A stretch of DNA of 64,000 nucleotides from Methanotrichaceae archaeon (GCA_963803145.1 CAWDLW010000017.1:32001-96000), one strand, 5' to 3'; positions 1 through 64,000 are shown, counted from the first letter of the stretch. The notes: a model not told the origin generated them from the sequence alone. Made by a program: numbers and translations.

Positions 1-512
1 TGAAGCTTCCGGGCACTGCGACGCAGGAGGAAAATATCCATATCGCCTTGGGGAAGATGAATATCCAGGAGGGAAATGTATTCCTGGATATCGGCTGCGG
101 CTCAGGAGCAGTCTCGCTCGCAGCCTCGCACTTCACTAATAGGATCTATGGCATAGATATTAGGGCCGAAGCTGTTGAATCATCGAAGTCGCTTGTGCCT
201 TCAGGATTCTTTTTCAATGGAGAGGCATCACAGATAATTCCTGATCTGCCGACTGTGGATAGATGCTTCATCGGCGGGACGAGAGATATAGAAAAATTCT
301 TTCCGGCTTTGATAAATAAGGCGGCGCCAGGATGCATAATTGTTGCAGATATTGCGAGGATCGGCATGGCTTCAAAGGTCGCTAAACTGATGAAAGATCA
401 AGGGATATTTTATGAGCTCTTGCATATACAGATCGCCCGCGGCTATGATCTTGCAGGGGACATCGCCCTGCGGCCTATAAACCCGATATTCATGGTGGCG
501 GGAAGATGTTGA
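1..512 (+). CDS. cbiT: Cobalt-precorrin-6B C15-methyltransferase; 5' end at window edge
   Basis: SAM motif FLDIGCGSGAVS, FIGG, C-terminal NPIF. Frame is open back to (A)TG AAG CTT at the window start (KLPGTATQEE). First gene of the cbi operon. Confidence 0.85.
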   Translation, partial: KLPGTATQEENIHIALGKMNIQEGNVFLDIGCGSGAVSLAASHFTNRIYGIDIRAEAVESSKSLVPSGFFFNGEASQIIPDLPTVDRCFIGGTRDIEKFFPALINKAAPGCIIVADIARIGMASKVAKLMKDQGIFYELLHIQIARGYDLAGDIALRPINPIFMVAGRC

Positions 513-1111
513 TCGGCATCAGCCTTGGGCCCGGTGACCCGGGGCTTTTAACCTTCAAAGCTGCAGATGCAATGAAGAGCAGCATCAAGGTTTTTGTGCC
601 AGGAGAGATGGCCGCAGAGCTTGCAAAGCCGTATTGCTTGCCGGAAGTTCTTGATTTCCCGATGATAGAGGATGCTATAAAGCTGGAGGAGATATGGTCA
701 AGGAACGCCGACATCGTGGCATCCTATGCTGAAAAGGGTCCAACTGGGTTCGCATGTATCGGCGATGTCAATACATTCTCTACATTCAGCCATCTCAAAA
801 GGGTTGTAAAGCAAAGGCATCCCGGGATTGAGGTTGAAACTATACCTGGAGTTGGAATTGTGCCTGCCCTAGCATCGCGATTTGATGCAGCCCTGGATGG
901 ATCATTCGAGGTCTCAGACGGATCTGAGGTCGCATCAGTTATCAGGATGAAGGCAACAAGGCCAAGAAGGATTGCCGATGAGCTAAGAGAGCGCGGCTTC
1001 AACGAGTTCGTGCTCGGCGTAAAGCTCTGCACCCCGGATGAAAGGATAATATACGACGATATGCCTGAAAGAAGCGATTATTTCAGCGTTCTTTTAGCTC
1101 GGAGGCGGTAG
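506..1111 (+). CDS. cbiL: Cobalt-factor II C20-methyltransferase
   Basis: [30 protein letters not shown] tetrapyrrole methylase motifs; operon position. Confidence 0.85.
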
Positions 1112-1112
1112 T

Positions 1113-1823
1113 ATGAAGGTCTATTTTGTGGGCGCAGGTCCTGGGGACCCTGAGCTTATCACAGTCAAAGGGAGAAGGCTGATTGAGGAGGCCGACCTTG
1201 TAGTTTACACAGGCTCGCTGATAAATTCCGATCTTCTAAAGGGCCTTAAGGCCGAGCTTGTGGATAGCAGCAACCTATCCCTTGAGACTACTACCGCTAA
1301 GATTATTGAGGCTCTCAAATCAGACAAAAAAGTTGTGAGGCTTCACAGCGGCGACCCATCGCTCTATGGAGCGATCCTTGAGCAGATGAAGCCGCTTGAG
1401 GATGCTCATGTAGAAGTTGAGGTTGTCCCTGGAGTCTCATCCCTCTTTGCGGCATCGGCTGCACTGAAGACGCAGCTTACTCTTAAAGGCGTATCAGAAT
1501 CACTAGTAGTGACAAGGCCGGCAGGCACGACACTTGAAAAGGATGAGATCGCATCGCTCTCGAGGCACAGAAGTACAATGGCAATATTTCTGGGCATAGA
1601 TAAGATAAGAGAGGTCATCGGCTCCTTGGATTTGCCAAGCAATACGCCTGCCGCCGTAGTCTACCATGCTTCATGGCCAGATCAGAAGGTTTTGATCGGC
1701 ACTCTGGAGGATATTGCTGATAAAGTTGAGGCTGCAGGCATCAGCCGCAGCGCTTTGATACTCATCGGAGGAGTAGTAAAGCGATCGGGCTTCAGGAGGT
1801 CGCATCTATACAGAGATCGGTAG
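1113..1823 (+). CDS. cbiF: Cobalt-precorrin-4 C11-methyltransferase
   Basis: [41 protein letters not shown]. Confidence 0.93.
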
Positions 1824-2686
1824 CTGTTCTCGTCTTCCCTAGAGATCTAGATAAAGGGGAAAGGATTGCACAGGCTTTAGCCGAAAGCTACAATCCAGCA
1901 GTTGTAATCTACGGTGATAACATCGAAGAGATGCTGAAGAGCTTCGACCTGGTAGTAGCAGTAATGGCAGCCGGCATAATTGTAAGAAAACTCTACGGCC
2001 ATATGAAGAGCAAATGGGAGGATACGCCAGTTGTTGCAGTCAGCTCCTCTCTGAGCTGCGCTGTTCCTATAATTGGCGGACACCATGGGGCAAATGAGCT
2101 GGCCCTTTTTTTGGCCGACCGATTGAGTATGTTTCCAGCAATCACAACTGCGACAGAGGCATCTGGCAGGCAGAGCCTTGAAGGCGTGGCCAAGGTCTTG
2201 AACGCAGAAATCATTAACCGCGAATCCTCAAAGGATGTCAACCTTGCGTTTCTAAGAGAGGATGTGCCTGTAATAAGGCTGAAGGGCCCTAAAGTGGTAG
2301 TAGTAGATGACGACGTGGCGGTTTTGAAGTCTAAAGGACTGGTTGTTGGTTTGGGCGCAAGGAGGGGCATCGGGTCTGGGGAGGTGCTTGATGCCATAGA
2401 TTCTGCCCTGAAAACGTCCGGCAGAAGAAGGGAAGAAATAGGGATCATAGCTACAGCATGGCTCAAGAAGGATGAGAAGGGAATATCGGATGCTGCTACA
2501 GCCCTCGGAAGAGATGTAGTCTATCTCCCAGAGTGTGTGCTGAATTCCCAAGAGCCAACAACGCCATCACGTGCAAACGATCTCGGTCTTTCAGGTGTGG
2601 CAGAGTCGGCTGTATTGGCAATTGCAAAAAGACTCATCATGCCTAAAAAGGTCTACGGGAGGGTAACGGTTGCCCTCGGAGAATAA
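1808..2686 (+). CDS. cbiG: Cobalt-precorrin-5A hydrolase; probable ATA start at 1808 (track ATG at 1931)
   Basis: [42 protein letters not shown]. Frame is open upstream to ATA 1808, 7 nt after AGGAGGT (1794-1800). Confidence 0.88.
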
Positions 2687-4079
2687 GCTTTCAATCATCG
2701 GCATAGGTCCTGGCAAGCGCCGACGGATGACATTTCAAGCTGTCGATGCCATAAAAAAATCAAAATTCATTGTGGGCTATAGGCCCTATCTTGAGCTGAT
2801 CGGCGATCTGCTGGATGGGAAGGAAGTAATCTCAAGCAGCATGGGAAAAGAGGTAGACAGGGCCAAAGTTGCCGTAAGCCTTGTCGATGAAGGCCCTGTG
2901 GCGCTTGTAAGCAGCGGAGATCCAAATATCTATGGCATGGCTGGGCTGGGGCTTGAGATCGCATCAAGGAGTATGAGCCTAGATAGAACAGAGATCGTTC
3001 CAGGGGTCACTTCATTTACTGCCGCTTCCTGCGCTGCAGGCATCATCTTTAGAAAATCAGTCGCAGTAATCAGCCTGAGCGATCTCCTCACACCCTGGTC
3101 TAGCATCGAGCGCCGCCTTAGACTTGCTTCAGAGCTAGGCATGCCTATTGCGCTTTACAACCCCAAGAGCCACAGGCGCGAATGGCAGTTGAATAAAGCC
3201 CTGGAGATATACGGCAGAGACACTGTTGCGCTTATCGCAAAAAATGTTGGCCGCGATGGCGAGGAGATCCTATGGACAAAGGCCGGAGACCTGTTGGAAA
3301 AGGATGATCTCAAAGATAATATCGATATGTTCACACTTGTCATTCTCTGCGGCAATTCTGTGAGCTGCGGCAGTGCGACACGTGAATCCAGGATCAACAT
3401 AGTAGGCATAGGTCCAGGCAGCTCCAACATGATCACGCTAGAAGTCGAAGAGCTATTGGCAAACTCGGGGAAAATCTTCGGGCCTGAGAGATATCTCCAA
3501 TCCGTCAGAGGCATCTCGAAAGGAGATGAGGTTACCCATCAGGGATCATGTGCCGAAAGGATGGCCATGCGATTTAAGGAGGCTAAAGCAGCCTACGATA
3601 AGGGAATTGCATCATCAATTTTGACAGGGGGCGATCCCAGCATCTTCAGCTCAGCCTGGAGAGTCCTAGAGGATGCCCAAGGCATTGGTGTACATATCGC
3701 CTCAGGTGTGAGCGCCTTTTCTGCCGTTGCTGCTAGGGCTGGTGCACCTCTAGTAAATGATTTCATCCTTCTCTCAGGGCCTAACGATCCTATGCAAATT
3801 GCAGCGCTTGCTAATGCAGGTTTTGGAATAGCGATCTACAACGTCCAGGGAGCTGAAATCGAGTCGATTTTGCAAGGGATTGATCCAAATAGGCCATGTG
3901 TTCTTGCGAGGGATGCGGCGCGAAGCGGCGAGGAGATCATAGTATTAACCGCGAGCGATCTTATGGCGTCCAAACCCAGCGGTTTCAGGTTCACCCTCCT
4001 GATAGCATCCGAGAATTCCTATATAAAAGATGGAAAAATAATAACACGAAGAGGCTATGAGACCAGGTACAGCTATTGA
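2670..4079 (+). CDS. cbiH: Cobalt-factor III C17-methyltransferase with two tandem methylase domains
   Basis: Two GIGPG motifs, SSGDPNIYGMAG, ISLSDLLTPW, LYNPKS, second GGDPSIF, C-terminal ITRRGY. Confidence 0.88.
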   Translation: MPSENKLSIIGIGPGKRRRMTFQAVDAIKKSKFIVGYRPYLELIGDLLDGKEVISSSMGKEVDRAKVAVSLVDEGPVALVSSGDPNIYGMAGLGLEIASRSMSLDRTEIVPGVTSFTAASCAAGIIFRKSVAVISLSDLLTPWSSIERRLRLASELGMPIALYNPKSHRREWQLNKALEIYGRDTVALIAKNVGRDGEEILWTKAGDLLEKDDLKDNIDMFTLVILCGNSVSCGSATRESRINIVGIGPGSSNMITLEVEELLANSGKIFGPERYLQSVRGISKGDEVTHQGSCAERMAMRFKEAKAAYDKGIASSILTGGDPSIFSSAWRVLEDAQGIGVHIASGVSAFSAVAARAGAPLVNDFILLSGPNDPMQIAALANAGFGIAIYNVQGAEIESILQGIDPNRPCVLARDAARSGEEIIVLTASDLMASKPSGFRFTLLIASENSYIKDGKIITRRGYETRYSY

Positions 4080-4723
4080 AGCGTGAGATGATGGATGAGA
4101 AATACACAGATATCGGCGCGACTACTGAGGAGGCCATGGAGATCAGCAGAAAGAGCAGAGGCTACATCTCTGGAATCGTGGGCGATTCATCTCAGGAGGA
4201 TAGAATCAGACAGCGGTGTGTTATCGCCACAGGCGACCTGAGCGTTGCTGAGATACTAAGATTTATGCTAGACCCTGTTCAGGCCGGCCTGAAAGCCCTC
4301 GAAAAAGAGGCTCCGATCTATGCAGACATAAAGATGGTGGAGGCAGGCGTAATCAAAAAAATACATAAAAGCGCCATTAAGACCTTCTTAGGAAGCGGCG
4401 ACGATCTGGCCCACACACGAGGGATCACGCGAACATCTGCTGGGGTTCTGGCATTACAGAGTGAGCTTTCGGGCTCAATAATAGTAATAGGGAATGCTCC
4501 CTCAGCCCTTCTTACGCTCTGCGATCTTATGGAGTCCGGCAAGGTAATGCCTGCATTAGTAATAGGCGTTCCAGTAGGCTTCGTAAATGCAGCCGAAAGC
4601 AAAGAGAAGCTAAGGGGGATAGCTGTGCCCTCAATATCCACAGTAGGCACTCGGGGCGGAACTCCAATAGCAGTTGCCGCCATGAATGAGATCATAAATA
4701 TCTACGCCAATATGAGATCATAA
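4076..4723 (+). CDS. cbiC: Cobalt-precorrin-8 methylmutase
   Basis: ITRTSAG, IGNAPSAL, GVPVGFVNAAESKE, GTRGGTPIA. Confidence 0.93.
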   Translation: MKREMMDEKYTDIGATTEEAMEISRKSRGYISGIVGDSSQEDRIRQRCVIATGDLSVAEILRFMLDPVQAGLKALEKEAPIYADIKMVEAGVIKKIHKSAIKTFLGSGDDLAHTRGITRTSAGVLALQSELSGSIIVIGNAPSALLTLCDLMESGKVMPALVIGVPVGFVNAAESKEKLRGIAVPSISTVGTRGGTPIAVAAMNEIINIYANMRS

Positions 4724-4729
4724 ATTTCC

Positions 4730-5734
4730 ATGCCGATTATTGATCCTGTTACGGGCTTCGAGATTCCTGACCTCTGGATATCAGATGCCGAACCTGGTGC
4801 TCTGGAAAAGATAAGAAGCGGACTATGGGTTCTTCTATCTGATGGAAGAATGCTACGACGAGGGACTACGACAGGAACAACTGCCGCCGCTGCTTGTAAG
4901 GGCGCGATCCTATCTCTTATGAAGGATGTAAAAGAGGTGGATGTGATGACGCCAGCTGGAATCAGGGTATCTATGCCCGTGAATGCAAGCAGAGGCATAT
5001 GTTCTGTCTTCAAGGAGGGCGGTGATCACCAGCTCGATGTCACCAGCGGTATAGAGATTATTGCAGTAGCGAGCCCTTCAGAGAAAACCGAGCTGGTAGC
5101 AGGAAAAGGAGTAGGCAGGATTTCAGGGAGAGGGCTCTGTGCACCCATTGGTCATGCCGCTATAAGCCAATCTGCCAGAAAGCAGATTATGGAGGCTACT
5201 ATCGAAGGATTAGTCTGCACGGGATTGAAAGGCGTTAAGGTCGAGCTAGGCGTGCCAAAGGGCGTTGAGGTTGCTCTGAAAACACTTAATCCTAAGCTCG
5301 GAATTAAGGGAGGAATATCTATCCTCGGATCAACCGGCTTTGTCGAGCCCTGGAATGAGCATTTGGTTGAAAGCCGGGCTGAAGAACTAAAGGGCATAGA
5401 AAAGGTTCTGGCGACCACTGGAAGGACTGGACTAAAGTATAGCAGAATCCTGTTTCCGGAGCATAAAGCTGTTCTCATTGGCAGTCAGCTCCATCATCTC
5501 GAGTTTGTTAAGGATCAGGACAGCATATTATGTGGGCTGCCTGCACTGATATTGAAATGGGCCTGGCCCGATGTGCTTGAGGGAACAGGATATAATACAA
5601 TAACGGAGATGATTGAGAGAGAACCCGAACATCTGAACATCTCGATTGCTCTCCAAAAAACCAAAGCTAAACTTCCATTCACAAGAATAGTCCTTCTTCA
5701 AAGGGATGGAAAAATCTTCAGGGATGTCAGATGA
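4730..5734 (+). CDS. cbiD: Cobalt-precorrin-5B C1-methyltransferase
   Basis: LRRGTTTGTTAAAA, KEGGD..DVT, TLNPKLGIKGGISILGSTGFVEPW. Confidence 0.93.
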   Translation: MPIIDPVTGFEIPDLWISDAEPGALEKIRSGLWVLLSDGRMLRRGTTTGTTAAAACKGAILSLMKDVKEVDVMTPAGIRVSMPVNASRGICSVFKEGGDHQLDVTSGIEIIAVASPSEKTELVAGKGVGRISGRGLCAPIGHAAISQSARKQIMEATIEGLVCTGLKGVKVELGVPKGVEVALKTLNPKLGIKGGISILGSTGFVEPWNEHLVESRAEELKGIEKVLATTGRTGLKYSRILFPEHKAVLIGSQLHHLEFVKDQDSILCGLPALILKWAWPDVLEGTGYNTITEMIEREPEHLNISIALQKTKAKLPFTRIVLLQRDGKIFRDVR

Positions 5735-6297
5735 TAATAGTAGGAGTGGGCGCGGGCCCCGGGATGCTTACCCTGGAGGCGATAAAATCTATCAATGAGG
5801 CTAAGCTGATCTATGGGTCCGAGAGATCGATAGACCTGGCCAGGGAGCATATAGATCCTTCCTGCTCAGTAAAAATTATAGAAGACTATAAGAAACTCAG
5901 TGAGCTTCCCGATGAGGCAGTTGTTCTTTCTACTGGCGATCCAATGCTCAGCGGTCTCGGGCATTTGAAAGGGATGGTAATCCCCGGCATATCCAGCATG
6001 CAGGTTGCCTGCGCTCGCCTGAAAGTTAGCCAGCTAAAAGTTGTACCTATAACCATACACGGCAGAAGCATGGATCCAGAGGCCATTGCCTCTTGCTTAC
6101 GTAATGGCAGGGATGTGTTTCTCCTAGCCGATGACTCTGCTGATATCGAGGGCCTTTGCAGCTACCTCGAAAGCCAGGGCATCTCAAGGGATGTTGCTAT
6201 ACTTACAGATCTCGGGTATCCCGAGGAAAAGATTATTCTGGGGAAGACTTCCGCGCCACCGAAGGCAACAGGCCTCTACAGTATCATGATCTTCTAA
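5731..6297 (+). CDS. cbiE: Cobalt-precorrin-7 C5-methyltransferase
   Basis: VGVGAGPG, LSTGDPMLSGLG, IPGISSMQ, HGR, LGYPEE. Confidence 0.9.
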   Translation: MIIVGVGAGPGMLTLEAIKSINEAKLIYGSERSIDLAREHIDPSCSVKIIEDYKKLSELPDEAVVLSTGDPMLSGLGHLKGMVIPGISSMQVACARLKVSQLKVVPITIHGRSMDPEAIASCLRNGRDVFLLADDSADIEGLCSYLESQGISRDVAILTDLGYPEEKIILGKTSAPPKATGLYSIMIF

Positions 6298-6338
6298 TTA
6301 ATGTCTTCTAAGCCAGGGTCTTCTAAATCATGGTTCCT

Positions 6339-7142
6339 CTAAGGATTGCACGCCTTGCAGGGTTGATATCCTTGCTTTTGTGCCTCCTCGGCATTTGCAA
6401 AGTAGACCTTATTTTCAGGCTTAATCTTTATCGCATAGGAACAATCTGGTCGGTGATATTTTTTGGAAGTTTTGCTTCCTACAAGCCCTCCTACCACGCC
6501 ACTTGAACCAGTTAGGATCTCCGACAAACTGCTTTGTGAGCTGGAGCTGGACTCTTGGACCTGAGTCAAATTATTTGAAGGGGCCTGCTTGGACAAATAA
6601 CCTTTCAGGCTCTCATCAGAAATGACATGAGGTTCTTTTTCACCCAGGGATACGAATACATATTGAACCCCCTGACCTTTATTTGATGCTTCAAACTCGC
6701 CGATGCACCTCCTTGTTCCAGATTCGATGAATCCTTCCGGGCCTGAGATCTCTAAGGTACAGTTATAGGTACCTTGAGGGATCTTTTTGTTCTTAGATAT
6801 CTCAAAATGCTGATCTTTAGTGGGCTCTATATCCATCATCATATACCTTATATCATCAATCCTTTGGCTACCATTCTGAAGTTCGGCATCTATCATAAGA
6901 TAGGGCAGAGAGGCATTGCTCCAGAGTACAATGTCACCCTCTGTTCTAAAAAGATCTTCACTAACCTCTGAGGTGAAATCGATATCTAAACGGCTGGTGC
7001 TGCTTTTCTCCACAGCCAGCTGCGGAGTGCTGCCCATCATGTTGGTTCCGCTCTCTATGCAGCCCATAATGCATAATAGAATTAGAATAAGCGGGAATAG
7101 ACCTAAATACTTGCCACACTTTCTAAAATATCTAAGAGACAA
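6339..7142 (-). CDS. Putative lipoprotein with C-terminal Ada-like metal-binding domain
   Basis: Hydrophobic N-terminus with lipobox-like MGC; Ser-rich linker; GSKTSKKYHRPDC...F...EEA...GYQPCKACNP. Confidence 0.75.
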   Translation of the reverse strand: MSLRYFRKCGKYLGLFPLILILLCIMGCIESGTNMMGSTPQLAVEKSSTSRLDIDFTSEVSEDLFRTEGDIVLWSNASLPYLMIDAELQNGSQRIDDIRYMMMDIEPTKDQHFEISKNKKIPQGTYNCTLEISGPEGFIESGTRRCIGEFEASNKGQGVQYVFVSLGEKEPHVISDESLKGYLSKQAPSNNLTQVQESSSSSQSSLSEILTGSSGVVGGLVGSKTSKKYHRPDCSYAIKIKPENKVYFANAEEAQKQGYQPCKACNP

Positions 7143-7150
7143 TTGGTCAA

Positions 7151-7170
7151 CCCCTTTATTTCCAGTGGAA
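7151..7170 (-). promoter_or_regulatory. Origin recognition box (ORB), reverse orientation
   Basis: Minus strand reads TTCCACTGGAAATAAAGGGG, matching the archaeal ORB consensus with G-string. Confidence 0.7.
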
Positions 7171-7200
7171 CATTTGGGTCAGCATCAACCAAACTCAGCC

Positions 7201-7647
7201 TTACCTTTCCATAGATCGCAGTGCTTTCAAAGCTGCCTCTATGCAATCGAATTGCTTCCTTAGCTTATCCAGATCCTGCTCCCTATCGATGCCGCTTGCC
7301 AATTCCTTCAGCTTGCGAAGAATGGCTTTCCTGAGAGCCGCCTCCTCGACACTAAGCCCTTCTTGTGCCGATGTATCTATATCAGATCTAGCCTTGTCTA
7401 TAGAAGACTCTTCTGTTGGCATTTTCTCTTCTTGAGCGACCTTGCCTTGGTCAGACCCAGAAGATTCATCTTTCATTCCTTTTGCTGTGTCTTCGGCCGC
7501 GCCCCCTTCCCCAAAGGAACACACAGGACATACTACCTGGCCCCTATACCTGAACAGCGGCGCACCGCAACTGTGATGAGTAGCAAGCATTGTGCCCCCC
7601 TGCTCTAGCAGTCTCGTTATCCTTTTCAGCATCTCCTCTTCATCCAT
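7201..7647 (-). CDS. UPF0148 / Sjogren autoantigen-1 family zinc-ribbon protein
   Basis: LLEQGGTMLATHHSCGAPLFRYRGQVVCPVC; start likely MDEEEM at 7647. Confidence 0.85.
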   Translation of the reverse strand: MDEEEMLKRITRLLEQGGTMLATHHSCGAPLFRYRGQVVCPVCSFGEGGAAEDTAKGMKDESSGSDQGKVAQEEKMPTEESSIDKARSDIDTSAQEGLSVEEAALRKAILRKLKELASGIDREQDLDKLRKQFDCIEAALKALRSMER

Positions 7648-7792
7648 GCCTATCACCGATATAGCCACTTTATGAGTTTAGTTATCTTAATCGTTTAATT
7701 ACCATATACGTTTAAATACAACAACTATAACATCACTTCTCAACTAGAACGGATACCATCATTAACCTTTTTCCCTTAGTAAAGGTGATTCC

Positions 7793-8053
7793 ATGACAGC
7801 TGAGGAAACTATTAAGCAATGCGTCGAAGCCTTAGAACGCATTATGAGCGACGATGCCGTCCCACGGAACATCAGACGCTCTGCAGAGAACGTTAAAGCC
7901 ATTCTCCAGGATAAAAGTACGAACGAGGCGATCAAGGCTGCATCTGCCATATCTGTACTTGATGAAATAAGCAATGATCCAAATATACCTCTTCATACAA
8001 GAACTCTTATCTGGAACGTAGCAAGCCAGCTTGAAACAATACCAGTAGGATAA
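7793..8053 (+). CDS. UPF0147 family archaeal protein
   Basis: [10 protein letters not shown]...[26 protein letters not shown]. Confidence 0.9.
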
Positions 8054-8914
8054 GCTATAGTCAGATTCTTATCGGTGTCAAAGCCGCTCTACATCATAAT
8101 CGATTATCTAGATGCCATAAAATGTAACCGCTAGGATCGAGCTGAGAGCCAATTCCGATTTTATAGACTGAAGGCTGAGAGGGGGACCGCATAATTTCCA
8201 CTGGAATCCAAACAGGTCTGGCTATCGGCACTTCGCCAAGACCAAATATAGCATGGTATGACTTCATAGGATTATATACGAGATAGCCAACAGAGACCTT
8301 ATTTATACATGCCTAGCATAAACAGAGCATTTAAGCACTTTCAGACATATCAAAAATTTTTACAGAATCTTCGGCATACGCGTTTGAAGCTTATATCTAG
8401 AAACTCAAATATAAAGCAATGCTCACCGAAGTAGAACGCACTTAGAACGGATGCATATTGGTCAGCAATCTTTGCACACTTCAGCCTTAGCACGCTTTAA
8501 TTAAAGAATCGGGCCTTTTATGTAAATTAGAGTATAAACCACGAGAAATGTGATCCTAAAGCTCTATCTCTTAATGCATAAGAAGCGTTAGCATATGACG
8601 TATCATCGCGAACGGATATACCGATAGCCAGAATTATCCTAAAGCGAGGATAAAATAAGCAAAATATCTTGCCACTTTGGCGCATATGTTATTCAAAATT
8701 AATCAGCCCCATGGAAAGATTTAAGTATAATTGATTGTATACACTTAAATGACTAAATTTATTTTCATAATCAATCAAGCTAAAAGACAAATTTATTTCA
8801 TCTCCATTAGAAACAATGGGGGGGGTGGGTAGCGTTTCCATTGGAAATGGAGGAATGTCACGATAACTCTTAATACAACCTTAACCCAAGGAAAAATGTT
8901 CGAGGGGAATTATC
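8054..8914. other. Probable chromosomal replication origin (oriC)
   Basis: ~860-bp gene-free, partly AT-rich gap before cdc6. Contains TTCCACTGGAA (8196-8206), TCCATTAGAAACAATGGGGGGGG (8803-8825) and TTCCATTGGAAATGGAGG (8836-8853). Confidence 0.8.
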
Positions 8915-10135
8915 GTGACTACATCGGGAGGGTTATTTGCCGATCTATTGGCTCAGGGGGGCATATTTCAGAATAGAGATGTCTTGAGGCCGACATATAC
9001 ACCCAGTGAGTTGCCTCATAGAGAGGAACAGATAAACAGTTTGGCTTCTGTTTTAGTGCCAGCTTTGAGGGGAGAAACTCCTTCGAACGTTCTTATTTAT
9101 GGTAAAACTGGAACAGGCAAAACAGCCGTCGCCAAATATGTAGGCAAGGAGCTAGAGGAAGCAGGCTTTGGTATCAAGTGCTCTGTGATCTATATCAACT
9201 GCGAGATAGTCGATACCCAATATAGGATCCTGGCACATCTTGCAAGGCATTTCGATAAGGAGATACCTATGACCGGCTGGCCGACAGATCAGGTCTATGC
9301 CGAGTTCAGGAATTCATTAGATGACGAAAAACGTGTGGTAGTCATCATGCTCGATGAGGTTGACAAGCTGGTCAAGAAAGGAGATGATGTGCTCTACAAT
9401 CTCTCTAGAGTGAACTCCGACCTGTTGCGTTCCAGAGTCAGCCTTATAGGCATATCAAACGACTTGAAGTTCACTGAGTTTCTTGATCCCAGGGTTAAGA
9501 GTTCTCTTGGGGAAGATGAGATCATATTTCCTCCATACAATGCTGAACAAATTAAGGATATACTTGGGCAAAGGGCAAAGCTGGCCTTCAAGCCTGGGGT
9601 TCTTGAGGAGGATGTTATACCCTTATGCTCTGCTCTTGCAGCACAAGAGCATGGTGATGCACGGAGAGCATTGGATTTGCTCAGGATCTCAGGGGAGCTG
9701 GCTGAGAGAGCACGCAGCGTCATAGTATCTGAGGATCATGTTCGCTCTGCCAGAGAGAAGATCGAGCAGGATCGTGTAGATGAAGTGATTAAGACTCTTC
9801 CAACACAGTCAAAGCTAGTGCTATACAGCATAGTGCTTCTTGAGGAGCAGGGGATAAGGAATATTACAACCAGCGCCGTCTATAATATGTATAAGCAGCT
9901 CTGCCCTATGCTGGAGACGGATTATCTGACTCATAGAAGGATAACCGATCTTATAGCCGAATTAGATATGCTGGGCATACTTCATACAATAGTTGTAAGC
10001 AAAGGAAGGTATGGAAGGACAAAGGAGATCAGCTTGAGCATCTATCCCGGAAAGCTTAAGGCTACATTGCTTCAGGATTATCGCCTAAAAGCCTTGAGCG
10101 ATGTTAACGTACCTGTTCAATCAAGGTTCGGCTAG
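8915..10135 (+). CDS. cdc6: Orc1/Cdc6 replication initiator
   Basis: LPHREEQI, Walker A GKTGTGKT, Walker B LDEVD, RVKSSL, HGDARRALDLLR, wH SKGRYGRT. Confidence 0.97.
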   Translation: MTTSGGLFADLLAQGGIFQNRDVLRPTYTPSELPHREEQINSLASVLVPALRGETPSNVLIYGKTGTGKTAVAKYVGKELEEAGFGIKCSVIYINCEIVDTQYRILAHLARHFDKEIPMTGWPTDQVYAEFRNSLDDEKRVVVIMLDEVDKLVKKGDDVLYNLSRVNSDLLRSRVSLIGISNDLKFTEFLDPRVKSSLGEDEIIFPPYNAEQIKDILGQRAKLAFKPGVLEEDVIPLCSALAAQEHGDARRALDLLRISGELAERARSVIVSEDHVRSAREKIEQDRVDEVIKTLPTQSKLVLYSIVLLEEQGIRNITTSAVYNMYKQLCPMLETDYLTHRRITDLIAELDMLGILHTIVVSKGRYGRTKEISLSIYPGKLKATLLQDYRLKALSDVNVPVQSRFG

Positions 10136-10366
10136 CAAATTTTTATATTTGATGCGTCCAGGATTCAGTTCTGTTGGATTTGGGTAATAGCCCGATAAAA
10201 CCAATAGTCATCTCAAATATCATAGCACCACAGGACTCAACGGAAACTGTGTTCTCTATCCCAGGGACAAAATAGGTAAAGACAGATCTGTAAATCTGCC
10301 TTTATTGCTCTTTCCCTCTAATAGAGTTTCATGAGATAGTAAAAGGTTTATTTGCCAATTGAAAGT

Positions 10367-10798
10367 TTAACTCACACTTATGCGCTTTTTGGTAGTTACT
10401 ATCTCTTTGGGCAGAGTAATTTTAAGAACGCCATTATCTATCTTCGCATTAGCTTCTTCCGCCTTTACTGCGACAGGCAGGGGAATCAATCGTTCGAATC
10501 TGTTATAGTTACGTTCACGTTTATGATAGCCCTTCTCTGATTCCTCTCTTCCCTCCTTTCGCATAGCGACAATGCGCAGCTCGTTATCTAGGACAGAGAT
10601 ATCTACGTCCTCTTTATCGATGCCAGGCAGATCTAGGGTGACAATGACAGCATCATCTGTCTCCTTGACATCTGCTGGAGGTATCTTAACATCTCCTCCT
10701 AAGTTTGCTGGGAACCAATTAGTTATTCCCAGATGTTCCATGAGTTTATTTATCCCATTCTGCAACTGTTGCAGATCGTCTGAAATCGGCCCTGCCAT
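10367..10798 (-). CDS. Small heat-shock protein Hsp20
   Basis: DLPGIDKEDVDI, ERNYNRFERLIPLP, AKIDNGVLKITLPK. Confidence 0.93.
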   Translation of the reverse strand: MAGPISDDLQQLQNGINKLMEHLGITNWFPANLGGDVKIPPADVKETDDAVIVTLDLPGIDKEDVDISVLDNELRIVAMRKEGREESEKGYHKRERNYNRFERLIPLPVAVKAEEANAKIDNGVLKITLPKEIVTTKKRISVS

Positions 10799-11128
10799 CG
10801 TATCACCACAAATATATTAGGTATCAACGTATTTAAAATTATTATAAATATGGCAGCTATAAATCAGCTAGCTTTTATCCGCTTAGCATTAAAATAAGAA
10901 CTGCATACCGGCTTCTACACATCTTTCAGATCTACATTCCCTATTTCATTATAATATGCTCAAACCTAAAACTGCGGAAACATTAATACCACAGAAGCAT
11001 TATTTCCTGGGTATTAGATAGTGATGTAGAGGCAGATAAAGGCGAAGCCTGCTTCATAAATCCTAAAGCCATTGAGGCGGGCAATATCCAAATAAATTAT
11101 ACAACAATATTTAAGCGGTGGGAGATAA

Positions 11129-12691
11129 ACGAGGTCAAGTTACAGCATAGGTGGGGTTTTATTAGTATTTCTCTCAGCAATTGCTGCAGCCGAGAGTTTG
11201 CCCGCATCCCATGCACTTCAAGAGGTTCGAGCTGGCGATATACTTAGCCAAATTAGGGATGGAACACCTGTATACTACGATGGGATTAACATCTCCGGCA
11301 ATCTGGATCTGAGTGGCCTCGGCAGTGTGAATAGTTCATTGACGATCATAAACTCCAGTATACCTAATAGCAACTTCGCAGGGGTAACCTTTGATAAGGA
11401 AGCGATCTTTTGGGGTACTGCATTCGGTAATACCAGTTTCGATAAAGCTATATTCATCGGTTTAACATATTTCGATAATACATCTTGGAGACATACCAGC
11501 TTCTCGGAAGCGGTCTTTAATCAGCAGGCATTCTTCGGTGGCACTGAGTTCCTCAACGATGTGAGTTTTGAGGATGCCCAATTCAAGGAGGATGCGGACT
11601 TTAAACAGGCGCATTTCCTTGGAAATGCTTACTTCAACTATACTCACTTTAACTCTTATTCCTACTTTTCAGACGACAGGTTTTTTGGAGACGCCTCTTT
11701 TTCGGATATCAAGTTTGATGGTTCGTCAGATTTTACTGGTGCCAACTTTACCCATGGTGCCAGATTCATTCGATCTGAGTTTGATTCGCCAATCTTTAGC
11801 AATGCTTTCTTTGGAGGCTTGGCGCAGTTTGGCTTAACTAGATTCCATCGCCTTGCTGGTTTTGATTCTTCCATCTTTGCTGGGGAGGCCGACTTTGCTC
11901 TTGCTCGCTTCGAAGATGCTGTTTCATTCAGCGATGCCAGCTTTAGGGATGACGCTATCTTCGGAGGTATAAAATTCGAGCGCCTTCTCAACTTCAGGGG
12001 CGCCAGGTTCGAGAAGAAGTTGAACCTAAAAGCATCTCAGATTTACGATGTTCTGCTTGAGAATGCAACCTTTGGCATTGCATCGAAGATAATCCTTGAG
12101 GACACAGATTTCTCAATATTTAGGGCCCCGTGGAGAACTATTGGCGATCATGTTCAGTACAATGGCGGGGCCTATCTTTCCTTAGTCAAAAACTATAAGG
12201 ATCTAAATTGGTTCAGCGATTCTAATGACTGTTATTATTTATATAGAAAACTTAGCTTAGATTATGAGACATTAAGCCCTATGAAGTTCATAGATTACCT
12301 CGCCTGGATCTTCTATGGTTTCGGCGTGAAGCCTGAGATTCCACTTGGTTGGTCGGTTCTTATCATATTGGCCTTAGGGCTCGTGTTCAAGTTCGTCAAA
12401 AGCTTAAGGAAATTCATTCGAAAGGAAACTATAAACATGATACCATCAAAGGATGGATACCTAGAGGCTCAAATCGAGACCTCCCTTATAGAGGTGCCTA
12501 TCTCTTTTATCGATCCTTTCCTATTCAGCCTGTCAAACTTCACATCTGGCTGGACAACTTTTCTCTATCCATTTACAGATTTTAAGGCGACGGGGGGACA
12601 TTCGCATCTGGCAATAATGGAAAGAATACTAGGCTCGGTGTTTATTTCTCTCATCCTGGCGGCAATCGTCAAGACATACTTGATAAGATGA
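11129..12691 (+). CDS. Pentapeptide-repeat membrane protein; possible ACG start at 11129 (track TTG at 11198)
   Basis: Many A.F..A.F repeats; C-terminal TM region with GFGVKP and FSLSNFT. The in-frame upstream extension forms a signal peptide. Confidence 0.8.
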   Translation, partial: TRSSYSIGGVLLVFLSAIAAAESLPASHALQEVRAGDILSQIRDGTPVYYDGINISGNLDLSGLGSVNSSLTIINSSIPNSNFAGVTFDKEAIFWGTAFGNTSFDKAIFIGLTYFDNTSWRHTSFSEAVFNQQAFFGGTEFLNDVSFEDAQFKEDADFKQAHFLGNAYFNYTHFNSYSYFSDDRFFGDASFSDIKFDGSSDFTGANFTHGARFIRSEFDSPIFSNAFFGGLAQFGLTRFHRLAGFDSSIFAGEADFALARFEDAVSFSDASFRDDAIFGGIKFERLLNFRGARFEKKLNLKASQIYDVLLENATFGIASKIILEDTDFSIFRAPWRTIGDHVQYNGGAYLSLVKNYKDLNWFSDSNDCYYLYRKLSLDYETLSPMKFIDYLAWIFYGFGVKPEIPLGWSVLIILALGLVFKFVKSLRKFIRKETINMIPSKDGYLEAQIETSLIEVPISFIDPFLFSLSNFTSGWTTFLYPFTDFKATGGHSHLAIMERILGSVFISLILAAIVKTYLIR

Positions 12692-12906
12692 CTCCAATGA
12701 GATCACTCACTATCTAAAGAACGGGCTGATAAAGTCAGACAGGGATTTCACGAACCGATTACAACCCCCGCTAACGCCAATTCCGATAGGAAAGCCGATA
12801 AAAAACAGGGAGGCATGGAATATGCCCTCTCAGATTTGTTTGCCTCATCAGTTCTTGCTTAAAGATTTACATAGACTGGGATTTGGAATGGTCTGATACA
12901 GATCGC

Positions 12907-14436
12907 CTACATCGTGGCATTTGCTGGAGCTATCTTGTATACTTTGCCTGTATTTCCCGAGGGTCCGCCCATCTGGCTGGTCATGATGTAAACCTCGTGA
13001 TCAGAGTCCTCTCCGAAGCCACGCACATATGCATCTATTCGACCGCTTGAACTGCTGGCTACTTTGATCTCCTCAGTCGGCCACATTTGCACATCTGCTG
13101 CGGTCAGGCTGTCGGCGGTTGCTGGCATGCTCCACTTCCATCCCGATGGCGGGGTAGCAACAAGCAGCGTGCCGTTGTCAAGTGGAGTGTAGGAGCTCCA
13201 GTCCCCGAAGATATATCGCCCCTGGAAATCGGGCAATGCCTTGCCTCTGTAGACATATCCTCCAACGACCGTCTGTCCGATATCGTGCCCAAGCTCGACT
13301 ATTGGACCAATCAGTGGTTCGCCACTGTAGCCTCTTGTCCTGCAGCTCGCTGGCGGTTGCTTTGAATGGTTTGGATCGAAGCAGTGGGTTCCCTCTCTGA
13401 TGTTCCAGCCATAGTCGCATCCTTTGACGATTATGTATACGCTCTCAAACAGGTCCTGTCCTGCGTTCCCCACGAACATAAGGCCGCTCTGAGGGTCGAA
13501 TGATGCATACGCAGGATTTCTCAGGCCATAGGCATATATCTCAGGCTGTGCAGATTTATTGTCGAGGAATGGATTATCGGAGGGTATGCTGTAGGGCTTT
13601 CCGCCGCCTGCATTATTCACATCAATCCTGAGGATCTTGCCTAAGGGTTTTGTCAGGTCCTGGGCGTTTCCTATCCCGGGTGTGTGGCCGGTTCCTGTAT
13701 CATCGGCCCTCCCGCCATCGCCGGTTGGTATATACAGGTAGCCATCAGGGCCGAAGCGGATCTGGCCGCCGTTATGGTTAAGGTAAGGCAGGTCTACCTG
13801 CATGATCATCTTCTCAGAGCTCATGTCTACCTTGTTCGGATCACTCTTGGACACGGTGAACTCTGATAGTTGGTTCGTATGATCCCAACCCTTTGGTGCG
13901 TTCGATCTAAGAGGTATGCTGTAGTAAATGAATACTCTGCCGTTATTCTTGAAGTCGGGATGAAACGCAAGACCGAGCAGGCCGCGCTCATCATAGGATG
14001 GGCTCAAATCGATCATCTTGCTGCTGACATCCAGGAAGGGCTCTTTTAGGAGAGTGCCATTGGCATACAGTATTCTGATAGTCCCAACTTGATCCACTAT
14101 GAAGAGCCTGCCTGTTCCATCGTTGGGTGAGACAGCAGTCATTGGCGCTGTCAGGCCATCGGCAACTACTTTCACTCCAATGACTGGCTTAAATGTGCCC
14201 GATGGCTGGGTCAGCTTGGTGATCGATTGAGTTCCATCGAACCCAGCAGCCAGAGGAGAGTTTTCATTTGTCAGATCTGCTTGGGATGCATTGGATCCTT
14301 GTGTTTGGCCGATCATCTGTGGATTATTCGTGTTATTCATTCCTGTTTGAGCAGCAGAAAATGGTTGTACACTTAATAATATCAACAGTGTCATTGATAC
14401 TGGAAAAATATATTTTAACATATTGGATATCTCCAC
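12907..14436 (-). CDS. Secreted PQQ-dependent glucose/sorbosone dehydrogenase (GSDH) family protein 1
   Basis: Signal peptide; ERGLLGLAFHPDF, NHNGG, FGPDGYLY..GDGG, GKILRID, YAYGLRNP, YGW..REG. Confidence 0.88.
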   Translation of the reverse strand: MEISNMLKYIFPVSMTLLILLSVQPFSAAQTGMNNTNNPQMIGQTQGSNASQADLTNENSPLAAGFDGTQSITKLTQPSGTFKPVIGVKVVADGLTAPMTAVSPNDGTGRLFIVDQVGTIRILYANGTLLKEPFLDVSSKMIDLSPSYDERGLLGLAFHPDFKNNGRVFIYYSIPLRSNAPKGWDHTNQLSEFTVSKSDPNKVDMSSEKMIMQVDLPYLNHNGGQIRFGPDGYLYIPTGDGGRADDTGTGHTPGIGNAQDLTKPLGKILRIDVNNAGGGKPYSIPSDNPFLDNKSAQPEIYAYGLRNPAYASFDPQSGLMFVGNAGQDLFESVYIIVKGCDYGWNIREGTHCFDPNHSKQPPASCRTRGYSGEPLIGPIVELGHDIGQTVVGGYVYRGKALPDFQGRYIFGDWSSYTPLDNGTLLVATPPSGWKWSMPATADSLTAADVQMWPTEEIKVASSSSGRIDAYVRGFGEDSDHEVYIMTSQMGGPSGNTGKVYKIAPANATM

Positions 14437-14535
14437 TCATCTGTTCATATTTGGGATCAAAATTTCTTTTTAATTTATCCGGTTGCAGGGAATAAATAAG
14501 TTTTGTATAAGAATAGCGTTAATGCAACGGTAAGT

Positions 14536-15858
14536 TCATGCGTAGGAGTTGCCGGGGACAATTCTGTATATTCTGCCTGTATTCCCGGACGGTCCCTGCA
14601 TTTGAGATGTCAGCAAATATAGCTCTTGATTGGGCCCCTTTTCGATGGAAAGCACATAAGCGCTTACATTGATCTTGAGATCTTCGGCATTCCATTCTTT
14701 GCCTGATGGTTGTGGAGCTGTAGCCATCAACCCACCAACGGGCGTGTTATAGCTTTTACTTCTATATCCAAAGATATAATGCCCATAAAGGGTAGGGAAC
14801 GCTGTGCCTCTGTAAATAAATCCATTAACTATCGGTTGGCCGAGATCATAGCTATATTCAATAAAGGGATCTATTAAGGGCTCTCCTAGATATCCCAGGC
14901 TCCTACAGCTGGTGATCGGTATAGATCTGTCTTGAATGTTGAAGCAATAGGATCCTTCTTTGATGTTCCAGCCATAGTTACCTCCTTTGGCAACCCTATT
15001 TACCTCCTCCCATCTCATTTGTCCAGGATCATCTGCGAAGAGGCTTCTATTGCCCTTAGCATCAAAAGAGATGATGGGATTCCTGAAGCCATAGGAAAAT
15101 ATTTCAGGCAGTGCATTTCTCACGCCTATAAAGGGGTTATCAGAAGGTATACTATATTGCCCGTTGATGCTTGTATTGTCTATGTCTATTCTCAGTATCT
15201 TGCCGAGCAGAGTAGAGCGGTTCTGGGCATTGCCTTCTGGTGCATGGCCTATGCCTACATCATCCGATCCGCCTCCATCGCCTGTCGGGATATACAGATA
15301 TCCATCAGGGCCAAAGATGATGCCGCCTCCATTATTATTAGGCTCGGGATGATCTATCTCCAGGATAATGCGCTCTGAATTAGGATCTGCTCTGTTAGGG
15401 TTATCATTTGAAACATTGAACTCAGATAGACGATCGATATGATCCCAGCCTTTAGGCGCATCCGGTTTAAGTGGGGCGCTATAGAATACGAAGACTCTGC
15501 TGCTGTTCTTAAAATCAGGATGAAGCGCTATGCCTAGAAGGCCGCGCTCATCATAGCTCGGATTCAGCTTCACAATCCGCTCACGTAAATCTAGCAAGGT
15601 GTCATTAAGAAGAGTGCCATTCTCTGTTACAACCTTGATCAATCCTGTCTGATCTGCGACGAATGTTCTACCAGTGCCATCATCAGGGCCGACGATCTGA
15701 ACTGGAGCGGTGAAACCATCTGCCAATAGCTTCAGCGTAAGATTTGGCAGTGAGGTAGCATTAGGCTGCATTATATCTGGATACATCTGGCCCGAGCACG
15801 ACAGCGTGATAATGTATGCCGATAGGACGATGATGCATAGTGAAGCAGATCTTTCCAT
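14536..15858 (-). CDS. Secreted GSDH family protein 2 (HNGG His replaced by Asn)
   Basis: Same motifs as its paralogues but NNNGG; signal peptide with Cys. Confidence 0.85.
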   Translation of the reverse strand: MERSASLCIIVLSAYIITLSCSGQMYPDIMQPNATSLPNLTLKLLADGFTAPVQIVGPDDGTGRTFVADQTGLIKVVTENGTLLNDTLLDLRERIVKLNPSYDERGLLGIALHPDFKNSSRVFVFYSAPLKPDAPKGWDHIDRLSEFNVSNDNPNRADPNSERIILEIDHPEPNNNGGGIIFGPDGYLYIPTGDGGGSDDVGIGHAPEGNAQNRSTLLGKILRIDIDNTSINGQYSIPSDNPFIGVRNALPEIFSYGFRNPIISFDAKGNRSLFADDPGQMRWEEVNRVAKGGNYGWNIKEGSYCFNIQDRSIPITSCRSLGYLGEPLIDPFIEYSYDLGQPIVNGFIYRGTAFPTLYGHYIFGYRSKSYNTPVGGLMATAPQPSGKEWNAEDLKINVSAYVLSIEKGPNQELYLLTSQMQGPSGNTGRIYRIVPGNSYA

Positions 15859-15874
15859 AGTATCCTCTTGGTTG

Positions 15875-17368
15875 TTATGTCTGTCCAGTCATATTTCCTG
15901 CAGGAATAATCTTGAAAACCTTGCCGGTCGTTCCAGTCAGCTCTCCTATATCCGATGTCACCACATATAGCTCATGGCTTGCATCTTCTCCAAATCCTCT
16001 CACATACGCGTTAATTCGTCCGTTCGGATTGGTCGTAACCCTGATCACTTCTGTTGTCCACATCTCCATATCAGAAGGAGTAATGTTCTCTGCAGATATG
16101 TCGGAAGTTAGATTTCCGTTCTGGCCAGCAGGCGGCGTAGCTACCAGCAGTGTGCCATTATCGAGTGGACTATAAGAGCTCCAATCCCCGAAGATATAGC
16201 GCCCCTGAAAATCGGGCATTGCCTTGCCTCTATATACAAGTCCGCCAACTACCACCTGACCTATATCATGGCCGAGCTCTACTATGGGACCTATTAGAGA
16301 CTCATTCCTGTAGCCGGAAGTTCTACATTCGAGCGATGGTTGTTTTGGATGGTCTGGACTGAAGCAATGTGTGCCCTCCCTTATATTCCATCCATAGTTG
16401 CCTCCTTTCAGAACCATATCCACCTCTTCAAACAGCTCCTGTCCGCCATCTCCAACAAAAAGCCTGCCGCTTTGAGGGTCAATCGACGCTGTAGCAGGAT
16501 TTCTGAAGCCATATGCATATATCTCAGGCATAGCTGTCTTATTGCCCAAAAATGGATTATCCGGAGGTATGCCGTAATGCTTTCCGCCGCTGGCATTGTT
16601 TACATCGATTCTGAGGATCTTGCCCAGAGGATTCGTCAGATCCTGGGCGTTTCCTATCCCGGGTGTATGGCCAATCCCGGTATCATCTGCTCTTCCACCG
16701 TCACCTGTGGGCACATAGAGATATCCGTCATTGCCGAAGTAAATTTGGCCTCCATTATGGTTCAGATAGGGCATGTCGATATCCATGATGATCTTCTCTG
16801 AGCTTGCATCTGCCCTGTTTGGATCATCCCTTGAGACGTTGAACTCGGATAAACGGTTTGTATGGTTCCAGCCAACTGGTGCACCCGGCCTCAAGGGCAC
16901 GCTGTAGTATATGAATACCCTGCTATTGTTCTTGAAGTCCGGATGGAATGCCAGACCAAGCAGCCCGCGTTCATCATAAGAGGTTATAATCTTCACAGTC
17001 TTGTTGCTCACATCCAGAAAAGGCTTCTTCTGCAAGGTTCCATTAGAATCCAGAATGCTGATAGTGCCAGGCATATCGACTATGAACAATCTTCCTGTTC
17101 CATCATCAGGAGCGGCGACAGTCATGGGTGCAGTAAACCCTTCTGCCACAAGCTTGAGACCAATATCCGACCTAAATGCGCCCATAGGATGGGCCAGTAC
17201 AGTATGTGATTGGTTGCCTATGAGAACAGCGGCATATGATGAATTTGCATTGGTCAGATCGTATTTGGAAATGCCGGGTTGATCGCCTGTTACAGTTTGG
17301 CTTGCACATAACGAGAGCCCTATTGATGCTGATAAGATCGCTATAATAAGAACCGAGAGATTCTTCAT
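15875..17368 (-). CDS. Secreted GSDH family protein 3
   Basis: Signal peptide; ERGLLGLAFHPDF, NHNGG, YAYGFRNP; closely similar to protein 1. Confidence 0.88.
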   Translation of the reverse strand: MKNLSVLIIAILSASIGLSLCASQTVTGDQPGISKYDLTNANSSYAAVLIGNQSHTVLAHPMGAFRSDIGLKLVAEGFTAPMTVAAPDDGTGRLFIVDMPGTISILDSNGTLQKKPFLDVSNKTVKIITSYDERGLLGLAFHPDFKNNSRVFIYYSVPLRPGAPVGWNHTNRLSEFNVSRDDPNRADASSEKIIMDIDMPYLNHNGGQIYFGNDGYLYVPTGDGGRADDTGIGHTPGIGNAQDLTNPLGKILRIDVNNASGGKHYGIPPDNPFLGNKTAMPEIYAYGFRNPATASIDPQSGRLFVGDGGQELFEEVDMVLKGGNYGWNIREGTHCFSPDHPKQPSLECRTSGYRNESLIGPIVELGHDIGQVVVGGLVYRGKAMPDFQGRYIFGDWSSYSPLDNGTLLVATPPAGQNGNLTSDISAENITPSDMEMWTTEVIRVTTNPNGRINAYVRGFGEDASHELYVVTSDIGELTGTTGKVFKIIPAGNMTGQT

Positions 17369-17557
17369 TACAATACTTCCCTACGATATCTGGATAAGAA
17401 CATTCAACTATATCTATTATTTATTAGACTCTTTTGTGTTAAATAAGTTTTGAATCTAAATGATATAGGCTTCAAACCAAGATTTCCGACTAATAGTAGT
17501 AAAAGAATTAAACCAGTGAGAGATATATATTTGTAACCTCTTTGAAGAGTTGGTAAA

Positions 17558-19768
17558 ATGAAAGCAGAATATATTATCCATCGATGGGATAGGCTGCTGC
17601 TGATAATGTTGATTCTAGCAGCATTAGCGATACCGATATTGGCAGAGAGCAACATCACGGCGGCAGGCGTTCCTCCGGAAATAACACAGTCTTCCAAAGA
17701 CTGGCCACTGGCGAACAAAGATTACGGTAATACCAGGGCTACAATTGACTCTACTATAAATTCAGGAAATATAAACAATCTTGGAGTAGCCTGGGCCTTC
17801 AAGATACCCGGCATAGGCATATACGGCGGTGGCACGAGCAATCCGATAATCCTCGGAAACACCGTCTACTTCCAGGATCTGAAGGGCAATGTCTTCGCGC
17901 TGGACCTTCAGACAGGAAAAACTAAGTGGGCAAACATGTTCAACTCCTCAGCTGTTGAAGGGCCAAATGGGCCTGTTGTAGGCTGGGGCAAGGTCTTCAT
18001 AGCCAAGGACATCGAGAATATGACCGCCCTCAATGCGAGCAACGGCAAGGAGCTGTGGTCCACAAGGCTATCCAATGTATTCACAACAGGCATAGATATC
18101 CAGCCAACGATCTATGATGGGATTGTATATATATCGACAGTTCCTGGGACTGGCGATGTATTCTACGCGCCTGGTGGTATAGGCGTTCTTTATGCCCTTG
18201 ATCAAAATACTGGAAAGATACTTTGGAACTTCAGCACAGTTTACCCAAACAATTTATGGGGTCATCCTGAGGTCAACAGCGGCGGAGGCGCATGGTATAA
18301 TCCAGCAATTGATCTCAAGACAGGAATAACCTTCTGGGGTATAGGCAACCCGGCACCATGGCCTGGCACACTTGAGTGGCCGGATGCAACGAGTCGGCCT
18401 GGACCGAACCTATACACAAACAGCATGCTCGCAATCAATCATCGTAACGGCAGCCTGGTGTGGTATAATCAGGTATATCCGCATGATCTCTATGATCTTG
18501 ACTTCCAGATATCGCCCATACTTGCAAGCGCCAACATAAGTGGAAAGCAGCAGGATATAGTCATGGGCTCAGGCAAGATGGGACGCGTTTATGCCTTCAA
18601 CAGAAGCACTGGATCGATACTACGGGTGACGGTTGTGGGCAAACATGAGAACGATCAGCTGGAAGTTCTGCCCAATGGTACTATGACAGAGGTCTATCCG
18701 AGCTCCCTTGGTGGAGTAGAGACTCCGATGGCATATTCTGATGGAGTTGTTTATGTTGTTAATAACGATCTTGCATCATATTATTCCCCGACAAGCAGAG
18801 CAGGGTCGAATTTGAGCACAGGCAAAGGCGGTCTGACCGCGATCGATGTTAAGACAGGACAGATACTCTGGCTAAAGAAGTTCAATTCATTGAATGTAGG
18901 CGCTGCAACTGTTATCAACGACCTGGTCTTCACTGCGACATATGATGGGGACATCTATGCTTTCAATAAGAATACCGGCGATAGGGTTTGGAAATACACA
19001 GCTCCTGCTGGAATCAATGGCTGGCCGGCTGTAACAGGCGACACCATTGTCTGGCCTGCAGGGTTCGGCAATGCCACATTGATCGCCTTTAAGCTAGGAT
19101 CGAGTATAACCACTCCACAGGCGATGATCATCCAGCCCAAAGAAGGAGCTGTCCTGACCACAAATAATGTCAACGTCTCTGCGAAGATCCAGAACTTCAA
19201 CCTGAATAAAGTCTCAGGCGGACAGAGCACAACTGTTCAAGGCTACATCAACTACTTCATGGATGTCCCAGTTCCGACAGCTGCAGGAAAGCCTACTTTT
19301 ACCGCTTCCGGAACATACGTACAATCCGGAAATACATCGTATACCTGGAAGAACGTGAGCGCAGGGATGCATAACTTCTCTATTGAGCTTGTTAACGGCA
19401 ACAATACCCCGTTGAATCCTCCAGTAGCAGATACTGTCACAGTGAACGTACCGAACCTGATGGTCCAGAAAGGACCCAGTGCCAACATTACACTGATTGC
19501 AAAGAACCTGGCGTTCAATACCAGTACAATCACAGTTCCAGCAGGAGCACATGTAACAGTCCACTTCAGTAACGAGGACCAGGGCATATCACATAACTTC
19601 GCTGTATACACTAACCCATCTGCTCTGACAAGGATCTTCGGCGGAGAGGTTATAATAGGGGTATCATCTACAACCTATACATTCACAGCTCCATCAACGC
19701 CTGGAACATACTTCTTCAGGTGCGATGTACATCCGAATACAATGACAGGCCAGTTTATTGTAAAATAG
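17558..19768 (+). CDS. Secreted PQQ beta-propeller dehydrogenase fused to a C-terminal cupredoxin
   Basis: Signal peptide; DWPLANKDYGNTR, repeated ALD..TG...W blades, GGGAW, GNPAPW, NLYTNS, WYNQVYPHDLYDLD; C-terminal HNF...YFFRCDVHPNTM type-1 Cu ligands. Confidence 0.85.
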   Translation: MKAEYIIHRWDRLLLIMLILAALAIPILAESNITAAGVPPEITQSSKDWPLANKDYGNTRATIDSTINSGNINNLGVAWAFKIPGIGIYGGGTSNPIILGNTVYFQDLKGNVFALDLQTGKTKWANMFNSSAVEGPNGPVVGWGKVFIAKDIENMTALNASNGKELWSTRLSNVFTTGIDIQPTIYDGIVYISTVPGTGDVFYAPGGIGVLYALDQNTGKILWNFSTVYPNNLWGHPEVNSGGGAWYNPAIDLKTGITFWGIGNPAPWPGTLEWPDATSRPGPNLYTNSMLAINHRNGSLVWYNQVYPHDLYDLDFQISPILASANISGKQQDIVMGSGKMGRVYAFNRSTGSILRVTVVGKHENDQLEVLPNGTMTEVYPSSLGGVETPMAYSDGVVYVVNNDLASYYSPTSRAGSNLSTGKGGLTAIDVKTGQILWLKKFNSLNVGAATVINDLVFTATYDGDIYAFNKNTGDRVWKYTAPAGINGWPAVTGDTIVWPAGFGNATLIAFKLGSSITTPQAMIIQPKEGAVLTTNNVNVSAKIQNFNLNKVSGGQSTTVQGYINYFMDVPVPTAAGKPTFTASGTYVQSGNTSYTWKNVSAGMHNFSIELVNGNNTPLNPPVADTVTVNVPNLMVQKGPSANITLIAKNLAFNTSTITVPAGAHVTVHFSNEDQGISHNFAVYTNPSALTRIFGGEVIIGVSSTTYTFTAPSTPGTYFFRCDVHPNTMTGQFIVK

Positions 19769-19861
19769 ATATTTTGAGGAGAACTGCATCTCCTCACCCC
19801 TTTTATTTGAGCAGTTTAGACACTATGAGCCAGGTACTTGTATTATACTGCGGAAATTATG

Positions 19862-20722
19862 TTATTTGCCTGAGAAGGGCACGTACTCGACTCCAGGCCT
19901 GCTCCTGCCTACTTCCATCCTATAGAGCTTCATCAGCTCATAGACTTCCTGGGGAACATCTGTGCTCACACAATCTCCCAAAAGCGCCTTGGCATCATCT
20001 GCCATGAAAGGATGATCATGAGTATATTTGCCCGATACAAACTCCTCTATTATTATCCCCATCCTATCCTCGCCGCATTTGCCCTCAAGTATCTTTCTCA
20101 GCAGCACATCAATTTGGGCGAGAGCCTTTGCAGCCTCCTCTGCGTAGATCAGGATTTTATCGGATACCCTGTCCTTATTCTTCTTCTCTACGGCCTTGAT
20201 AATGGACGTGGCAGGGTAAGCGCCCTGCTGGTCTCCAAGCTGAGGATCGACCGGCCCTAGGGCTGCATGTGTGTCCATGATAATCTGATCAGCTGCAAAT
20301 GCAATAAGAGTCCCGCCGCTCATGGCGTAATGAGGAACTAGGACAGTCTTCTTCGAGGGATGGGCCTTCAGCGCCATAGCGATCTGCGTGGCGGCGAGAG
20401 CCAACCCTCCGGGCGTATGCAGTATTAGGTCTATTGGAACATCCTTTCTGGCAGATCTAATGGCTCTCAGGACCTGCTCGCTATCATCAATATCGATATA
20501 TCTTGCCAGGGGTATTCCAAGGAAGCTTATTACCTCCTGGCGGTGGATCAGCGTTATGACCTGGGACCTTCTACTCTTGCTGAGCCTTGTGAGGATGCGC
20601 CTCCTCTCCATCTGCAGTAAGTTTCTCTGGATCATTGGAACAAGAAACAGCAATACGAATAGTAAAACCCATATATTGTTTATTATGGAATCGAAACCAA
20701 TCTGAGCTTGAAGGAGAGCCAT
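19862..20722 (-). CDS. SDH-family Clp-fold serine proteinase
   Basis: N-terminal TM, LIHRQE, LILHTPGG, PHYAMSGGTLIA, LGPVDPQ, YTHDHP. Confidence 0.88.
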   Translation of the reverse strand: MALLQAQIGFDSIINNIWVLLFVLLFLVPMIQRNLLQMERRRILTRLSKSRRSQVITLIHRQEVISFLGIPLARYIDIDDSEQVLRAIRSARKDVPIDLILHTPGGLALAATQIAMALKAHPSKKTVLVPHYAMSGGTLIAFAADQIIMDTHAALGPVDPQLGDQQGAYPATSIIKAVEKKNKDRVSDKILIYAEEAAKALAQIDVLLRKILEGKCGEDRMGIIIEEFVSGKYTHDHPFMADDAKALLGDCVSTDVPQEVYELMKLYRMEVGRSRPGVEYVPFSGK

Positions 20723-20994
20723 TATATTATACCTCGCTAGTTTGTATTAAAGATTTTTCGGTTGCAGCCCGACTTGCTGAGGATGGCATTCCAAACTCCC
20801 AGCACAAGATGGCTTATTGTTGCCGATCTCAGTACAAATGATTAATATCGCCAAGCAGATACAATATTTCCTGAGATAAGTTTCTGATTGCTGTCATACG
20901 AAAGTTTTTTTAAATATAGGGGAATTAGTATTTAGCAATATAACTCCTCCTCTGGAATTGGATGGATTTTTGAAAGGAAATTTGGTGATGTAGA

Positions 20995-21228
20995 ATGTTG
21001 TGCTACAATATAGCCAGGGACTTTCTCCAGGACAGAAAAGGAAAGACAATAAAGGTATTGGTGGAAGGCGGAGGCTTTAGGCCGATAACCGGCAAGCTTA
21101 TAGATTTCGATGATGCCGTCATGGTCCTGGAGACAGAGGGCGGGCTGCAATGGATGCTGGATATGGCCAATGTGACAAGCGTGGCGGATGAATCAGGGAG
21201 TGCTGCCGTTGTTGAGGGAACAGCCTAA
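20995..21228 (+). CDS. Small Sm/LSM-fold-like protein
   Basis: GKTIKVLV....ITGKLIDFDD.VMVLE resembles the Sm1 motif. Confidence 0.5.
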   Translation: MLCYNIARDFLQDRKGKTIKVLVEGGGFRPITGKLIDFDDAVMVLETEGGLQWMLDMANVTSVADESGSAAVVEGTA

Positions 21229-21315
21229 AACAAGAGATAGAAAATCCTTTTTTCTAAAGCAGAGTTTATATCACCCGAAAATTAAAAGGAAAGATTGGCA
21301 GATGCCAGACGTTGC

Positions 21316-21717
21316 CTACATTATATTGCAAATAAAGACAACCTTTTCCAGATCTTTCATCGGCTTCACTGGATTACCTAATGCGAGCGCAGGCTCGATG
21401 CTCTCAATATTGGTTTGGAATTTGGTTGGATACGCAATATTGCCCTCGTTAAGGCTGCTCATACCAATGGCTCCTCCACTCATGCCTTTGCCAATCTGAA
21501 GAACGGATGAGCCCTCAGGCAAAGTCGCAGGCTGGATAGTTTCAACGGATGTGAGATTATTCGTTTTATTCAATACCGTTATATTTTTTGACATCGTATT
21601 ATTTACCGCCGCATTATTTTCTTGTGTAGCAGCTGACGATAGTACTGATACCAATAATATAGCAGCCATCAGCGCCATGATGCCTTTTGTGAAACTATCA
21701 CGCATACAATCCCTCAA
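21316..21717 (-). CDS. Secreted hypothetical protein
   Basis: Hydrophobic signal peptide; several N-x-T/S sequons. Confidence 0.65.
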   Translation of the reverse strand: MRDCMRDSFTKGIMALMAAILLVSVLSSAATQENNAAVNNTMSKNITVLNKTNNLTSVETIQPATLPEGSSVLQIGKGMSGGAIGMSSLNEGNIAYPTKFQTNIESIEPALALGNPVKPMKDLEKVVFICNIM

Positions 21718-21763
21718 ATGTATGTGGACATCCTAAAGGATATCAAACTATTCAGCCAAAGTT

Positions 21764-22537
21764 TTACGCTTTAATCCTGTCATCATCTTTATCGAAATCG
21801 CATGTTTGGCTTTCGACAAATTCGTCTCCCTGCCTTATCAGCTCACTGACGATCTTGCCGTCAACAATTCGCAGTATCCTATCTGTCTTCTCTGCCATTC
21901 GCATATCATGTGTAACCAGAATGAATGTCTGGTTCATCTTGCGGTTCAGCTCTCTGAGTAACTCGTAAATTCTATCCGAGGTCTTTGTATCCAGGTTGCC
22001 GGTCAGCTCGTCGCCGATAACAATTGAAGGTCCATTGACAAGGGCCCTTGCGACGGCCACACGTTGATTCTGGCCGCCGCTGAGTTGACTGGGCCTGTTG
22101 TCCAGCCGATCTTCAAGGCCTACTGATACCAGAAGCTCCCTGGCCTTCACGCGAGCCTCCTCTCTGCTCTTGCCTGCGATAAGCATGGGTATCATGACAT
22201 TCTCAAGGGCGCTGAACTCGGGTATGAGATGATGGTACTGGAAGACAAATCCCAGCTCACGGTTTCTCAACATGGCCCTTTTATTTGGGTCGGCTGCTGT
22301 AACATCTATATCGCTCAGTAAGATCTGACCGCTTGTTGGTGTATCGAGAAGCCCGATCATATTCAGGAGAGTGCTCTTGCCGCTGCCGCTTGGGCCCACG
22401 ATTGATAGGAACTCGCCCTTCTTTATTTCGAGGTTGATATCATTTAGAGCTATGACATCGACCCCACCTTTATAGATCTTGGTCAGATTCTTTATGGTTA
22501 TTATGTTGTTATCGATTTTGCCTTTGGCATCAATCAC
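21764..22537 (-). CDS. LolD/MacB-type ABC transporter ATP-binding protein
   Basis: GPSGSGKST, GFVFQYHHL, LSGGQNQRVAVAR, DELTGNLD, VTHD. Confidence 0.93.
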   Translation of the reverse strand: MIDAKGKIDNNIITIKNLTKIYKGGVDVIALNDINLEIKKGEFLSIVGPSGSGKSTLLNMIGLLDTPTSGQILLSDIDVTAADPNKRAMLRNRELGFVFQYHHLIPEFSALENVMIPMLIAGKSREEARVKARELLVSVGLEDRLDNRPSQLSGGQNQRVAVARALVNGPSIVIGDELTGNLDTKTSDRIYELLRELNRKMNQTFILVTHDMRMAEKTDRILRIVDGKIVSELIRQGDEFVESQTCDFDKDDDRIKA

Positions 22538-22759
22538 TCTCTATTGCCTCCGCTGGATAAATCCTGGGCCTTGCTGTCATTATCATTTGAGGGGTTCCTT
22601 CTCGCGCTGGTCACATCCATGGGATATTTCCCTGAATATTAGTTGTTATCCCTATCAATGCCAATTCAAAAAGCTCAGCTTCAAACAGTTAGTAATTGAT
22701 AATCAAGGGATCGGAATGGATAATCTCCGCTGAATAGATAATGGCTAACGTCCCTACTT

Positions 22760-23776
22760 TCAGCTATATTCCAGCGAGCTAACCATTGCAAGAGCGACAT
22801 CCGCCTCAAAGACATAGCCGAGCGCACCAAGAGCAATACCTTTGGCCTTCCAGGCCTTGGCATATCGCGGATTGATCTCAATTGCCGTATCAAGAGCTTT
22901 AATAGCTTCATCATATCTGCTCTGGGAAGAAAGAGCTATGCCTTTAGCATACCATGCCTTGCTGAAAAATGGATCAAGATTGGTGGCTTTATCATAGCAT
23001 TCAATCGCCTCGCTGCACTTATTCAGCTCATATAGAGCGATGCCTTTGTTATACCAGATGGCCGCATATTTTGAATCAATCTCTATAGCGCTTTCATAAG
23101 CTTTGACTGCTTCTACATATTTTCTAAGAACTCTCAGAGCATTGCCCTTATTATTCCATGCGGACACGTTTGCAGGGTTTAACATAAGGACCCTTTCGTA
23201 CAAATTCAGTTTGCTGCTCCACGCATCGATATTTTTAGGGTCCAGTTCGATGACTCTGTCATAGCATTTGTCAGCATCTTTGTATTTGCCCTGATACTTG
23301 AGAACATTGCCTTTGTTAAACCAGGCTTCGATATGTTCTGGATCCAGCCCGAGGGTATAATCATAATACCACATGGCCTCGATGAATCTTCCATAGAATT
23401 GGAAGCATCTGCCTTTGTTGTTCCAGGCGTTCGTGTTCTTTGGATCTAGTTCTATTACCTTGCTGTAACACTTCATAGCTTCATGATAATTTCTGAGATT
23501 TAGCAGCGAATTGCCCTTACTGATCCAAGCCTTTACATTCTTTGGATCCAGCTTGATGACCTTATCATAACACTTCGCTGCTTTGGCGTACTTTCCAAGA
23601 TCCATCAAAGAGCTGCATTTATCGGTCCATTCGTCGGCATTCTTGGGACCGTATAATTTGGATCTGATACAATCTAGAAAACAAGCAGCCTCTCCCCGAT
23701 CGAAAATATTTGCTATATTAGCCCATCTTTTCGGGCTCGGTGGGGCCATTGTGTAATATATATGCCGCCAACACAT
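22760..23776 (-). CDS. Tetratricopeptide repeat protein
   Basis: Repeated AW.NKG..L..L..Y.EA..CY.K.IELDP units; start uncertain. Confidence 0.88.
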   Translation of the reverse strand: MCWRHIYYTMAPPSPKRWANIANIFDRGEAACFLDCIRSKLYGPKNADEWTDKCSSLMDLGKYAKAAKCYDKVIKLDPKNVKAWISKGNSLLNLRNYHEAMKCYSKVIELDPKNTNAWNNKGRCFQFYGRFIEAMWYYDYTLGLDPEHIEAWFNKGNVLKYQGKYKDADKCYDRVIELDPKNIDAWSSKLNLYERVLMLNPANVSAWNNKGNALRVLRKYVEAVKAYESAIEIDSKYAAIWYNKGIALYELNKCSEAIECYDKATNLDPFFSKAWYAKGIALSSQSRYDEAIKALDTAIEINPRYAKAWKAKGIALGALGYVFEADVALAMVSSLEYS

Positions 23777-23793
23777 ATATTACTTTTGAATAT

Positions 23794-24954
23794 TCACATG
23801 CTTCCAATCGCCTCAACAGGGTCCATCCTTGAGGCCTTCCATGCAGGATAAAGCCCTGCAACGAAGTTCACCAGAATTGCAAACACAACAGCAATGGCGA
23901 AGGATTCGGGCTGTATGGAGACATTCAGCCTTGAAACCCTATAGATCTCGCTCGGAAGCTCTATGTTATATGACATTATGAGCTGAGCAGTCAGATAAGC
24001 AAGCCCGCTTCCAAAGATGGCCGAGGGCGGGGCGAGTATAAGGCTCTCTATCAAAAATATCTTGAGTATGGATATACGCCGCGCCCCCATAGCCATCAAT
24101 ATGCCGATCTCCTTTGTGCGTCTGGTGATTATCATTATCATAGTATTGGCTATGCCAAAGCCTGCTATTGCAAAGATGAGTATGTAGAATATGAACGAGA
24201 AGAACGACTGTGTCTGGATGAGGTTCAGTATATCGGCATTCATATCCTCCCAGGATTTCGCCTTGTAGTTGAACTTTGAGTTCAGATCTCCGGTTATATA
24301 AGGAGCCTGATAGATATCGTTTATCTTGGCATCAACCTCGGTGACGACATCTCCCTTGCCGAGCAATTGCTGTGCAGTGGCGAGGGGCAGATAAACAAGC
24401 GATTCATCATTTGCATTTCCCATCTCAAAGATGCCTGCCACTTTGAGCTTCACAGAGCTGTTCTGTAGCACTAGCAGGAAATCATCGTCTGCCTTCAGCT
24501 TCAGATCCGAAGCGAGCTTAGTTCCTATGAATGCAGAGTACTTTCTTGATTTCAGGTCCTGGAAGTTTCCCAAAATCGTGTCCCTTTGAACATTCATCAG
24601 CTTATCTTCATCGTAAGGGTTGACTCCAATGAAGTTAACTCCTCTAACCTTATCTTTGTACTGAGCAGCAGCCTTTCCAGTAAGCCTTGAAGATACAGCA
24701 TAAACGCCAGGATATTTACTGATTATGTCTGACAGCGTTCTGAAAAGATAGATGTACTTCTCGTCCTCCTTCGGCTGAACGGTGATGTGCGGATTGTTCT
24801 CCACTGTTGTCTTAATCACATCTGATTGAAAGCCGCTCATAATCCCCATAAGCACTACGATTACAGCCACTGCTAGGGTGACGGCTAGAACAGTAAACAT
24901 GGCCATCTTGGGGTTTCTAATGATATGTCTTTTGGCTATGGTGAACTCGTACAT
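23794..24954 (-). CDS. LolC/E / FtsX-type ABC permease
   Basis: FTIAKRH, PHITV, RTKEIGILMAMGA, YPAWKASRMDPVEAI. Confidence 0.92.
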   Translation of the reverse strand: MYEFTIAKRHIIRNPKMAMFTVLAVTLAVAVIVVLMGIMSGFQSDVIKTTVENNPHITVQPKEDEKYIYLFRTLSDIISKYPGVYAVSSRLTGKAAAQYKDKVRGVNFIGVNPYDEDKLMNVQRDTILGNFQDLKSRKYSAFIGTKLASDLKLKADDDFLLVLQNSSVKLKVAGIFEMGNANDESLVYLPLATAQQLLGKGDVVTEVDAKINDIYQAPYITGDLNSKFNYKAKSWEDMNADILNLIQTQSFFSFIFYILIFAIAGFGIANTMIMIITRRTKEIGILMAMGARRISILKIFLIESLILAPPSAIFGSGLAYLTAQLIMSYNIELPSEIYRVSRLNVSIQPESFAIAVVFAILVNFVAGLYPAWKASRMDPVEAIGSM

Positions 24955-24960
24955 CTCAAC

Positions 24961-26118
24961 TCAGCCCTTAATGGCCTCCACAGGATCAAGCCTTGATGCC
25001 TTCCAGGCAGGGTAAGCGCCTGCAATCACGCTCAAAGCTGCTGCAAGTAAGACGATGACCAGATAGTTCCAGGGATTGATTACAACAGGTAGCGTGATAC
25101 TTTGTCCTCCCGGAGCTTCAACTTTAATCTCTAGGCTCTTTAGATACAGCGACATAATCAGGCCGACGATAGCGCCACTAGCGCCGCCTATGAATCCCAG
25201 AATGCCGCTCTCGACCAAGAAGACGTTCCTTATCGTTCTGCCCGTAGCTCCAAGGGCCATGAGCATGCCTATCTCGCTTGTCTTCTCATTCACGAGCATG
25301 TACATTACGCTCCCTATGCCGAAGGAAGCGATTATCATTATCAGCAGCATTATCAGTCTATTTTGGAAGCGCTCAACAGAGAGTGTCCTCAGTATGTCGG
25401 GGTAAAGCTGCTGCCAGCTCTCGGCATTATATCCATACGATGACAGGATTCTGCTCACGGCATCGGCCTGGTAGACATCATAGAGCTTTATATCGACGGA
25501 GGATGCCACATCGCCTTTGTTCAGGAAGCTTCTTGCGGTTGGAAGCGACACGAACGTCAGATCATCCGGCCATCCTGCGGGCGTACTGTAGATTCCCGAT
25601 ACGACGAGGCTTGTAGGTTCCGCATTAGGGAAGCTCGCATCGACAGTGTCTCCAAGCTTCAACTTGAGCCGGTCAGCCAACTGCTGACCCATAACAACGT
25701 TGTTTCCGCTCTCGATGGATGCGATATCGCCGCGGACGATGTTTTTGCCTATGCTTACGTAGATCCGAACCATGTCGGAAGGAATTACGCCATCCATCAC
25801 CACATTCTCGACGTTATCCTTATGCGTGAATGTAGCAGTTGTGCCTAAGCTTGGGGATACTACAGATACGCCCGGAATTGATACTGCCTTATCTATGAGG
25901 TTTTTGTAAAGGTAGATGTAATCGTCCCCTTCCTTCGGCGAGACCGTAACGTGCGGCAGATCCTCGACGATAATATTGAAGAGCATCTCCTGGAATCCGT
26001 CCTGAAGCGATACAGACGTCATGGAGATGGCTACAGCAAGCCCTATGGCCAGTACGGATAAGGCGGTTTGCCTTCTGCGAGTAGTGATATGTCGCAGGGC
26101 AATGAAAGGCGCGAGCAG
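24961..26118 (-). CDS. LolC/E / FtsX-type ABC permease; probable CTG start at 26118
   Basis: EKTSEIGMLMALGA, YPAWKASRLDPVEAI. The upstream extension LLAPFIALRHITTRRRQTALSVLAIGLAVAIS aligns with the paralogue's N-terminus. Confidence 0.9.
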   Translation of the reverse strand: MLAPFIALRHITTRRRQTALSVLAIGLAVAISMTSVSLQDGFQEMLFNIIVEDLPHVTVSPKEGDDYIYLYKNLIDKAVSIPGVSVVSPSLGTTATFTHKDNVENVVMDGVIPSDMVRIYVSIGKNIVRGDIASIESGNNVVMGQQLADRLKLKLGDTVDASFPNAEPTSLVVSGIYSTPAGWPDDLTFVSLPTARSFLNKGDVASSVDIKLYDVYQADAVSRILSSYGYNAESWQQLYPDILRTLSVERFQNRLIMLLIMIIASFGIGSVMYMLVNEKTSEIGMLMALGATGRTIRNVFLVESGILGFIGGASGAIVGLIMSLYLKSLEIKVEAPGGQSITLPVVINPWNYLVIVLLAAALSVIAGAYPAWKASRLDPVEAIKG

Positions 26119-26178
26119 CTCTATCCCTTCCCTGCCATAATATCAGTCATAGTTGTAATCATCCTAGCATTGGTAATT

Positions 26179-26234
26179 TTATCACTGGTCATCTTATCAC
26201 TGGTCGCCATATCATTGCCAGCTTATCACTGGTC
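26179..26234. repeat. Three copies of TTATCACTGGTC in a divergent promoter region
   Basis: Exact 12-mers at 26179, 26194 and 26223. Confidence 0.75.
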
Positions 26235-26387
26235 CAGGTGCCTGTCTAATGCCGACATCAACAATGATCTTCCAATCGCCACGGCTTGATTAACCTTTCC
26301 AGCCAAGGCAGCAGCCCTAATCGCGGCAGATTCCAGGGTTAATTTTAAACCCATTTAGGCGTCTATAAGCTCCAGCAGGTAAATCCC

Positions 26388-27419
26388 ATGAGAATGTATC
26401 CAGTCTTGTTCGCGGCCGCCCTTGTGGCCATGATATGCACGGCCCAGTCACAGGAGATAACTGATGTCTTCTCCAACATAGCGCTGTCAGATACATCTGT
26501 CAGCGGAGATGTTGCAGGCGATCAGCTCAATCTCGACCTCTCCTCAGGCGGCCAGGTTCTTCAGACGCGGACATTGAGCCTCGACGGTCCTGGCACATAT
26601 GTATATGAATGGAACCCCTCTGGGGCTGACAAGGGATCATATGATGTCTGCGCCAGCCTTCTTAATGGGGGAAAGGTGCAATCAAAGAGGTGCTATACAT
26701 TCTTCTATGCAGGCCAGACGCCTGTGAGATTCGATGTCAGAGACTTCAATGCAAACTCAAATGGCATACATCTCTCCATATTGTCTGCGGACCCCACAAT
26801 TGTGGATATCTATTACATGCTCATAGTGGGAAACAAAGCGCTTTACATATCAAAGGATGAATCTGTCTCTATAGCCAGTGGGATGCCTCTGGAGATCGAT
26901 AGACCCTGGCACCAGATCCTTCAAGACGGCCAGGAATATTCAGGGCTAGTCAAGATCGTCGAGATCAATAGCAACTTGACAAGGGCTTTCGTGAACTCCT
27001 TTGTCGCTAAGGATAATGCGATGATAACAGAGACCTACGAGGATGAGACAGGGGCGAGCGCAACAGTTCTCGGCGACTCCAGAGTTCCTTTTGCAGGAAA
27101 GCTCGAGTTCATCCTATCCCAGAACGGCACTGTGCTTCAGACTGTTGAGAAGAAGACACCAGTGCTCCTCACAGGCAAGGATGAGACCGTGGAGATCTCA
27201 TGGAATAAAACGCTGGACCCTGGGATCTATCAGCTAAGAGTGATTCTTCTTGGGAATATGGGTGATGTGAGGGATGTGAAGGAAAGCATAATCGAGGCCA
27301 AGCCGATTGTCTCGCTTACAAACACAACTGCGCCCCAAAAGAGCCCGCTGCCTGAGGCTGCAGCATTTGTTGCTCTGGTTGCAGCTGCATTCATCAGACG
27401 GAGGAGATCCTGGCGATGA
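26388..27419 (+). CDS. Cell-surface protein with archaeosortase-type C-terminal anchor
   Basis: Signal peptide, Ig-like beta-rich body, C-terminal KSPLP + hydrophobic stretch + RRRR. Confidence 0.75.
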   Translation: MRMYPVLFAAALVAMICTAQSQEITDVFSNIALSDTSVSGDVAGDQLNLDLSSGGQVLQTRTLSLDGPGTYVYEWNPSGADKGSYDVCASLLNGGKVQSKRCYTFFYAGQTPVRFDVRDFNANSNGIHLSILSADPTIVDIYYMLIVGNKALYISKDESVSIASGMPLEIDRPWHQILQDGQEYSGLVKIVEINSNLTRAFVNSFVAKDNAMITETYEDETGASATVLGDSRVPFAGKLEFILSQNGTVLQTVEKKTPVLLTGKDETVEISWNKTLDPGIYQLRVILLGNMGDVRDVKESIIEAKPIVSLTNTTAPQKSPLPEAAAFVALVAAAFIRRRRSWR

Positions 27420-27519
27420 TTATGCAGGGTGATTACGATTATGGGAAGGCCGATATGCGCCTCAATATGCGCTTATAAATACTGTAAATGCATTTAATAC
27501 ATTTTGTCGGAGGTTTGGG

Positions 27520-27957
27520 ATGAATAAAATGGTGATCTGCTTAACATGCCTTGTAGCTTTAATGGCTGCAACAATTGCGCCATCCTTTGCCCAGGGTGGT
27601 CAGAATACTGCTACGAACACTTCTCTGAACTCTAGTAATATGACCAATAACTCTACGGGGCCGGCGCTTCGCGTTGGCTTTGAGACAACAAAGCCAGTCA
27701 ACAACCTTGATAGGTTCGGGAATAAGTCGGCTTACAACATCGAAGCATACTCACAGAACAAGCTTCTTTACAACACCAGCAATGCAACTCCAGTTCAGCC
27801 TGTGTTTAACGTCAGCGAGCGTTCAGGGGTTCCGCCCACGATCATATATAATACAGGACAAACAAAGCCCATGGTTAGCATCAACACATCCTCATCGCTG
27901 CCCGTCTACAATATCGCAACCTACTCACCGATAATGATGGGCACTCCAATTCCTTGA
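27520..27957 (+). CDS. Secreted Asn/Thr-rich hypothetical protein
   Basis: GGAGG SD, signal peptide, many N-glycosylation sequons. Confidence 0.7.
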   Translation: MNKMVICLTCLVALMAATIAPSFAQGGQNTATNTSLNSSNMTNNSTGPALRVGFETTKPVNNLDRFGNKSAYNIEAYSQNKLLYNTSNATPVQPVFNVSERSGVPPTIIYNTGQTKPMVSINTSSSLPVYNIATYSPIMMGTPIP

Positions 27958-28042
27958 AAAAGGCTCCTTGCTATTTCCTGTAGGTATATTCAAGAGGAGC
28001 CCTAGAGGTCTTTATGTCATCGGCAGAGTTCAGAGAACGCTC

Positions 28043-28182
28043 ACCACAGAGAAACGCCATGCCCAGAGAGTCTCCAAGGAAAATCGTCTTTGTGCTCTTT
28101 GTGACCTTTGTGGTGAATTAGTTTTTTTATTGCCACAAAACGAACGAGATTCAACCACAAAGAGCACAAAGAACGCACAAAT
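28043..28182. repeat. REP-like inverted repeat element
   Basis: CTTTGTGCTCTTTGTG (28088-28103) is the exact reverse complement of CACAAAGAGCACAAAG (28156-28171); additional CACA(A/G)AG units nearby. Confidence 0.7.
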
Positions 28183-28266
28183 GATCTTTTAAATCGGAAG
28201 GATGTCGCTTGGAAGGGATTTTTTAAGTTATCCTTGTAGTTCGAAAACTCCTCTGAGGCCCTGGCC

Positions 28267-28692
28267 TCAGAGGTATTTCTGAATTCTGTTTGCGAGCGCA
28301 GCCTTGGGATAGGCCCCAACGATCTTGTCTAACAGCTTTCCGTTTTTGAACACGAGCATCGTCGGTATCGCAGAGATCCTGTACTTGTTTGATGTTTTCA
28401 TATTCTCGTCAACGTTCAGCTTTCCGAAGACGACAGTGCCCTTCATCTCCCGCGCCAGCTTCTCGATGACAGGTCCGACCATCCTGCACGGCCCGCACCA
28501 CTCCGCCCAGCAGTCCAGAATGAACAGAGGGTATTGGCCTACAGCAGAATCGATACTGTCATCTTTGACTACAACAGGCTTATCGGGCAGTTGAACACTA
28601 GGTTCAGACGCACCTTGCGGCGGCTTATTTATTTCAGTCATCATTCTCTCCATTTTCTTTTTTCTTATCTCATCAAGCTCATCCAAATTCAT
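28267..28692 (-). CDS. trxA: Thioredoxin
   Basis: WAEWCGPC, KLNVDEN, IPT..VFKNG. Confidence 0.93.
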   Translation of the reverse strand: MNLDELDEIRKKKMERMMTEINKPPQGASEPSVQLPDKPVVVKDDSIDSAVGQYPLFILDCWAEWCGPCRMVGPVIEKLAREMKGTVVFGKLNVDENMKTSNKYRISAIPTMLVFKNGKLLDKIVGAYPKAALANRIQKYL

Positions 28693-29261
28693 GCCTCCAG
28701 CTTCTCTTTGGCATCGGTAATAATGGACTTGAAGTGGCTCAAATCAACGGGCATTATCTCGAAGGGCAGGTTGGTGAAGTCGAAGAACTCCAGAAGCTCA
28801 AGCTCCTTCTGGGAGGCGTCATTCAAAGTATCCATGTAGACCACGCCTTTGAAGGACCCCATCTGCATGCGAGCCTCTGTCGGGCCCCAGTTCAGCCTGC
28901 GGAAGATCTCCTTCCATGCATCCAGCCAGCCCGGCGAGAGGTAAAAGAACAGGCCCTGCTTGGCCTTGTTCTCCATGCCCTTCCTGGTGATGAAGGCATC
29001 TACGCAGTTCTGGCAATCGGCAATCTTTGCATTAAAGGGCTTGAGGATATCATCGATTTTTGGATGGCACTGACCGTATACTACTATTATTCCATCACAG
29101 CCTTTGCAGCTCTCCAGCTCCTTTTTCAGAGCATCTTTGAGTTCGTCGAAGTCAACGTGCAGACCGGGTTCAAGGTAGTGAGCCTCGAAGGGGAATCCAA
29201 GCTCGTCTCGCAGAGCCTCGATCTCCTTCTGAAAGATGCCGCAGGCAATGATTGCGTACAT
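28689..29261 (-). CDS. DUF1638-like protein
   Basis: IIACGIF..E, GLHVD, VVYGQC, NC, FYLSPGW. Confidence 0.75.
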   Translation of the reverse strand: MYAIIACGIFQKEIEALRDELGFPFEAHYLEPGLHVDFDELKDALKKELESCKGCDGIIVVYGQCHPKIDDILKPFNAKIADCQNCVDAFITRKGMENKAKQGLFFYLSPGWLDAWKEIFRRLNWGPTEARMQMGSFKGVVYMDTLNDASQKELELLEFFDFTNLPFEIMPVDLSHFKSIITDAKEKLEA

Positions 29262-29374
29262 GTCTTTACATCTTTAGGCGGCGATGGGATATATCTATTA
29301 TCGTAGGGGTGCGAGGAAATGATATCTTTTCTACGAGTAAACAGGCGCTGATGTTAGCGATTTTCCGGTTTTCC

Positions 29375-30220
29375 TCACAGTGGATTTTCGTACACCCATA
29401 TCTTACGGCGCACTTCTATTGCTTTCCCATCTTCTGGGTCCATATTTTCGATATAATCTCTTAGCACTTCTTTGATAAGCGGAAAAGGATATCCATAAGT
29501 ATCAATGATATCTTTTATCTCAGTTTCAGGTTTCATAAACTTAATTATCTCCTTTTGTATCTTTAAGAATTCTTTAATTGATTTATTCAAATGATAATTT
29601 TCTCTAAGATCTCTTAGCCTTCTTTCCTGGTTTAATCTCTTATGAAGTTTCTTATATAATTCGTTTACTTTTTCTGAATCTAGCAAGTCAGGATTCCAGC
29701 TAAAAAGCTCTTGTTTGAGCGGGACAGGGTATTTACCCTTCCATTTAACATACTCTGCTAATACTTTTAGAATGTCATCATATCTTTTAAAATTGGTTAT
29801 TTTATTTTCATTCAGTAATTGATCAGTCTCATGTTTATCGATTTTGATTAATCCCTCTTTGGTTAAATATTCTTGATGGTTAACCATTATTATAGCTTTG
29901 ACTAGATTTTCGATAGAAAGACCTAGCAATAGATAATAGATCTCTTTTAAATGGATATCATCGTTTTCTTGTGTCAACTCCGCGTTCATCTCATAATATG
30001 GATAACTACGAGAACAGATTTTATCATGAGGAACCTTATATGCCTCAAATATGATATCTGCAGCTCTTTTAAGCAGTTTGGCATATCTTTCCCAACTAGA
30101 TGGCCCGATACTAAGAGCTCCTTTGATAAAATCTTCTTCAATCATCTTTTCTATAGCTTCTTCTGTTAATGCAGAAAGTGCAATGATTATCCCTCCAAGT
30201 GCCCATTCATTATTTCGCAA
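29375..30220 (-). CDS. AT-rich hypothetical protein, HEPN-like
   Basis: Low GC; LLGLSIENLVKA...H...W.GKYP pattern; start uncertain. Confidence 0.5.
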   Translation of the reverse strand: MRNNEWALGGIIIALSALTEEAIEKMIEEDFIKGALSIGPSSWERYAKLLKRAADIIFEAYKVPHDKICSRSYPYYEMNAELTQENDDIHLKEIYYLLLGLSIENLVKAIIMVNHQEYLTKEGLIKIDKHETDQLLNENKITNFKRYDDILKVLAEYVKWKGKYPVPLKQELFSWNPDLLDSEKVNELYKKLHKRLNQERRLRDLRENYHLNKSIKEFLKIQKEIIKFMKPETEIKDIIDTYGYPFPLIKEVLRDYIENMDPEDGKAIEVRRKIWVYENPL

Positions 30221-30308
30221 CTAGGTCTCTCAGTATATACTAGGATTGATTAATAGTGTAAAAAGTTCTTTTGTTTGCATTTATTTTAATTATAATAAAT
30301 TAAAAAAA

Positions 30309-30812
30309 TTAGTGCGACAAGTGTAGCGGTATTGTAAAGCTAAATGTCGTGTTTGCTTTTACTTGTCCGCCCACTACATAGTCAAGTCGTGCATTATAGG
30401 TCCCGCTCACCCACTTGGGTTTCATGCCAAGAATAGCAGTTGGAGCTATCGACATATTGTTCCCACAGTTATTAGCAACATGGGGATCACTCCATTGTGA
30501 TAGGCCTGTAATAGCTAGAGATGGGGCATGTGAGGGTGCCTTAAGTGTTGCCAATCTGAAATTGGATGCACTCAATCCGCATATGCCGCGAACCAGTGGG
30601 CTGCTAACATTAAAATATACTGATACTGGATCACTATTCTGCGGGTTTGCAGTAGGTGCAAATATCGCTATTATGTTAATTTTTAGTGGAAGATTAATCA
30701 GTTTTCCTGACGTTGGTGAAATCGTTTTATTTTCAGCGAATGCACAATAAACACTGGATGACACGATAACAATTGCTATCGCCGCAAGCAAAAATTTCGC
30801 AGACTTCGTCAT
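30309..30812 (-). CDS. Secreted hypothetical protein
   Basis: GGGAGG SD, signal peptide, beta-rich body. Confidence 0.7.
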   Translation of the reverse strand: MTKSAKFLLAAIAIVIVSSSVYCAFAENKTISPTSGKLINLPLKINIIAIFAPTANPQNSDPVSVYFNVSSPLVRGICGLSASNFRLATLKAPSHAPSLAITGLSQWSDPHVANNCGNNMSIAPTAILGMKPKWVSGTYNARLDYVVGGQVKANTTFSFTIPLHLSH

Positions 30813-31057
30813 ATCCCTCCCTTTGAATATTTTTTGCTTATTGTCTCTGTGTACTTAAGGATTTCCAATATTGAAAGAAGACCGTGCGTTGAAACCTAGA
30901 AAAACACCTTTCCACATCTTCTAAAAATGGGTTTTTTGCTAGAACGCCTGATTAGTCAGCACTTTGTGAGCTATGGCCGATACCCTTAATAGCTGAATGC
31001 CCAAATAACCCTGCGCAATAACGATCATCCATTAATGATCGTCTCAGCAAGCCAAAT

Positions 31058-32866
31058 TTGGTGGTACAAATGAACTCCTGTAGAAGACTAATTGCAGCAC
31101 CATTATGTATAGTCCTGCTCATAGCGTTCGTTGGCATCCAGAGCAGCGCAGGCCAATGTTACACTTTGCCCTCTCCCGATACTGGCGAAGTTCGCATCTT
31201 CGCACAAAGTGTCTGCGGCAGCGTTGATAACGATCCGCCGAACCCCACGGTTTTCACAATAGATACGCCAAGTACAATCACGAAATTAGGCACCTATCAT
31301 TGGAATCATGGCGCTGGGGCAACTCCCGGCACCATCGGGCTAAAGGGCGAGGATGGCACCGTTTATGGGCCGTGGCAAGCCTCAGGCCTGCCGGGCCAGG
31401 GCGGAGTGCCAAATGCAAATTGGGTAGTGACCTTATCGAATGGAGTAGATCTGCCTGCCGGGACCTACGAGGTTATGGATTCAGATCCCTCAACCTGGGC
31501 TTATGGCAGCGAGAGCGGGAATAGCGGAGTAGTATCTGTTGTCGGCCTCAGTGGGAGCAGTGCAAATCATAACGCTGCAGGCCATAATACCGGCAATAAA
31601 AATACGGGACAGCCGCCGTGTGCAGTAGATGCGGTAGACTTTTCTCCAAGGGATCCAACGGATCTGTATCATGCCGGTCCCTTGCTCGTTCCAGGCTCGT
31701 ATAAATTCTATTACGGCAAAAGGACTGGAACCCAAATTGGGCAGCCTGACAGCTGGCAGACTTATGGGCCGGTTGATATTCATGGCGGCAAGTTCTACGT
31801 TTTTGATACCGTAAACGGGGAGCTGAGCGAGCAGGATCCCAAGATGATCAATTCGATGATCAATCAGCCGGGGCCAACCGAATCTCTGGTATGGTACAGG
31901 CTCAGCACACAGAACGCCTATGTGGTCTGCTTCGACGGGCCGCTGAACGGTAATAATGGAGGTATACAGATTGGAGGCCAACAGCCAACTGGTGGCAATT
32001 CACAGGCAATTCGTCTCTTCGGAAGCGTGCCTACAGCAGACTCCTCTACATTTAAATCGAATGTATATCCAGAGGTATCTGTTGACACATCAACATATGA
32101 CAGAACACCATATCACATGGCCACTCCCTATTCTGGAACGGTTACCATTCAGCCGGGCCAGAGATGTTTCCTGGCCGGAGATTCTGCAGGCAAGTCGGGC
32201 TGGAGTGTTGATAACTTCCTCCTCTTCGAGATCCAGACGGGTATGGGGACAAAATATCTATTCTGCGGCGATGCTGATCCTGTCTCTTACAACGGTCAGA
32301 AAGTTCAGCAAGTAGGGCCGAGTTCGTTCAGCTTTGATGCTGGTGAGGTTGATTTAACTTCGTACTTCCCGAAAGGTGTGCCTGTCCAACTCAAAGTTTC
32401 AGCCTTAGACTATGGTGGCATCGGACATGTGAGCGATGTGTACCTGATTATCCAATCTGGCAATACACAAGGAACAAGTTCTGATGATAACGTTGGATCA
32501 TCGACCATCCCATCAGCTGTCACGAATGGGAATGGGGGAATTCAGCTTGCGGGCAGCTGGAATATGGACGGACACCAGGAAGGGTTTAACGACTGGAAGG
32601 CGGATTTAGTTCTCAATAGCGATTCCACTCTAAGATGGACAGAGACTGAAGGGGCAAATGTCGGAGCTACTAGATCTGGAACCTGGCAGTTCGATGGAAC
32701 AACCATCACTATGAGCTGGGTATCGCCTAGCGGAGGAAAGACCGCATGGATTTCTAGAGAGGTAACTAAAGACACCATAAATAGTGGGACTTACACCGTC
32801 GAGAATGCACCAGGCGGGACGTGGGTTGCCACCAGGTCTTATACAGTGGCAAACGAAGAACTTTAA
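31058..32866 (+). CDS. Secreted multidomain beta-rich hypothetical protein
   Basis: Signal peptide; TYHWN..G..PGTIGL...YGPW domain; G/N-rich linkers separating about four domains. Confidence 0.75.
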   Translation: MVVQMNSCRRLIAAPLCIVLLIAFVGIQSSAGQCYTLPSPDTGEVRIFAQSVCGSVDNDPPNPTVFTIDTPSTITKLGTYHWNHGAGATPGTIGLKGEDGTVYGPWQASGLPGQGGVPNANWVVTLSNGVDLPAGTYEVMDSDPSTWAYGSESGNSGVVSVVGLSGSSANHNAAGHNTGNKNTGQPPCAVDAVDFSPRDPTDLYHAGPLLVPGSYKFYYGKRTGTQIGQPDSWQTYGPVDIHGGKFYVFDTVNGELSEQDPKMINSMINQPGPTESLVWYRLSTQNAYVVCFDGPLNGNNGGIQIGGQQPTGGNSQAIRLFGSVPTADSSTFKSNVYPEVSVDTSTYDRTPYHMATPYSGTVTIQPGQRCFLAGDSAGKSGWSVDNFLLFEIQTGMGTKYLFCGDADPVSYNGQKVQQVGPSSFSFDAGEVDLTSYFPKGVPVQLKVSALDYGGIGHVSDVYLIIQSGNTQGTSSDDNVGSSTIPSAVTNGNGGIQLAGSWNMDGHQEGFNDWKADLVLNSDSTLRWTETEGANVGATRSGTWQFDGTTITMSWVSPSGGKTAWISREVTKDTINSGTYTVENAPGGTWVATRSYTVANEEL

Positions 32867-32924
32867 TTAGGAGGCCTATCGGGTCTCCTACTTTCCAATA
32901 TATCTTTTTGCGAGAGCTTTACGA

Positions 32925-33905
32925 TTACATCAACGCTAGCTTCAGCCCCTTGCCCAGCTCCAAAGCACGCTTATAAACAATAGTTCCTGTAGATACATCC
33001 TGGATCGCAAGGCCGGTAGAGTCAAAGATAGTAATCTCCTCATTGCTGGTTCTGCCAGGCTTGGCTCCTGTCAGTATCTCTCCTATCTGGGCATAGATCT
33101 CCTCCGGCTTCAGCACGCCCTCTGATATCGGCACATTTACCTCGCCTGAGTGGACAGCCTGGGCCATATCATCGACGACAACTTTTGTGCGCTTTGTGAG
33201 CGCACTTTCGAGCTCTTGCTTGCCTTTCGCATCTGCGCCTATTGCATTTATGTGCGTTCCCGGCTTCACCCATGAGCTTTTTACGACAGGAGCGCGTGCT
33301 GGTGTAGTAGTAATAAGAATATCACAATCACACGCGTCCTTTGGGTCTGTTGTGAGCTTGTATTCGCAATCTAGGAATCCTCTGGCATCTTGCTCAAAGG
33401 CCCTGCCGTGCTCCAGGGATCTATCCGACACAATCACCCTTTCGATCTTGAAGAAGCGGCTCACACCGAGGAGCTGTGTCCTGGCCTGCACACCAGCGCC
33501 AATCATTCCAACAATCTTTGATTCTGTCCTGGCTAGATATTTTGCGGCTATTGCGCCTGCAGCGCCAGTCCTCATATTTGTGAGGAATGTTCCCCCCATG
33601 ACTGCAATGGGCGCTCCTGTCTCAGGTGAGTTCAGAACCAGCAGAGCCATAACTGTTGGAAGCCCCTTGCTGGGGTTCTTCGGATGAACGTTGACAATCT
33701 TCACACCTGCTGCACTTAGGTTCTCCAGGCAGGCGGGCATAGTCCTCAGATCGCCGTCATATTTCGTAAAGTAAAGATACGATTTTGGAGGCATCTGCGT
33801 CTTTCCAAAGCCGTGATCCCTGAATGCGCTTTCCACCGCAACAATGGCATCATCCATCTTCAGAATAGATTTAACATCATCCTCGGACAGCCAGAGTAAA
33901 TCCAT
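32925..33905 (-). CDS. ala: Archaeal alanine dehydrogenase (OCD/mu-crystallin family)
   Basis: QMPPKSY, GDLRTMPA, GVKIVNVHP.N, LT.MRTGA, HINAIGAD, FDSTGLAIQD; start MDLLWL at 33905. Confidence 0.88.
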   Translation of the reverse strand: MDLLWLSEDDVKSILKMDDAIVAVESAFRDHGFGKTQMPPKSYLYFTKYDGDLRTMPACLENLSAAGVKIVNVHPKNPSKGLPTVMALLVLNSPETGAPIAVMGGTFLTNMRTGAAGAIAAKYLARTESKIVGMIGAGVQARTQLLGVSRFFKIERVIVSDRSLEHGRAFEQDARGFLDCEYKLTTDPKDACDCDILITTTPARAPVVKSSWVKPGTHINAIGADAKGKQELESALTKRTKVVVDDMAQAVHSGEVNVPISEGVLKPEEIYAQIGEILTGAKPGRTSNEEITIFDSTGLAIQDVSTGTIVYKRALELGKGLKLALM

Positions 33906-34090
33906 AGTAAACCTCGTATATATTAATGATATTAATTGTAATAGCAGCCATGGTAAAATAGCCTTTGGCCTAGCGTCTCCTGCTGCTCTAAACCATTTGC
34001 GCTGTTTCAAGAACATCTGAACTATCAATGTAACACCTATACCTTACACCTCGGAAAATCAGATATATTCCCAACAACTCTTATTCGCTC

Positions 34091-34546
34091 ATGCTACAGG
34101 ATATCAAGGTGGTTGAGGTCAAAGAGCAGCCAGTGCTCTCCATAAGAGAAACTGCATCCATGCCGTCCATGCCCGAGAAAATGGGCGAGATATTTTCGGA
34201 GATCTATGCGTTTATGCAGAAAAAGGAAATAGTTCCAGTCGGCCCGCCTTTTGCTTACTGGCACGACATGACCGGCGGTATAGTCGATATGGAATGCGGT
34301 TTTCCCGTCTATGGATCTGCAAAGGGCGAAGGAAGGATAAAGAGCAGCAAGCTGCCCGGAGGCAAAGCTGCAACAGCCTTGCATATCGGACCCTATGATA
34401 AGCTTTCGGAGGCATACAAGGTAGTTGAATCATGGATAAGAGACAATGGATATCAGATCGCAGGGAATCCTTGGGAGTCTTATCTGACCATGCCTGATGT
34501 GGAGCCTTCCAAGATCAGGACTCAGATCTTCTGGCTGGTGAAGTAA
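34091..34546 (+). CDS. GyrI-like small-molecule-binding protein
   Basis: GPPFAY, LPGG, HIGPYDKL, PWESYL. Confidence 0.88.
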   Translation: MLQDIKVVEVKEQPVLSIRETASMPSMPEKMGEIFSEIYAFMQKKEIVPVGPPFAYWHDMTGGIVDMECGFPVYGSAKGEGRIKSSKLPGGKAATALHIGPYDKLSEAYKVVESWIRDNGYQIAGNPWESYLTMPDVEPSKIRTQIFWLVK

Positions 34547-34606
34547 TTTAGGCTGATGCCTCTCTTTTTTGCCATTTCGACGATGGAACTATAAATACAT
34601 TAATAT

Positions 34607-35203
34607 GTGAATCAATTCATCTATGACAAAGGTGTGAGAAAAACGAAAAGCCTAATCGCCTACTCTACCCGCTATGGTGCCACTGCCGGAACCGCCGAAG
34701 AGATCGCCAGGATCCTCCGCCAAGATAACTTCGATGTCAGAGTAGTCGATCTTAAAGCAGAGAAGGTTAAAGACATCTCGGAGTTCGATCTTATCGTCAT
34801 CGGTGGGGGCTTAAAGATGGGCAGGTGGACCGGCGAGAGCGATGCTTTTCTAAAGAGCTTCCAGAAAGATCTGACCCAAAAGAAGGTTGCCATCTTCGTT
34901 TCTTCAGCCGTAAAATCGCTACATGAGCGCAAAGGCAAAGCGGAGGATCTGCAGAAGTTCAAGAAACAATATCTGGAAGACAGGGCATTGAAGTACAATC
35001 TGCATCCTATTGCTCTGGGCCTATTCGGCGGAGTCATGGATAAAAACAAGATGGGTTTTATTTTCCGGCGAACTCTAGCTCCCCTTATCAAGCAGTTTGA
35101 GGAAGCGGGTTTTAAGGAGACAAGCCCCGGATTGATCGATACCAGGAACTGGGAAGAGATCCGCCGATGGACAGAAGATCTCGCACAGAGGGCACGGCAA
35201 TAG
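34607..35203 (+). CDS. Flavodoxin-domain (HemG-like) protein
   Basis: LIAYSTRYGATAGTAEEI, IVIGG, FGG, DTRNWEEI. Confidence 0.85.
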   Translation: MNQFIYDKGVRKTKSLIAYSTRYGATAGTAEEIARILRQDNFDVRVVDLKAEKVKDISEFDLIVIGGGLKMGRWTGESDAFLKSFQKDLTQKKVAIFVSSAVKSLHERKGKAEDLQKFKKQYLEDRALKYNLHPIALGLFGGVMDKNKMGFIFRRTLAPLIKQFEEAGFKETSPGLIDTRNWEEIRRWTEDLAQRARQ

Positions 35204-35445
35204 CTGTATAACAAACCTTTCGAATAACTCTCTTTCTAACGCCCAAGATAATGGGATAGCTTTAGCGATTAAAGAGTTATTGATATGTGTGGCGAAGCAT
35301 AAAAGAATAAAAAGGCCATAAAACTGTTCCTAAAATAGTTATTCTCCAGTCTACGTATAGTACATGCTCCAAAGGATTTGACTATTTTTTCACTGCACTT
35401 GTACCATGATAGACATATATTATGAGTTTAAATAGACATTATAAA

Positions 35446-36627
35446 ATGGATCAATATGATGTAGCAGTCGTTGGCGCTGGCCCTGCCGGCTCAATGGCTG
35501 CGAAGTATGCGGCCAAGGCCGTAGCCAGTGTGGTTCTCCTGGAGGAGCATGCGAGCATAGGCTGGCCTGTGCAGTGTGCAGGGCTGCTGGGCACGAATGC
35601 CCTTGAGGTCTCGGAACTTTCACCTGGCGACTTTGTCAAAGGCGGCCTTAAAGGCGCAACAATTTATTCTCCAGGAGGCACGAAGGTTTCCTTCAAGGCA
35701 GATTCATTCAAAGCATGGATCGTTGATAGAAGGCTTTTTGACAGATCCCTGGCAATGGAAGCCGCGAAGAAAGGCGCCGAGCTGAGGCTCAGCTCTCAAG
35801 TGAGAGATGTACTAAAAGTGAAGGATAGCCATGGCAAAGGCAACATCCTGATCCTCGGCAGTGGAGAACGAATAGCAGCAAAAGCCGTCATTTTGGCCGA
35901 AGGCGTCAGAGCCCTTCTATCTCGTAAGGCCGGCATCAGGCCAGTCGAGAAGATCCTGTCAGGCGCTCAGGTAGAGCTGCCTTTCGTTGTGGATGATCCT
36001 GAGAAGGTTGAGGTTCATCTGGGTATACCCGGACTCTTCGCCTGGGTTATTCCAATAGGGCCTGAATCTGCCAGGGTCGGGCTCTGCACTGTAGAAAATG
36101 GATGTGATATTCTTAAGGCATTTCTGCGGAGAGATGTGATAAAGAAGAGAATTTTAGGCTCGCCCACAGCTCTAAATGTGGGCGGCCTTCCCATGGGTCC
36201 GCCGCCGTCCACAGTAGCAGATGGTTTTCTGGCTGTGGGAGATGCTGCTGGTCATGTAAAGCCGACCTCAGGAGGCGGGATTTATCCTGGCCTTGTCTGC
36301 GCCAAGATTGCTGGGAGCGTGGCAGCCGCGGCCGTCTCTGAGGGTGATTGTTCAGCGGATAGGTTAAAGGAGTACGATAGACGATGGCGGGCGTCGATAG
36401 GCAGAGAGCTTGATGTGGGAATGAGGGTGAACCGGCTCCTGAATAGAATGAGCGATCAAGAGCTGGACGAAGTTCTGGGCTATCTTGCAGGAAAGCCCGG
36501 CCTGATTAAGACAATAGAGGAACACGGAGATATCGATAGGCCAAGCGTGCTTATGGCCAAGATGCTGCCCAAATTGGGACTTGATGGGATTAAGTTAGCG
36601 GGATTGTTGAAACATATGTTGAGTTAG
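35446..36627 (+). CDS. Geranylgeranyl reductase family FAD oxidoreductase
   Basis: YDVAVVGAGPAGS, PVQCAG, DRRLFD, FAWVIP, VGDAAGHVKPTSGGGIY. Confidence 0.9.
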   Translation: MDQYDVAVVGAGPAGSMAAKYAAKAVASVVLLEEHASIGWPVQCAGLLGTNALEVSELSPGDFVKGGLKGATIYSPGGTKVSFKADSFKAWIVDRRLFDRSLAMEAAKKGAELRLSSQVRDVLKVKDSHGKGNILILGSGERIAAKAVILAEGVRALLSRKAGIRPVEKILSGAQVELPFVVDDPEKVEVHLGIPGLFAWVIPIGPESARVGLCTVENGCDILKAFLRRDVIKKRILGSPTALNVGGLPMGPPPSTVADGFLAVGDAAGHVKPTSGGGIYPGLVCAKIAGSVAAAAVSEGDCSADRLKEYDRRWRASIGRELDVGMRVNRLLNRMSDQELDEVLGYLAGKPGLIKTIEEHGDIDRPSVLMAKMLPKLGLDGIKLAGLLKHMLS

Positions 36628-36746
36628 TCTTTTTGTCTAGTCTACCTAATTATGTTGATGGATAATGGCTATAACACTCCTTAGTAATTCCTTTTCCACA
36701 GCCGCAGTTTGGCCGTCTTCCAATATTAAATTTAATGCTAAAGACA

Positions 36747-39107
36747 CTAAGATTTGTTTCCAAGCGATTTCAGACTATCTCGTACAAATTTCGTATCAGG
36801 ATGATCCTCAGGCAATATTTTCTCATCAATCTTCAGAACTCTCTCAAGATAATCCCTAGCTCGCTCGAGATCACCCATATCTTTCAGAACTAAACCGAGG
36901 TTGCTAACTATCGTGGCAATCATAGGATGATCCTCAGGCAATATTTTCTCATCAATCTTCAGAGCTCTCTCAAGATAATCCCTAGCTTGCTCGAGATCAC
37001 CCATATCTTTCAGAACTAAACCGAGGTTGCTAACTATCGTGGCAATCATAGGATGATCCTCAGGCAATATTTTCTCATCAATCTTCAGAGCCCTCTCAAG
37101 ATAATTCTTAGCTTGATCAAGGTCGCCCAGACCTCCAAGAACCATTCCGAGGTTGCTAGCTATCAAGGCAACATCAGGATGATTCTCAGGCAATATTTTC
37201 TCATCAATCTTCAGAGCTCTCTCAAGATAATCCCTAGCTCGCTCGAGATCACCCATATCTTTCAGAACTAAACCGAGGTTGCTAACTATCGTGGCAATCA
37301 TAGGATGATCCTCAGGCAATATTTTCTCATCAATCTTCAGAGCTCTCTCAAGATAATCCCTAGCTTGCTCGAGATCACCCATATCTTTCAGAACTAAACC
37401 GAGGTTGCTAACTATCGTGGCAATCATAGGATGATCCTCAGGCAATATTTTCTCATCAATCTTCAGAGCTCTCTCAAGATAATCCCTAGCTTGCTTAAGA
37501 TCGCCCAGATCTCTAAAAACCATTCCAAGATTATTAGTTACCGTGGCAACATCAGAATGATCTTCGGGTAAGATTTTCTCATCAATCTTCAGAGCTCTCT
37601 CTAACAAAAATTTAGCATGGGTAAGTTCCCCCCGCCCTCTTAGAAATAATCCTATACGGTTCAAAAGACTGCCTATAACCTCTGGAGATACTTCGAAAAC
37701 CTCGCCATATTCCACTGTGGTCAGAGCATGTGGGAATAATATTGAACATATAGTCCAAGTTCGCACATCCATTGAGTAGTAGGGAAAAGCGTCATGAATT
37801 AATCGTAAGGCGGCTTCAGCCCATTTCTTTCCATCATCGCCCAGCCTTTCTCTCGTTACCATCTGAACCAATCTGTGGATTGACAGATAATCTTCAAAAG
37901 AACTGACTAGAGAGTAGCATCTCAGGACTGCCACGGCATCATCAAACTCTAGTTCATCGGCTAGAGAAGGTAATGGATCAGGCAACTTATTGGCTAGCTC
38001 CGTCAATAAAAGTCTAGGAATATTTTCAGGAGCAAGAAATGAGCAGAGATTGAGCAGATTAGCGCCTATAAGCGAAACTTCTTGAACCTCCTGGAAAGCG
38101 AGCTTCCAGGTAGTGGCGATAGTTGCAGGATAATCTTTAGGCTTGCCCCTCTCGAGAACTTCGATCTGATATTTCTGGAATCGTTTTAAGTAGTCTCTAA
38201 ATGTTATACCCTTCTCCTCAATATAGGCTCCAGCCTGCTCCAGGGCCAGTGGTAAATTTTCCAAATCCTTTGCCAAATTGCTTATGGTGCCATCATCCTT
38301 TTGTCCTGTGCGCTTTTCTAAAAATTCTATAGATTCTTCATCGCTGAAAACCTGAATTTGTAATGGTTTTGCCGTACTACCCCAGTTTGGATTACGGGAA
38401 GTTATTATCACATGGCCTTCGCCGAATCTGGGTAGATAATCTCCAAGATCGTCCGGTTTAATAGCGCTATCAAAGATCATCAGCCAACGTGGGTTCTTTT
38501 CCAACCATCTTCTTACGGCTCTAACGATTTCGATCTGATCCTTGAGGTCTTTTTCAGGTAAGTGTAGCTCAACAGCGAGAAGAGCATAATCTGACGCGAG
38601 CGTAGCAGGTTCTGATCGCACCCACCATATGACCTTATAATCGGCCATATGGCGGTAAGCGTACTCTACTGCAATCTGTGTTTTACCTACGCCACCCATG
38701 CCCCAGAGGGCCTGCTTCCATGCCTCAGGTTGAGCGGAAGTCAGGCATGATCTGAGTTCTGCCATGATTTGCTCACGGCCTGTGAAGTTGCGATTGCGGA
38801 ATTGAGCTATATTCCAGATCTCTGGAAGCATTTTCTGCAAATTGGCAAGTCCACTCTCTTTCTCCTTCAAAAGGCCAGTAAGATGTTCCCTATCCGCTGT
38901 GCTGATTTTTGCCTTCAACTCATCGTATTCCTGTTGGTAATTTGCCGCGGATTCCTTTTGGCGTTCGATCTCCTGGTGAAATCTGGCTAGATCTCTTGGA
39001 TCGTTCGAATATCGCAGTTCATCCTCATACTTCTTGAGGAGGTCTAGATCCTTCTTAATATTATCTTCGAGATCTTGAAGTCGTTTGTTAATCAGATTCG
39101 CTTCCAT
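36747..39107 (-). CDS. NLR-like STAND ATPase: N-terminal helical domain + NB-ARC + TPR
   Basis: RNRNFTGRE, Walker A GMGGVGKT, Walker B LMIFD, IITSR, LPLALEQAGAYI, IHRLVQ; 42-aa TPR repeats. Confidence 0.92.
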   Translation of the reverse strand: MEANLINKRLQDLEDNIKKDLDLLKKYEDELRYSNDPRDLARFHQEIERQKESAANYQQEYDELKAKISTADREHLTGLLKEKESGLANLQKMLPEIWNIAQFRNRNFTGREQIMAELRSCLTSAQPEAWKQALWGMGGVGKTQIAVEYAYRHMADYKVIWWVRSEPATLASDYALLAVELHLPEKDLKDQIEIVRAVRRWLEKNPRWLMIFDSAIKPDDLGDYLPRFGEGHVIITSRNPNWGSTAKPLQIQVFSDEESIEFLEKRTGQKDDGTISNLAKDLENLPLALEQAGAYIEEKGITFRDYLKRFQKYQIEVLERGKPKDYPATIATTWKLAFQEVQEVSLIGANLLNLCSFLAPENIPRLLLTELANKLPDPLPSLADELEFDDAVAVLRCYSLVSSFEDYLSIHRLVQMVTRERLGDDGKKWAEAALRLIHDAFPYYSMDVRTWTICSILFPHALTTVEYGEVFEVSPEVIGSLLNRIGLFLRGRGELTHAKFLLERALKIDEKILPEDHSDVATVTNNLGMVFRDLGDLKQARDYLERALKIDEKILPEDHPMIATIVSNLGLVLKDMGDLEQARDYLERALKIDEKILPEDHPMIATIVSNLGLVLKDMGDLERARDYLERALKIDEKILPENHPDVALIASNLGMVLGGLGDLDQAKNYLERALKIDEKILPEDHPMIATIVSNLGLVLKDMGDLEQARDYLERALKIDEKILPEDHPMIATIVSNLGLVLKDMGDLERARDYLERVLKIDEKILPEDHPDTKFVRDSLKSLGNKS
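36790..37605 (-). repeat. 126-bp near-identical tandem repeats encoding TPR units
   Basis: GGATGATCCTCAGGCAATATTTTCTCATCAATCTTCAGA or variants at 36799, 36925, 37051, 37177, 37303, 37429, 37555. Confidence 0.93.
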
Positions 39108-39825
39108 GGCCCCGTCCGAATTTTGCCTTCAAGGCTTCCCAAGCTGACTGGAGATTCATGCCTACTTTAAGCTCGATTTCACCTTCGTATGACAGGATCA
39201 GGGGTATGATGGGGATAGTAAGTTTTAGCTTGTGGCTCGAACCTACTGCGGGATCATCCAGAATTTTTGAGATTTTTTCGGTTTGTTCAAGTATCTTAGG
39301 ATCAACTGCTTTATTTTTCATTATGTCTGCGACGACTTTCTGGAGGGCCTCCAGAGTATCTCTCATGTCTTGTTCTGAAATACAGTTAGCTTCAAGCGCA
39401 TCCCAGATGCATTTTACAGTCTCCAATTGGTTCTGATTCAACTCATTGATAAGGGAGGAAATTATCCTTTGTTCACTTGCATTGAAGCTCTGTAACATGG
39501 TTTGGCGCAAATCGACTAGTTGATCCGCCATAGCTCTTTGGCCTGATTGAAGCTCTGTCAACATATCCTCGATATGCTCCAAGCGATCAGCAAACCCAGT
39601 TACCTTTTCTGGAGGTTCGCTGGCTACTTGCTTTCGTAGATCGTCGTATTCTTTATTGTAGCGTTTTGCTGAATCTCTCTGACGCACAATTTCCCGGCGA
39701 ATCCTAGCCAGCTCTCTAGGATCGTGCGCATACCGTTCCTCATCTTCGTAAGCCTTAAGCAGCTCCAAATCTTGGAGGACATTCTCCTCCAGATCCTTGA
39801 GCCGAGTTTGTATCGCAGTATCCAC
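39088..39825 (-). CDS. Helical protein sharing its N-terminal domain with the adjacent NLR; putative adaptor/effector
   Basis: 35/59 identities with the NLR N-terminus; overlaps the NLR start by 20 nt; GGGAGG SD; C-terminal KLKLTIPIIPLILSYEGEIEL. Confidence 0.8.
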   Translation of the reverse strand: MDTAIQTRLKDLEENVLQDLELLKAYEDEERYAHDPRELARIRREIVRQRDSAKRYNKEYDDLRKQVASEPPEKVTGFADRLEHIEDMLTELQSGQRAMADQLVDLRQTMLQSFNASEQRIISSLINELNQNQLETVKCIWDALEANCISEQDMRDTLEALQKVVADIMKNKAVDPKILEQTEKISKILDDPAVGSSHKLKLTIPIIPLILSYEGEIELKVGMNLQSAWEALKAKFGRGHGSESD

Positions 39826-40332
39826 TCAATCTCCCTCCCAAACTAGGCCGTTGTTAGTATAGAACTTATCATTATACTTATAAATGCCGCTATTGTAAAA
39901 TATGCAAGTAATTGCTGTTATAGTGATTTTGAGTATATCAACTCAATCACGGTAGACTACCAAGGATTTATTATAGTGTTTCCTAGAACTTTTTGCCCAA
40001 TAGAATAAGCGTTATGTAAGCCGATCGCTGAAAAGATTTAGGCAAGAAGTCAGGAGAATCACTATAATTAAGAACTGTGAACCAAAGCTATCTTTGAGAA
40101 TTAGAATCATTATGAGCTGTTCATAACTTAACCTTTATTTAGTGGGAAAATATTCAGCCAATCCCGCACACAATTTCATCCAACTTGATCTTGCATCCTT
40201 AAGTTATCTCACTGCTGGATATTATCGTATTTTGCTAATTTATAATATTGAGAATGTTCTTGTCGTAAGTTCATTTTGTATAGCGGCAGGCAAATATATA
40301 TCATTGCCAACACTAAAAGCTGAAATCTATCT

Positions 40333-43300
40333 CTAATTTACTTCAACTCTGCTGTTCCCAAGATCGTCCTCAATAACGTTTATGGTGTTATCAAACTGCC
40401 CCTGGACATCGCTTATGTGGCTGATGGCAATTATCTGCGGGAATCTCTCTTGCAGGGAGCGAAGCATATTGATCATCTTCTCCCTGTGCTCCAAATCCTG
40501 GCTTCCGAATATCTCATCCAAGATCAGGAAGGAATAGCTTTCGCCATCTGGGGAGAAGCGCATCAGATACTCACTTATGGCCACACGCACAGAGACTGCT
40601 ATCATATCAATCTCTCCACCGGAGTAGCGTGAGATCGTGTAGTATTCTCCGCCATCCTCTACAAGGATATTAAAATCATCATCAATTTTTAGCAGGCTAT
40701 ATTTGCCGCTTACTTCCTCCAGGATCAGACCTGCAGTATAGGCTATATCATCTCTAATCCTGATTAAAATATGGTCCATGAATCTATTGACTACGCTTCT
40801 TGTAACATCGACCACTTGCAGCTTTCTGTTAGTTTCCGCCAGCTCTTTCTCATACTCCTTCTTCCGTTCGGCATCTCCCTCTAGCCTCTGCAAATCACTC
40901 TCTAGTACCCTGAGACGGACTTCGCTGCTCGATGTCTCCTTTCTAGCGGCCTCAAGACTTGCTTCTGCATCCTCTAAGGCCGTTCTTATAGCTCTGTGTA
41001 ATTCGTTGCTATAGCCCAGCAAGAAAATTTGCTTTTTTGCCTCGTTTAGCTCATATTCCAGCTCGCTTAGGTCTTCTGCAGCATCAGCCAGCCTCTCCCT
41101 GAGTTCCTTCTCGGAAGCGATCTTGAGCCTGATCTTCTGGGCCATCTCGTCGGCCTTTGCCAGGGTTCTGCTCTCTTGCGAGAGATTATCGTATTCAGCA
41201 GGATCGAAGCCCAGATCTTCAATTGACCCTTGGATGCTTTTGATCGTGCTCTCAAGCTTTTTGAGCTCTATTTTCATGCCACTGATCTTTTCTTCAATTC
41301 GAGGAATCTCTTGCACACTTCTTGTAAGGATTTCAAACTTGTTATGGGCTGGCGCGAGATCTACAAGACGCTTCTTTTGAGACGCGTAATCAGCCTCTAC
41401 ATATCCAAGTGCCTTGATAATTTGGCCGATCTCTTCGAGCTTCTTGAGAGCAGCTTTTTTCTCATTTCTGATACCCTCAAGCTCCGTCTCTCTCTTCGGC
41501 AGCTCCTCAAGCCTAAATGCGAGGCTTCTATGTTCCTCAACGAGGGGGATAATGTCTTCAATCGATTTTTGTAGCTCACCGAATTGCTTGGGATCAAAGC
41601 TTACATCGCCGAGTTTAGTAATTGCCTTTGTAATCTCTTTCAGCTCAGATCTTGCTTCGTAAATCTGTGATTCAAGGCTTCGCGTGCTGGCAAAAAGCTC
41701 TGCACGCCTGCTCCTTTTTGCATTCAGATCATCAAAAGCTATCTTAAGTTTGCTTCTGGCCGAGGATACGCCGTTAATTTTCTCGGTTTGTAATTGCATT
41801 CTCTTTTTCAGCTCAGTGGCACGCTCATTGGCACTATTGCAGGCAAGCTCGTACTTTTGGACAAGCTTGACATATTGCTCTCCAAGCGGCCTCTCGCAGG
41901 TCGGGCAGTTGCTGTCTTTTCCAAGGGATTTCATCCTTGCAAGGTTCTGCAAGGCGTCAATTCTCTGGGACTCCTCGATTGCCAGTTTGCCCTTCAGATC
42001 TGCAAGGCCATTGTTCAGGTCCATCCCCAGTCTATCGAGGTCAACGTCCTGTCTTTTAAGCTCAGCATCCCTTAGAGTAAGATCTCCCAAGAATGCAAGA
42101 TCCTTTTTTATAGAGGCAATTTGGTCCTCCAGCTTTTGAATGCGAGCCTCCAGGTTTGACCTCTGGGCATTCAGGGAATCGAGCTCCTTCTGCAGCTCCT
42201 TCTGGCGCGACGCGTGGATAAACTCCTTTTGCAGTTGCTCGCATTTCTCCTTTAAGGGCTGGATCTCAGAAAGGCGGTCTTTCGCCAGCAAGATCTTCCT
42301 GACAGCCTTCTCGGCGCGAGTGGCATTTGCCTGGATGGATTCAAGCCTTATCTTTTCTCCATTTAGGTGCGTTTGGAGCTCCATGTGCCTGTCCCTTAAT
42401 GCTTCAAGCCGTTGGTAGCTTGCTGTAGTTTCCTGATATTCCGTCTCCATAGGCCTGATTTTATCTAAGGCGGATCTGTCCTGTTTAAGGGCCTCAAGCT
42501 TCTTCTCCTGCTCTGCAAGGGACCTTCCGGCCAGATCCAGCTCAGCTCGGGCTTTGATCATCATCTGTTGCAGGCCGTCATGCTCCTTCCGCTTTGGCTC
42601 GATCTCCTCCAGTCTCACTTTCACGAAATCAAGCCTCTTCAAGTCCGGCTCGAGCTCTGAAAGAGTTCTCTTCGAGCTCTCAATTTCATCGATCCTAGCT
42701 CTATCGGCATTGATTGCCCTTTTCTTTTCTAATGCCTTCGATTCTATACCCAATATCTTCTGTGCCAATAGGTCATTGTACCGCTGTTTCTCTATTTGTT
42801 CATCAAGCTCGCGTTTTCTTTTCTCGGCCTCTGCAGCAAGTTTCGTTTCGATCTCTCTGAAGCTGGATAGCTCGGTCCTGGCAGAGGCGATGCTTTTCGA
42901 TATATTCTCTATCTTAGCATCGATGTCACCAAGCTCTGCAAGGGCGCCTCCAAGCCTGTTCGACTGATCTTCAAGCTTACGCAGGTCGGACTTTATCAGC
43001 TCCATTGATCTCTCTCTCACTTCATCCAGACCTAGAAGCTTCAGCAGGTATTCCCTCTTGCCAGTTCCCCCTTCCTTCAGAAGGTTGTCGAGATCCTTTT
43101 GTCGGGCATAAAATGTCCTCATGAAATCCTGGTAGCTGATCTTTAAAATCTCCTCCAATTTTAGATCAACATCTCTTGATCCCATGGCTACCCTATGTCC
43201 ATCTAGATCGATCGCAGCCTCAGCCGATAGGCTCTTTCCCTTCATTGCCCGAAGGATGGTGATCTCCTGTTTTCCGTGGTTAAGGCTGAGGGAGACCTCG

Positions 43301-43512
43301 ACTGATTCGGTATCCTTAGCACTGGAATTTTTTATGAGATCTCTCTTGATTGCAGATGCTTTGCTGCCGTAAAGAGCCCATGCTATGGCCTCGACGATGG
43401 TACTCTTTCCAGAGCCGTTCATGCCAACAATTCCCGTGAGACCGTCCTGAAAATTTATCTCAGCGCGCCGGTATTTTTTAAAATTGCGCAAAACTAGTCT
43501 ATTAAGGTGCAT
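40333..43512 (-). CDS. rad50: Rad50/SbcC DNA repair ATPase
   Basis: GMNGSGKST, long coiled coil with CPTC zinc hook, YSGGE, LILDEIFGSQD, ISH. Confidence 0.95.
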   Translation of the reverse strand: MHLNRLVLRNFKKYRRAEINFQDGLTGIVGMNGSGKSTIVEAIAWALYGSKASAIKRDLIKNSSAKDTESVEVSLSLNHGKQEITILRAMKGKSLSAEAAIDLDGHRVAMGSRDVDLKLEEILKISYQDFMRTFYARQKDLDNLLKEGGTGKREYLLKLLGLDEVRERSMELIKSDLRKLEDQSNRLGGALAELGDIDAKIENISKSIASARTELSSFREIETKLAAEAEKRKRELDEQIEKQRYNDLLAQKILGIESKALEKKRAINADRARIDEIESSKRTLSELEPDLKRLDFVKVRLEEIEPKRKEHDGLQQMMIKARAELDLAGRSLAEQEKKLEALKQDRSALDKIRPMETEYQETTASYQRLEALRDRHMELQTHLNGEKIRLESIQANATRAEKAVRKILLAKDRLSEIQPLKEKCEQLQKEFIHASRQKELQKELDSLNAQRSNLEARIQKLEDQIASIKKDLAFLGDLTLRDAELKRQDVDLDRLGMDLNNGLADLKGKLAIEESQRIDALQNLARMKSLGKDSNCPTCERPLGEQYVKLVQKYELACNSANERATELKKRMQLQTEKINGVSSARSKLKIAFDDLNAKRSRRAELFASTRSLESQIYEARSELKEITKAITKLGDVSFDPKQFGELQKSIEDIIPLVEEHRSLAFRLEELPKRETELEGIRNEKKAALKKLEEIGQIIKALGYVEADYASQKKRLVDLAPAHNKFEILTRSVQEIPRIEEKISGMKIELKKLESTIKSIQGSIEDLGFDPAEYDNLSQESRTLAKADEMAQKIRLKIASEKELRERLADAAEDLSELEYELNEAKKQIFLLGYSNELHRAIRTALEDAEASLEAARKETSSSEVRLRVLESDLQRLEGDAERKKEYEKELAETNRKLQVVDVTRSVVNRFMDHILIRIRDDIAYTAGLILEEVSGKYSLLKIDDDFNILVEDGGEYYTISRYSGGEIDMIAVSVRVAISEYLMRFSPDGESYSFLILDEIFGSQDLEHREKMINMLRSLQERFPQIIAISHISDVQGQFDNTINVIEDDLGNSRVEVN

Positions 43513-44644
43513 CCAGCGCCTCTGTGTTGTGTGCAGCCACGACCTTCTTTATTAGCCCCGTTCCATAGGCCGTGACATCATCCTTTATCGCTTTGGGTAT
43601 TGCATTTCGCACAGCCTCTTCCTCCAGAAACTTTATGAACTCCTTATGCAGATTGAGTGAATCCACAGGCTCACTATGGCACTCGTTTTCATCAGCATAC
43701 TCAACCTTTATCTTGAGGTAAATGGCAGGTGCGCTAAGCCTATTGAGCCTGATTTGGCTGATATTCCTGTAAGCGGCCTTGTTCACGTTTTTGAGGTTGA
43801 TGCGTGCTATCTTTCCCTCAATTGCTCCATCGCCGCAGATGCTCATCAGCTCCTCAGCGATCTCCTCGGAGGATAATCCCACGCAATCAACAGCCGGATA
43901 ATCGATCATATACTTCGGCCTTACGCACACTGGCTCGGCCTCGCCCTTTTCAAGATCGACCAGAAGCATGCCCTTGCTATCGGCAGCTTCACCGAAGTTG
44001 AAGTACTCTATTGAGCCGCTATACCAGGCATTCTCGGCGATCTTTGCTTGGGCATGGTAGTGGCCTAGAGCAATGTAATCAAAGTCTCTCTTGAGCAGGC
44101 TATCCTTAAGCTCGTGCTCTCCTACAGTTCTTAATTTCTTGTTGCTTAAGGATTCTATCATGCCGTGCATGACGAGTACATCCCGCCCTGATATTTCGAT
44201 CTTGCCGAACTCCTCCATGTACTCTTGAGGATCTAAACAAAAAGGGATACAATGAAAGAAGTGATCTCCGATCTCAAAGCGCTCATATTGATATTTGCGA
44301 GCGATATTGACGCCTCTCGACCCTTCATAAATAACGAATGGACTTGTCCCTGCGAAGCCTTTGGGAGCATCGTGATTGCCGCTGATGATTACGATCGGAA
44401 TGCCTGCATCTTTAAGCTTTTCCAAGCCCTGTTTGAAGATATAGAGGGGCCTGATTCTTGGCCTGACATAGTGGAAGACGTCTCCTGCATGAACCACTGC
44501 ATCTGGCTTCAGTTCTATTATCTTGTCCACTGCCTGCTCGAAGCCAGTATAGAACATCTCTTCCACCAGGTTTCTTCCGTTTCTATCAACCCTATTGTAG
44601 CTGGAGAAGCCTAAGTGGGAATCAGCCATGTGGATTATCTTCAA
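43502..44644 (-). CDS. mre11: Mre11/SbcD nuclease
   Basis: ADSHLG, AGDVF, SGNHD, HG, ALGHYH, YSGS. Confidence 0.95.
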   Translation of the reverse strand: MKIIHMADSHLGFSSYNRVDRNGRNLVEEMFYTGFEQAVDKIIELKPDAVVHAGDVFHYVRPRIRPLYIFKQGLEKLKDAGIPIVIISGNHDAPKGFAGTSPFVIYEGSRGVNIARKYQYERFEIGDHFFHCIPFCLDPQEYMEEFGKIEISGRDVLVMHGMIESLSNKKLRTVGEHELKDSLLKRDFDYIALGHYHAQAKIAENAWYSGSIEYFNFGEAADSKGMLLVDLEKGEAEPVCVRPKYMIDYPAVDCVGLSSEEIAEELMSICGDGAIEGKIARINLKNVNKAAYRNISQIRLNRLSAPAIYLKIKVEYADENECHSEPVDSLNLHKEFIKFLEEEAVRNAIPKAIKDDVTAYGTGLIKKVVAAHNTEALDAP

Positions 44645-44691
44645 GGGGCACCTCTACTCTAATATTGGTTTTCTATTCTGATACCGGCTTT

Positions 44692-46302
44692 TTATTCTAA
44701 TACCGGTTTGAATCTTCCTCTGCTTATAAGGCTCTCGTCGGACCTGTCCTCATTCTCCAATCTATGCATATAGTCCTCATACCTGTGGATTCTGGCGGGA
44801 ATAGGAAAAGGTATTTTCAGTGTGCTGATGACTGCTTCTCCAGGCTCAAGTGTCTGGATCTCAATATCCAGCGAGCTCAGATCCTGCTTGGCGGACTCTT
44901 CCAGTTGCGAACGATCATTCCTATCTCCGAGTCCCATGACCACAAGAGTGTTGAACTGCGAAAGAAGTTGCTTGTCTATAAGCTTGGGCTGCTGAGTTAT
45001 GGCGCATAAGCCCACTCCGAACTTCCTGCCTTCGCGGGCGATAGTCTCGAAGCGAGATGTATTGCTGCCCGATCCCAAAACCCTTTGTGCCTCCTCAATT
45101 GTGATGAGGCAGTTTTTCCTATCCGGCTTTCCATCCTCTTTGTATGCATCCAAAATGTAACGAGATAGGACTGAGAGCAAAAACAGCTCGGCACGATCGC
45201 TCATCCTTGGTATGTCCACCAGGACGACCTTGCCGTCCTGCAGATTGGCAAGGATATTTGGCAGGCTGGACCTCTTCTGGATATACTTATTTCTCTCAAG
45301 GACATTCTTTATCCTTCGAACAAGGACTTTAACGGTGGTGTCTCTGAAGCCTTCTTGCACCATTCTATCTAGTCCATCTGCCTTCTGGATATCATCCAGC
45401 CAGCTGTTCGAATCAAATACCCTGGAGATGGCATCCAAGGCATCCCTTTGGGGCGCTGACCACTCATAGAGCAATGCTACATCATCTGGCCGCACTTCTT
45501 CAGTGGAGATGGCTAGGCCCTCAACTCCCGGATCTGATGCATTCTCTTTATCTGTTGAGTAGCAGACGAGGCCATCAGCATATTTCTTGAGATGCGTAAG
45601 CCCCTTCACCAGGCCTTTGCCCTTCAGATATTCGCCATGAGGATCTACTATTAATAAACCGAATTTAGACTCGCCCATAGCTCCCAGCTTCATACATGAG
45701 GCAGCAAAGACCTTCATAAAATTTGATTTCCCCATGCCTGTAGTGGCGAATATTCCCATATGGTGGTCCATTGCTTCGCTATGAATAGCTACTGGAATCT
45801 CTTCCACCACTCGTGAGCCGTTTCTAAGATAGCCGATCTGAATGTCTCCCATGATCTGTTTCAAAAATTTAAACTCATCCTTTTCGGCTCTTGAGACTTT
45901 GGAGAACTTTGTTGGGATGGTACGCGATTTTCTAAATGCTCCGTTCTGAACGCAGCCCAGGGGCTCTGCGATGACGCGGTTGAAGATCTGATCCTGGTCG
46001 AAGAATTGTGTGCCCTTCACTGTTGTATCCCAATTGCCATCATAGTTTGAAGCATGCTGGATATCTAGGACGCGAGCAAGGAAGATCAGCCGTCTATTAT
46101 TCGCATCGTCATAATCCTTAATTGAAAAAATCTGCCCCACCTCGACTCGTTCTGTATCCGGCAAGTCAAAGGGTACGATGAAGTGGTATTCGGTAACGCT
46201 CTTAGAGATGATCCTGTACGCCGTATCTCCTCTCTCTATGATCTTCCTTTTAGGCAAATTGTCTATGCTTTCTGACAGATTTATTTCCCTCACCACAGCC
46301 AC
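44692..46302 (-). CDS. herA: HerA bipolar helicase/translocase
   Basis: HAS-barrel N-terminus, HMGIFATTGMGKS, DPHGEY, IEEAQ, AREGRKFG, TQQP. Confidence 0.92.
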   Translation of the reverse strand: MAVVREINLSESIDNLPKRKIIERGDTAYRIISKSVTEYHFIVPFDLPDTERVEVGQIFSIKDYDDANNRRLIFLARVLDIQHASNYDGNWDTTVKGTQFFDQDQIFNRVIAEPLGCVQNGAFRKSRTIPTKFSKVSRAEKDEFKFLKQIMGDIQIGYLRNGSRVVEEIPVAIHSEAMDHHMGIFATTGMGKSNFMKVFAASCMKLGAMGESKFGLLIVDPHGEYLKGKGLVKGLTHLKKYADGLVCYSTDKENASDPGVEGLAISTEEVRPDDVALLYEWSAPQRDALDAISRVFDSNSWLDDIQKADGLDRMVQEGFRDTTVKVLVRRIKNVLERNKYIQKRSSLPNILANLQDGKVVLVDIPRMSDRAELFLLSVLSRYILDAYKEDGKPDRKNCLITIEEAQRVLGSGSNTSRFETIAREGRKFGVGLCAITQQPKLIDKQLLSQFNTLVVMGLGDRNDRSQLEESAKQDLSSLDIEIQTLEPGEAVISTLKIPFPIPARIHRYEDYMHRLENEDRSDESLISRGRFKPVLE

Positions 46303-46365
46303 CCTTTCATGATTTTCATGACAGCTATCTAGATTTTCAGCTATATTTCAGCTACATTTTCGAAC

Positions 46366-47373
46366 TCACATTTCCATGACCTCATGATAGTCCTGCATCA
46401 GTATTCTGATCTGTGAATCACTTAGGCCCATCCCGCTGAGCATATCCATCAGTTCTAGCTTCAAGAGCGATCCTTCCTGATGTTTTATCCTTATATCCCT
46501 ATGAGCTCTGAAGAGAGAATGTGGGTATCCAAGGCACTCTGCTGAACAGGAGTGTGCGATCAGAGCTCCTAATGTTGAGCCTATATGGTCCGTTAGATAT
46601 GCAGGCGCATCCACCCTAAAGGCGCGTCCAGAACAGCCATCGAACCTTACAATGAAAGTCGTTCCATCCCATTTTGGCAAAGGCTTCACGTTTTTATCTT
46701 TCAGGGAGATGTACCAGGGCAAGCCGGATAAGAAAATGCTACCTGCGTGGCTGGTGTGCTGAACAAATGGCCGTGAGACCCCTTCGCCCCATGATATGGC
46801 GCTGGACTTGCTTACCCCCAGGAGATCGATGCCTTTCTCATTTGCTTCTCTGATGATCCCTTCCAGGATGCTTCTTAGTGGCTCGTAAATATCAAAGCCG
46901 CCATCGTAGAGTATCAGATCTCCAGCGTGGGCGGAAGAGATTGCATCTTTCAGGGCAATGTACTCTTGAAGCTCTCGGAAATAAGTGGTAAGTCTATCCA
47001 GATCCGTTTCCTTCAGAGTGATATCCTTTAGTCCGAAATAACTTTTCAGCTCTCGCTCAAACTGGCTCGCATAATTCTCTCTATCGGCCAGGAAAATATC
47101 GTCGTAGGTAATTACAGTCCTCAGCCATTCTCTGCCTCTGTAAACAGCATAACCTGCGCAGATCTTATTCAGGCTTGCAACAGACCAGTCGCAGACGCGT
47201 ATATTCGATCCGTCTACTGCGAAGATCTGGCCCTCAAAATCGTGCGGCTTTATCTCTATAAAATCATCCTTACGGATGCCGGTCGCTGTACAATACCGAT
47301 CTAAATCACTGATGGAGATATGATCCCTGATTAATTCTGCAATGTCTGCCAGCCTGCCCTTTTCCTCCGACAT
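46366..47373 (-). CDS. nurA: NurA 5'-3' nuclease
   Basis: FAVDGS, ILYDG, GVSKSS, GYP..L..AH; start MSEEKG at 47373; operon context. Confidence 0.9.
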   Translation of the reverse strand: MSEEKGRLADIAELIRDHISISDLDRYCTATGIRKDDFIEIKPHDFEGQIFAVDGSNIRVCDWSVASLNKICAGYAVYRGREWLRTVITYDDIFLADRENYASQFERELKSYFGLKDITLKETDLDRLTTYFRELQEYIALKDAISSAHAGDLILYDGGFDIYEPLRSILEGIIREANEKGIDLLGVSKSSAISWGEGVSRPFVQHTSHAGSIFLSGLPWYISLKDKNVKPLPKWDGTTFIVRFDGCSGRAFRVDAPAYLTDHIGSTLGALIAHSCSAECLGYPHSLFRAHRDIRIKHQEGSLLKLELMDMLSGMGLSDSQIRILMQDYHEVMEM

Positions 47374-48405
47374 CTGTGTAAGGGAGATACGGCAAAGTAT
47401 ATACTGATTCTGGCAGTTATGTACTGTACTCTCCAAGTTTCTCACCAATTTATAATCTCCATTCTATATCAAGTCATATCTTATATCCCTGTTCTCTGAT
47501 TAGATAGAGTAAACCACTATCAGGAACTGGCAAATTAAAGTATTGTAATACATATATAAAGGCATCAATGAATGCTTGAGCCTTTATACTATCTATCATA
47601 TCTCCAATCGTTCTATTTTGTTGATTTCTTTCCACTGGTGGGTTTTTGAGTTCATATAAAACGATAGCTGTCCAGACTGAGAAAACCATCTGAATAAATC
47701 TTTCAATTGATCGTTTTCCTCTTAATTGATAATCCTTGAATCCCAATTTTTGATTTGACTCTCTATGAGCAGTCTCAATATCCCACCTATCCTCATAAAT
47801 AGAAAGGATTTCTACCAAAGATAGTGAACAATTGGTGCTAATAAAGTAGTTGGCGTCACCATTTTTCTTTTTCTTTGAGATGACTAGCTTTACTTTGCCA
47901 ATCTTATCTAAGATGACTTCTTTTTCGATTGCATAATATACCTTCTTCTTGCCGCGAACTTGGACTGTAGTTCTTCTATAATAAATTTCGTCAATCTGAT
48001 TTGCCAAGTCCCTGACCTGAAAGGACATATCCTTATTTATCCATACCTTTTTATCAGACTTAATTTCACAAACGACTTGATGACCTAAGTTCAGGCATTT
48101 AGTTATAAAATCAGCAGAAAACCACCAGCTGTCGAAAACAACATAAAGACTCAAGCCTTTTGGTATTTTTAAGGGCTCGATGATATCTTTATAAGCGATT
48201 TCTATTTTAGTCATGAAATCTTCACTGCTGTCTATCTCTTTAGTATACATTTTTGCTTTATGTGGTATAAATATATCTCTAGATTGGAGGACTGAGGTAA
48301 CAAAGTTGTTACCCATGATATAGTCATCTTTGCAATGATCGTAAAACTTGCCCACGCCATCAGTACATTTCCCTTCCTTTTCATTATATGTATCGTCTAT
48401 AATTA

Positions 48406-49491
48406 TAGGACTTACGCATTTGCCGGAACTTTCTTATAATATGGAGTTTATATTAAATGAGAAATGAGCTGGAGAAAGAGGCATTGAATCCGGCTAAATG
48501 CGATGATCTAGATTACATTCACTTTCTAATTGCATCGATGGATGTTTTTTCCTGCACCGAAGCAGCTAGATGTCAGTTACCACGGGAAAATAATCCATCA
48601 CATGATGCATTTACCCGTCTATTACAAAGACAGCCTCCTGATACGGAAGCGTTATGGGATGAGGTTAAGAAATTCATCGGCACCCAAGACTGTTTCTTAA
48701 TTCTTGACGATACAACATTGGACAAACCCTATGCCAAAAAGATGGATTTAGTCTATCCCCTTTGGAGCGGAAAGCATCATAAAGTAGTAGAAGGAATCAA
48801 TATTACTACATTGCTTTGGACGGATGGGACTCCAATAATTCCAGTTGATTTTCGAGTCTATGATAAAGATACTGATGGCAAATCAAAGAACAATCATTTT
48901 CGCGATATGTTGAGTAAAGCAAACGAACGTGGATTCAAGCCTGATTTTGTTCTTTTTGATAGCTGGTACTCTGGAATAGATAATCTCAAAGCATTAAGGA
49001 AATTCGGTTGGCATTGGTTTACTAGGTTGAAGAAAAATAGATTAGTAAATCCTGATGATACTAAGAATATACCAATTGAGGAAATAGAGATCCCACCACA
49101 AGGCAGAATTGTGCATTTGAAGGCTTACGGTTTTATAAAAGTATTCAAGATTGTCTCCGATGATGGTGACATCGAATACTGGGCGACTGATTCATTGAAA
49201 ATGAAAGAAACGAGGCGAAAAGTATTAAGTAAGCATTCTTGGAAAATCGAAGAATATCACAGAGGGATTAAACAATTCTGCGGAGTTGAGCGCTGTCAAG
49301 CAAGAAAAAGTCAGTCTCAGAGAGCACATATCTCTTTCTCTATTAGAGCATTTCTCAGATTGGAGCTAAATCGACTTATCAAGGGCATAAGTTGGTTTGA
49401 AAGTAAGCGTAGAATTATTAGAAACGCTATTAGCACATACAGAGAATATCCCGATTTCTTATGGTTTATGGGCTCAACTGCGTAAGTCCTA
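48406..49491 (+). mobile_element. IS701-family insertion sequence (inner, apparently intact)
   Basis: TIRs TAGGACTTACGCA / TGCGTAAGTCCTA; TAATTA duplication. Confidence 0.9.
48457..49485 (+). CDS. IS701-family transposase
   Basis: SHDAFTRLL, LILDDTTLDKPY, LFDSWY, WKIEEYHRGIKQ. Confidence 0.92.
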   Translation: MRNELEKEALNPAKCDDLDYIHFLIASMDVFSCTEAARCQLPRENNPSHDAFTRLLQRQPPDTEALWDEVKKFIGTQDCFLILDDTTLDKPYAKKMDLVYPLWSGKHHKVVEGINITTLLWTDGTPIIPVDFRVYDKDTDGKSKNNHFRDMLSKANERGFKPDFVLFDSWYSGIDNLKALRKFGWHWFTRLKKNRLVNPDDTKNIPIEEIEIPPQGRIVHLKAYGFIKVFKIVSDDGDIEYWATDSLKMKETRRKVLSKHSWKIEEYHRGIKQFCGVERCQARKSQSQRAHISFSIRAFLRLELNRLIKGISWFESKRRIIRNAISTYREYPDFLWFMGSTA

Positions 49492-50050
49492 TAATTAATA
49501 ATATTTTGTCGCTTGCACTTAACTGAAGAGCTTCTATAAATAGATCCGCACTGCGCTGAGCTACTTCGTTCTCATCCCAGATTGCATCACTAAAGAACCA
49601 ATTATAGGAAGAGCGTGATTTCGTACCTTCTCGATCCTTTGCCATAGCATCACTAAGGTGTGCGATGGTCTTAGATTTATCACATACGCTCAATGCTGAA
49701 ATCATATCACAGAAAGAATTATAGCTCGGTATGGTGAATAAATCTTTAAATTCTTTTAGAAATGGCTCTAACTGTAATGGAATCTTAACTAATTTGATCA
49801 TGACATAGTAAAATACTTTTATAAATAAATCTATTTTGTATCAAGAATTAATTTTAATGGTAAAAGAAAATATAGCTATAAATATAAAGCTATGAAAAAG
49901 TTGGAGAGTACAGTTATGTATTAGTGCGCTATATTTAAGAAAATATATTGGATTGGACCTGACGCATCAATGCAATGTTGCAGAAATGGACAAGCCCCAA
50001 AGATTTCTAAAATTGAATATTGGCGGCACAAGGCAGCCTTACCAGCCATT

Positions 50051-50503
50051 CTACCAATAGTAAGGATAAGTGCCGCCGTAAATTGGAGATCCCTGATAGG
50101 GATAAGTATAGACCGGTTTTCCAGTGTTGGGATCTACGTAAAAATAGAGTATCCATCCTGTATAGGGATTTCTATAAGCATAGATTGGATACCCCGTATA
50201 GGGATCTACGTAAGCCAGTCCCATCCAGCCGCTGTTATAGTTGAGCGACTTCCAAACATAGTATGGATCAGGAACTAGCTTTCCATTCACTACTATGCTC
50301 CCCTTGGGCGCGTGTCCCCACGACCAGAGGCGGCTCTCAGGATTCTGCCCTGACGGCTGAGGATTCTGAGCATGGAAGTTGCTTAGCCAGCTCCTGCCGA
50401 AATCACCGCCTACGTACTGAGAAGAAAATGGAAACTGGGCATAACAGTCCGCCATTAAAAGGCATACTACCAGTAACACAACTGATGCGAGTGCAATTCT
50501 CAT
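50051..50503 (-). CDS. Secreted Tyr/Pro/Gly-rich hypothetical protein
   Basis: GGAGG SD before MRIALAS signal peptide; repeated Y.(D/N)P.TG motifs. Confidence 0.7.
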   Translation of the reverse strand: MRIALASVVLLVVCLLMADCYAQFPFSSQYVGGDFGRSWLSNFHAQNPQPSGQNPESRLWSWGHAPKGSIVVNGKLVPDPYYVWKSLNYNSGWMGLAYVDPYTGYPIYAYRNPYTGWILYFYVDPNTGKPVYTYPYQGSPIYGGTYPYYW

Positions 50504-50822
50504 ATTCCAACCCCTCCAAAAAATGATTGGATATGAAGCGATAAAATGTTTTTGTATCGGCAGGAGCATCCCCGATATTACATAAGAGCTATTCTCATAA
50601 TCCATTTCCAAAGTTTAAGGCTAAATATGGTGTTGGAGGGCTCACCGTGGATTTAGCCTGGCCTGAGTGTAAAGAATGATCTCTCCAAATTATACGTTTG
50701 AGTACAGATGATCCATCATGTTCTTAAATTGCCCAAGCTTCTCTCGCAGTTCTCGCCCCTTAGATGTTGTTTTGTATATGAACCTGGAGCCGTCAGGTAT
50801 GGCTTCAATTATAGTTAATCTC

Positions 50823-51350
50823 CTAGCTTTTTGCACTAAGAAATCGCTCCACCCAGGACTTTGAATATCCATCCTTTTTGGAATAAAATATTTCTAAAGC
50901 GCAATCTTGGCTAGCTATAATAGCTTCATCGAAATCAGTGTATTTGGCGATCTCTCTTTTGAAATCCTTCCAACCGAATTCTATAGGATTCAAATCTGGT
51001 GAATAGGGGATATTATAAATTAAGTGAATATCGATTTCCTCAGCTAGTTTTCTAAATTTCTTGGCCAAATGAATTCTAGCATTATCTAAAAGTATACAAA
51101 TTGGCCTCATAATATTATTATTTCTTATATTTTGAGCAAATGCCATCAACGCTTCCTTCTTAGAGGAGTTGGAAACCATAACCTCATCATTGCCATTTAA
51201 TGCTATAAATCCAAAAATAGTTCTTGATCTAACCTTTCCAGGTTTATAATTTATTAAATGAGTGTTTAAGACTCTACGTGTATTAGGGCGCTGTTGTAAA
51301 GAGCTTTCATCAAGAAATCCTATAACAGGATCAGTAACTGTGGTCAGCAC
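50823..51350 (-). CDS. IS630 transposase OrfB (DDE), reached by +1 frameshift
   Basis: FLDES, LLDNARIH, PYSPDLNPIE. Confidence 0.88.
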   Translation of the reverse strand: MLTTVTDPVIGFLDESSLQQRPNTRRVLNTHLINYKPGKVRSRTIFGFIALNGNDEVMVSNSSKKEALMAFAQNIRNNNIMRPICILLDNARIHLAKKFRKLAEEIDIHLIYNIPYSPDLNPIEFGWKDFKREIAKYTDFDEAIIASQDCALEIFYSKKDGYSKSWVERFLSAKS

Positions 51351-51828
51351 TGATTTTATCCTTTTTTAAAAAACTTTCTGCATCTGCAGGCCTCTTTTCA
51401 TTTCTGATGTATGGTTTCCCATACTTAACTTTTTTCACTACTCTTAAAATTCGCCAGCCATATTTATATGAAAAATCTATACCTCTTGTATCCCTTACAT
51501 ATTTTAATACATCTTTTATCGTCATTCCTTTGTCTTCAATTTCTTTAATAACTCTATCCCATTCATCAAGAGACATCTTTGGCTTTTTGCCATTTCTATT
51601 CTTTGGTGTCAATCCATTATAGCCTTGATTATTCCATCTGCTTAACCAATATTTTATTGTCCTCTCGCCCCTTTTTAAAATATCAGCTACCTCATATACG
51701 TTTTTCCCTTCATATAAATGTATTATTGCCAATAACCGTTCCTTAATCCTTAGATCAGTCTCTTTTTTATATAATTTATCAAGGTCTATCTTTGATATAT
51801 GCCTAATTATTATAGGTTTTCTACCCAT
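51331..51828 (-). CDS. IS630 transposase OrfA (HTH)
   Basis: RLLAI...G...EVA.....RTI..W..RWN..G..GL, YGKPY; ends after the T6A6G run. Confidence 0.85.
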   Translation of the reverse strand: MGRKPIIIRHISKIDLDKLYKKETDLRIKERLLAIIHLYEGKNVYEVADILKRGERTIKYWLSRWNNQGYNGLTPKNRNGKKPKMSLDEWDRVIKEIEDKGMTIKDVLKYVRDTRGIDFSYKYGWRILRVVKKVKYGKPYIRNEKRPADAESFLKKDKISADHSY

Positions 51829-52236
51829 GCCTATGTATTTTCACGCATTAATTATTAAATGTATCTATAGGGCAATAAGCTCAATGATTAACTATAATCC
51901 ATTTTTCGTCAGATTATCCAAGTATTGAGTTCCTGTTGCGGAGTTCAGATTAGCTTGGTATATTATCCTGGTCTTGCCTGCGCCATTTGCGCATATCTCT
52001 AAGATCTGGGCTGTAACCACATTTGGATTCCTTTTGCTTGGCATATTATCCTACTTCCCCAAGGATTGTAATTCCATGTCACAAATCTGGTCTTATTGAA
52101 CCATATAGACGATTATTCCTATTTTTAATCCAGATATTAGACGGAAGGATAAGGGGAACCTGTTCTAATTTTCGATCCGTACTGATAATAGGTAGTAGAT
52201 GCAGAAGGGATTCCTGATTTTAGCTGTGTTTTATGA

Positions 52237-52497
52237 TTAAATAATCTTCCGTTTAGATATACGCATATGATATGCCTTCTTGTCTAGCTGTTTTATCATC
52301 TCCACCAGTACTGAAAACACCGCCGCCTCCAGAGGATCATCCAGCGCATAGAACGCCTCGCTCGAATGCTTCTTGGCCATCTCGGCAATCATCTGCCCAT
52401 AGATCTGGTCCTCCTTCTTGAGCGCCTTTGAAGCCTTCAGCCATCTGGCCGCGACATCTTTCACGCCCATCCTCACGCTCTCGAAGCTCCTGCCCAT
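52237..52497 (-). CDS. Small PolB2-operon-associated (PPB2-like) protein
   Basis: MGRSFESVR......W.K..KALKKEDQ......MAKKH......DPLEA..FSVL pattern of the small gene in archaeal polB2 operons. Confidence 0.65.
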   Translation of the reverse strand: MGRSFESVRMGVKDVAARWLKASKALKKEDQIYGQMIAEMAKKHSSEAFYALDDPLEAAVFSVLVEMIKQLDKKAYHMRISKRKII

Positions 52498-52499
52498 AA

Positions 52500-52730
52500 T
52501 TATTCGCCCAGGCAGAAAGCTTCAGGCCACAATTCGCCGGATATGGGCGTCTGCTCTATAGCCCAACTCCTTCCCTCAAGCCTGCTCTTAATCATGTCCT
52601 CAATATCCTCAGGCCTCGCGTGGAAAATCTCTGCAAGAATCTCTTTTGCTGCCTGAAGCTCTAGCAGTCTCGTGTTGACTTTCTTCCTGGGTTCCATGGG
52701 CCTTGACTCGCGCCTATGCCACAAGATCAT
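52500..52730 (-). CDS. Small hypothetical protein (ELQAA.EILAE family)
   Basis: Overlaps the upstream gene (ATGA); paralogue at 53686. Confidence 0.7.
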   Translation of the reverse strand: MILWHRRESRPMEPRKKVNTRLLELQAAKEILAEIFHARPEDIEDMIKSRLEGRSWAIEQTPISGELWPEAFCLGE

Positions 52731-53239
52731 GAGAATACCTCCAGTGTGGTCTGGCTTTCTCTCGTCCTCGGACTGGCCTTTGCAACAATTCTTGCCTCAG
52801 CTCTCGGCCCTTCATCAAAGTAGAATACTCTATCAGCGTTCGCAATAAGATTCTCTAGGTAGGGATCGGGCTCCGGCACATAGAGCAGTACTGTAGCATT
52901 ATTCGAGGCTTCTCTCATGGAATGAGAGACGTACTCTGTTATCTCTCGAGCATCCTCGTAAAGTAGGGGATCGTGCTCTATTATCATAATCGTATGACGA
53001 TTCTCCTCAAGTATAGTCATTAGCTGGAAGACCGTGAAGGCTCGGCGAATCTCCAGCGCTTCAAACCTGCGGTCTAGGCTGCTAAGGATTGCAGAATAGT
53101 TCCCGCAGACATAGAGCACCTTGAACCTCTGGATGTTGAGATGACTATTAAGGGCCTGGATGAACATCTCCCTAGAGGCGATGAGGGCATTAAAGGATCT
53201 TGGTCTGAGGGTGATGGTGGGGTGTAGCTCAAAGTCCAT
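52727..53239 (-). CDS. Inactivated RadA/RecA-fold protein (polB2-operon type)
   Basis: VLYVCGN, IRRAFTVFQL, IIEHDPLLY, ADRV; no Walker A. Confidence 0.65.
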   Translation of the reverse strand: MDFELHPTITLRPRSFNALIASREMFIQALNSHLNIQRFKVLYVCGNYSAILSSLDRRFEALEIRRAFTVFQLMTILEENRHTIMIIEHDPLLYEDAREITEYVSHSMREASNNATVLLYVPEPDPYLENLIANADRVFYFDEGPRAEARIVAKASPRTRESQTTLEVFS

Positions 53240-53685
53240 GCTAAAAGAAAGATAACTTCAGGGATTAAAGACAGATGCATGAGTGTGGCGTGAAAGTAAA
53301 ATGGATTTGATTCGCTATGGACGCCTTAGGTTTAAGTATTTATCACTTACAGCAAATAGCGATAACTCTTTGGAGCAACGAAGAGACGATCTGGAAAAGG
53401 CAGTCTTGAACGGAACCACTGATATCAAGCTGTAGAACCAGTTCACGTTCGGGGAGTTCTAATCTCCTCAAAGGAAGCTATTTGGTTGTTAAAGATTCCT
53501 AAGTATCCCAACCAAATGATTCAGCTCGCGTTATCTACCATTTGATTGAAGGTTAGTTTCCTCCTCACAGCGTGAAGAAGTATGGGCCATTTGTATGTTA
53601 TTTATACTTTCTTTTATGTTAATATGGCATTTTTTCATATTTTTACCCCAAAACTACTTATTCTCATACGAAGAATAAGCATACT

Positions 53686-53904
53686 ATGGCAGGAGTTCTT
53701 GAGCAGATGAGGAGGTCTAAGAGAAAACTGGTGAGAGATAGTGTATCCACAGCCAAAATCGACCAGAATGTTCTGGAGCTCCAGGCAGCTATGGAAATCC
53801 TGGCTGAGGTCTTTGGCACCAATGTATCGGAGATAGATGAGCTGCTCAAGCATCGGTGTGATGAAATGGGGGAATGGCCACTCGAGTTCTGTCTAGCAGA
53901 GTGA
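53686..53904 (+). CDS. Small hypothetical protein, paralogue of 52500-52730
   Basis: LELQAAMEILAEVF...I...R...WPLEFCLAE vs LELQAAKEILAEIF...I...R...WPEAFCLGE. Confidence 0.7.
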   Translation: MAGVLEQMRRSKRKLVRDSVSTAKIDQNVLELQAAMEILAEVFGTNVSEIDELLKHRCDEMGEWPLEFCLAE

Positions 53905-54175
53905 TCTCAAATTTTTTCTGGCAAACTGATTAATGGTCTTTTAATTTCCTTCCGGCTCTTATTAACCGTCTGGAATCTACATACTCGATTGATATCTATA
54001 TGAAGCACGAATAGCTCTATGTGTTCTCTCATTATTGATCATTCTACCAAACAGGGACAAAGTCTGCAATGGATGATCTCTAATATAAAGATGTATTTTG
54101 TTCGTTCCTTTATTTAGGGGGGCCTCTTTTTCTCGATCGAAATCTATATATCCGTCTATTGTCGTATATAGTATT

Positions 54176-54262
54176 AGGCAAAAGTCGAATAACATTTCGT
54201 TCCCATTTTTAAAGGCTTTTGCCTCCCTCCTATTCATCGTGCTATGTTGCGATTGATTCATT
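54176..54262 (+). ncRNA. Putative sRNA copy 1
   Basis: TATA-like CTATATAT about 25 nt upstream; stem AGGCAAAAGTC/GGCTTTTGCCT followed by CCCTCCT; paralogous to 55326. Confidence 0.55.
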
Positions 54263-54624
54263 TCTAGTCTTTAATTAGGCCGCTGCACAATTAATTAAAT
54301 TTAAATAGTTTAAAATCGTATTAGCCTATAGTGGGCCTCGATGTATTCTTCCCCCTGAAGCCATCGCGCCATAAGATCATCCAATAGCAAAGATCTTGGA
54401 AACATTCGTCATTATCTTTTCTTCCTCTATCTACTAGATATTCCGATCCTTAAGCACTCATTATTAGTGATTGCATTGTGCAGACTCGTTACTCAATAGT
54501 CTTTAATTATGAGCAATGACCCATAATTTATAGTGTCTTTATATCACCCTATCGCCTATTTCTGGATTAAATTAATATTACATGAGCTCTCTAAGACACC
54601 TATCTTTGTTCAGGAGGAACCATC

Positions 54625-54906
54625 ATCGTAGAGAAAGAAGAGAAGAAATCAAGAAATTTTGCCCTTAGGGACAAAAAGGGCAATGAGAGTGGAGTCTTCA
54701 CTGGATCATCGCCCAGGCAAGCAGCCCTAAAAGCAGCCAATCGGGGCGTTACTGATATCAGGCTCCGAGAGCGAGGCACAAAGAAGGTGCATGTGTTCCA
54801 GGGAGAGCGCGTGCAGGTGAAAAAGCCGGCCAATGCCCCGGCCTGGATGCCAGATAAGATCTGGAAGCCGAAGGTCAAGAAGATAGGTGTCGAGAAGCTG
54901 GAATAA
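54625..54906 (+). CDS. Non-histone chromosomal protein MC1 (ATC start; not in ORF track)
   Basis: RNFALRDKKGNESGVFTGSSPRQAALKAANRG...IRLRERGTKKVHVF...APAWMPDKIWKP.V.K.G; AGGAGG at 54612-54617. Confidence 0.92.
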   Translation: MVEKEEKKSRNFALRDKKGNESGVFTGSSPRQAALKAANRGVTDIRLRERGTKKVHVFQGERVQVKKPANAPAWMPDKIWKPKVKKIGVEKLE

Positions 54907-55325
54907 TTAAATCTCGCGATTTTTCGCAGGTCGCGCAGCCCCATATGCAGCTTCGAGATGAGATCAAATGTCGGGATGCGCCGAAGCTTTTCGTTTTTAC
55001 GTTTTCTTTGATATAGTCATTCAAGTAAATATTTTATTTTCCTAAGCCCTAACGCAGATCTGCGGAGGAATATACGAAGCCTTTGAGGTGCTCCGCTTGC
55101 GATGGCGTTAGCATTTCGGTGAAATATCTGGGAAGCTGAGGCAAGGGCAAGCGCAGATTCAGCATCTCTAAGGTGCTGGATTCCCGTGAAAGGATGCTGT
55201 GGATCAGCGTTGGTCCGCCCTTGCTCGATTATCCTATTCTCTGATATTACTTATCATCCCCACCAGCTATCGATCTTCTGATAATCGCTAACTTTATATA
55301 TCGGCGATTCGCGTATATGTTATAT

Positions 55326-55410
55326 GGCAAAAGTCGATACACCTCTTTAGTCTGACTCCTACATCTGGACTTTTGCCTCCCTCCTTTTCGTGATACAACG
55401 TTGTAGTATG
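55326..55410 (+). ncRNA. Putative sRNA copy 2
   Basis: TTTATATAT upstream; perfect stem GGCAAAAGTC/GACTTTTGCC followed by TCCCTCCTTTT and palindrome TACAACGTTGTA. Confidence 0.55.
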
Positions 55411-55536
55411 CTGTGGTTTATACTATCCCGCTATGGGTAGTAAAATAGTGTATTCGTTAGCGATTTTGATGGACCTTCAAAAACAAGAAATAGGGGGGGA
55501 ATTACCCCTTAGACCTTTATGCTATTAGAGATGCGT

Positions 55537-55730
55537 TCAGGTATAGCTGGTATTGGCGGTTAGGGCATAGGTGCCACTAGCTGTTACGGCTGGCTTGCCG
55601 AGTGCGATCGGTACTGCAACATCGTTGAAGTAGTGAATGTGACCTTGACCGCTCACGTTGGATATTCAGAAATTATTCGCCAAAGTGAAATCATTGACGT
55701 GAACTGTGATAGTTCGTTGCCTGCTGGTAC
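55537..55730 (-). pseudogene. Decayed fragment homologous to the middle domain of the PQQ-cupredoxin protein
   Basis: ITVHVNDFTLANNF*ISNVSGQGHIHYFNDVAVPIALGKPAVTASGTYALTANTSYT* vs QGYINYFMDVPVPTAAGKPTFTASGTYVQSGNTSYTW. Confidence 0.75.
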
Positions 55731-55804
55731 AAACATTATAAATAAGTTTGACTACTTTAGAAGGAGAACAAAGCATTGCATAGCCATATTCTCTAAGAGG
55801 ATTT

Positions 55805-56761
55805 ATGATAATAAAGGACGAAAGAATCGATGAGAAAATGACAAACATTGCACATAAAGATCTTTATAGTTTTGAGCCCACTAATTTAGATAAAGTTCTT
55901 TTTCCTGATGCTGGTATAACTAAAGGCGATTTGATCGATTATTACAGAAAAATATCTGGATTTATGCTTCCTCATATGAAGGATAGGCCAGTCACTATGC
56001 ACCGGTTCCCTAACGGCATAGGGAAAAGCGGTTTCTTCCAGCAGAATATACAAGATTATTTTCCGGATTGGATAGATAGGATTACCATAAACAAGAAAGA
56101 TGAAGGAAGCGTAACTCACCTGTTATGCAATAATGAAGCTACGCTGGTCTACATGGCCAATCTCGCTTGTATAGCGCCGCATATATGGCTGAGCAGAGCG
56201 GATAAGTTATTCTACCCAGATAAGATTATAATCGATTTGGACCCTTCGGATGACTTTGAACAGGTCAGATCCGCAGCATTTTATATCAAGGAAGTTGCAG
56301 AGAAGCTTGAACTTAGATCTTTTATTATGCTAACGGGCTCACGAGGGTTACATGTGGCTTTTCCCCTAATTAGGAATGAGAGCTTTGATGAAGCTCGCTT
56401 CTTTTCACAAGAATTGGCAAAATACTTAGTCAATCAAAATCCTGATCTGTTTACTTTAGAGGAGCACAAAGAAAAACGCAGTGGTCGGGTTTTCTTGGAT
56501 ACATTACGAAACTCATATGGTCAGACCTCCATAGCTCCATATGCCATCAGGGCCAGATCAGATGCTCCTGTGGCTGCGCCCATTGAATGGATCGAGCTTA
56601 GCAACGAGGAGATAGATTCTAGATATTATGATATGGAGAACATGCTCGTTAGGATAAAACAAAAGGAAGATCCCTGGAAGGGATTTTACAACGAGGCACA
56701 ATCATTGAAAAGACCTAGACTGCTGTTGAAGGATATGCTCAAAAATAATTTAGATAAATAA
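55805..56761 (+). CDS. Stand-alone LigD-type primase/polymerase (NHEJ Pol domain)
   Basis: TNLDKVLFP..GITKGDL..YY, RFPNGI..FFQ, DLDP, TGSRGLHV, FLD.LRN..GQT..APY..RAR. Confidence 0.9.
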   Translation: MIIKDERIDEKMTNIAHKDLYSFEPTNLDKVLFPDAGITKGDLIDYYRKISGFMLPHMKDRPVTMHRFPNGIGKSGFFQQNIQDYFPDWIDRITINKKDEGSVTHLLCNNEATLVYMANLACIAPHIWLSRADKLFYPDKIIIDLDPSDDFEQVRSAAFYIKEVAEKLELRSFIMLTGSRGLHVAFPLIRNESFDEARFFSQELAKYLVNQNPDLFTLEEHKEKRSGRVFLDTLRNSYGQTSIAPYAIRARSDAPVAAPIEWIELSNEEIDSRYYDMENMLVRIKQKEDPWKGFYNEAQSLKRPRLLLKDMLKNNLDK

Positions 56762-56864
56762 ACTTTAGGCCGTATAGGCTTATCAGAACATAGCACCATT
56801 TTTGCCACTGCATAACCTACACGGCACCAACTTTTATCATACTGCCCATCGGCAGGTTTCGAGT

Positions 56865-56957
56865 TTACATCAGTCCCGTTGCTATCAAAGCTACGACAAA
56901 TATTACCAGTAGCGCTATCCAATAGGGAAATACATTTGCACGCGCTGATTTGACCAT
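56865..56957 (-). CDS. Putative 30-aa single-TM peptide
   Basis: MVKSARANVFPYWIALLVIFVVALIATGLM*, preceded by purine-rich GAAGGTAGGA. Confidence 0.4.
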   Translation of the reverse strand: MVKSARANVFPYWIALLVIFVVALIATGLM

Positions 56958-57325
56958 ATCTTTTCCTACCTTCAATATTTTTGGTTATTTTCCTCTTGGG
57001 GTATAGAGTATTTATCCTTTATGGTGAAAAAGGGTAAAAAGCCAAAAAGGGGAATCGTTAAAAGTAATCCTAAGGGAACCATGTTCCCGCGATCTGTATA
57101 GGTCTATTTTCTCGCTTAGGGCACCATTTGAACGATTTATAGTCTAAAAAACGGATAATGGCCAGTAATGATATCACCACTGCTGAATTCTCCACTTAAT
57201 ACTTTGTTCCCTTAATGGATAACTTCAAGCAGGCATAAGAGATGCTATGATCGCATACGTAGTCTTTTAATACACATAAATATCTATAGGTTTTACTAAG
57301 TGACGAGAAGAGGCGCAGCAGTCCA

Positions 57326-57772
57326 ATGCCCAGCAATAGATATACAAGGATAGAGATTACGCCTGATGCCTACAGAGCACTCGAAGCTGAAGCCATCCTC
57401 CAGAGAAAGACACTAAAGAAGCTTGCATCTGAGCTGATAATGAGCAGTGTCTCCAAGAAGGCATTGGATTTCATCCAAGAAGTCAGCACTCCCCACGTGG
57501 AAAACGTGGATTTCAGCGATCCAAAGATTGCAAAGGTAATCGATAAAATTGGCGCAACAGATATGCATATCGATGAGCATCTCTTGGAGACCATTCAGGA
57601 GATACTGCTGAACGAGGGCTATCAAGGAGCAATGTTATATGCTGCTCAGCACACAGCCTCTGCTGAGAGGGATGAACTTCATAGAGTGCTGACTATCTGC
57701 GAGCGCTATAAGGTTTCTCCTACGGTAGCTGCAGAGATTATCAGCGATCTAAACACGATCAAACATCGGTGA
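57326..57772 (+). CDS. Hypothetical protein with ribbon-helix-helix-like N-terminus
   Basis: YTRIEITPDAYRALEAEAILQRKTLKKLASELI. Confidence 0.65.
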   Translation: MPSNRYTRIEITPDAYRALEAEAILQRKTLKKLASELIMSSVSKKALDFIQEVSTPHVENVDFSDPKIAKVIDKIGATDMHIDEHLLETIQEILLNEGYQGAMLYAAQHTASAERDELHRVLTICERYKVSPTVAAEIISDLNTIKHR

Positions 57773-57813
57773 GCATATTCTAAGGATACTCAAAAGATCG
57801 GAAAAAATGATAG

Positions 57814-57887
57814 CGGACCCGCCGGGATTCGAACCCGGGTCCGAGGCTCCGGAGGCCTCTATTCTATCCAGACTATACTACGAGTCC
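57814..57887 (-). tRNA. tRNA-Arg (CCG)
   Basis: GGACTCG acceptor stem, GAGGC-CTCCGGA-GCCTC anticodon arm, CCGGGTTCGAATCCCGG T-arm. Confidence 0.96.
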
Positions 57888-57979
57888 AAAAGTGTAGAAC
57901 CAAAAATTCACTGAATATAACAGATATAAAACTATGGGATATAGGCAACGGGATTAGCCCCGTGTACCTAGCTCTCCTT

Positions 57980-58288
57980 TCAGCTTTCGAGCACAATCTC
58001 TATGTTTACGTTCTTTGGGACCTGGATTCTCATGAGCTGCCTTAACGCACGCTCATCTGCATCTAGATCTATCAAACGCTTATGTACCCGCATTTCCCAG
58101 TGGTCCCATGTGGAAGATCCCTCACCATCGGGGCTCTTTCTGCAGGGAACCTGCATCCTCTTCGTAGGCAGGGGAATTGGCCCCGCCATGTGTACGCCCG
58201 TTCTCTGGGCGATCCCCTTGACCTGGTTGCATATATCATCCAGCATCAAGGGATTCGTCCCCGAGAGTCTTATCCTTGCTTTCTGCAT
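57980..58288 (-). CDS. rpsJ: 30S ribosomal protein S10
   Basis: [33 protein letters not shown]. Confidence 0.98.
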
Positions 58289-58308
58289 GCTTTAACACCA
58301 AAAAAGGT

Positions 58309-59583
58309 TTAGCGAGGAGTTACAGTCATACACATTCCAGCGGCGACTGTAGTTCCCATGTCTCGGATGGCAAACCTTCCCATCTGCGGGATCTCCTTCA
58401 CTGGCTCTATAACCATTGGTTTTGAAGGCGTGACCATAATAATGGCTGCATCGCCGGCTTTGATGAATGCCGGGTTCTCCTCCTTAACAGCGCCTGTCCT
58501 CGGGTCGAGCTTGGCCAAGATTTGAGATATAGTGCATGCAATCTGCGCTGTGTGGCAGTGGAAGACTGGCGTGTATCCCGCGGATATTGCGCTTGGGTGC
58601 TGCAACACAACGATCTGGGCCTTGAACTCTTTGGCTACGGTCGGAGGCTTCTCTGGATGTCCGCAGACGTCTCCACGTCGAATATCCTTCTTGCTTAGTC
58701 CACGCACGTTCCATCCGATATTATCGCCAGGGAGTGCCTCGGGGACCTCTTCGTGATGCATCTCTATTGACTTGACCTCGCCAGCTACATTTGCAGGCTC
58801 GAAGATGATCTTATCGTTCTTCTTCATGATGCCCGTTTCCACACGACCTACAGGCACTGTGCCTACACCTGAGATTGTGTAGACATCCTGCACGGGTACA
58901 CGCAGTGGCAGATTCGTTGGCTTTTGGGGTACCTTGAGGTTGTTCAGGGCTTGCAGAAGTGTCGGGCCCTTCCACCACTTCATATTATCGCTTGGCTTAG
59001 CAAGGTTATCTCCCATCAATCCCGACATTGGAATGAAGGGTATCTCATCTACCTTATATCCGACCATCTTCAGTAGCTTGCTTATCTCTTCCTTTGCCTC
59101 AAGGAATTTCTTCTCATCAAATGGCGGGGTAGTGGCATCGACCTTGTTCATGCCTATGATTAGCTGGCTTACTCCTAGAGTCCTTGCAAGGAATACGTGC
59201 TCTCTGGTCTGGGCCTGGACACCATCTATAATAGATACCACTAGAACTGCGGCATCTGCTTGGCTCGCTCCAGTGATCATGTTCTTGACGAAGTCCCTAT
59301 GTCCTGGGCAGTCCACGACGGTGAAGTAGTACTTGTCGGTATCGAAGCGTTGATGGGCGATATCAATGGTAACGCCTCTCTCGCGCTCTTCCTTCAGGCT
59401 GTCCATAACCCAGGCGAACTCGAAGGTAGATTTGCCCTTCGATGCCGCCTCCTTCCTGTACTCATCTATGACGTGCGCATCCACTGCGCCAGTCTCAAAC
59501 ATCAGTCTTCCTACTGTGGTTGACTTACCGTGATCAACGTGGCCAATGAATGCTAAATTGAGGTGTGGCTTGGCTTCTGCCAT
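58309..59583 (-). CDS. tuf: Elongation factor 1-alpha
   Basis: [42 protein letters not shown]. Confidence 0.98.
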
Positions 59584-59673
59584 TATTTATTCCTCCAAAC
59601 ATTCTTCATATTTTCCTGTATTTCCGCTTTTCCGGTTTAAATCTTTTCGAAGGCGTCTGCTGGTCTTACGCCT

Positions 59674-61878
59674 TCAAATAACCTTCAGATAATCGCTAGG
59701 TTTCGGCATCTCAGGCTTGAGTCCCTTTCTTGTTCTGATCTGACTGACTGTCTCAAGCAAAAGGCTCGCAGGCAAAGGCTCGAAGCCTGCAAACTCTGTG
59801 GACCAGAGTGCACGGCCTTCTGTGGCAGAACGTATAGCTCCTGCAAACCCGAACATCGAAGCAACAGGCATCTTGGATTTAATGACGTAACTATCGCCCT
59901 GTTCCTCCGTGTCCAATATAACGCCTCTGCGTCCCTGTATCTCAGACATGGCTCCGCCATATTGTTCCGTTGGCACTTGTATAAAGACGTTCTGGAAGGG
60001 TTCAAGCAGCACTGGCTCTGCCATGAGAATCCCTGCCTGGACTGCCTGCCGCACAGCCGGTATGACCTGTGCAGGGCCGCGATGGACTGCATCTTCGTGC
60101 AGCTTCACATCAACGAGCTTAGCCTTGATTCCCTGGACAGGCTCACGGGAGATGGGGCCATTCTTAAGCGCCTCTTCGAAGCCTTCCAGTATTAGCTCCA
60201 TGGTCTCTTTGAGATACTGGATGCCCTTTGTCATGTTGAGCAGGAGATTGGTCCCATAGTAGCCGGCGATGCTTTTGGCCTCTTCCTTATTCATACCCTT
60301 CTCGATAAGGAGATTTCTTCTTTCCAGCTCATCCATCTTCATGCTGATTTTACCCTCTTTTAGAGCTTCGGCCACGCCGGGCTCTAGAGGCTCGAACTCA
60401 ATATAGAAACGGTTATGGTGGTTGGGTGACTTCCCTTCTACAGGCCCGGCCCTTCCTGCGATGGACTCGCGGTATACTACTATTGGCGGCGATGTCTTCA
60501 GCTCCACTCCTCTGTCGCGCTGGAGTCTTGTAACTGTGACATCCAAATGTAATTCGCCCATGCCGGCCAGGAGGTGCTCGCCAGTCTCCTCGTTGATTGT
60601 GACCTGCAGAGTTGGGTCCTCTTTGGCCACCTGCCTTAGAACCTCTACAACCTTAGGCAGGTCGCGCATGTTCTTAGCCTCAACAGCGACGGTCATTACA
60701 GGCTCAGAGACGTGCTTTATTGCCTCGAAGGCAGTCATGCCTTCTATTGAAGATACCGTTGAGCCGACAATGGCATCGCGTAAGCCCGTTACCGCAGCGA
60801 TGTTTCCTGCGGGGATTGACTCCACTTCGACGCGCCTTGGCCCCATGAAAACTCCCGTCTGCATAACGCGGTTTGTATCGGCTACGCCAGAGACGTAAAG
60901 CTCAAGGCCTCGCTTCAGGGTTCCAGAGAAGAGTCTGCCTGTGGCAACCTCGCCAGCGTGGGGATCGACCTTGATCCTTGTGATCATTAAGGCCACAGGT
61001 CCGCTCGGATCACAAGCGGCCATGGACTTCCCTACGGGGCTGTCCCAATCCCCATGCCATATGGTCTTTATTCTATCCTTTTGGGCAACAATTGGGCTTG
61101 GCAGGAAGTGGACAACCATATCATTGACCGTTTTATACAGTGGGACCTTTTCAGCCAGCTCCTTCATATTGCCTGCCTTGCAGTAATCGTAGACCTTTTC
61201 GATATTGATGCCTGTTTTTTGCATTATGGGCGTGCTGACTGCCCAGTTATAACGGGCAGAGCCGATAGCTACCGTTCCTTTGACAGCATCAATCTTCCAA
61301 CCGGCATCGAACTTTTCCTTGTCCATTCCTTCAATTAATTTGTTGATATTTGCTATGAGCTTGCTTATGCGGGCAGCCATCTCTTTCTTCTCTACCTTGA
61401 GCTCATTGATCAGGCGATCTGTTTTGTTGATGAATAGAACCGGCCGAACGCCCTCACGGATAGCCTGCCTAAGCACCGTCTCCGTCTGGGGCATAGCGCC
61501 CTCTACGGCATCCACAACTACAACTGCGCCATCGACGGCACGCATAGCCCTGGTGACGTCGCCTCCGAAATCTACGTGGCCTGGAGTATCTATCATATTG
61601 ATGAGGTATTCCTTGCCATCCACTTCGTGGACCATGGATACGTTTGCTGCATCGATGGTGATTCCTCTGGCCTGCTCCAGAGGATCGAAATCCATGAAGA
61701 GATCGTGATCGAAGTGGCCCGCCTTATCTAGGGATATCATGCCCGCGCCTGCGACCATGTTATCTGAAAGAGTTGTTTTGCCATGATCGATATGTGCTAC
61801 TATTCCAATATTCCTGATCATCTCAGGCTTATCCATCAGAGCCTTTCCCTGCTCGACTATTTTCTCCGCCCTAGTCAT
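59674..61878 (-). CDS. fusA: Elongation factor 2
   Basis: [30 protein letters not shown] diphthamide motif; start likely MTRAEK at 61878. Confidence 0.97.
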
Positions 61879-62209
61879 GATATGCCTCGCGAATTTTAAG
61901 ATAAAGGTTACAATCTTAAGACTCAGAATCCTCGAGTTCAATCTATATAAGCCTTCGGCCATCTCTGTGCGATTATCAATATTTCATGATCGTTCTACCA
62001 AGGCAGATCTCAATGGTAAGATAGAGATCATATTGGCAAGATCGGCAGAGCTTTGGAATAGAAGTCTTAAGTAATACTTCAACTAAAATGCAATTGCGTT
62101 ATATAAAGCCTTCTGCTGTGCATGAGCGATGGACTATAATAAATGCCGGATCATGACATTGTAGGTAAAGCTTAAATCGATGAGGCCCTAGCTTGCATGG
62201 GTTTTCATA

Positions 62210-63604
62210 ATGGCGCGCTTGGTAATGAAGTTTGGCGGAGTCTCAGTCGCGGATGGCAGCAGGCTAAGGCACGTTGGGGAGCTTGTAAAGAGCTTCAACC
62301 GTGACAATGAGATTGTTCTTGTAACTTCTGCCCTTCAAGGAGTCACTGATTCTCTCCTTGAATGCGCTAAGAAGGCAGCAAATGATGGGAACGTGGCTGA
62401 AGTGCTGGAGTTTATTGAAAAGCTGACAGACAGGCACGCTAAGGCCATAAAAGATGCTATAAAAGATCCAGAGATTGCAAAAGAAGTCCAAAAGATAATT
62501 ACGCAAAGGCTTAATGAGCTGGAGAAGGCATATATCGGCATCTGTTACCTAGGCGAGCTTACGCCCAGATCTTTGGATTACATCTCAAGTTATGGAGAGC
62601 AACTCGCAGCACCCATACTCTCTGGAGTTCTGAGGGATATGGAGATAGACTCCATGGCCTATACAGGATCTGAAGTAGGTATAGTCACGGATAGCAATTA
62701 CGGAGATTCAAGGCCCCTTGACAGGACTTACAACTTGATTCCTCAGAAGCTGCTGCCTCTCAAAGGGATTCCCGTGGTTACAGGTTTCATAGCCAAGGAC
62801 GAGAAGGGCATTACCACCACCCTTGGTCGTGGGGGCTCGGATCTTTCGGCTTCGCTAATAGGTGCAGCGATAGATGCCGATGAAATCTGGTTTTGGAAGG
62901 AGACCTCTGGAGTGATGACCACTGATCCGAAGATAGTTCCTGAGGCCAAGCCTATACCGACGATCTCCTATCGTGAGGCTATGGAGATGTCTTATTTTGG
63001 GGCCAAAGTTCTTCACCCAAGAGCTATCGAGCCTGCGATTAAGAAGGGGATTCCTGTGCGTGTGAAGTGCACATTTGATCCGAGCAGCCCTGGAACCCAA
63101 ATAGTTCATGATGATATCCCGAAGGCGGATGTTATCAAGTCTATAACGCTGAATAAGAACATCGCCCTTCTGAATATTGCAGGAGCTGGGATGATAGGGA
63201 CTCCAGGCATAGCTGCACGCGCCTTTACAGCTCTGGCGACGGCAGGAGCAAACATCGTCATGATCAGCCAGGCATCATCCGAGGCAAATATATCCATGGT
63301 AATTGAGGAGAAGCAGCTTGAGAAGGCAGAGAGTGCTCTTCGATCGGAGTTCCCTAAGGATCTCGTCAAAGAGATCTCAAATAACCGCGATGCATGTGTT
63401 GTAGCAGTCGTGGGCGCTGGAATGGCAGGTACGCCAGGCGTAGCTGGACGCGTCTTCAAGGCAATGGGTAAGGCTGGAATAAACGTGATGATGATCAGCC
63501 AGGGCTCAAGTGAGCACAACATATCCTTCGTTGTCGCAAGCAAAGATGCAGAGAAGGCCGTGCAGGAGCTTCACAGCGAGTTCTGCCTAGGAGGTGCGTC
63601 ATGA
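62210..63604 (+). CDS. lysC: Aspartate kinase
   Basis: [27 protein letters not shown], two ACT domains. Confidence 0.95.
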
Positions 63605-64000
63605 AGCGGCTCACATATGCCGAGTCCGGCGTGGATATCCATGCAGAAAATAGATCCATTGATGCCATGAAAGCGGTACTTACGACTAAGCGCAAAGGGT
63701 TTGGGGCGCCGCTTACGGATATAGGCCATTATGCAGGCCTCTTGGATATGGGAAGCTTTGCCCTGGCGATGACAACAGATGGCGTAGGCTCGAAGGTTCT
63801 CATAGCAAATGCCATGAAGAAATGGGATACTATCGGGATAGATTGTATCGCAATGAACGTAAACGACCTTTATGCCATTGGCGCCGAGCCGATAGCTTTT
63901 GTCGACTACCTGGCAGTGGAGAAGGTCGATCCTGAGAGATCAGGGCAGATAGCCATTGGCCTTCAGAAAGGTGCCCAGCTCTCCAACATGACGATCGTAG
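63601..64000 (+). CDS. purM: Phosphoribosylformylglycinamidine cyclo-ligase (partial)
   Basis: [37 protein letters not shown]; runs off the window end. Confidence 0.95.

Follow-up and report, generated by a model that had tools for sequence, protein, structure and literature searches.

A two-gene NLR-like STAND module in a methane-metabolising archaeon with a shared N-terminal domain predicted to act as a homotypic adaptor

In a 64,000-nt stretch of DNA from a methane-metabolising archaeon (the window), two overlapping genes on the minus strand encode proteins that begin with the same helical domain, here termed nd. We consider it probable that the two genes form a STAND (NB-ARC-TPR) module for conflict or surveillance, with nd as its homotypic adaptor of the EAD kind. 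The downstream gene encodes an NLR-like STAND protein and the upstream gene a small protein in which nd is followed by a middle segment (mid) and a hydrophobic C-motif (cm). Coordinates of all features are collected in Table 1.

Table 1. Features of the gene pair in the window (residues are those of the respective protein)
Feature	Position	Strand	Extent	Basis
Region upstream of the pair, with Shine-Dalgarno-like GGGAGGGAG and AT-rich TATA-like stretch	39826..39921	-		sequence, consensus scan
Small gene: nd, mid and cm cassette	39088..39825	-	245 aa, GTG start	ORF, translation, family alignments
nd of small protein	39625..39825	-	residues 1-67	BLASTP, secondary structure, nd profile
mid: long helix 3, then four shorter helices	39265..39606	-	residues 74-187	local HMM, model
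cm (C-motif): HKLK-x-x-IPIIP-LILSYEGE ... W core	39118..39264	-	residues 188-236	conservation, hydrophobicity, moment
NLR-like STAND gene: nd, NB-ARC, DUF7779 and 7 TPR units	36747..39107	-	786 aa	
nd of NLR	38904..39107	-	residues 1-68	BLASTP, nd profile
NB-ARC NTPase domain	38172..38762	-	residues 116-312	Pfam PF00931 E=8.3e-11
Walker A GMGGVGKT	38679..38702	-	residues 136-143	within NB-ARC
DUF7779, between NB-ARC and TPR	37833..38069	-	residues 347-425	Pfam PF25000 E=3.3e-11
Seven 42-aa TPR units	36750..37625	-	residues 495-786	Pfam TPR_10/TPR_12, unit alignment
DNA tandem array under TPR units	36798..37601	.	period 126 nt x 6.4 copies	89% matches

A first-pass annotation of this DNA had described a 245-aa gene overlapping the start of an NB-ARC-TPR STAND gene, and both ORFs were recovered as described, with an overlap of 20 nt in different frames. 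The Shine-Dalgarno-like run GGGAGGGAG is located 5 nt upstream of the GTG start of the small gene, and the upstream region lies in a gap of ~500 nt that separates the pair from a Rad50-like gene; the promoter consensus scan applied to this region was of bacterial type and is weak evidence in an archaeon. The five upstream and four downstream proteins scanned (a 151-aa ORF at 34091..34546 was excluded) comprised NurA, HerA, Mre11, Rad50, two transposases, an oxidoreductase, a flavodoxin, an ornithine cyclodeaminase and one further protein left unassigned. With NurA-HerA-Mre11-Rad50 and metabolic genes as neighbours, no recognisable defence island surrounds the locus. The pair matched no Avs or other PADLOC system model, only a generic TPR model (PDLC01169, E=8.4e-21).

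Judged by its sequence, the long protein qualifies as a STAND NB-ARC protein: its NB-ARC domain has the Walker A motif, the Walker B aspartate, the sensor arginine and a GLPL-like motif, and the repeats come after it. Among 25 homologues, G136, G139, G141 and K142 are invariant and T143, D213, R238 and P286 near-invariant (>=90%), and the NTPase looks intact. Three of the seven TPR units are identical in protein, and the DNA array that encodes them also fits a period of 378 nt (2.1 copies, 94% matches); near-identical tandem copies of this sort are seen in rapidly diversifying NLR sensors. In line with the earlier observation, the NLR carries no recognisable enzymatic effector; its domains are NB-ARC, DUF7779 and TPR, and its first ~100 residues were covered by nothing in Pfam, NCBIfam or PADLOC. 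The NB-ARC-to-TPR body (residues 104-460 and the repeats) scored 475.6 bits against a cut-off of 300 with NF040586, which describes NB-ARC-TPR proteins of the FxSxx-COOH system; the N-terminal ~100 residues of the NLR fall outside this model. PMC7159879 describes the FxSxx-type AP-ATPase as a protein with TIR at its N-terminus, encoded after a peptide-processing operon. Genes for a radical-SAM/SPASM maturase or an FxSxx peptide were absent from the five upstream and four downstream proteins scanned at this locus.

The ~60-aa helical start common to both proteins, counted by hand at first pass as 35/59 identities, was detected by BLASTP (E=9e-24, 56/141 identities), with 35/60 identical residues in the first aligned block. 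In the small protein, secondary structure and model agree on a helical hairpin with helices at residues 2-32 and 36-68, and similarity of the NLR to the cassette profile reaches profile position 90; the whole domain would span ~65-95 aa, a hairpin plus a third helix. Conserved residues include R9, L13, L23, Y27, E28, P37, I47, E60 and L64. The domain is highly charged, with 13 K+R and 17 D+E in 68 residues, and lacks a leading helix of hydrophobic or amphipathic character. It matched no model in Pfam, NCBIfam or PADLOC. Comparison of the sequences with Pfam EAD and Death-like models came out negative: no Pfam EAD or bDLD model matched the small protein or the NLR at E<=1, and none of the EAD, bDLD or Death-like models matched six nd sequences at E<=10, where coiled-coil noise only was seen. 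A relation to EAD7 was likewise rejected, the hhalign probability against one EAD7 stretch being 0.07%. Complex prediction with NLR residues 1-115 and the whole small protein, each entered as an alignment, gave a score of 0.01 against a mark of 0.32; the run had no controls and counts neither way.

The pairing of nd genes recurs in other genomes. The domain is carried by 731 cluster representatives at E<=1e-3, with the strongest representation found in ANME and Methanosarcinales archaea. Its distribution is patchy (1/105 genomes of the order of the source archaeon and 6/401 sampled genomes of the phylum), and all 6 nd-positive genomes hold exactly two adjacent copies on the same strand, a small ORF followed by a long one. 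A Methanosarcinales MAG (L003) has the same pair in a different genomic context, and overall the pair is retained in differing contexts and in two domains of life. The source genome contains only the two nd copies of this pair and no further mid+cm, which makes the small protein the only nd partner of the NLR. A metagenome scan with a four-sequence nd alignment, which reaches only close relatives (52-67% identity), found two nd genes in 15/19 loci. A cassette gene followed directly by an nd gene was seen in 14/19, including one locus (L030) where the upstream ORF as called holds mid+cm only; the remaining loci include one pair 2.7 kb apart and one divergent pair. The neighbourhood survey suggested at first pass thus shows co-occurrence in 6/6 nd-positive genomes and 15/19 metagenome loci. 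Most of the loci and proteins compared are closely related or were retrieved by pattern-limited scans, and the counts are not independent.

Some co-divergence of the two copies was observed as well. At a bacterial locus (L004), identity between the two nd copies is 56%; the cross-locus means to the copies of 11 other loci or fusions, mostly archaeal, are 28-32% (max 37%). In closely related archaeal loci, identity within a locus is 51-72% and does not consistently exceed that between loci; in the window it is 51%, compared with a cross-locus mean of 47% and maximum of 55%. From these alignments, nd copies appear to co-diverge by lineage at the bacterial locus, with a weak or absent trend among closely related archaeal loci.

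We then surveyed the architectures in which nd occurs. Pfam domains in 33 nd-only proteins of >=250 aa comprised NB-ARC (5), GUN4 (3), KAP NTPase (2), HEAT (2), TIR (2), SEFIR (1), caspase (1) and others. At the N-terminus of core NTPases, nd precedes NB-ARC-TPR, NB-ARC+KAP and a HEAT-repeat protein with a Walker A motif. Further architectures include nd+caspase+FGE-sulfatase (FGS), REC+nd+caspase, nd with a CHAT-like protease region (judged by eye) paired with a second nd gene, and nd with a kinase-like region, also judged by eye.

This repertoire closely resembles that of the EAD1-12 and bDLD domains, which couple STAND, VMAP or GAP1 cores to effectors according to Kaur, Burroughs, Iyer and Aravind (PMC7159879, PMC8195603). 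Like the EADs described there, nd is small, non-enzymatic and mostly alpha-helical, has one copy on a core NTPase and a second on the partner encoded by the adjacent gene, and shares the same fusion repertoire (TIR, caspase, FGS, kinase-like and others). EAD1, EAD7 and bDLD1 are themselves fused to the cassette found here. On the other hand, nd matches no Pfam EAD or bDLD model, and the partner in this pair has no known effector domain. Death-like domains are six-helix bundles, whereas the structure predicted for nd consists of a long hairpin and a third helix and is at best spectrin-like. No death fold (CARD/PYD/DD/DED) was matched in the PDB below E=0.09 by the whole-cassette model, nor was any Pfam Death-like model. 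The resemblance of nd to EADs is one of behaviour only; in its sequence context, nd looks like an EAD-type coupling adaptor, formerly unannotated in Pfam, NCBIfam and PADLOC, for which homotypic coupling is predicted.

The small protein is a conserved ~235-aa cassette of three parts, nd, mid and cm, and its AF2 model is all-helical (pLDDT 87.8, pTM 0.70). The first-pass annotation had described the partner as ending in a hydrophobic segment plus an amphipathic helix. The hydrophobic segment is real and is the best-conserved part of the family. Beyond nd, the protein has more than a hydrophobic tail. Within cm, P205 and P208 are invariant and L200, K201, I207, L211, Y213, E214, E216 and W229 are >=90% conserved (42 sequences). 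The best Kyte-Doolittle means are 1.17 over 19 residues and 2.25 over 11 residues; a transmembrane helix in cm was rejected, the segment being too short. The segments flanking the PIIP core alternate with a strand-type hydrophobic moment of 0.55-0.72 at 170 degrees, and cm is modelled as short helices, with a block pLDDT of 95-96 over residues 191-210 and 74-89 beyond.

By its occurrence in other sequences, mid+cm is an independent, separable module. Without nd, it forms the C-terminus of HEAT-repeat proteins at 9 loci of relatives and is also found in HEAT, TIR, TIR-TPR and EAD7 proteins; the search among longer proteins gave 9 matches of 8000 scored candidates and under-samples these architectures. 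In 36 proteins with sequence ahead of the cassette, we found EAD7 (3), EAD1 (1), bDLD1 (1), DUF4062/NIR (3), AAA_35 (3), REC (2), and one each of TIR, SLOG, Cap17-like, cyclase and nSTAND3+HEAT. In these proteins the cassette occupies slots of the effector type, and its fusion to bona fide effectors (TIR, NIR) fits a role as adaptor or regulator as well as that of effector. In six homologues, transmembrane helices come right after the C-motif.

Similarity searches gave few leads to function. No enzymatic signature was found in mid+cm. Foldseek searches of PDB and BFVD with two models of the small protein gave no fold relative at E<=0.001, the best matches being spectrin repeats (E=0.09, TM ~0.3), with AhlB, BAX and syntaxin at noise level. 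A PDB profile search with the cassette alignment returned coiled-coil noise only (best E=0.0067, an ice-binding protein). The nearest ESM Atlas clusters (scores 0.90-0.92) were unnamed hypothetical proteins of ~230 aa, most of them with the label Cyanobacteriota, and offered no functional lead. Literature matches to C-motif strings were limited to unrelated proteomics, and no description of nd or mid+cm was found in the accessible text of PMC7159879, PMC8195603, PMC13581612 and the preprint of Dyrka et al.; the supplements of PMC7159879 and PMC8195603 may name them. Because mid+cm has no enzymatic signature, fold relative or PDB sequence relative, any specific output activity assigned to it is a guess.

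Taken together with the domain order, the predicted coupling by nd suggests the following scheme. The TPR array would bind a trigger, upon which the NB-ARC NTPase would oligomerise and cluster the N-terminal nd copies. Clustered nd would then recruit the nd of the co-translated small protein and so bring together the mid+cm modules, the only candidate output of the system. We favour, with fair confidence, mid+cm as the effector or output module, non-enzymatic and helical, with an invariant PIIP-containing motif. That it acts at the membrane is a more doubtful proposition, to which the transmembrane helices after the C-motif in six homologues and the hydrophobic motif itself are the two pointers. 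Going further, mid+cm might represent a new class of non-enzymatic cell-death executioner that is released by nd-driven crowding of cassettes and attacks the membrane, which we regard as unlikely. In that case, the resting cassette would pack the PIIP element, with its strand-like flanks, inside the helical bundle, and nd-nd recruitment to the oligomerised NLR would crowd several cassettes and free the element onto the membrane. The inflammasome-like sensor plus adaptor/effector pair put forward at first pass thus survives in part: probable coupling of a sensor lacking an enzymatic effector to a neighbouring small protein through nd has good support from comparative genomics, with adjacent pairs in 6/6 nd-positive genomes and most metagenome loci and with fusions to effectors and NTPases, while nd is like an EAD in behaviour only.

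Several other explanations were weighed. The one that survives best, if improbable in our view, makes the small protein a bridging adaptor or regulator similar to ASC or FADD, where nd attaches to the NLR and the invariant motif of mid+cm contacts another protein, or where the small protein holds the NLR inactive. A cassette devoid of enzymatic features and frequently fused to TIR, DUF4062/NIR, SLOG or cyclase is consistent with this, and near-invariance in a short C-motif points to a specific protein contact more than to a generic membrane segment. Moreover, a protein at another locus of the source genome (L019) resembles, by eye, the linker that precedes mid+cm in the HEAT-repeat proteins of relatives, and ends in a BASS-like signalling motif where those proteins have mid+cm. 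However, the genome has no other copy of nd or mid+cm and therefore no homotypic downstream partner. The EADs and the Death-like domain fused to the cassette place it in the effector position under the EAD principle, and the REC+cassette and STAND-HEAT+cassette proteins would otherwise be left with no output domain.

It is very unlikely that the NLR's own nd is the executioner, as in plant CC-NLR resistosomes, with the small protein as helper, decoy or inhibitor. A helical domain does directly precede NB-ARC, and weak matches were seen to RPW8 (E=0.061, 1/6 nd sequences) and to alpha-xenorhabdolysin (NLR residues 3-70, E=0.015, far below cut-off), but both are at noise level. The charge of nd and the lack of a hydrophobic or amphipathic leading helix speak against it, as does its use as a terminal tag on caspases, TIR, FGS, GUN4 and KAP NTPases, which fits an adaptor.

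Less likely still is a C-motif that works as an amyloid-like or beta-hairpin switch, with the pair templating in the manner of Bell/BASS-NLR pairs. Bell/BASS amyloid-signalling genes are paired with NLRs (Dyrka et al., bioRxiv 10.1101/2020.01.06.895854), and that preprint describes several features that recur at our locus or in its genome: a small gene that lies just upstream of an NB-ARC-TPR gene, collinear with it and overlapping it, a shared short terminal sequence, internally highly conserved TPR repeats and occurrence in Methanosarcinales. The strand-type moment on either side of the PIIP core and the presence of BASS-like pairs at other NB-ARC loci of the source genome could be read in the same sense. 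Yet the Bell/BASS motif described there is ~25 aa long, beta-prone and shared between the effector C-terminus and the NLR N-terminus, while here a helical, charged stretch of ~65 aa is shared, at the N-terminus of each protein. The C-motif is not common to the NLR, has two prolines that never vary and takes the form of short helices in the model. A relation of mid+cm to the Bell-like protein of the source genome (L019) was rejected at an hhalign probability of 0.4%. Least likely of all is that the two proteins are not functionally coupled and are alike through a past local duplication or through coiled-coil composition, an explanation largely refuted since, although both segments are charged, heptad-like helices and nd drew coiled-coil noise only from Pfam, the BLASTP value was obtained with composition correction, specific nd residues are conserved and the pair is kept across genomic contexts and two domains of life.

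Coupling through nd also invites comparison outside the archaea. In animal inflammasomes, a sensor NLR recruits a downstream component through a homotypic helical adaptor. The same principle applies to bacterial CARD-like-domain NLR systems (PMC13236601). The pair differs from both in that neither fold nor sequence searches linked it to CARD or PYD and the locus encodes no protease or gasdermin.

NLR-like STAND proteins abound in archaea that form aggregates or filaments. The locus reveals two modules that are unannotated in Pfam, NCBIfam and PADLOC, the putative coupling domain nd and the candidate output module mid+cm. If confirmed, these would extend the repertoire common to prokaryotic conflict systems and eukaryotic innate immunity by a new adaptor and a new candidate executioner, and would provide a compact two-gene test system from ANME and methanogen lineages, in which we know of no such system having been studied. 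Should the executioner hypothesis hold, crowding by a helical adaptor would be a third firing route, beside amyloid templating (Bell/BASS) and the CARD-protease-gasdermin route, and one common to ANME and methanogenic archaea, cyanobacteria and Chloroflexi. Finally, the source genome has BASS-like pairs at two further NB-ARC loci (L016 and L019), and its six NB-ARC genes use at least three coupling schemes, which makes this genome a useful case for comparing them.

The 245-aa small gene and the gene downstream of it, which encodes the 786-aa NB-ARC-TPR protein (the NLR), overlap, as claimed in the first-pass annotation, and do so by 20 nt, with the NLR ATG lying inside the last codons of the small gene in a different frame. 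A GGGAGGGAG run precedes the start of the small gene by 5 nt. The overlap and the arrangement of the starts suggest that the pair is carried on a single transcript and that its translation is coupled. A Rad50-like gene lies about 500 nt upstream of the small gene, with an AT-rich stretch between them. The host genome encodes McrA and the host is therefore a methanogen or methanotroph. BLASTP aligned the two proteins at E=9e-24 and returned 35/60 identities over the first aligned residues, in agreement with the earlier count by hand; weaker similarity extends to approximately residue 140. AlphaFold2, supplied with a 42-sequence alignment, predicted an all-helical small protein (pLDDT 87.8, pTM 0.70). 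We refer to the shared N-terminal helical domain as nd, to the remainder of the small protein as the middle part (mid) and the C-motif (cm), and to nd-mid-cm as the cassette.

Features of the gene pair, its two products and its surroundings
Feature	Position	Strand	Basis or remark
Small gene, 245 aa	window 39088..39825	-	ORF, GTG start
NLR gene, 786 aa	window 36747..39107	-	ORF, ATG start
nd hairpin	small protein helices 2-32 and 36-68		AlphaFold2 model
Long third helix, then seven shorter helices	small protein residues 72-111 (third helix)		AlphaFold2 model
NB-ARC	NLR residues 116-312		Pfam
DUF7779	NLR residues 347-425		Pfam
TPR_10/TPR_12 repeats	NLR, C-terminal to DUF7779		Pfam
NurA-HerA-Mre11-Rad50 row, complete	window 40333..47448	-	directly upstream of the pair
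Two DDE transposase genes	window 47474..49485		after the NurA-HerA-Mre11-Rad50 row
602-aa ORF	window 31058..32866	+	no Pfam family at E<=1e-5

The NLR body scored 475.6 bits on NCBIfam NF040586 (cut-off 300), and residues 1 to about 100 matched nothing in Pfam, NCBIfam or PADLOC. Among 25 NLR homologues, Walker A residues G136, G139, G141 and K142 are invariant, and conservation is at least 90% at T143, D213, R238 and P286. The TPR part comprises seven 42-aa units, three of which are identical in protein; the underlying DNA forms a 126-nt tandem array (89% matches, or 94% when read at a 378-nt period). By score the NB-ARC-TPR body groups with FxsT-type AP-ATPases, but the gene context of the FxSxx system is missing among the neighbours scanned around the pair. 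PADLOC assigned the pair to no known system.

The host genome contains exactly two copies of nd, one in each protein, and the cassette profile detected nothing beyond the pair. Across the phylum, nd was found in 6 of 401 sampled genomes, the present one included (3/122 genera), and in 1 of 105 genomes of the host's order. Solitary occurrence in other genomes had been named beforehand as evidence against a paired system; instead, in each of the six genomes there are exactly two matches, which lie side by side on the same strand with the small ORF ahead of the long one, and in 14 of 19 metagenome loci recovered with an nd pattern a cassette gene is directly followed by an nd gene. These 19 loci are 52–67% identical to the query and hence kin rather than independent samples. 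A Walker A motif is present in the second gene at all 11 metagenome loci whose open frame extends that far, and at L030, one of the 14 paired loci, the upstream ORF as called contains mid and cm only. Of the other five loci, L029 has its pair 2.7 kb apart, separated by two genes; the pair in L037 is divergent, with one member joining nd to a CHAT-like protease region; L024 begins at a contig edge; and L034 and L035 are single fusions whose N-terminal region resembles DUF4062 fusions by eye. Adjacent pairing of nd genes is the rule.

Two further loci illustrate the pairing. In a Methanosarcinales MAG (L003), a 240-aa cassette gene overlaps a 751-aa nd-NB-ARC-TPR gene by 4 nt in unrelated surroundings (pyrB/pyrI-like genes, by eye). 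In an uncultured bacterium MAG (L004, 5962..7535), the cassette gene carries two in-frame TAG codons (6217-6219 and 6544-6546) and an IS element, whose transposase genes at 7529..8453 are duplicated at 4021..4945, interrupts the nd gene downstream of it; this pair has probably decayed to a pseudogene. Identity between its two nd copies is 56%; compared with copies from 11 other loci or fusions, mostly archaeal, the means are 28–32% (maximum 37%). Among closely related archaeal loci, within-locus identity (51–72%) exceeds the cross-locus means (47–61%) only sometimes, as in the window (51% versus 47%) and not in L003 (58% versus 60%). Clear in L004 and patchy among archaeal loci, the co-divergence by which effector-associated domains (EADs) are recognized is therefore only partial.

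At E<=1e-3, an exhaustive profile search recovered nd from 731 cluster representatives, and 242 of these also reach E<=1e-10. Of the 150 listed representatives, scored with local HMMs of nd, mid and cm, 70 have nd only, 63 nd-mid-cm, 13 nd-mid, 3 nd-nd and 1 nd-cm. In 33 nd-only representatives with a length of 250 aa or more, Pfam (E<=1e-5) identified NB-ARC (5), TPR_12 (3), GUN4 (3), KAP NTPase (2), HEAT_2 (2), TIR_2 (2) and, once each, FGE-sulfatase, SEFIR, caspase and DUF4384. Individual scans revealed nd+NB-ARC+DUF7779 followed by TPR or by KAP NTPase, nd ahead of a Walker A motif and HEAT repeats, nd+caspase+FGS and REC+nd+caspase; nd-nd with a kinase-like region was seen by eye. The 1457-aa P0018 runs nd, KAP NTPase with transmembrane helices, nd, NB-ARC and TPR. 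In the 368-aa P0014, a short cassette is in frame with a second nd and NB-ARC in one polypeptide; each of these proteins may represent a natural fusion or a read-through gene call. Judged by these architectures, nd behaves as a putative coupling adaptor. Resemblance to EADs holds for behavior, in which nd shares four of their defining features, but not for sequence, which falls outside every named Pfam family of EADs or bacterial death-like domains (bDLDs).

A word-based search returned 15 full-length homologues of the small protein, all unnamed, in which conservation is highest in cm rather than in nd; the core of cm reads HKLK-x-x-IPIIP-LILSYEGE, with a W after it. Fourteen further genomes of the host's order match the cassette profile over positions ~73 to 238 alone, without nd; local HMMs found cm and no nd in the best nine of these (L006-L014). 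In seven of the nine, mid-cm closes an open frame that carries a helical linker and HEAT-like repeats highly similar to one another; in L010 and L012 the frame is not long enough to reveal what precedes the module. These HEAT-repeat proteins, of which one NCBI homologue is labelled Methanothrix sp., appear to combine a sensor with an output and to lack an NTPase. Among longer proteins, a mid-cm profile search matched 9 of the 8000 candidates scored: HEAT-repeat proteins, of which one bears the label Methanothrix, a TIR protein, a TIR-TPR protein from Bacteroidota, two EAD7 proteins, one of them labelled Anaerolineae, and a protein in which a phosphoribosyltransferase domain comes after the cassette.

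Among the 64 cm-bearing proteins of the 150, 27 consist of the cassette alone and another 36 are extended by >90 aa before nd; >60 aa follow cm in six, of which five also have the extension and the sixth makes up the total of 64. Pfam (E<=1e-5) assigned to the 36 extended proteins AAA_16 (4), AAA_35, EAD7 and DUF4062 (3 each), Response_reg (REC) and ATPase_2 (2 each), and TIR_2, LDcluster4 (SLOG), Cap17-like_N, HEAT_2, nSTAND3, Guanylate_cyc, EAD1 and bDLD1 (1 each). A recent study showed DUF4062 to be an NADase effector, and the domain now goes by the name NIR (bioRxiv 10.64898/2026.09.04.749371). The "EAD principle" assigns the slot beside an EAD to effectors or signaling modules (PMC7159879, PMC8195603), which, given the EADs and the Death-like domain fused to the cassette, puts the cassette in such a slot. 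The REC+cassette and STAND-HEAT+cassette proteins would have no output domain unless the cassette is the output. The mid-cm part is a separable module in effector-type slots, and we favor, with some reserve, an effector or output over a bridge.

Predicted transmembrane helices, one or several, directly follow cm in six homologues (P0170, P0204, P0227, P0230, P0249 and P0266), trailed by a non-cytoplasmic-looking extra domain of ~100–150 aa; in these proteins the C-motif is predicted to lie beside the membrane. The helices, together with the invariant prolines and aromatic and acidic residues of cm, hint at a role near the membrane, yet a specific protein contact could account for such invariance as well. 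Action of mid-cm at the membrane is a tentative suggestion. The segments flanking the cm core have a strong alternating strand-type moment (0.55–0.72), and the model draws cm as short helices and coil (pLDDT 95–96 at residues 191-210, 74–89 beyond). The hydrophobic core LTIPIIPLILS (11 residues, Kyte-Doolittle mean 2.25) does not qualify as a transmembrane helix, the best 19-residue window reaching 1.17, under the level needed. Fold searches found no relative in PDB (best, spectrin repeats, E=0.09, TM 0.28–0.38) or BFVD (best E=0.058), a PDB sequence search found none for mid-cm, and comparison with the Bell-like protein of the genome gave no relation.

In the mechanism we propose, the NLR would be a STAND sensor without an effector of its own, nd-nd contacts would couple it to the cassette, and mid-cm would provide the output. 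We regard an adaptor-coupled pair as reasonably probable. An immune or conflict role is likely by analogy and from the patchy distribution (1/105 in the order, 6/401 in the phylum). The neighborhood, consisting of NurA-HerA-Mre11-Rad50 and metabolic genes with transposases ~8 kb away in a stretch of lower G+C (0.36–0.38 at 48–52 kb), gives this reading no support. EAD-style coupling logic is already known, while the adaptor family nd, the candidate output module mid-cm and the archaeal setting appear undescribed: the literature searched held no description of nd or mid-cm, although the supplements of PMC7159879, PMC8195603 and PMC13581612 might list them. PMC7159879 mentions in its main text a "novel uncharacterized effector NEFF1" and does not describe it there.

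The present pair differs from Bell/BASS amyloid-signaling pairs in the position and nature of the shared element. Elsewhere in the genome, two NB-ARC genes (L019, G000:C12:180500-187000; L016, G000:C34:3500-9800) are preceded by small genes whose products carry a hydrophobic N-terminal helix and a C-terminal G/N/Q-rich motif of ~25 aa that recurs at the NLR N-terminus, and they therefore look like pairs of the Bell/BASS type. L019 has a further 219-aa ORF ending in the same motif, after a 214-aa HEAT-like ORF. By eye, a 403-aa caspase-like gene overlaps an NLR between flanking transposase pairs (L018, G000:C15:367000-373500), and N-terminal regions are fused directly to a 903-aa NLR (L017, G000:C25:51000-58500) and, phosphoesterase-like, to a 691-aa NLR (L015, G000:C30:114500-119580).
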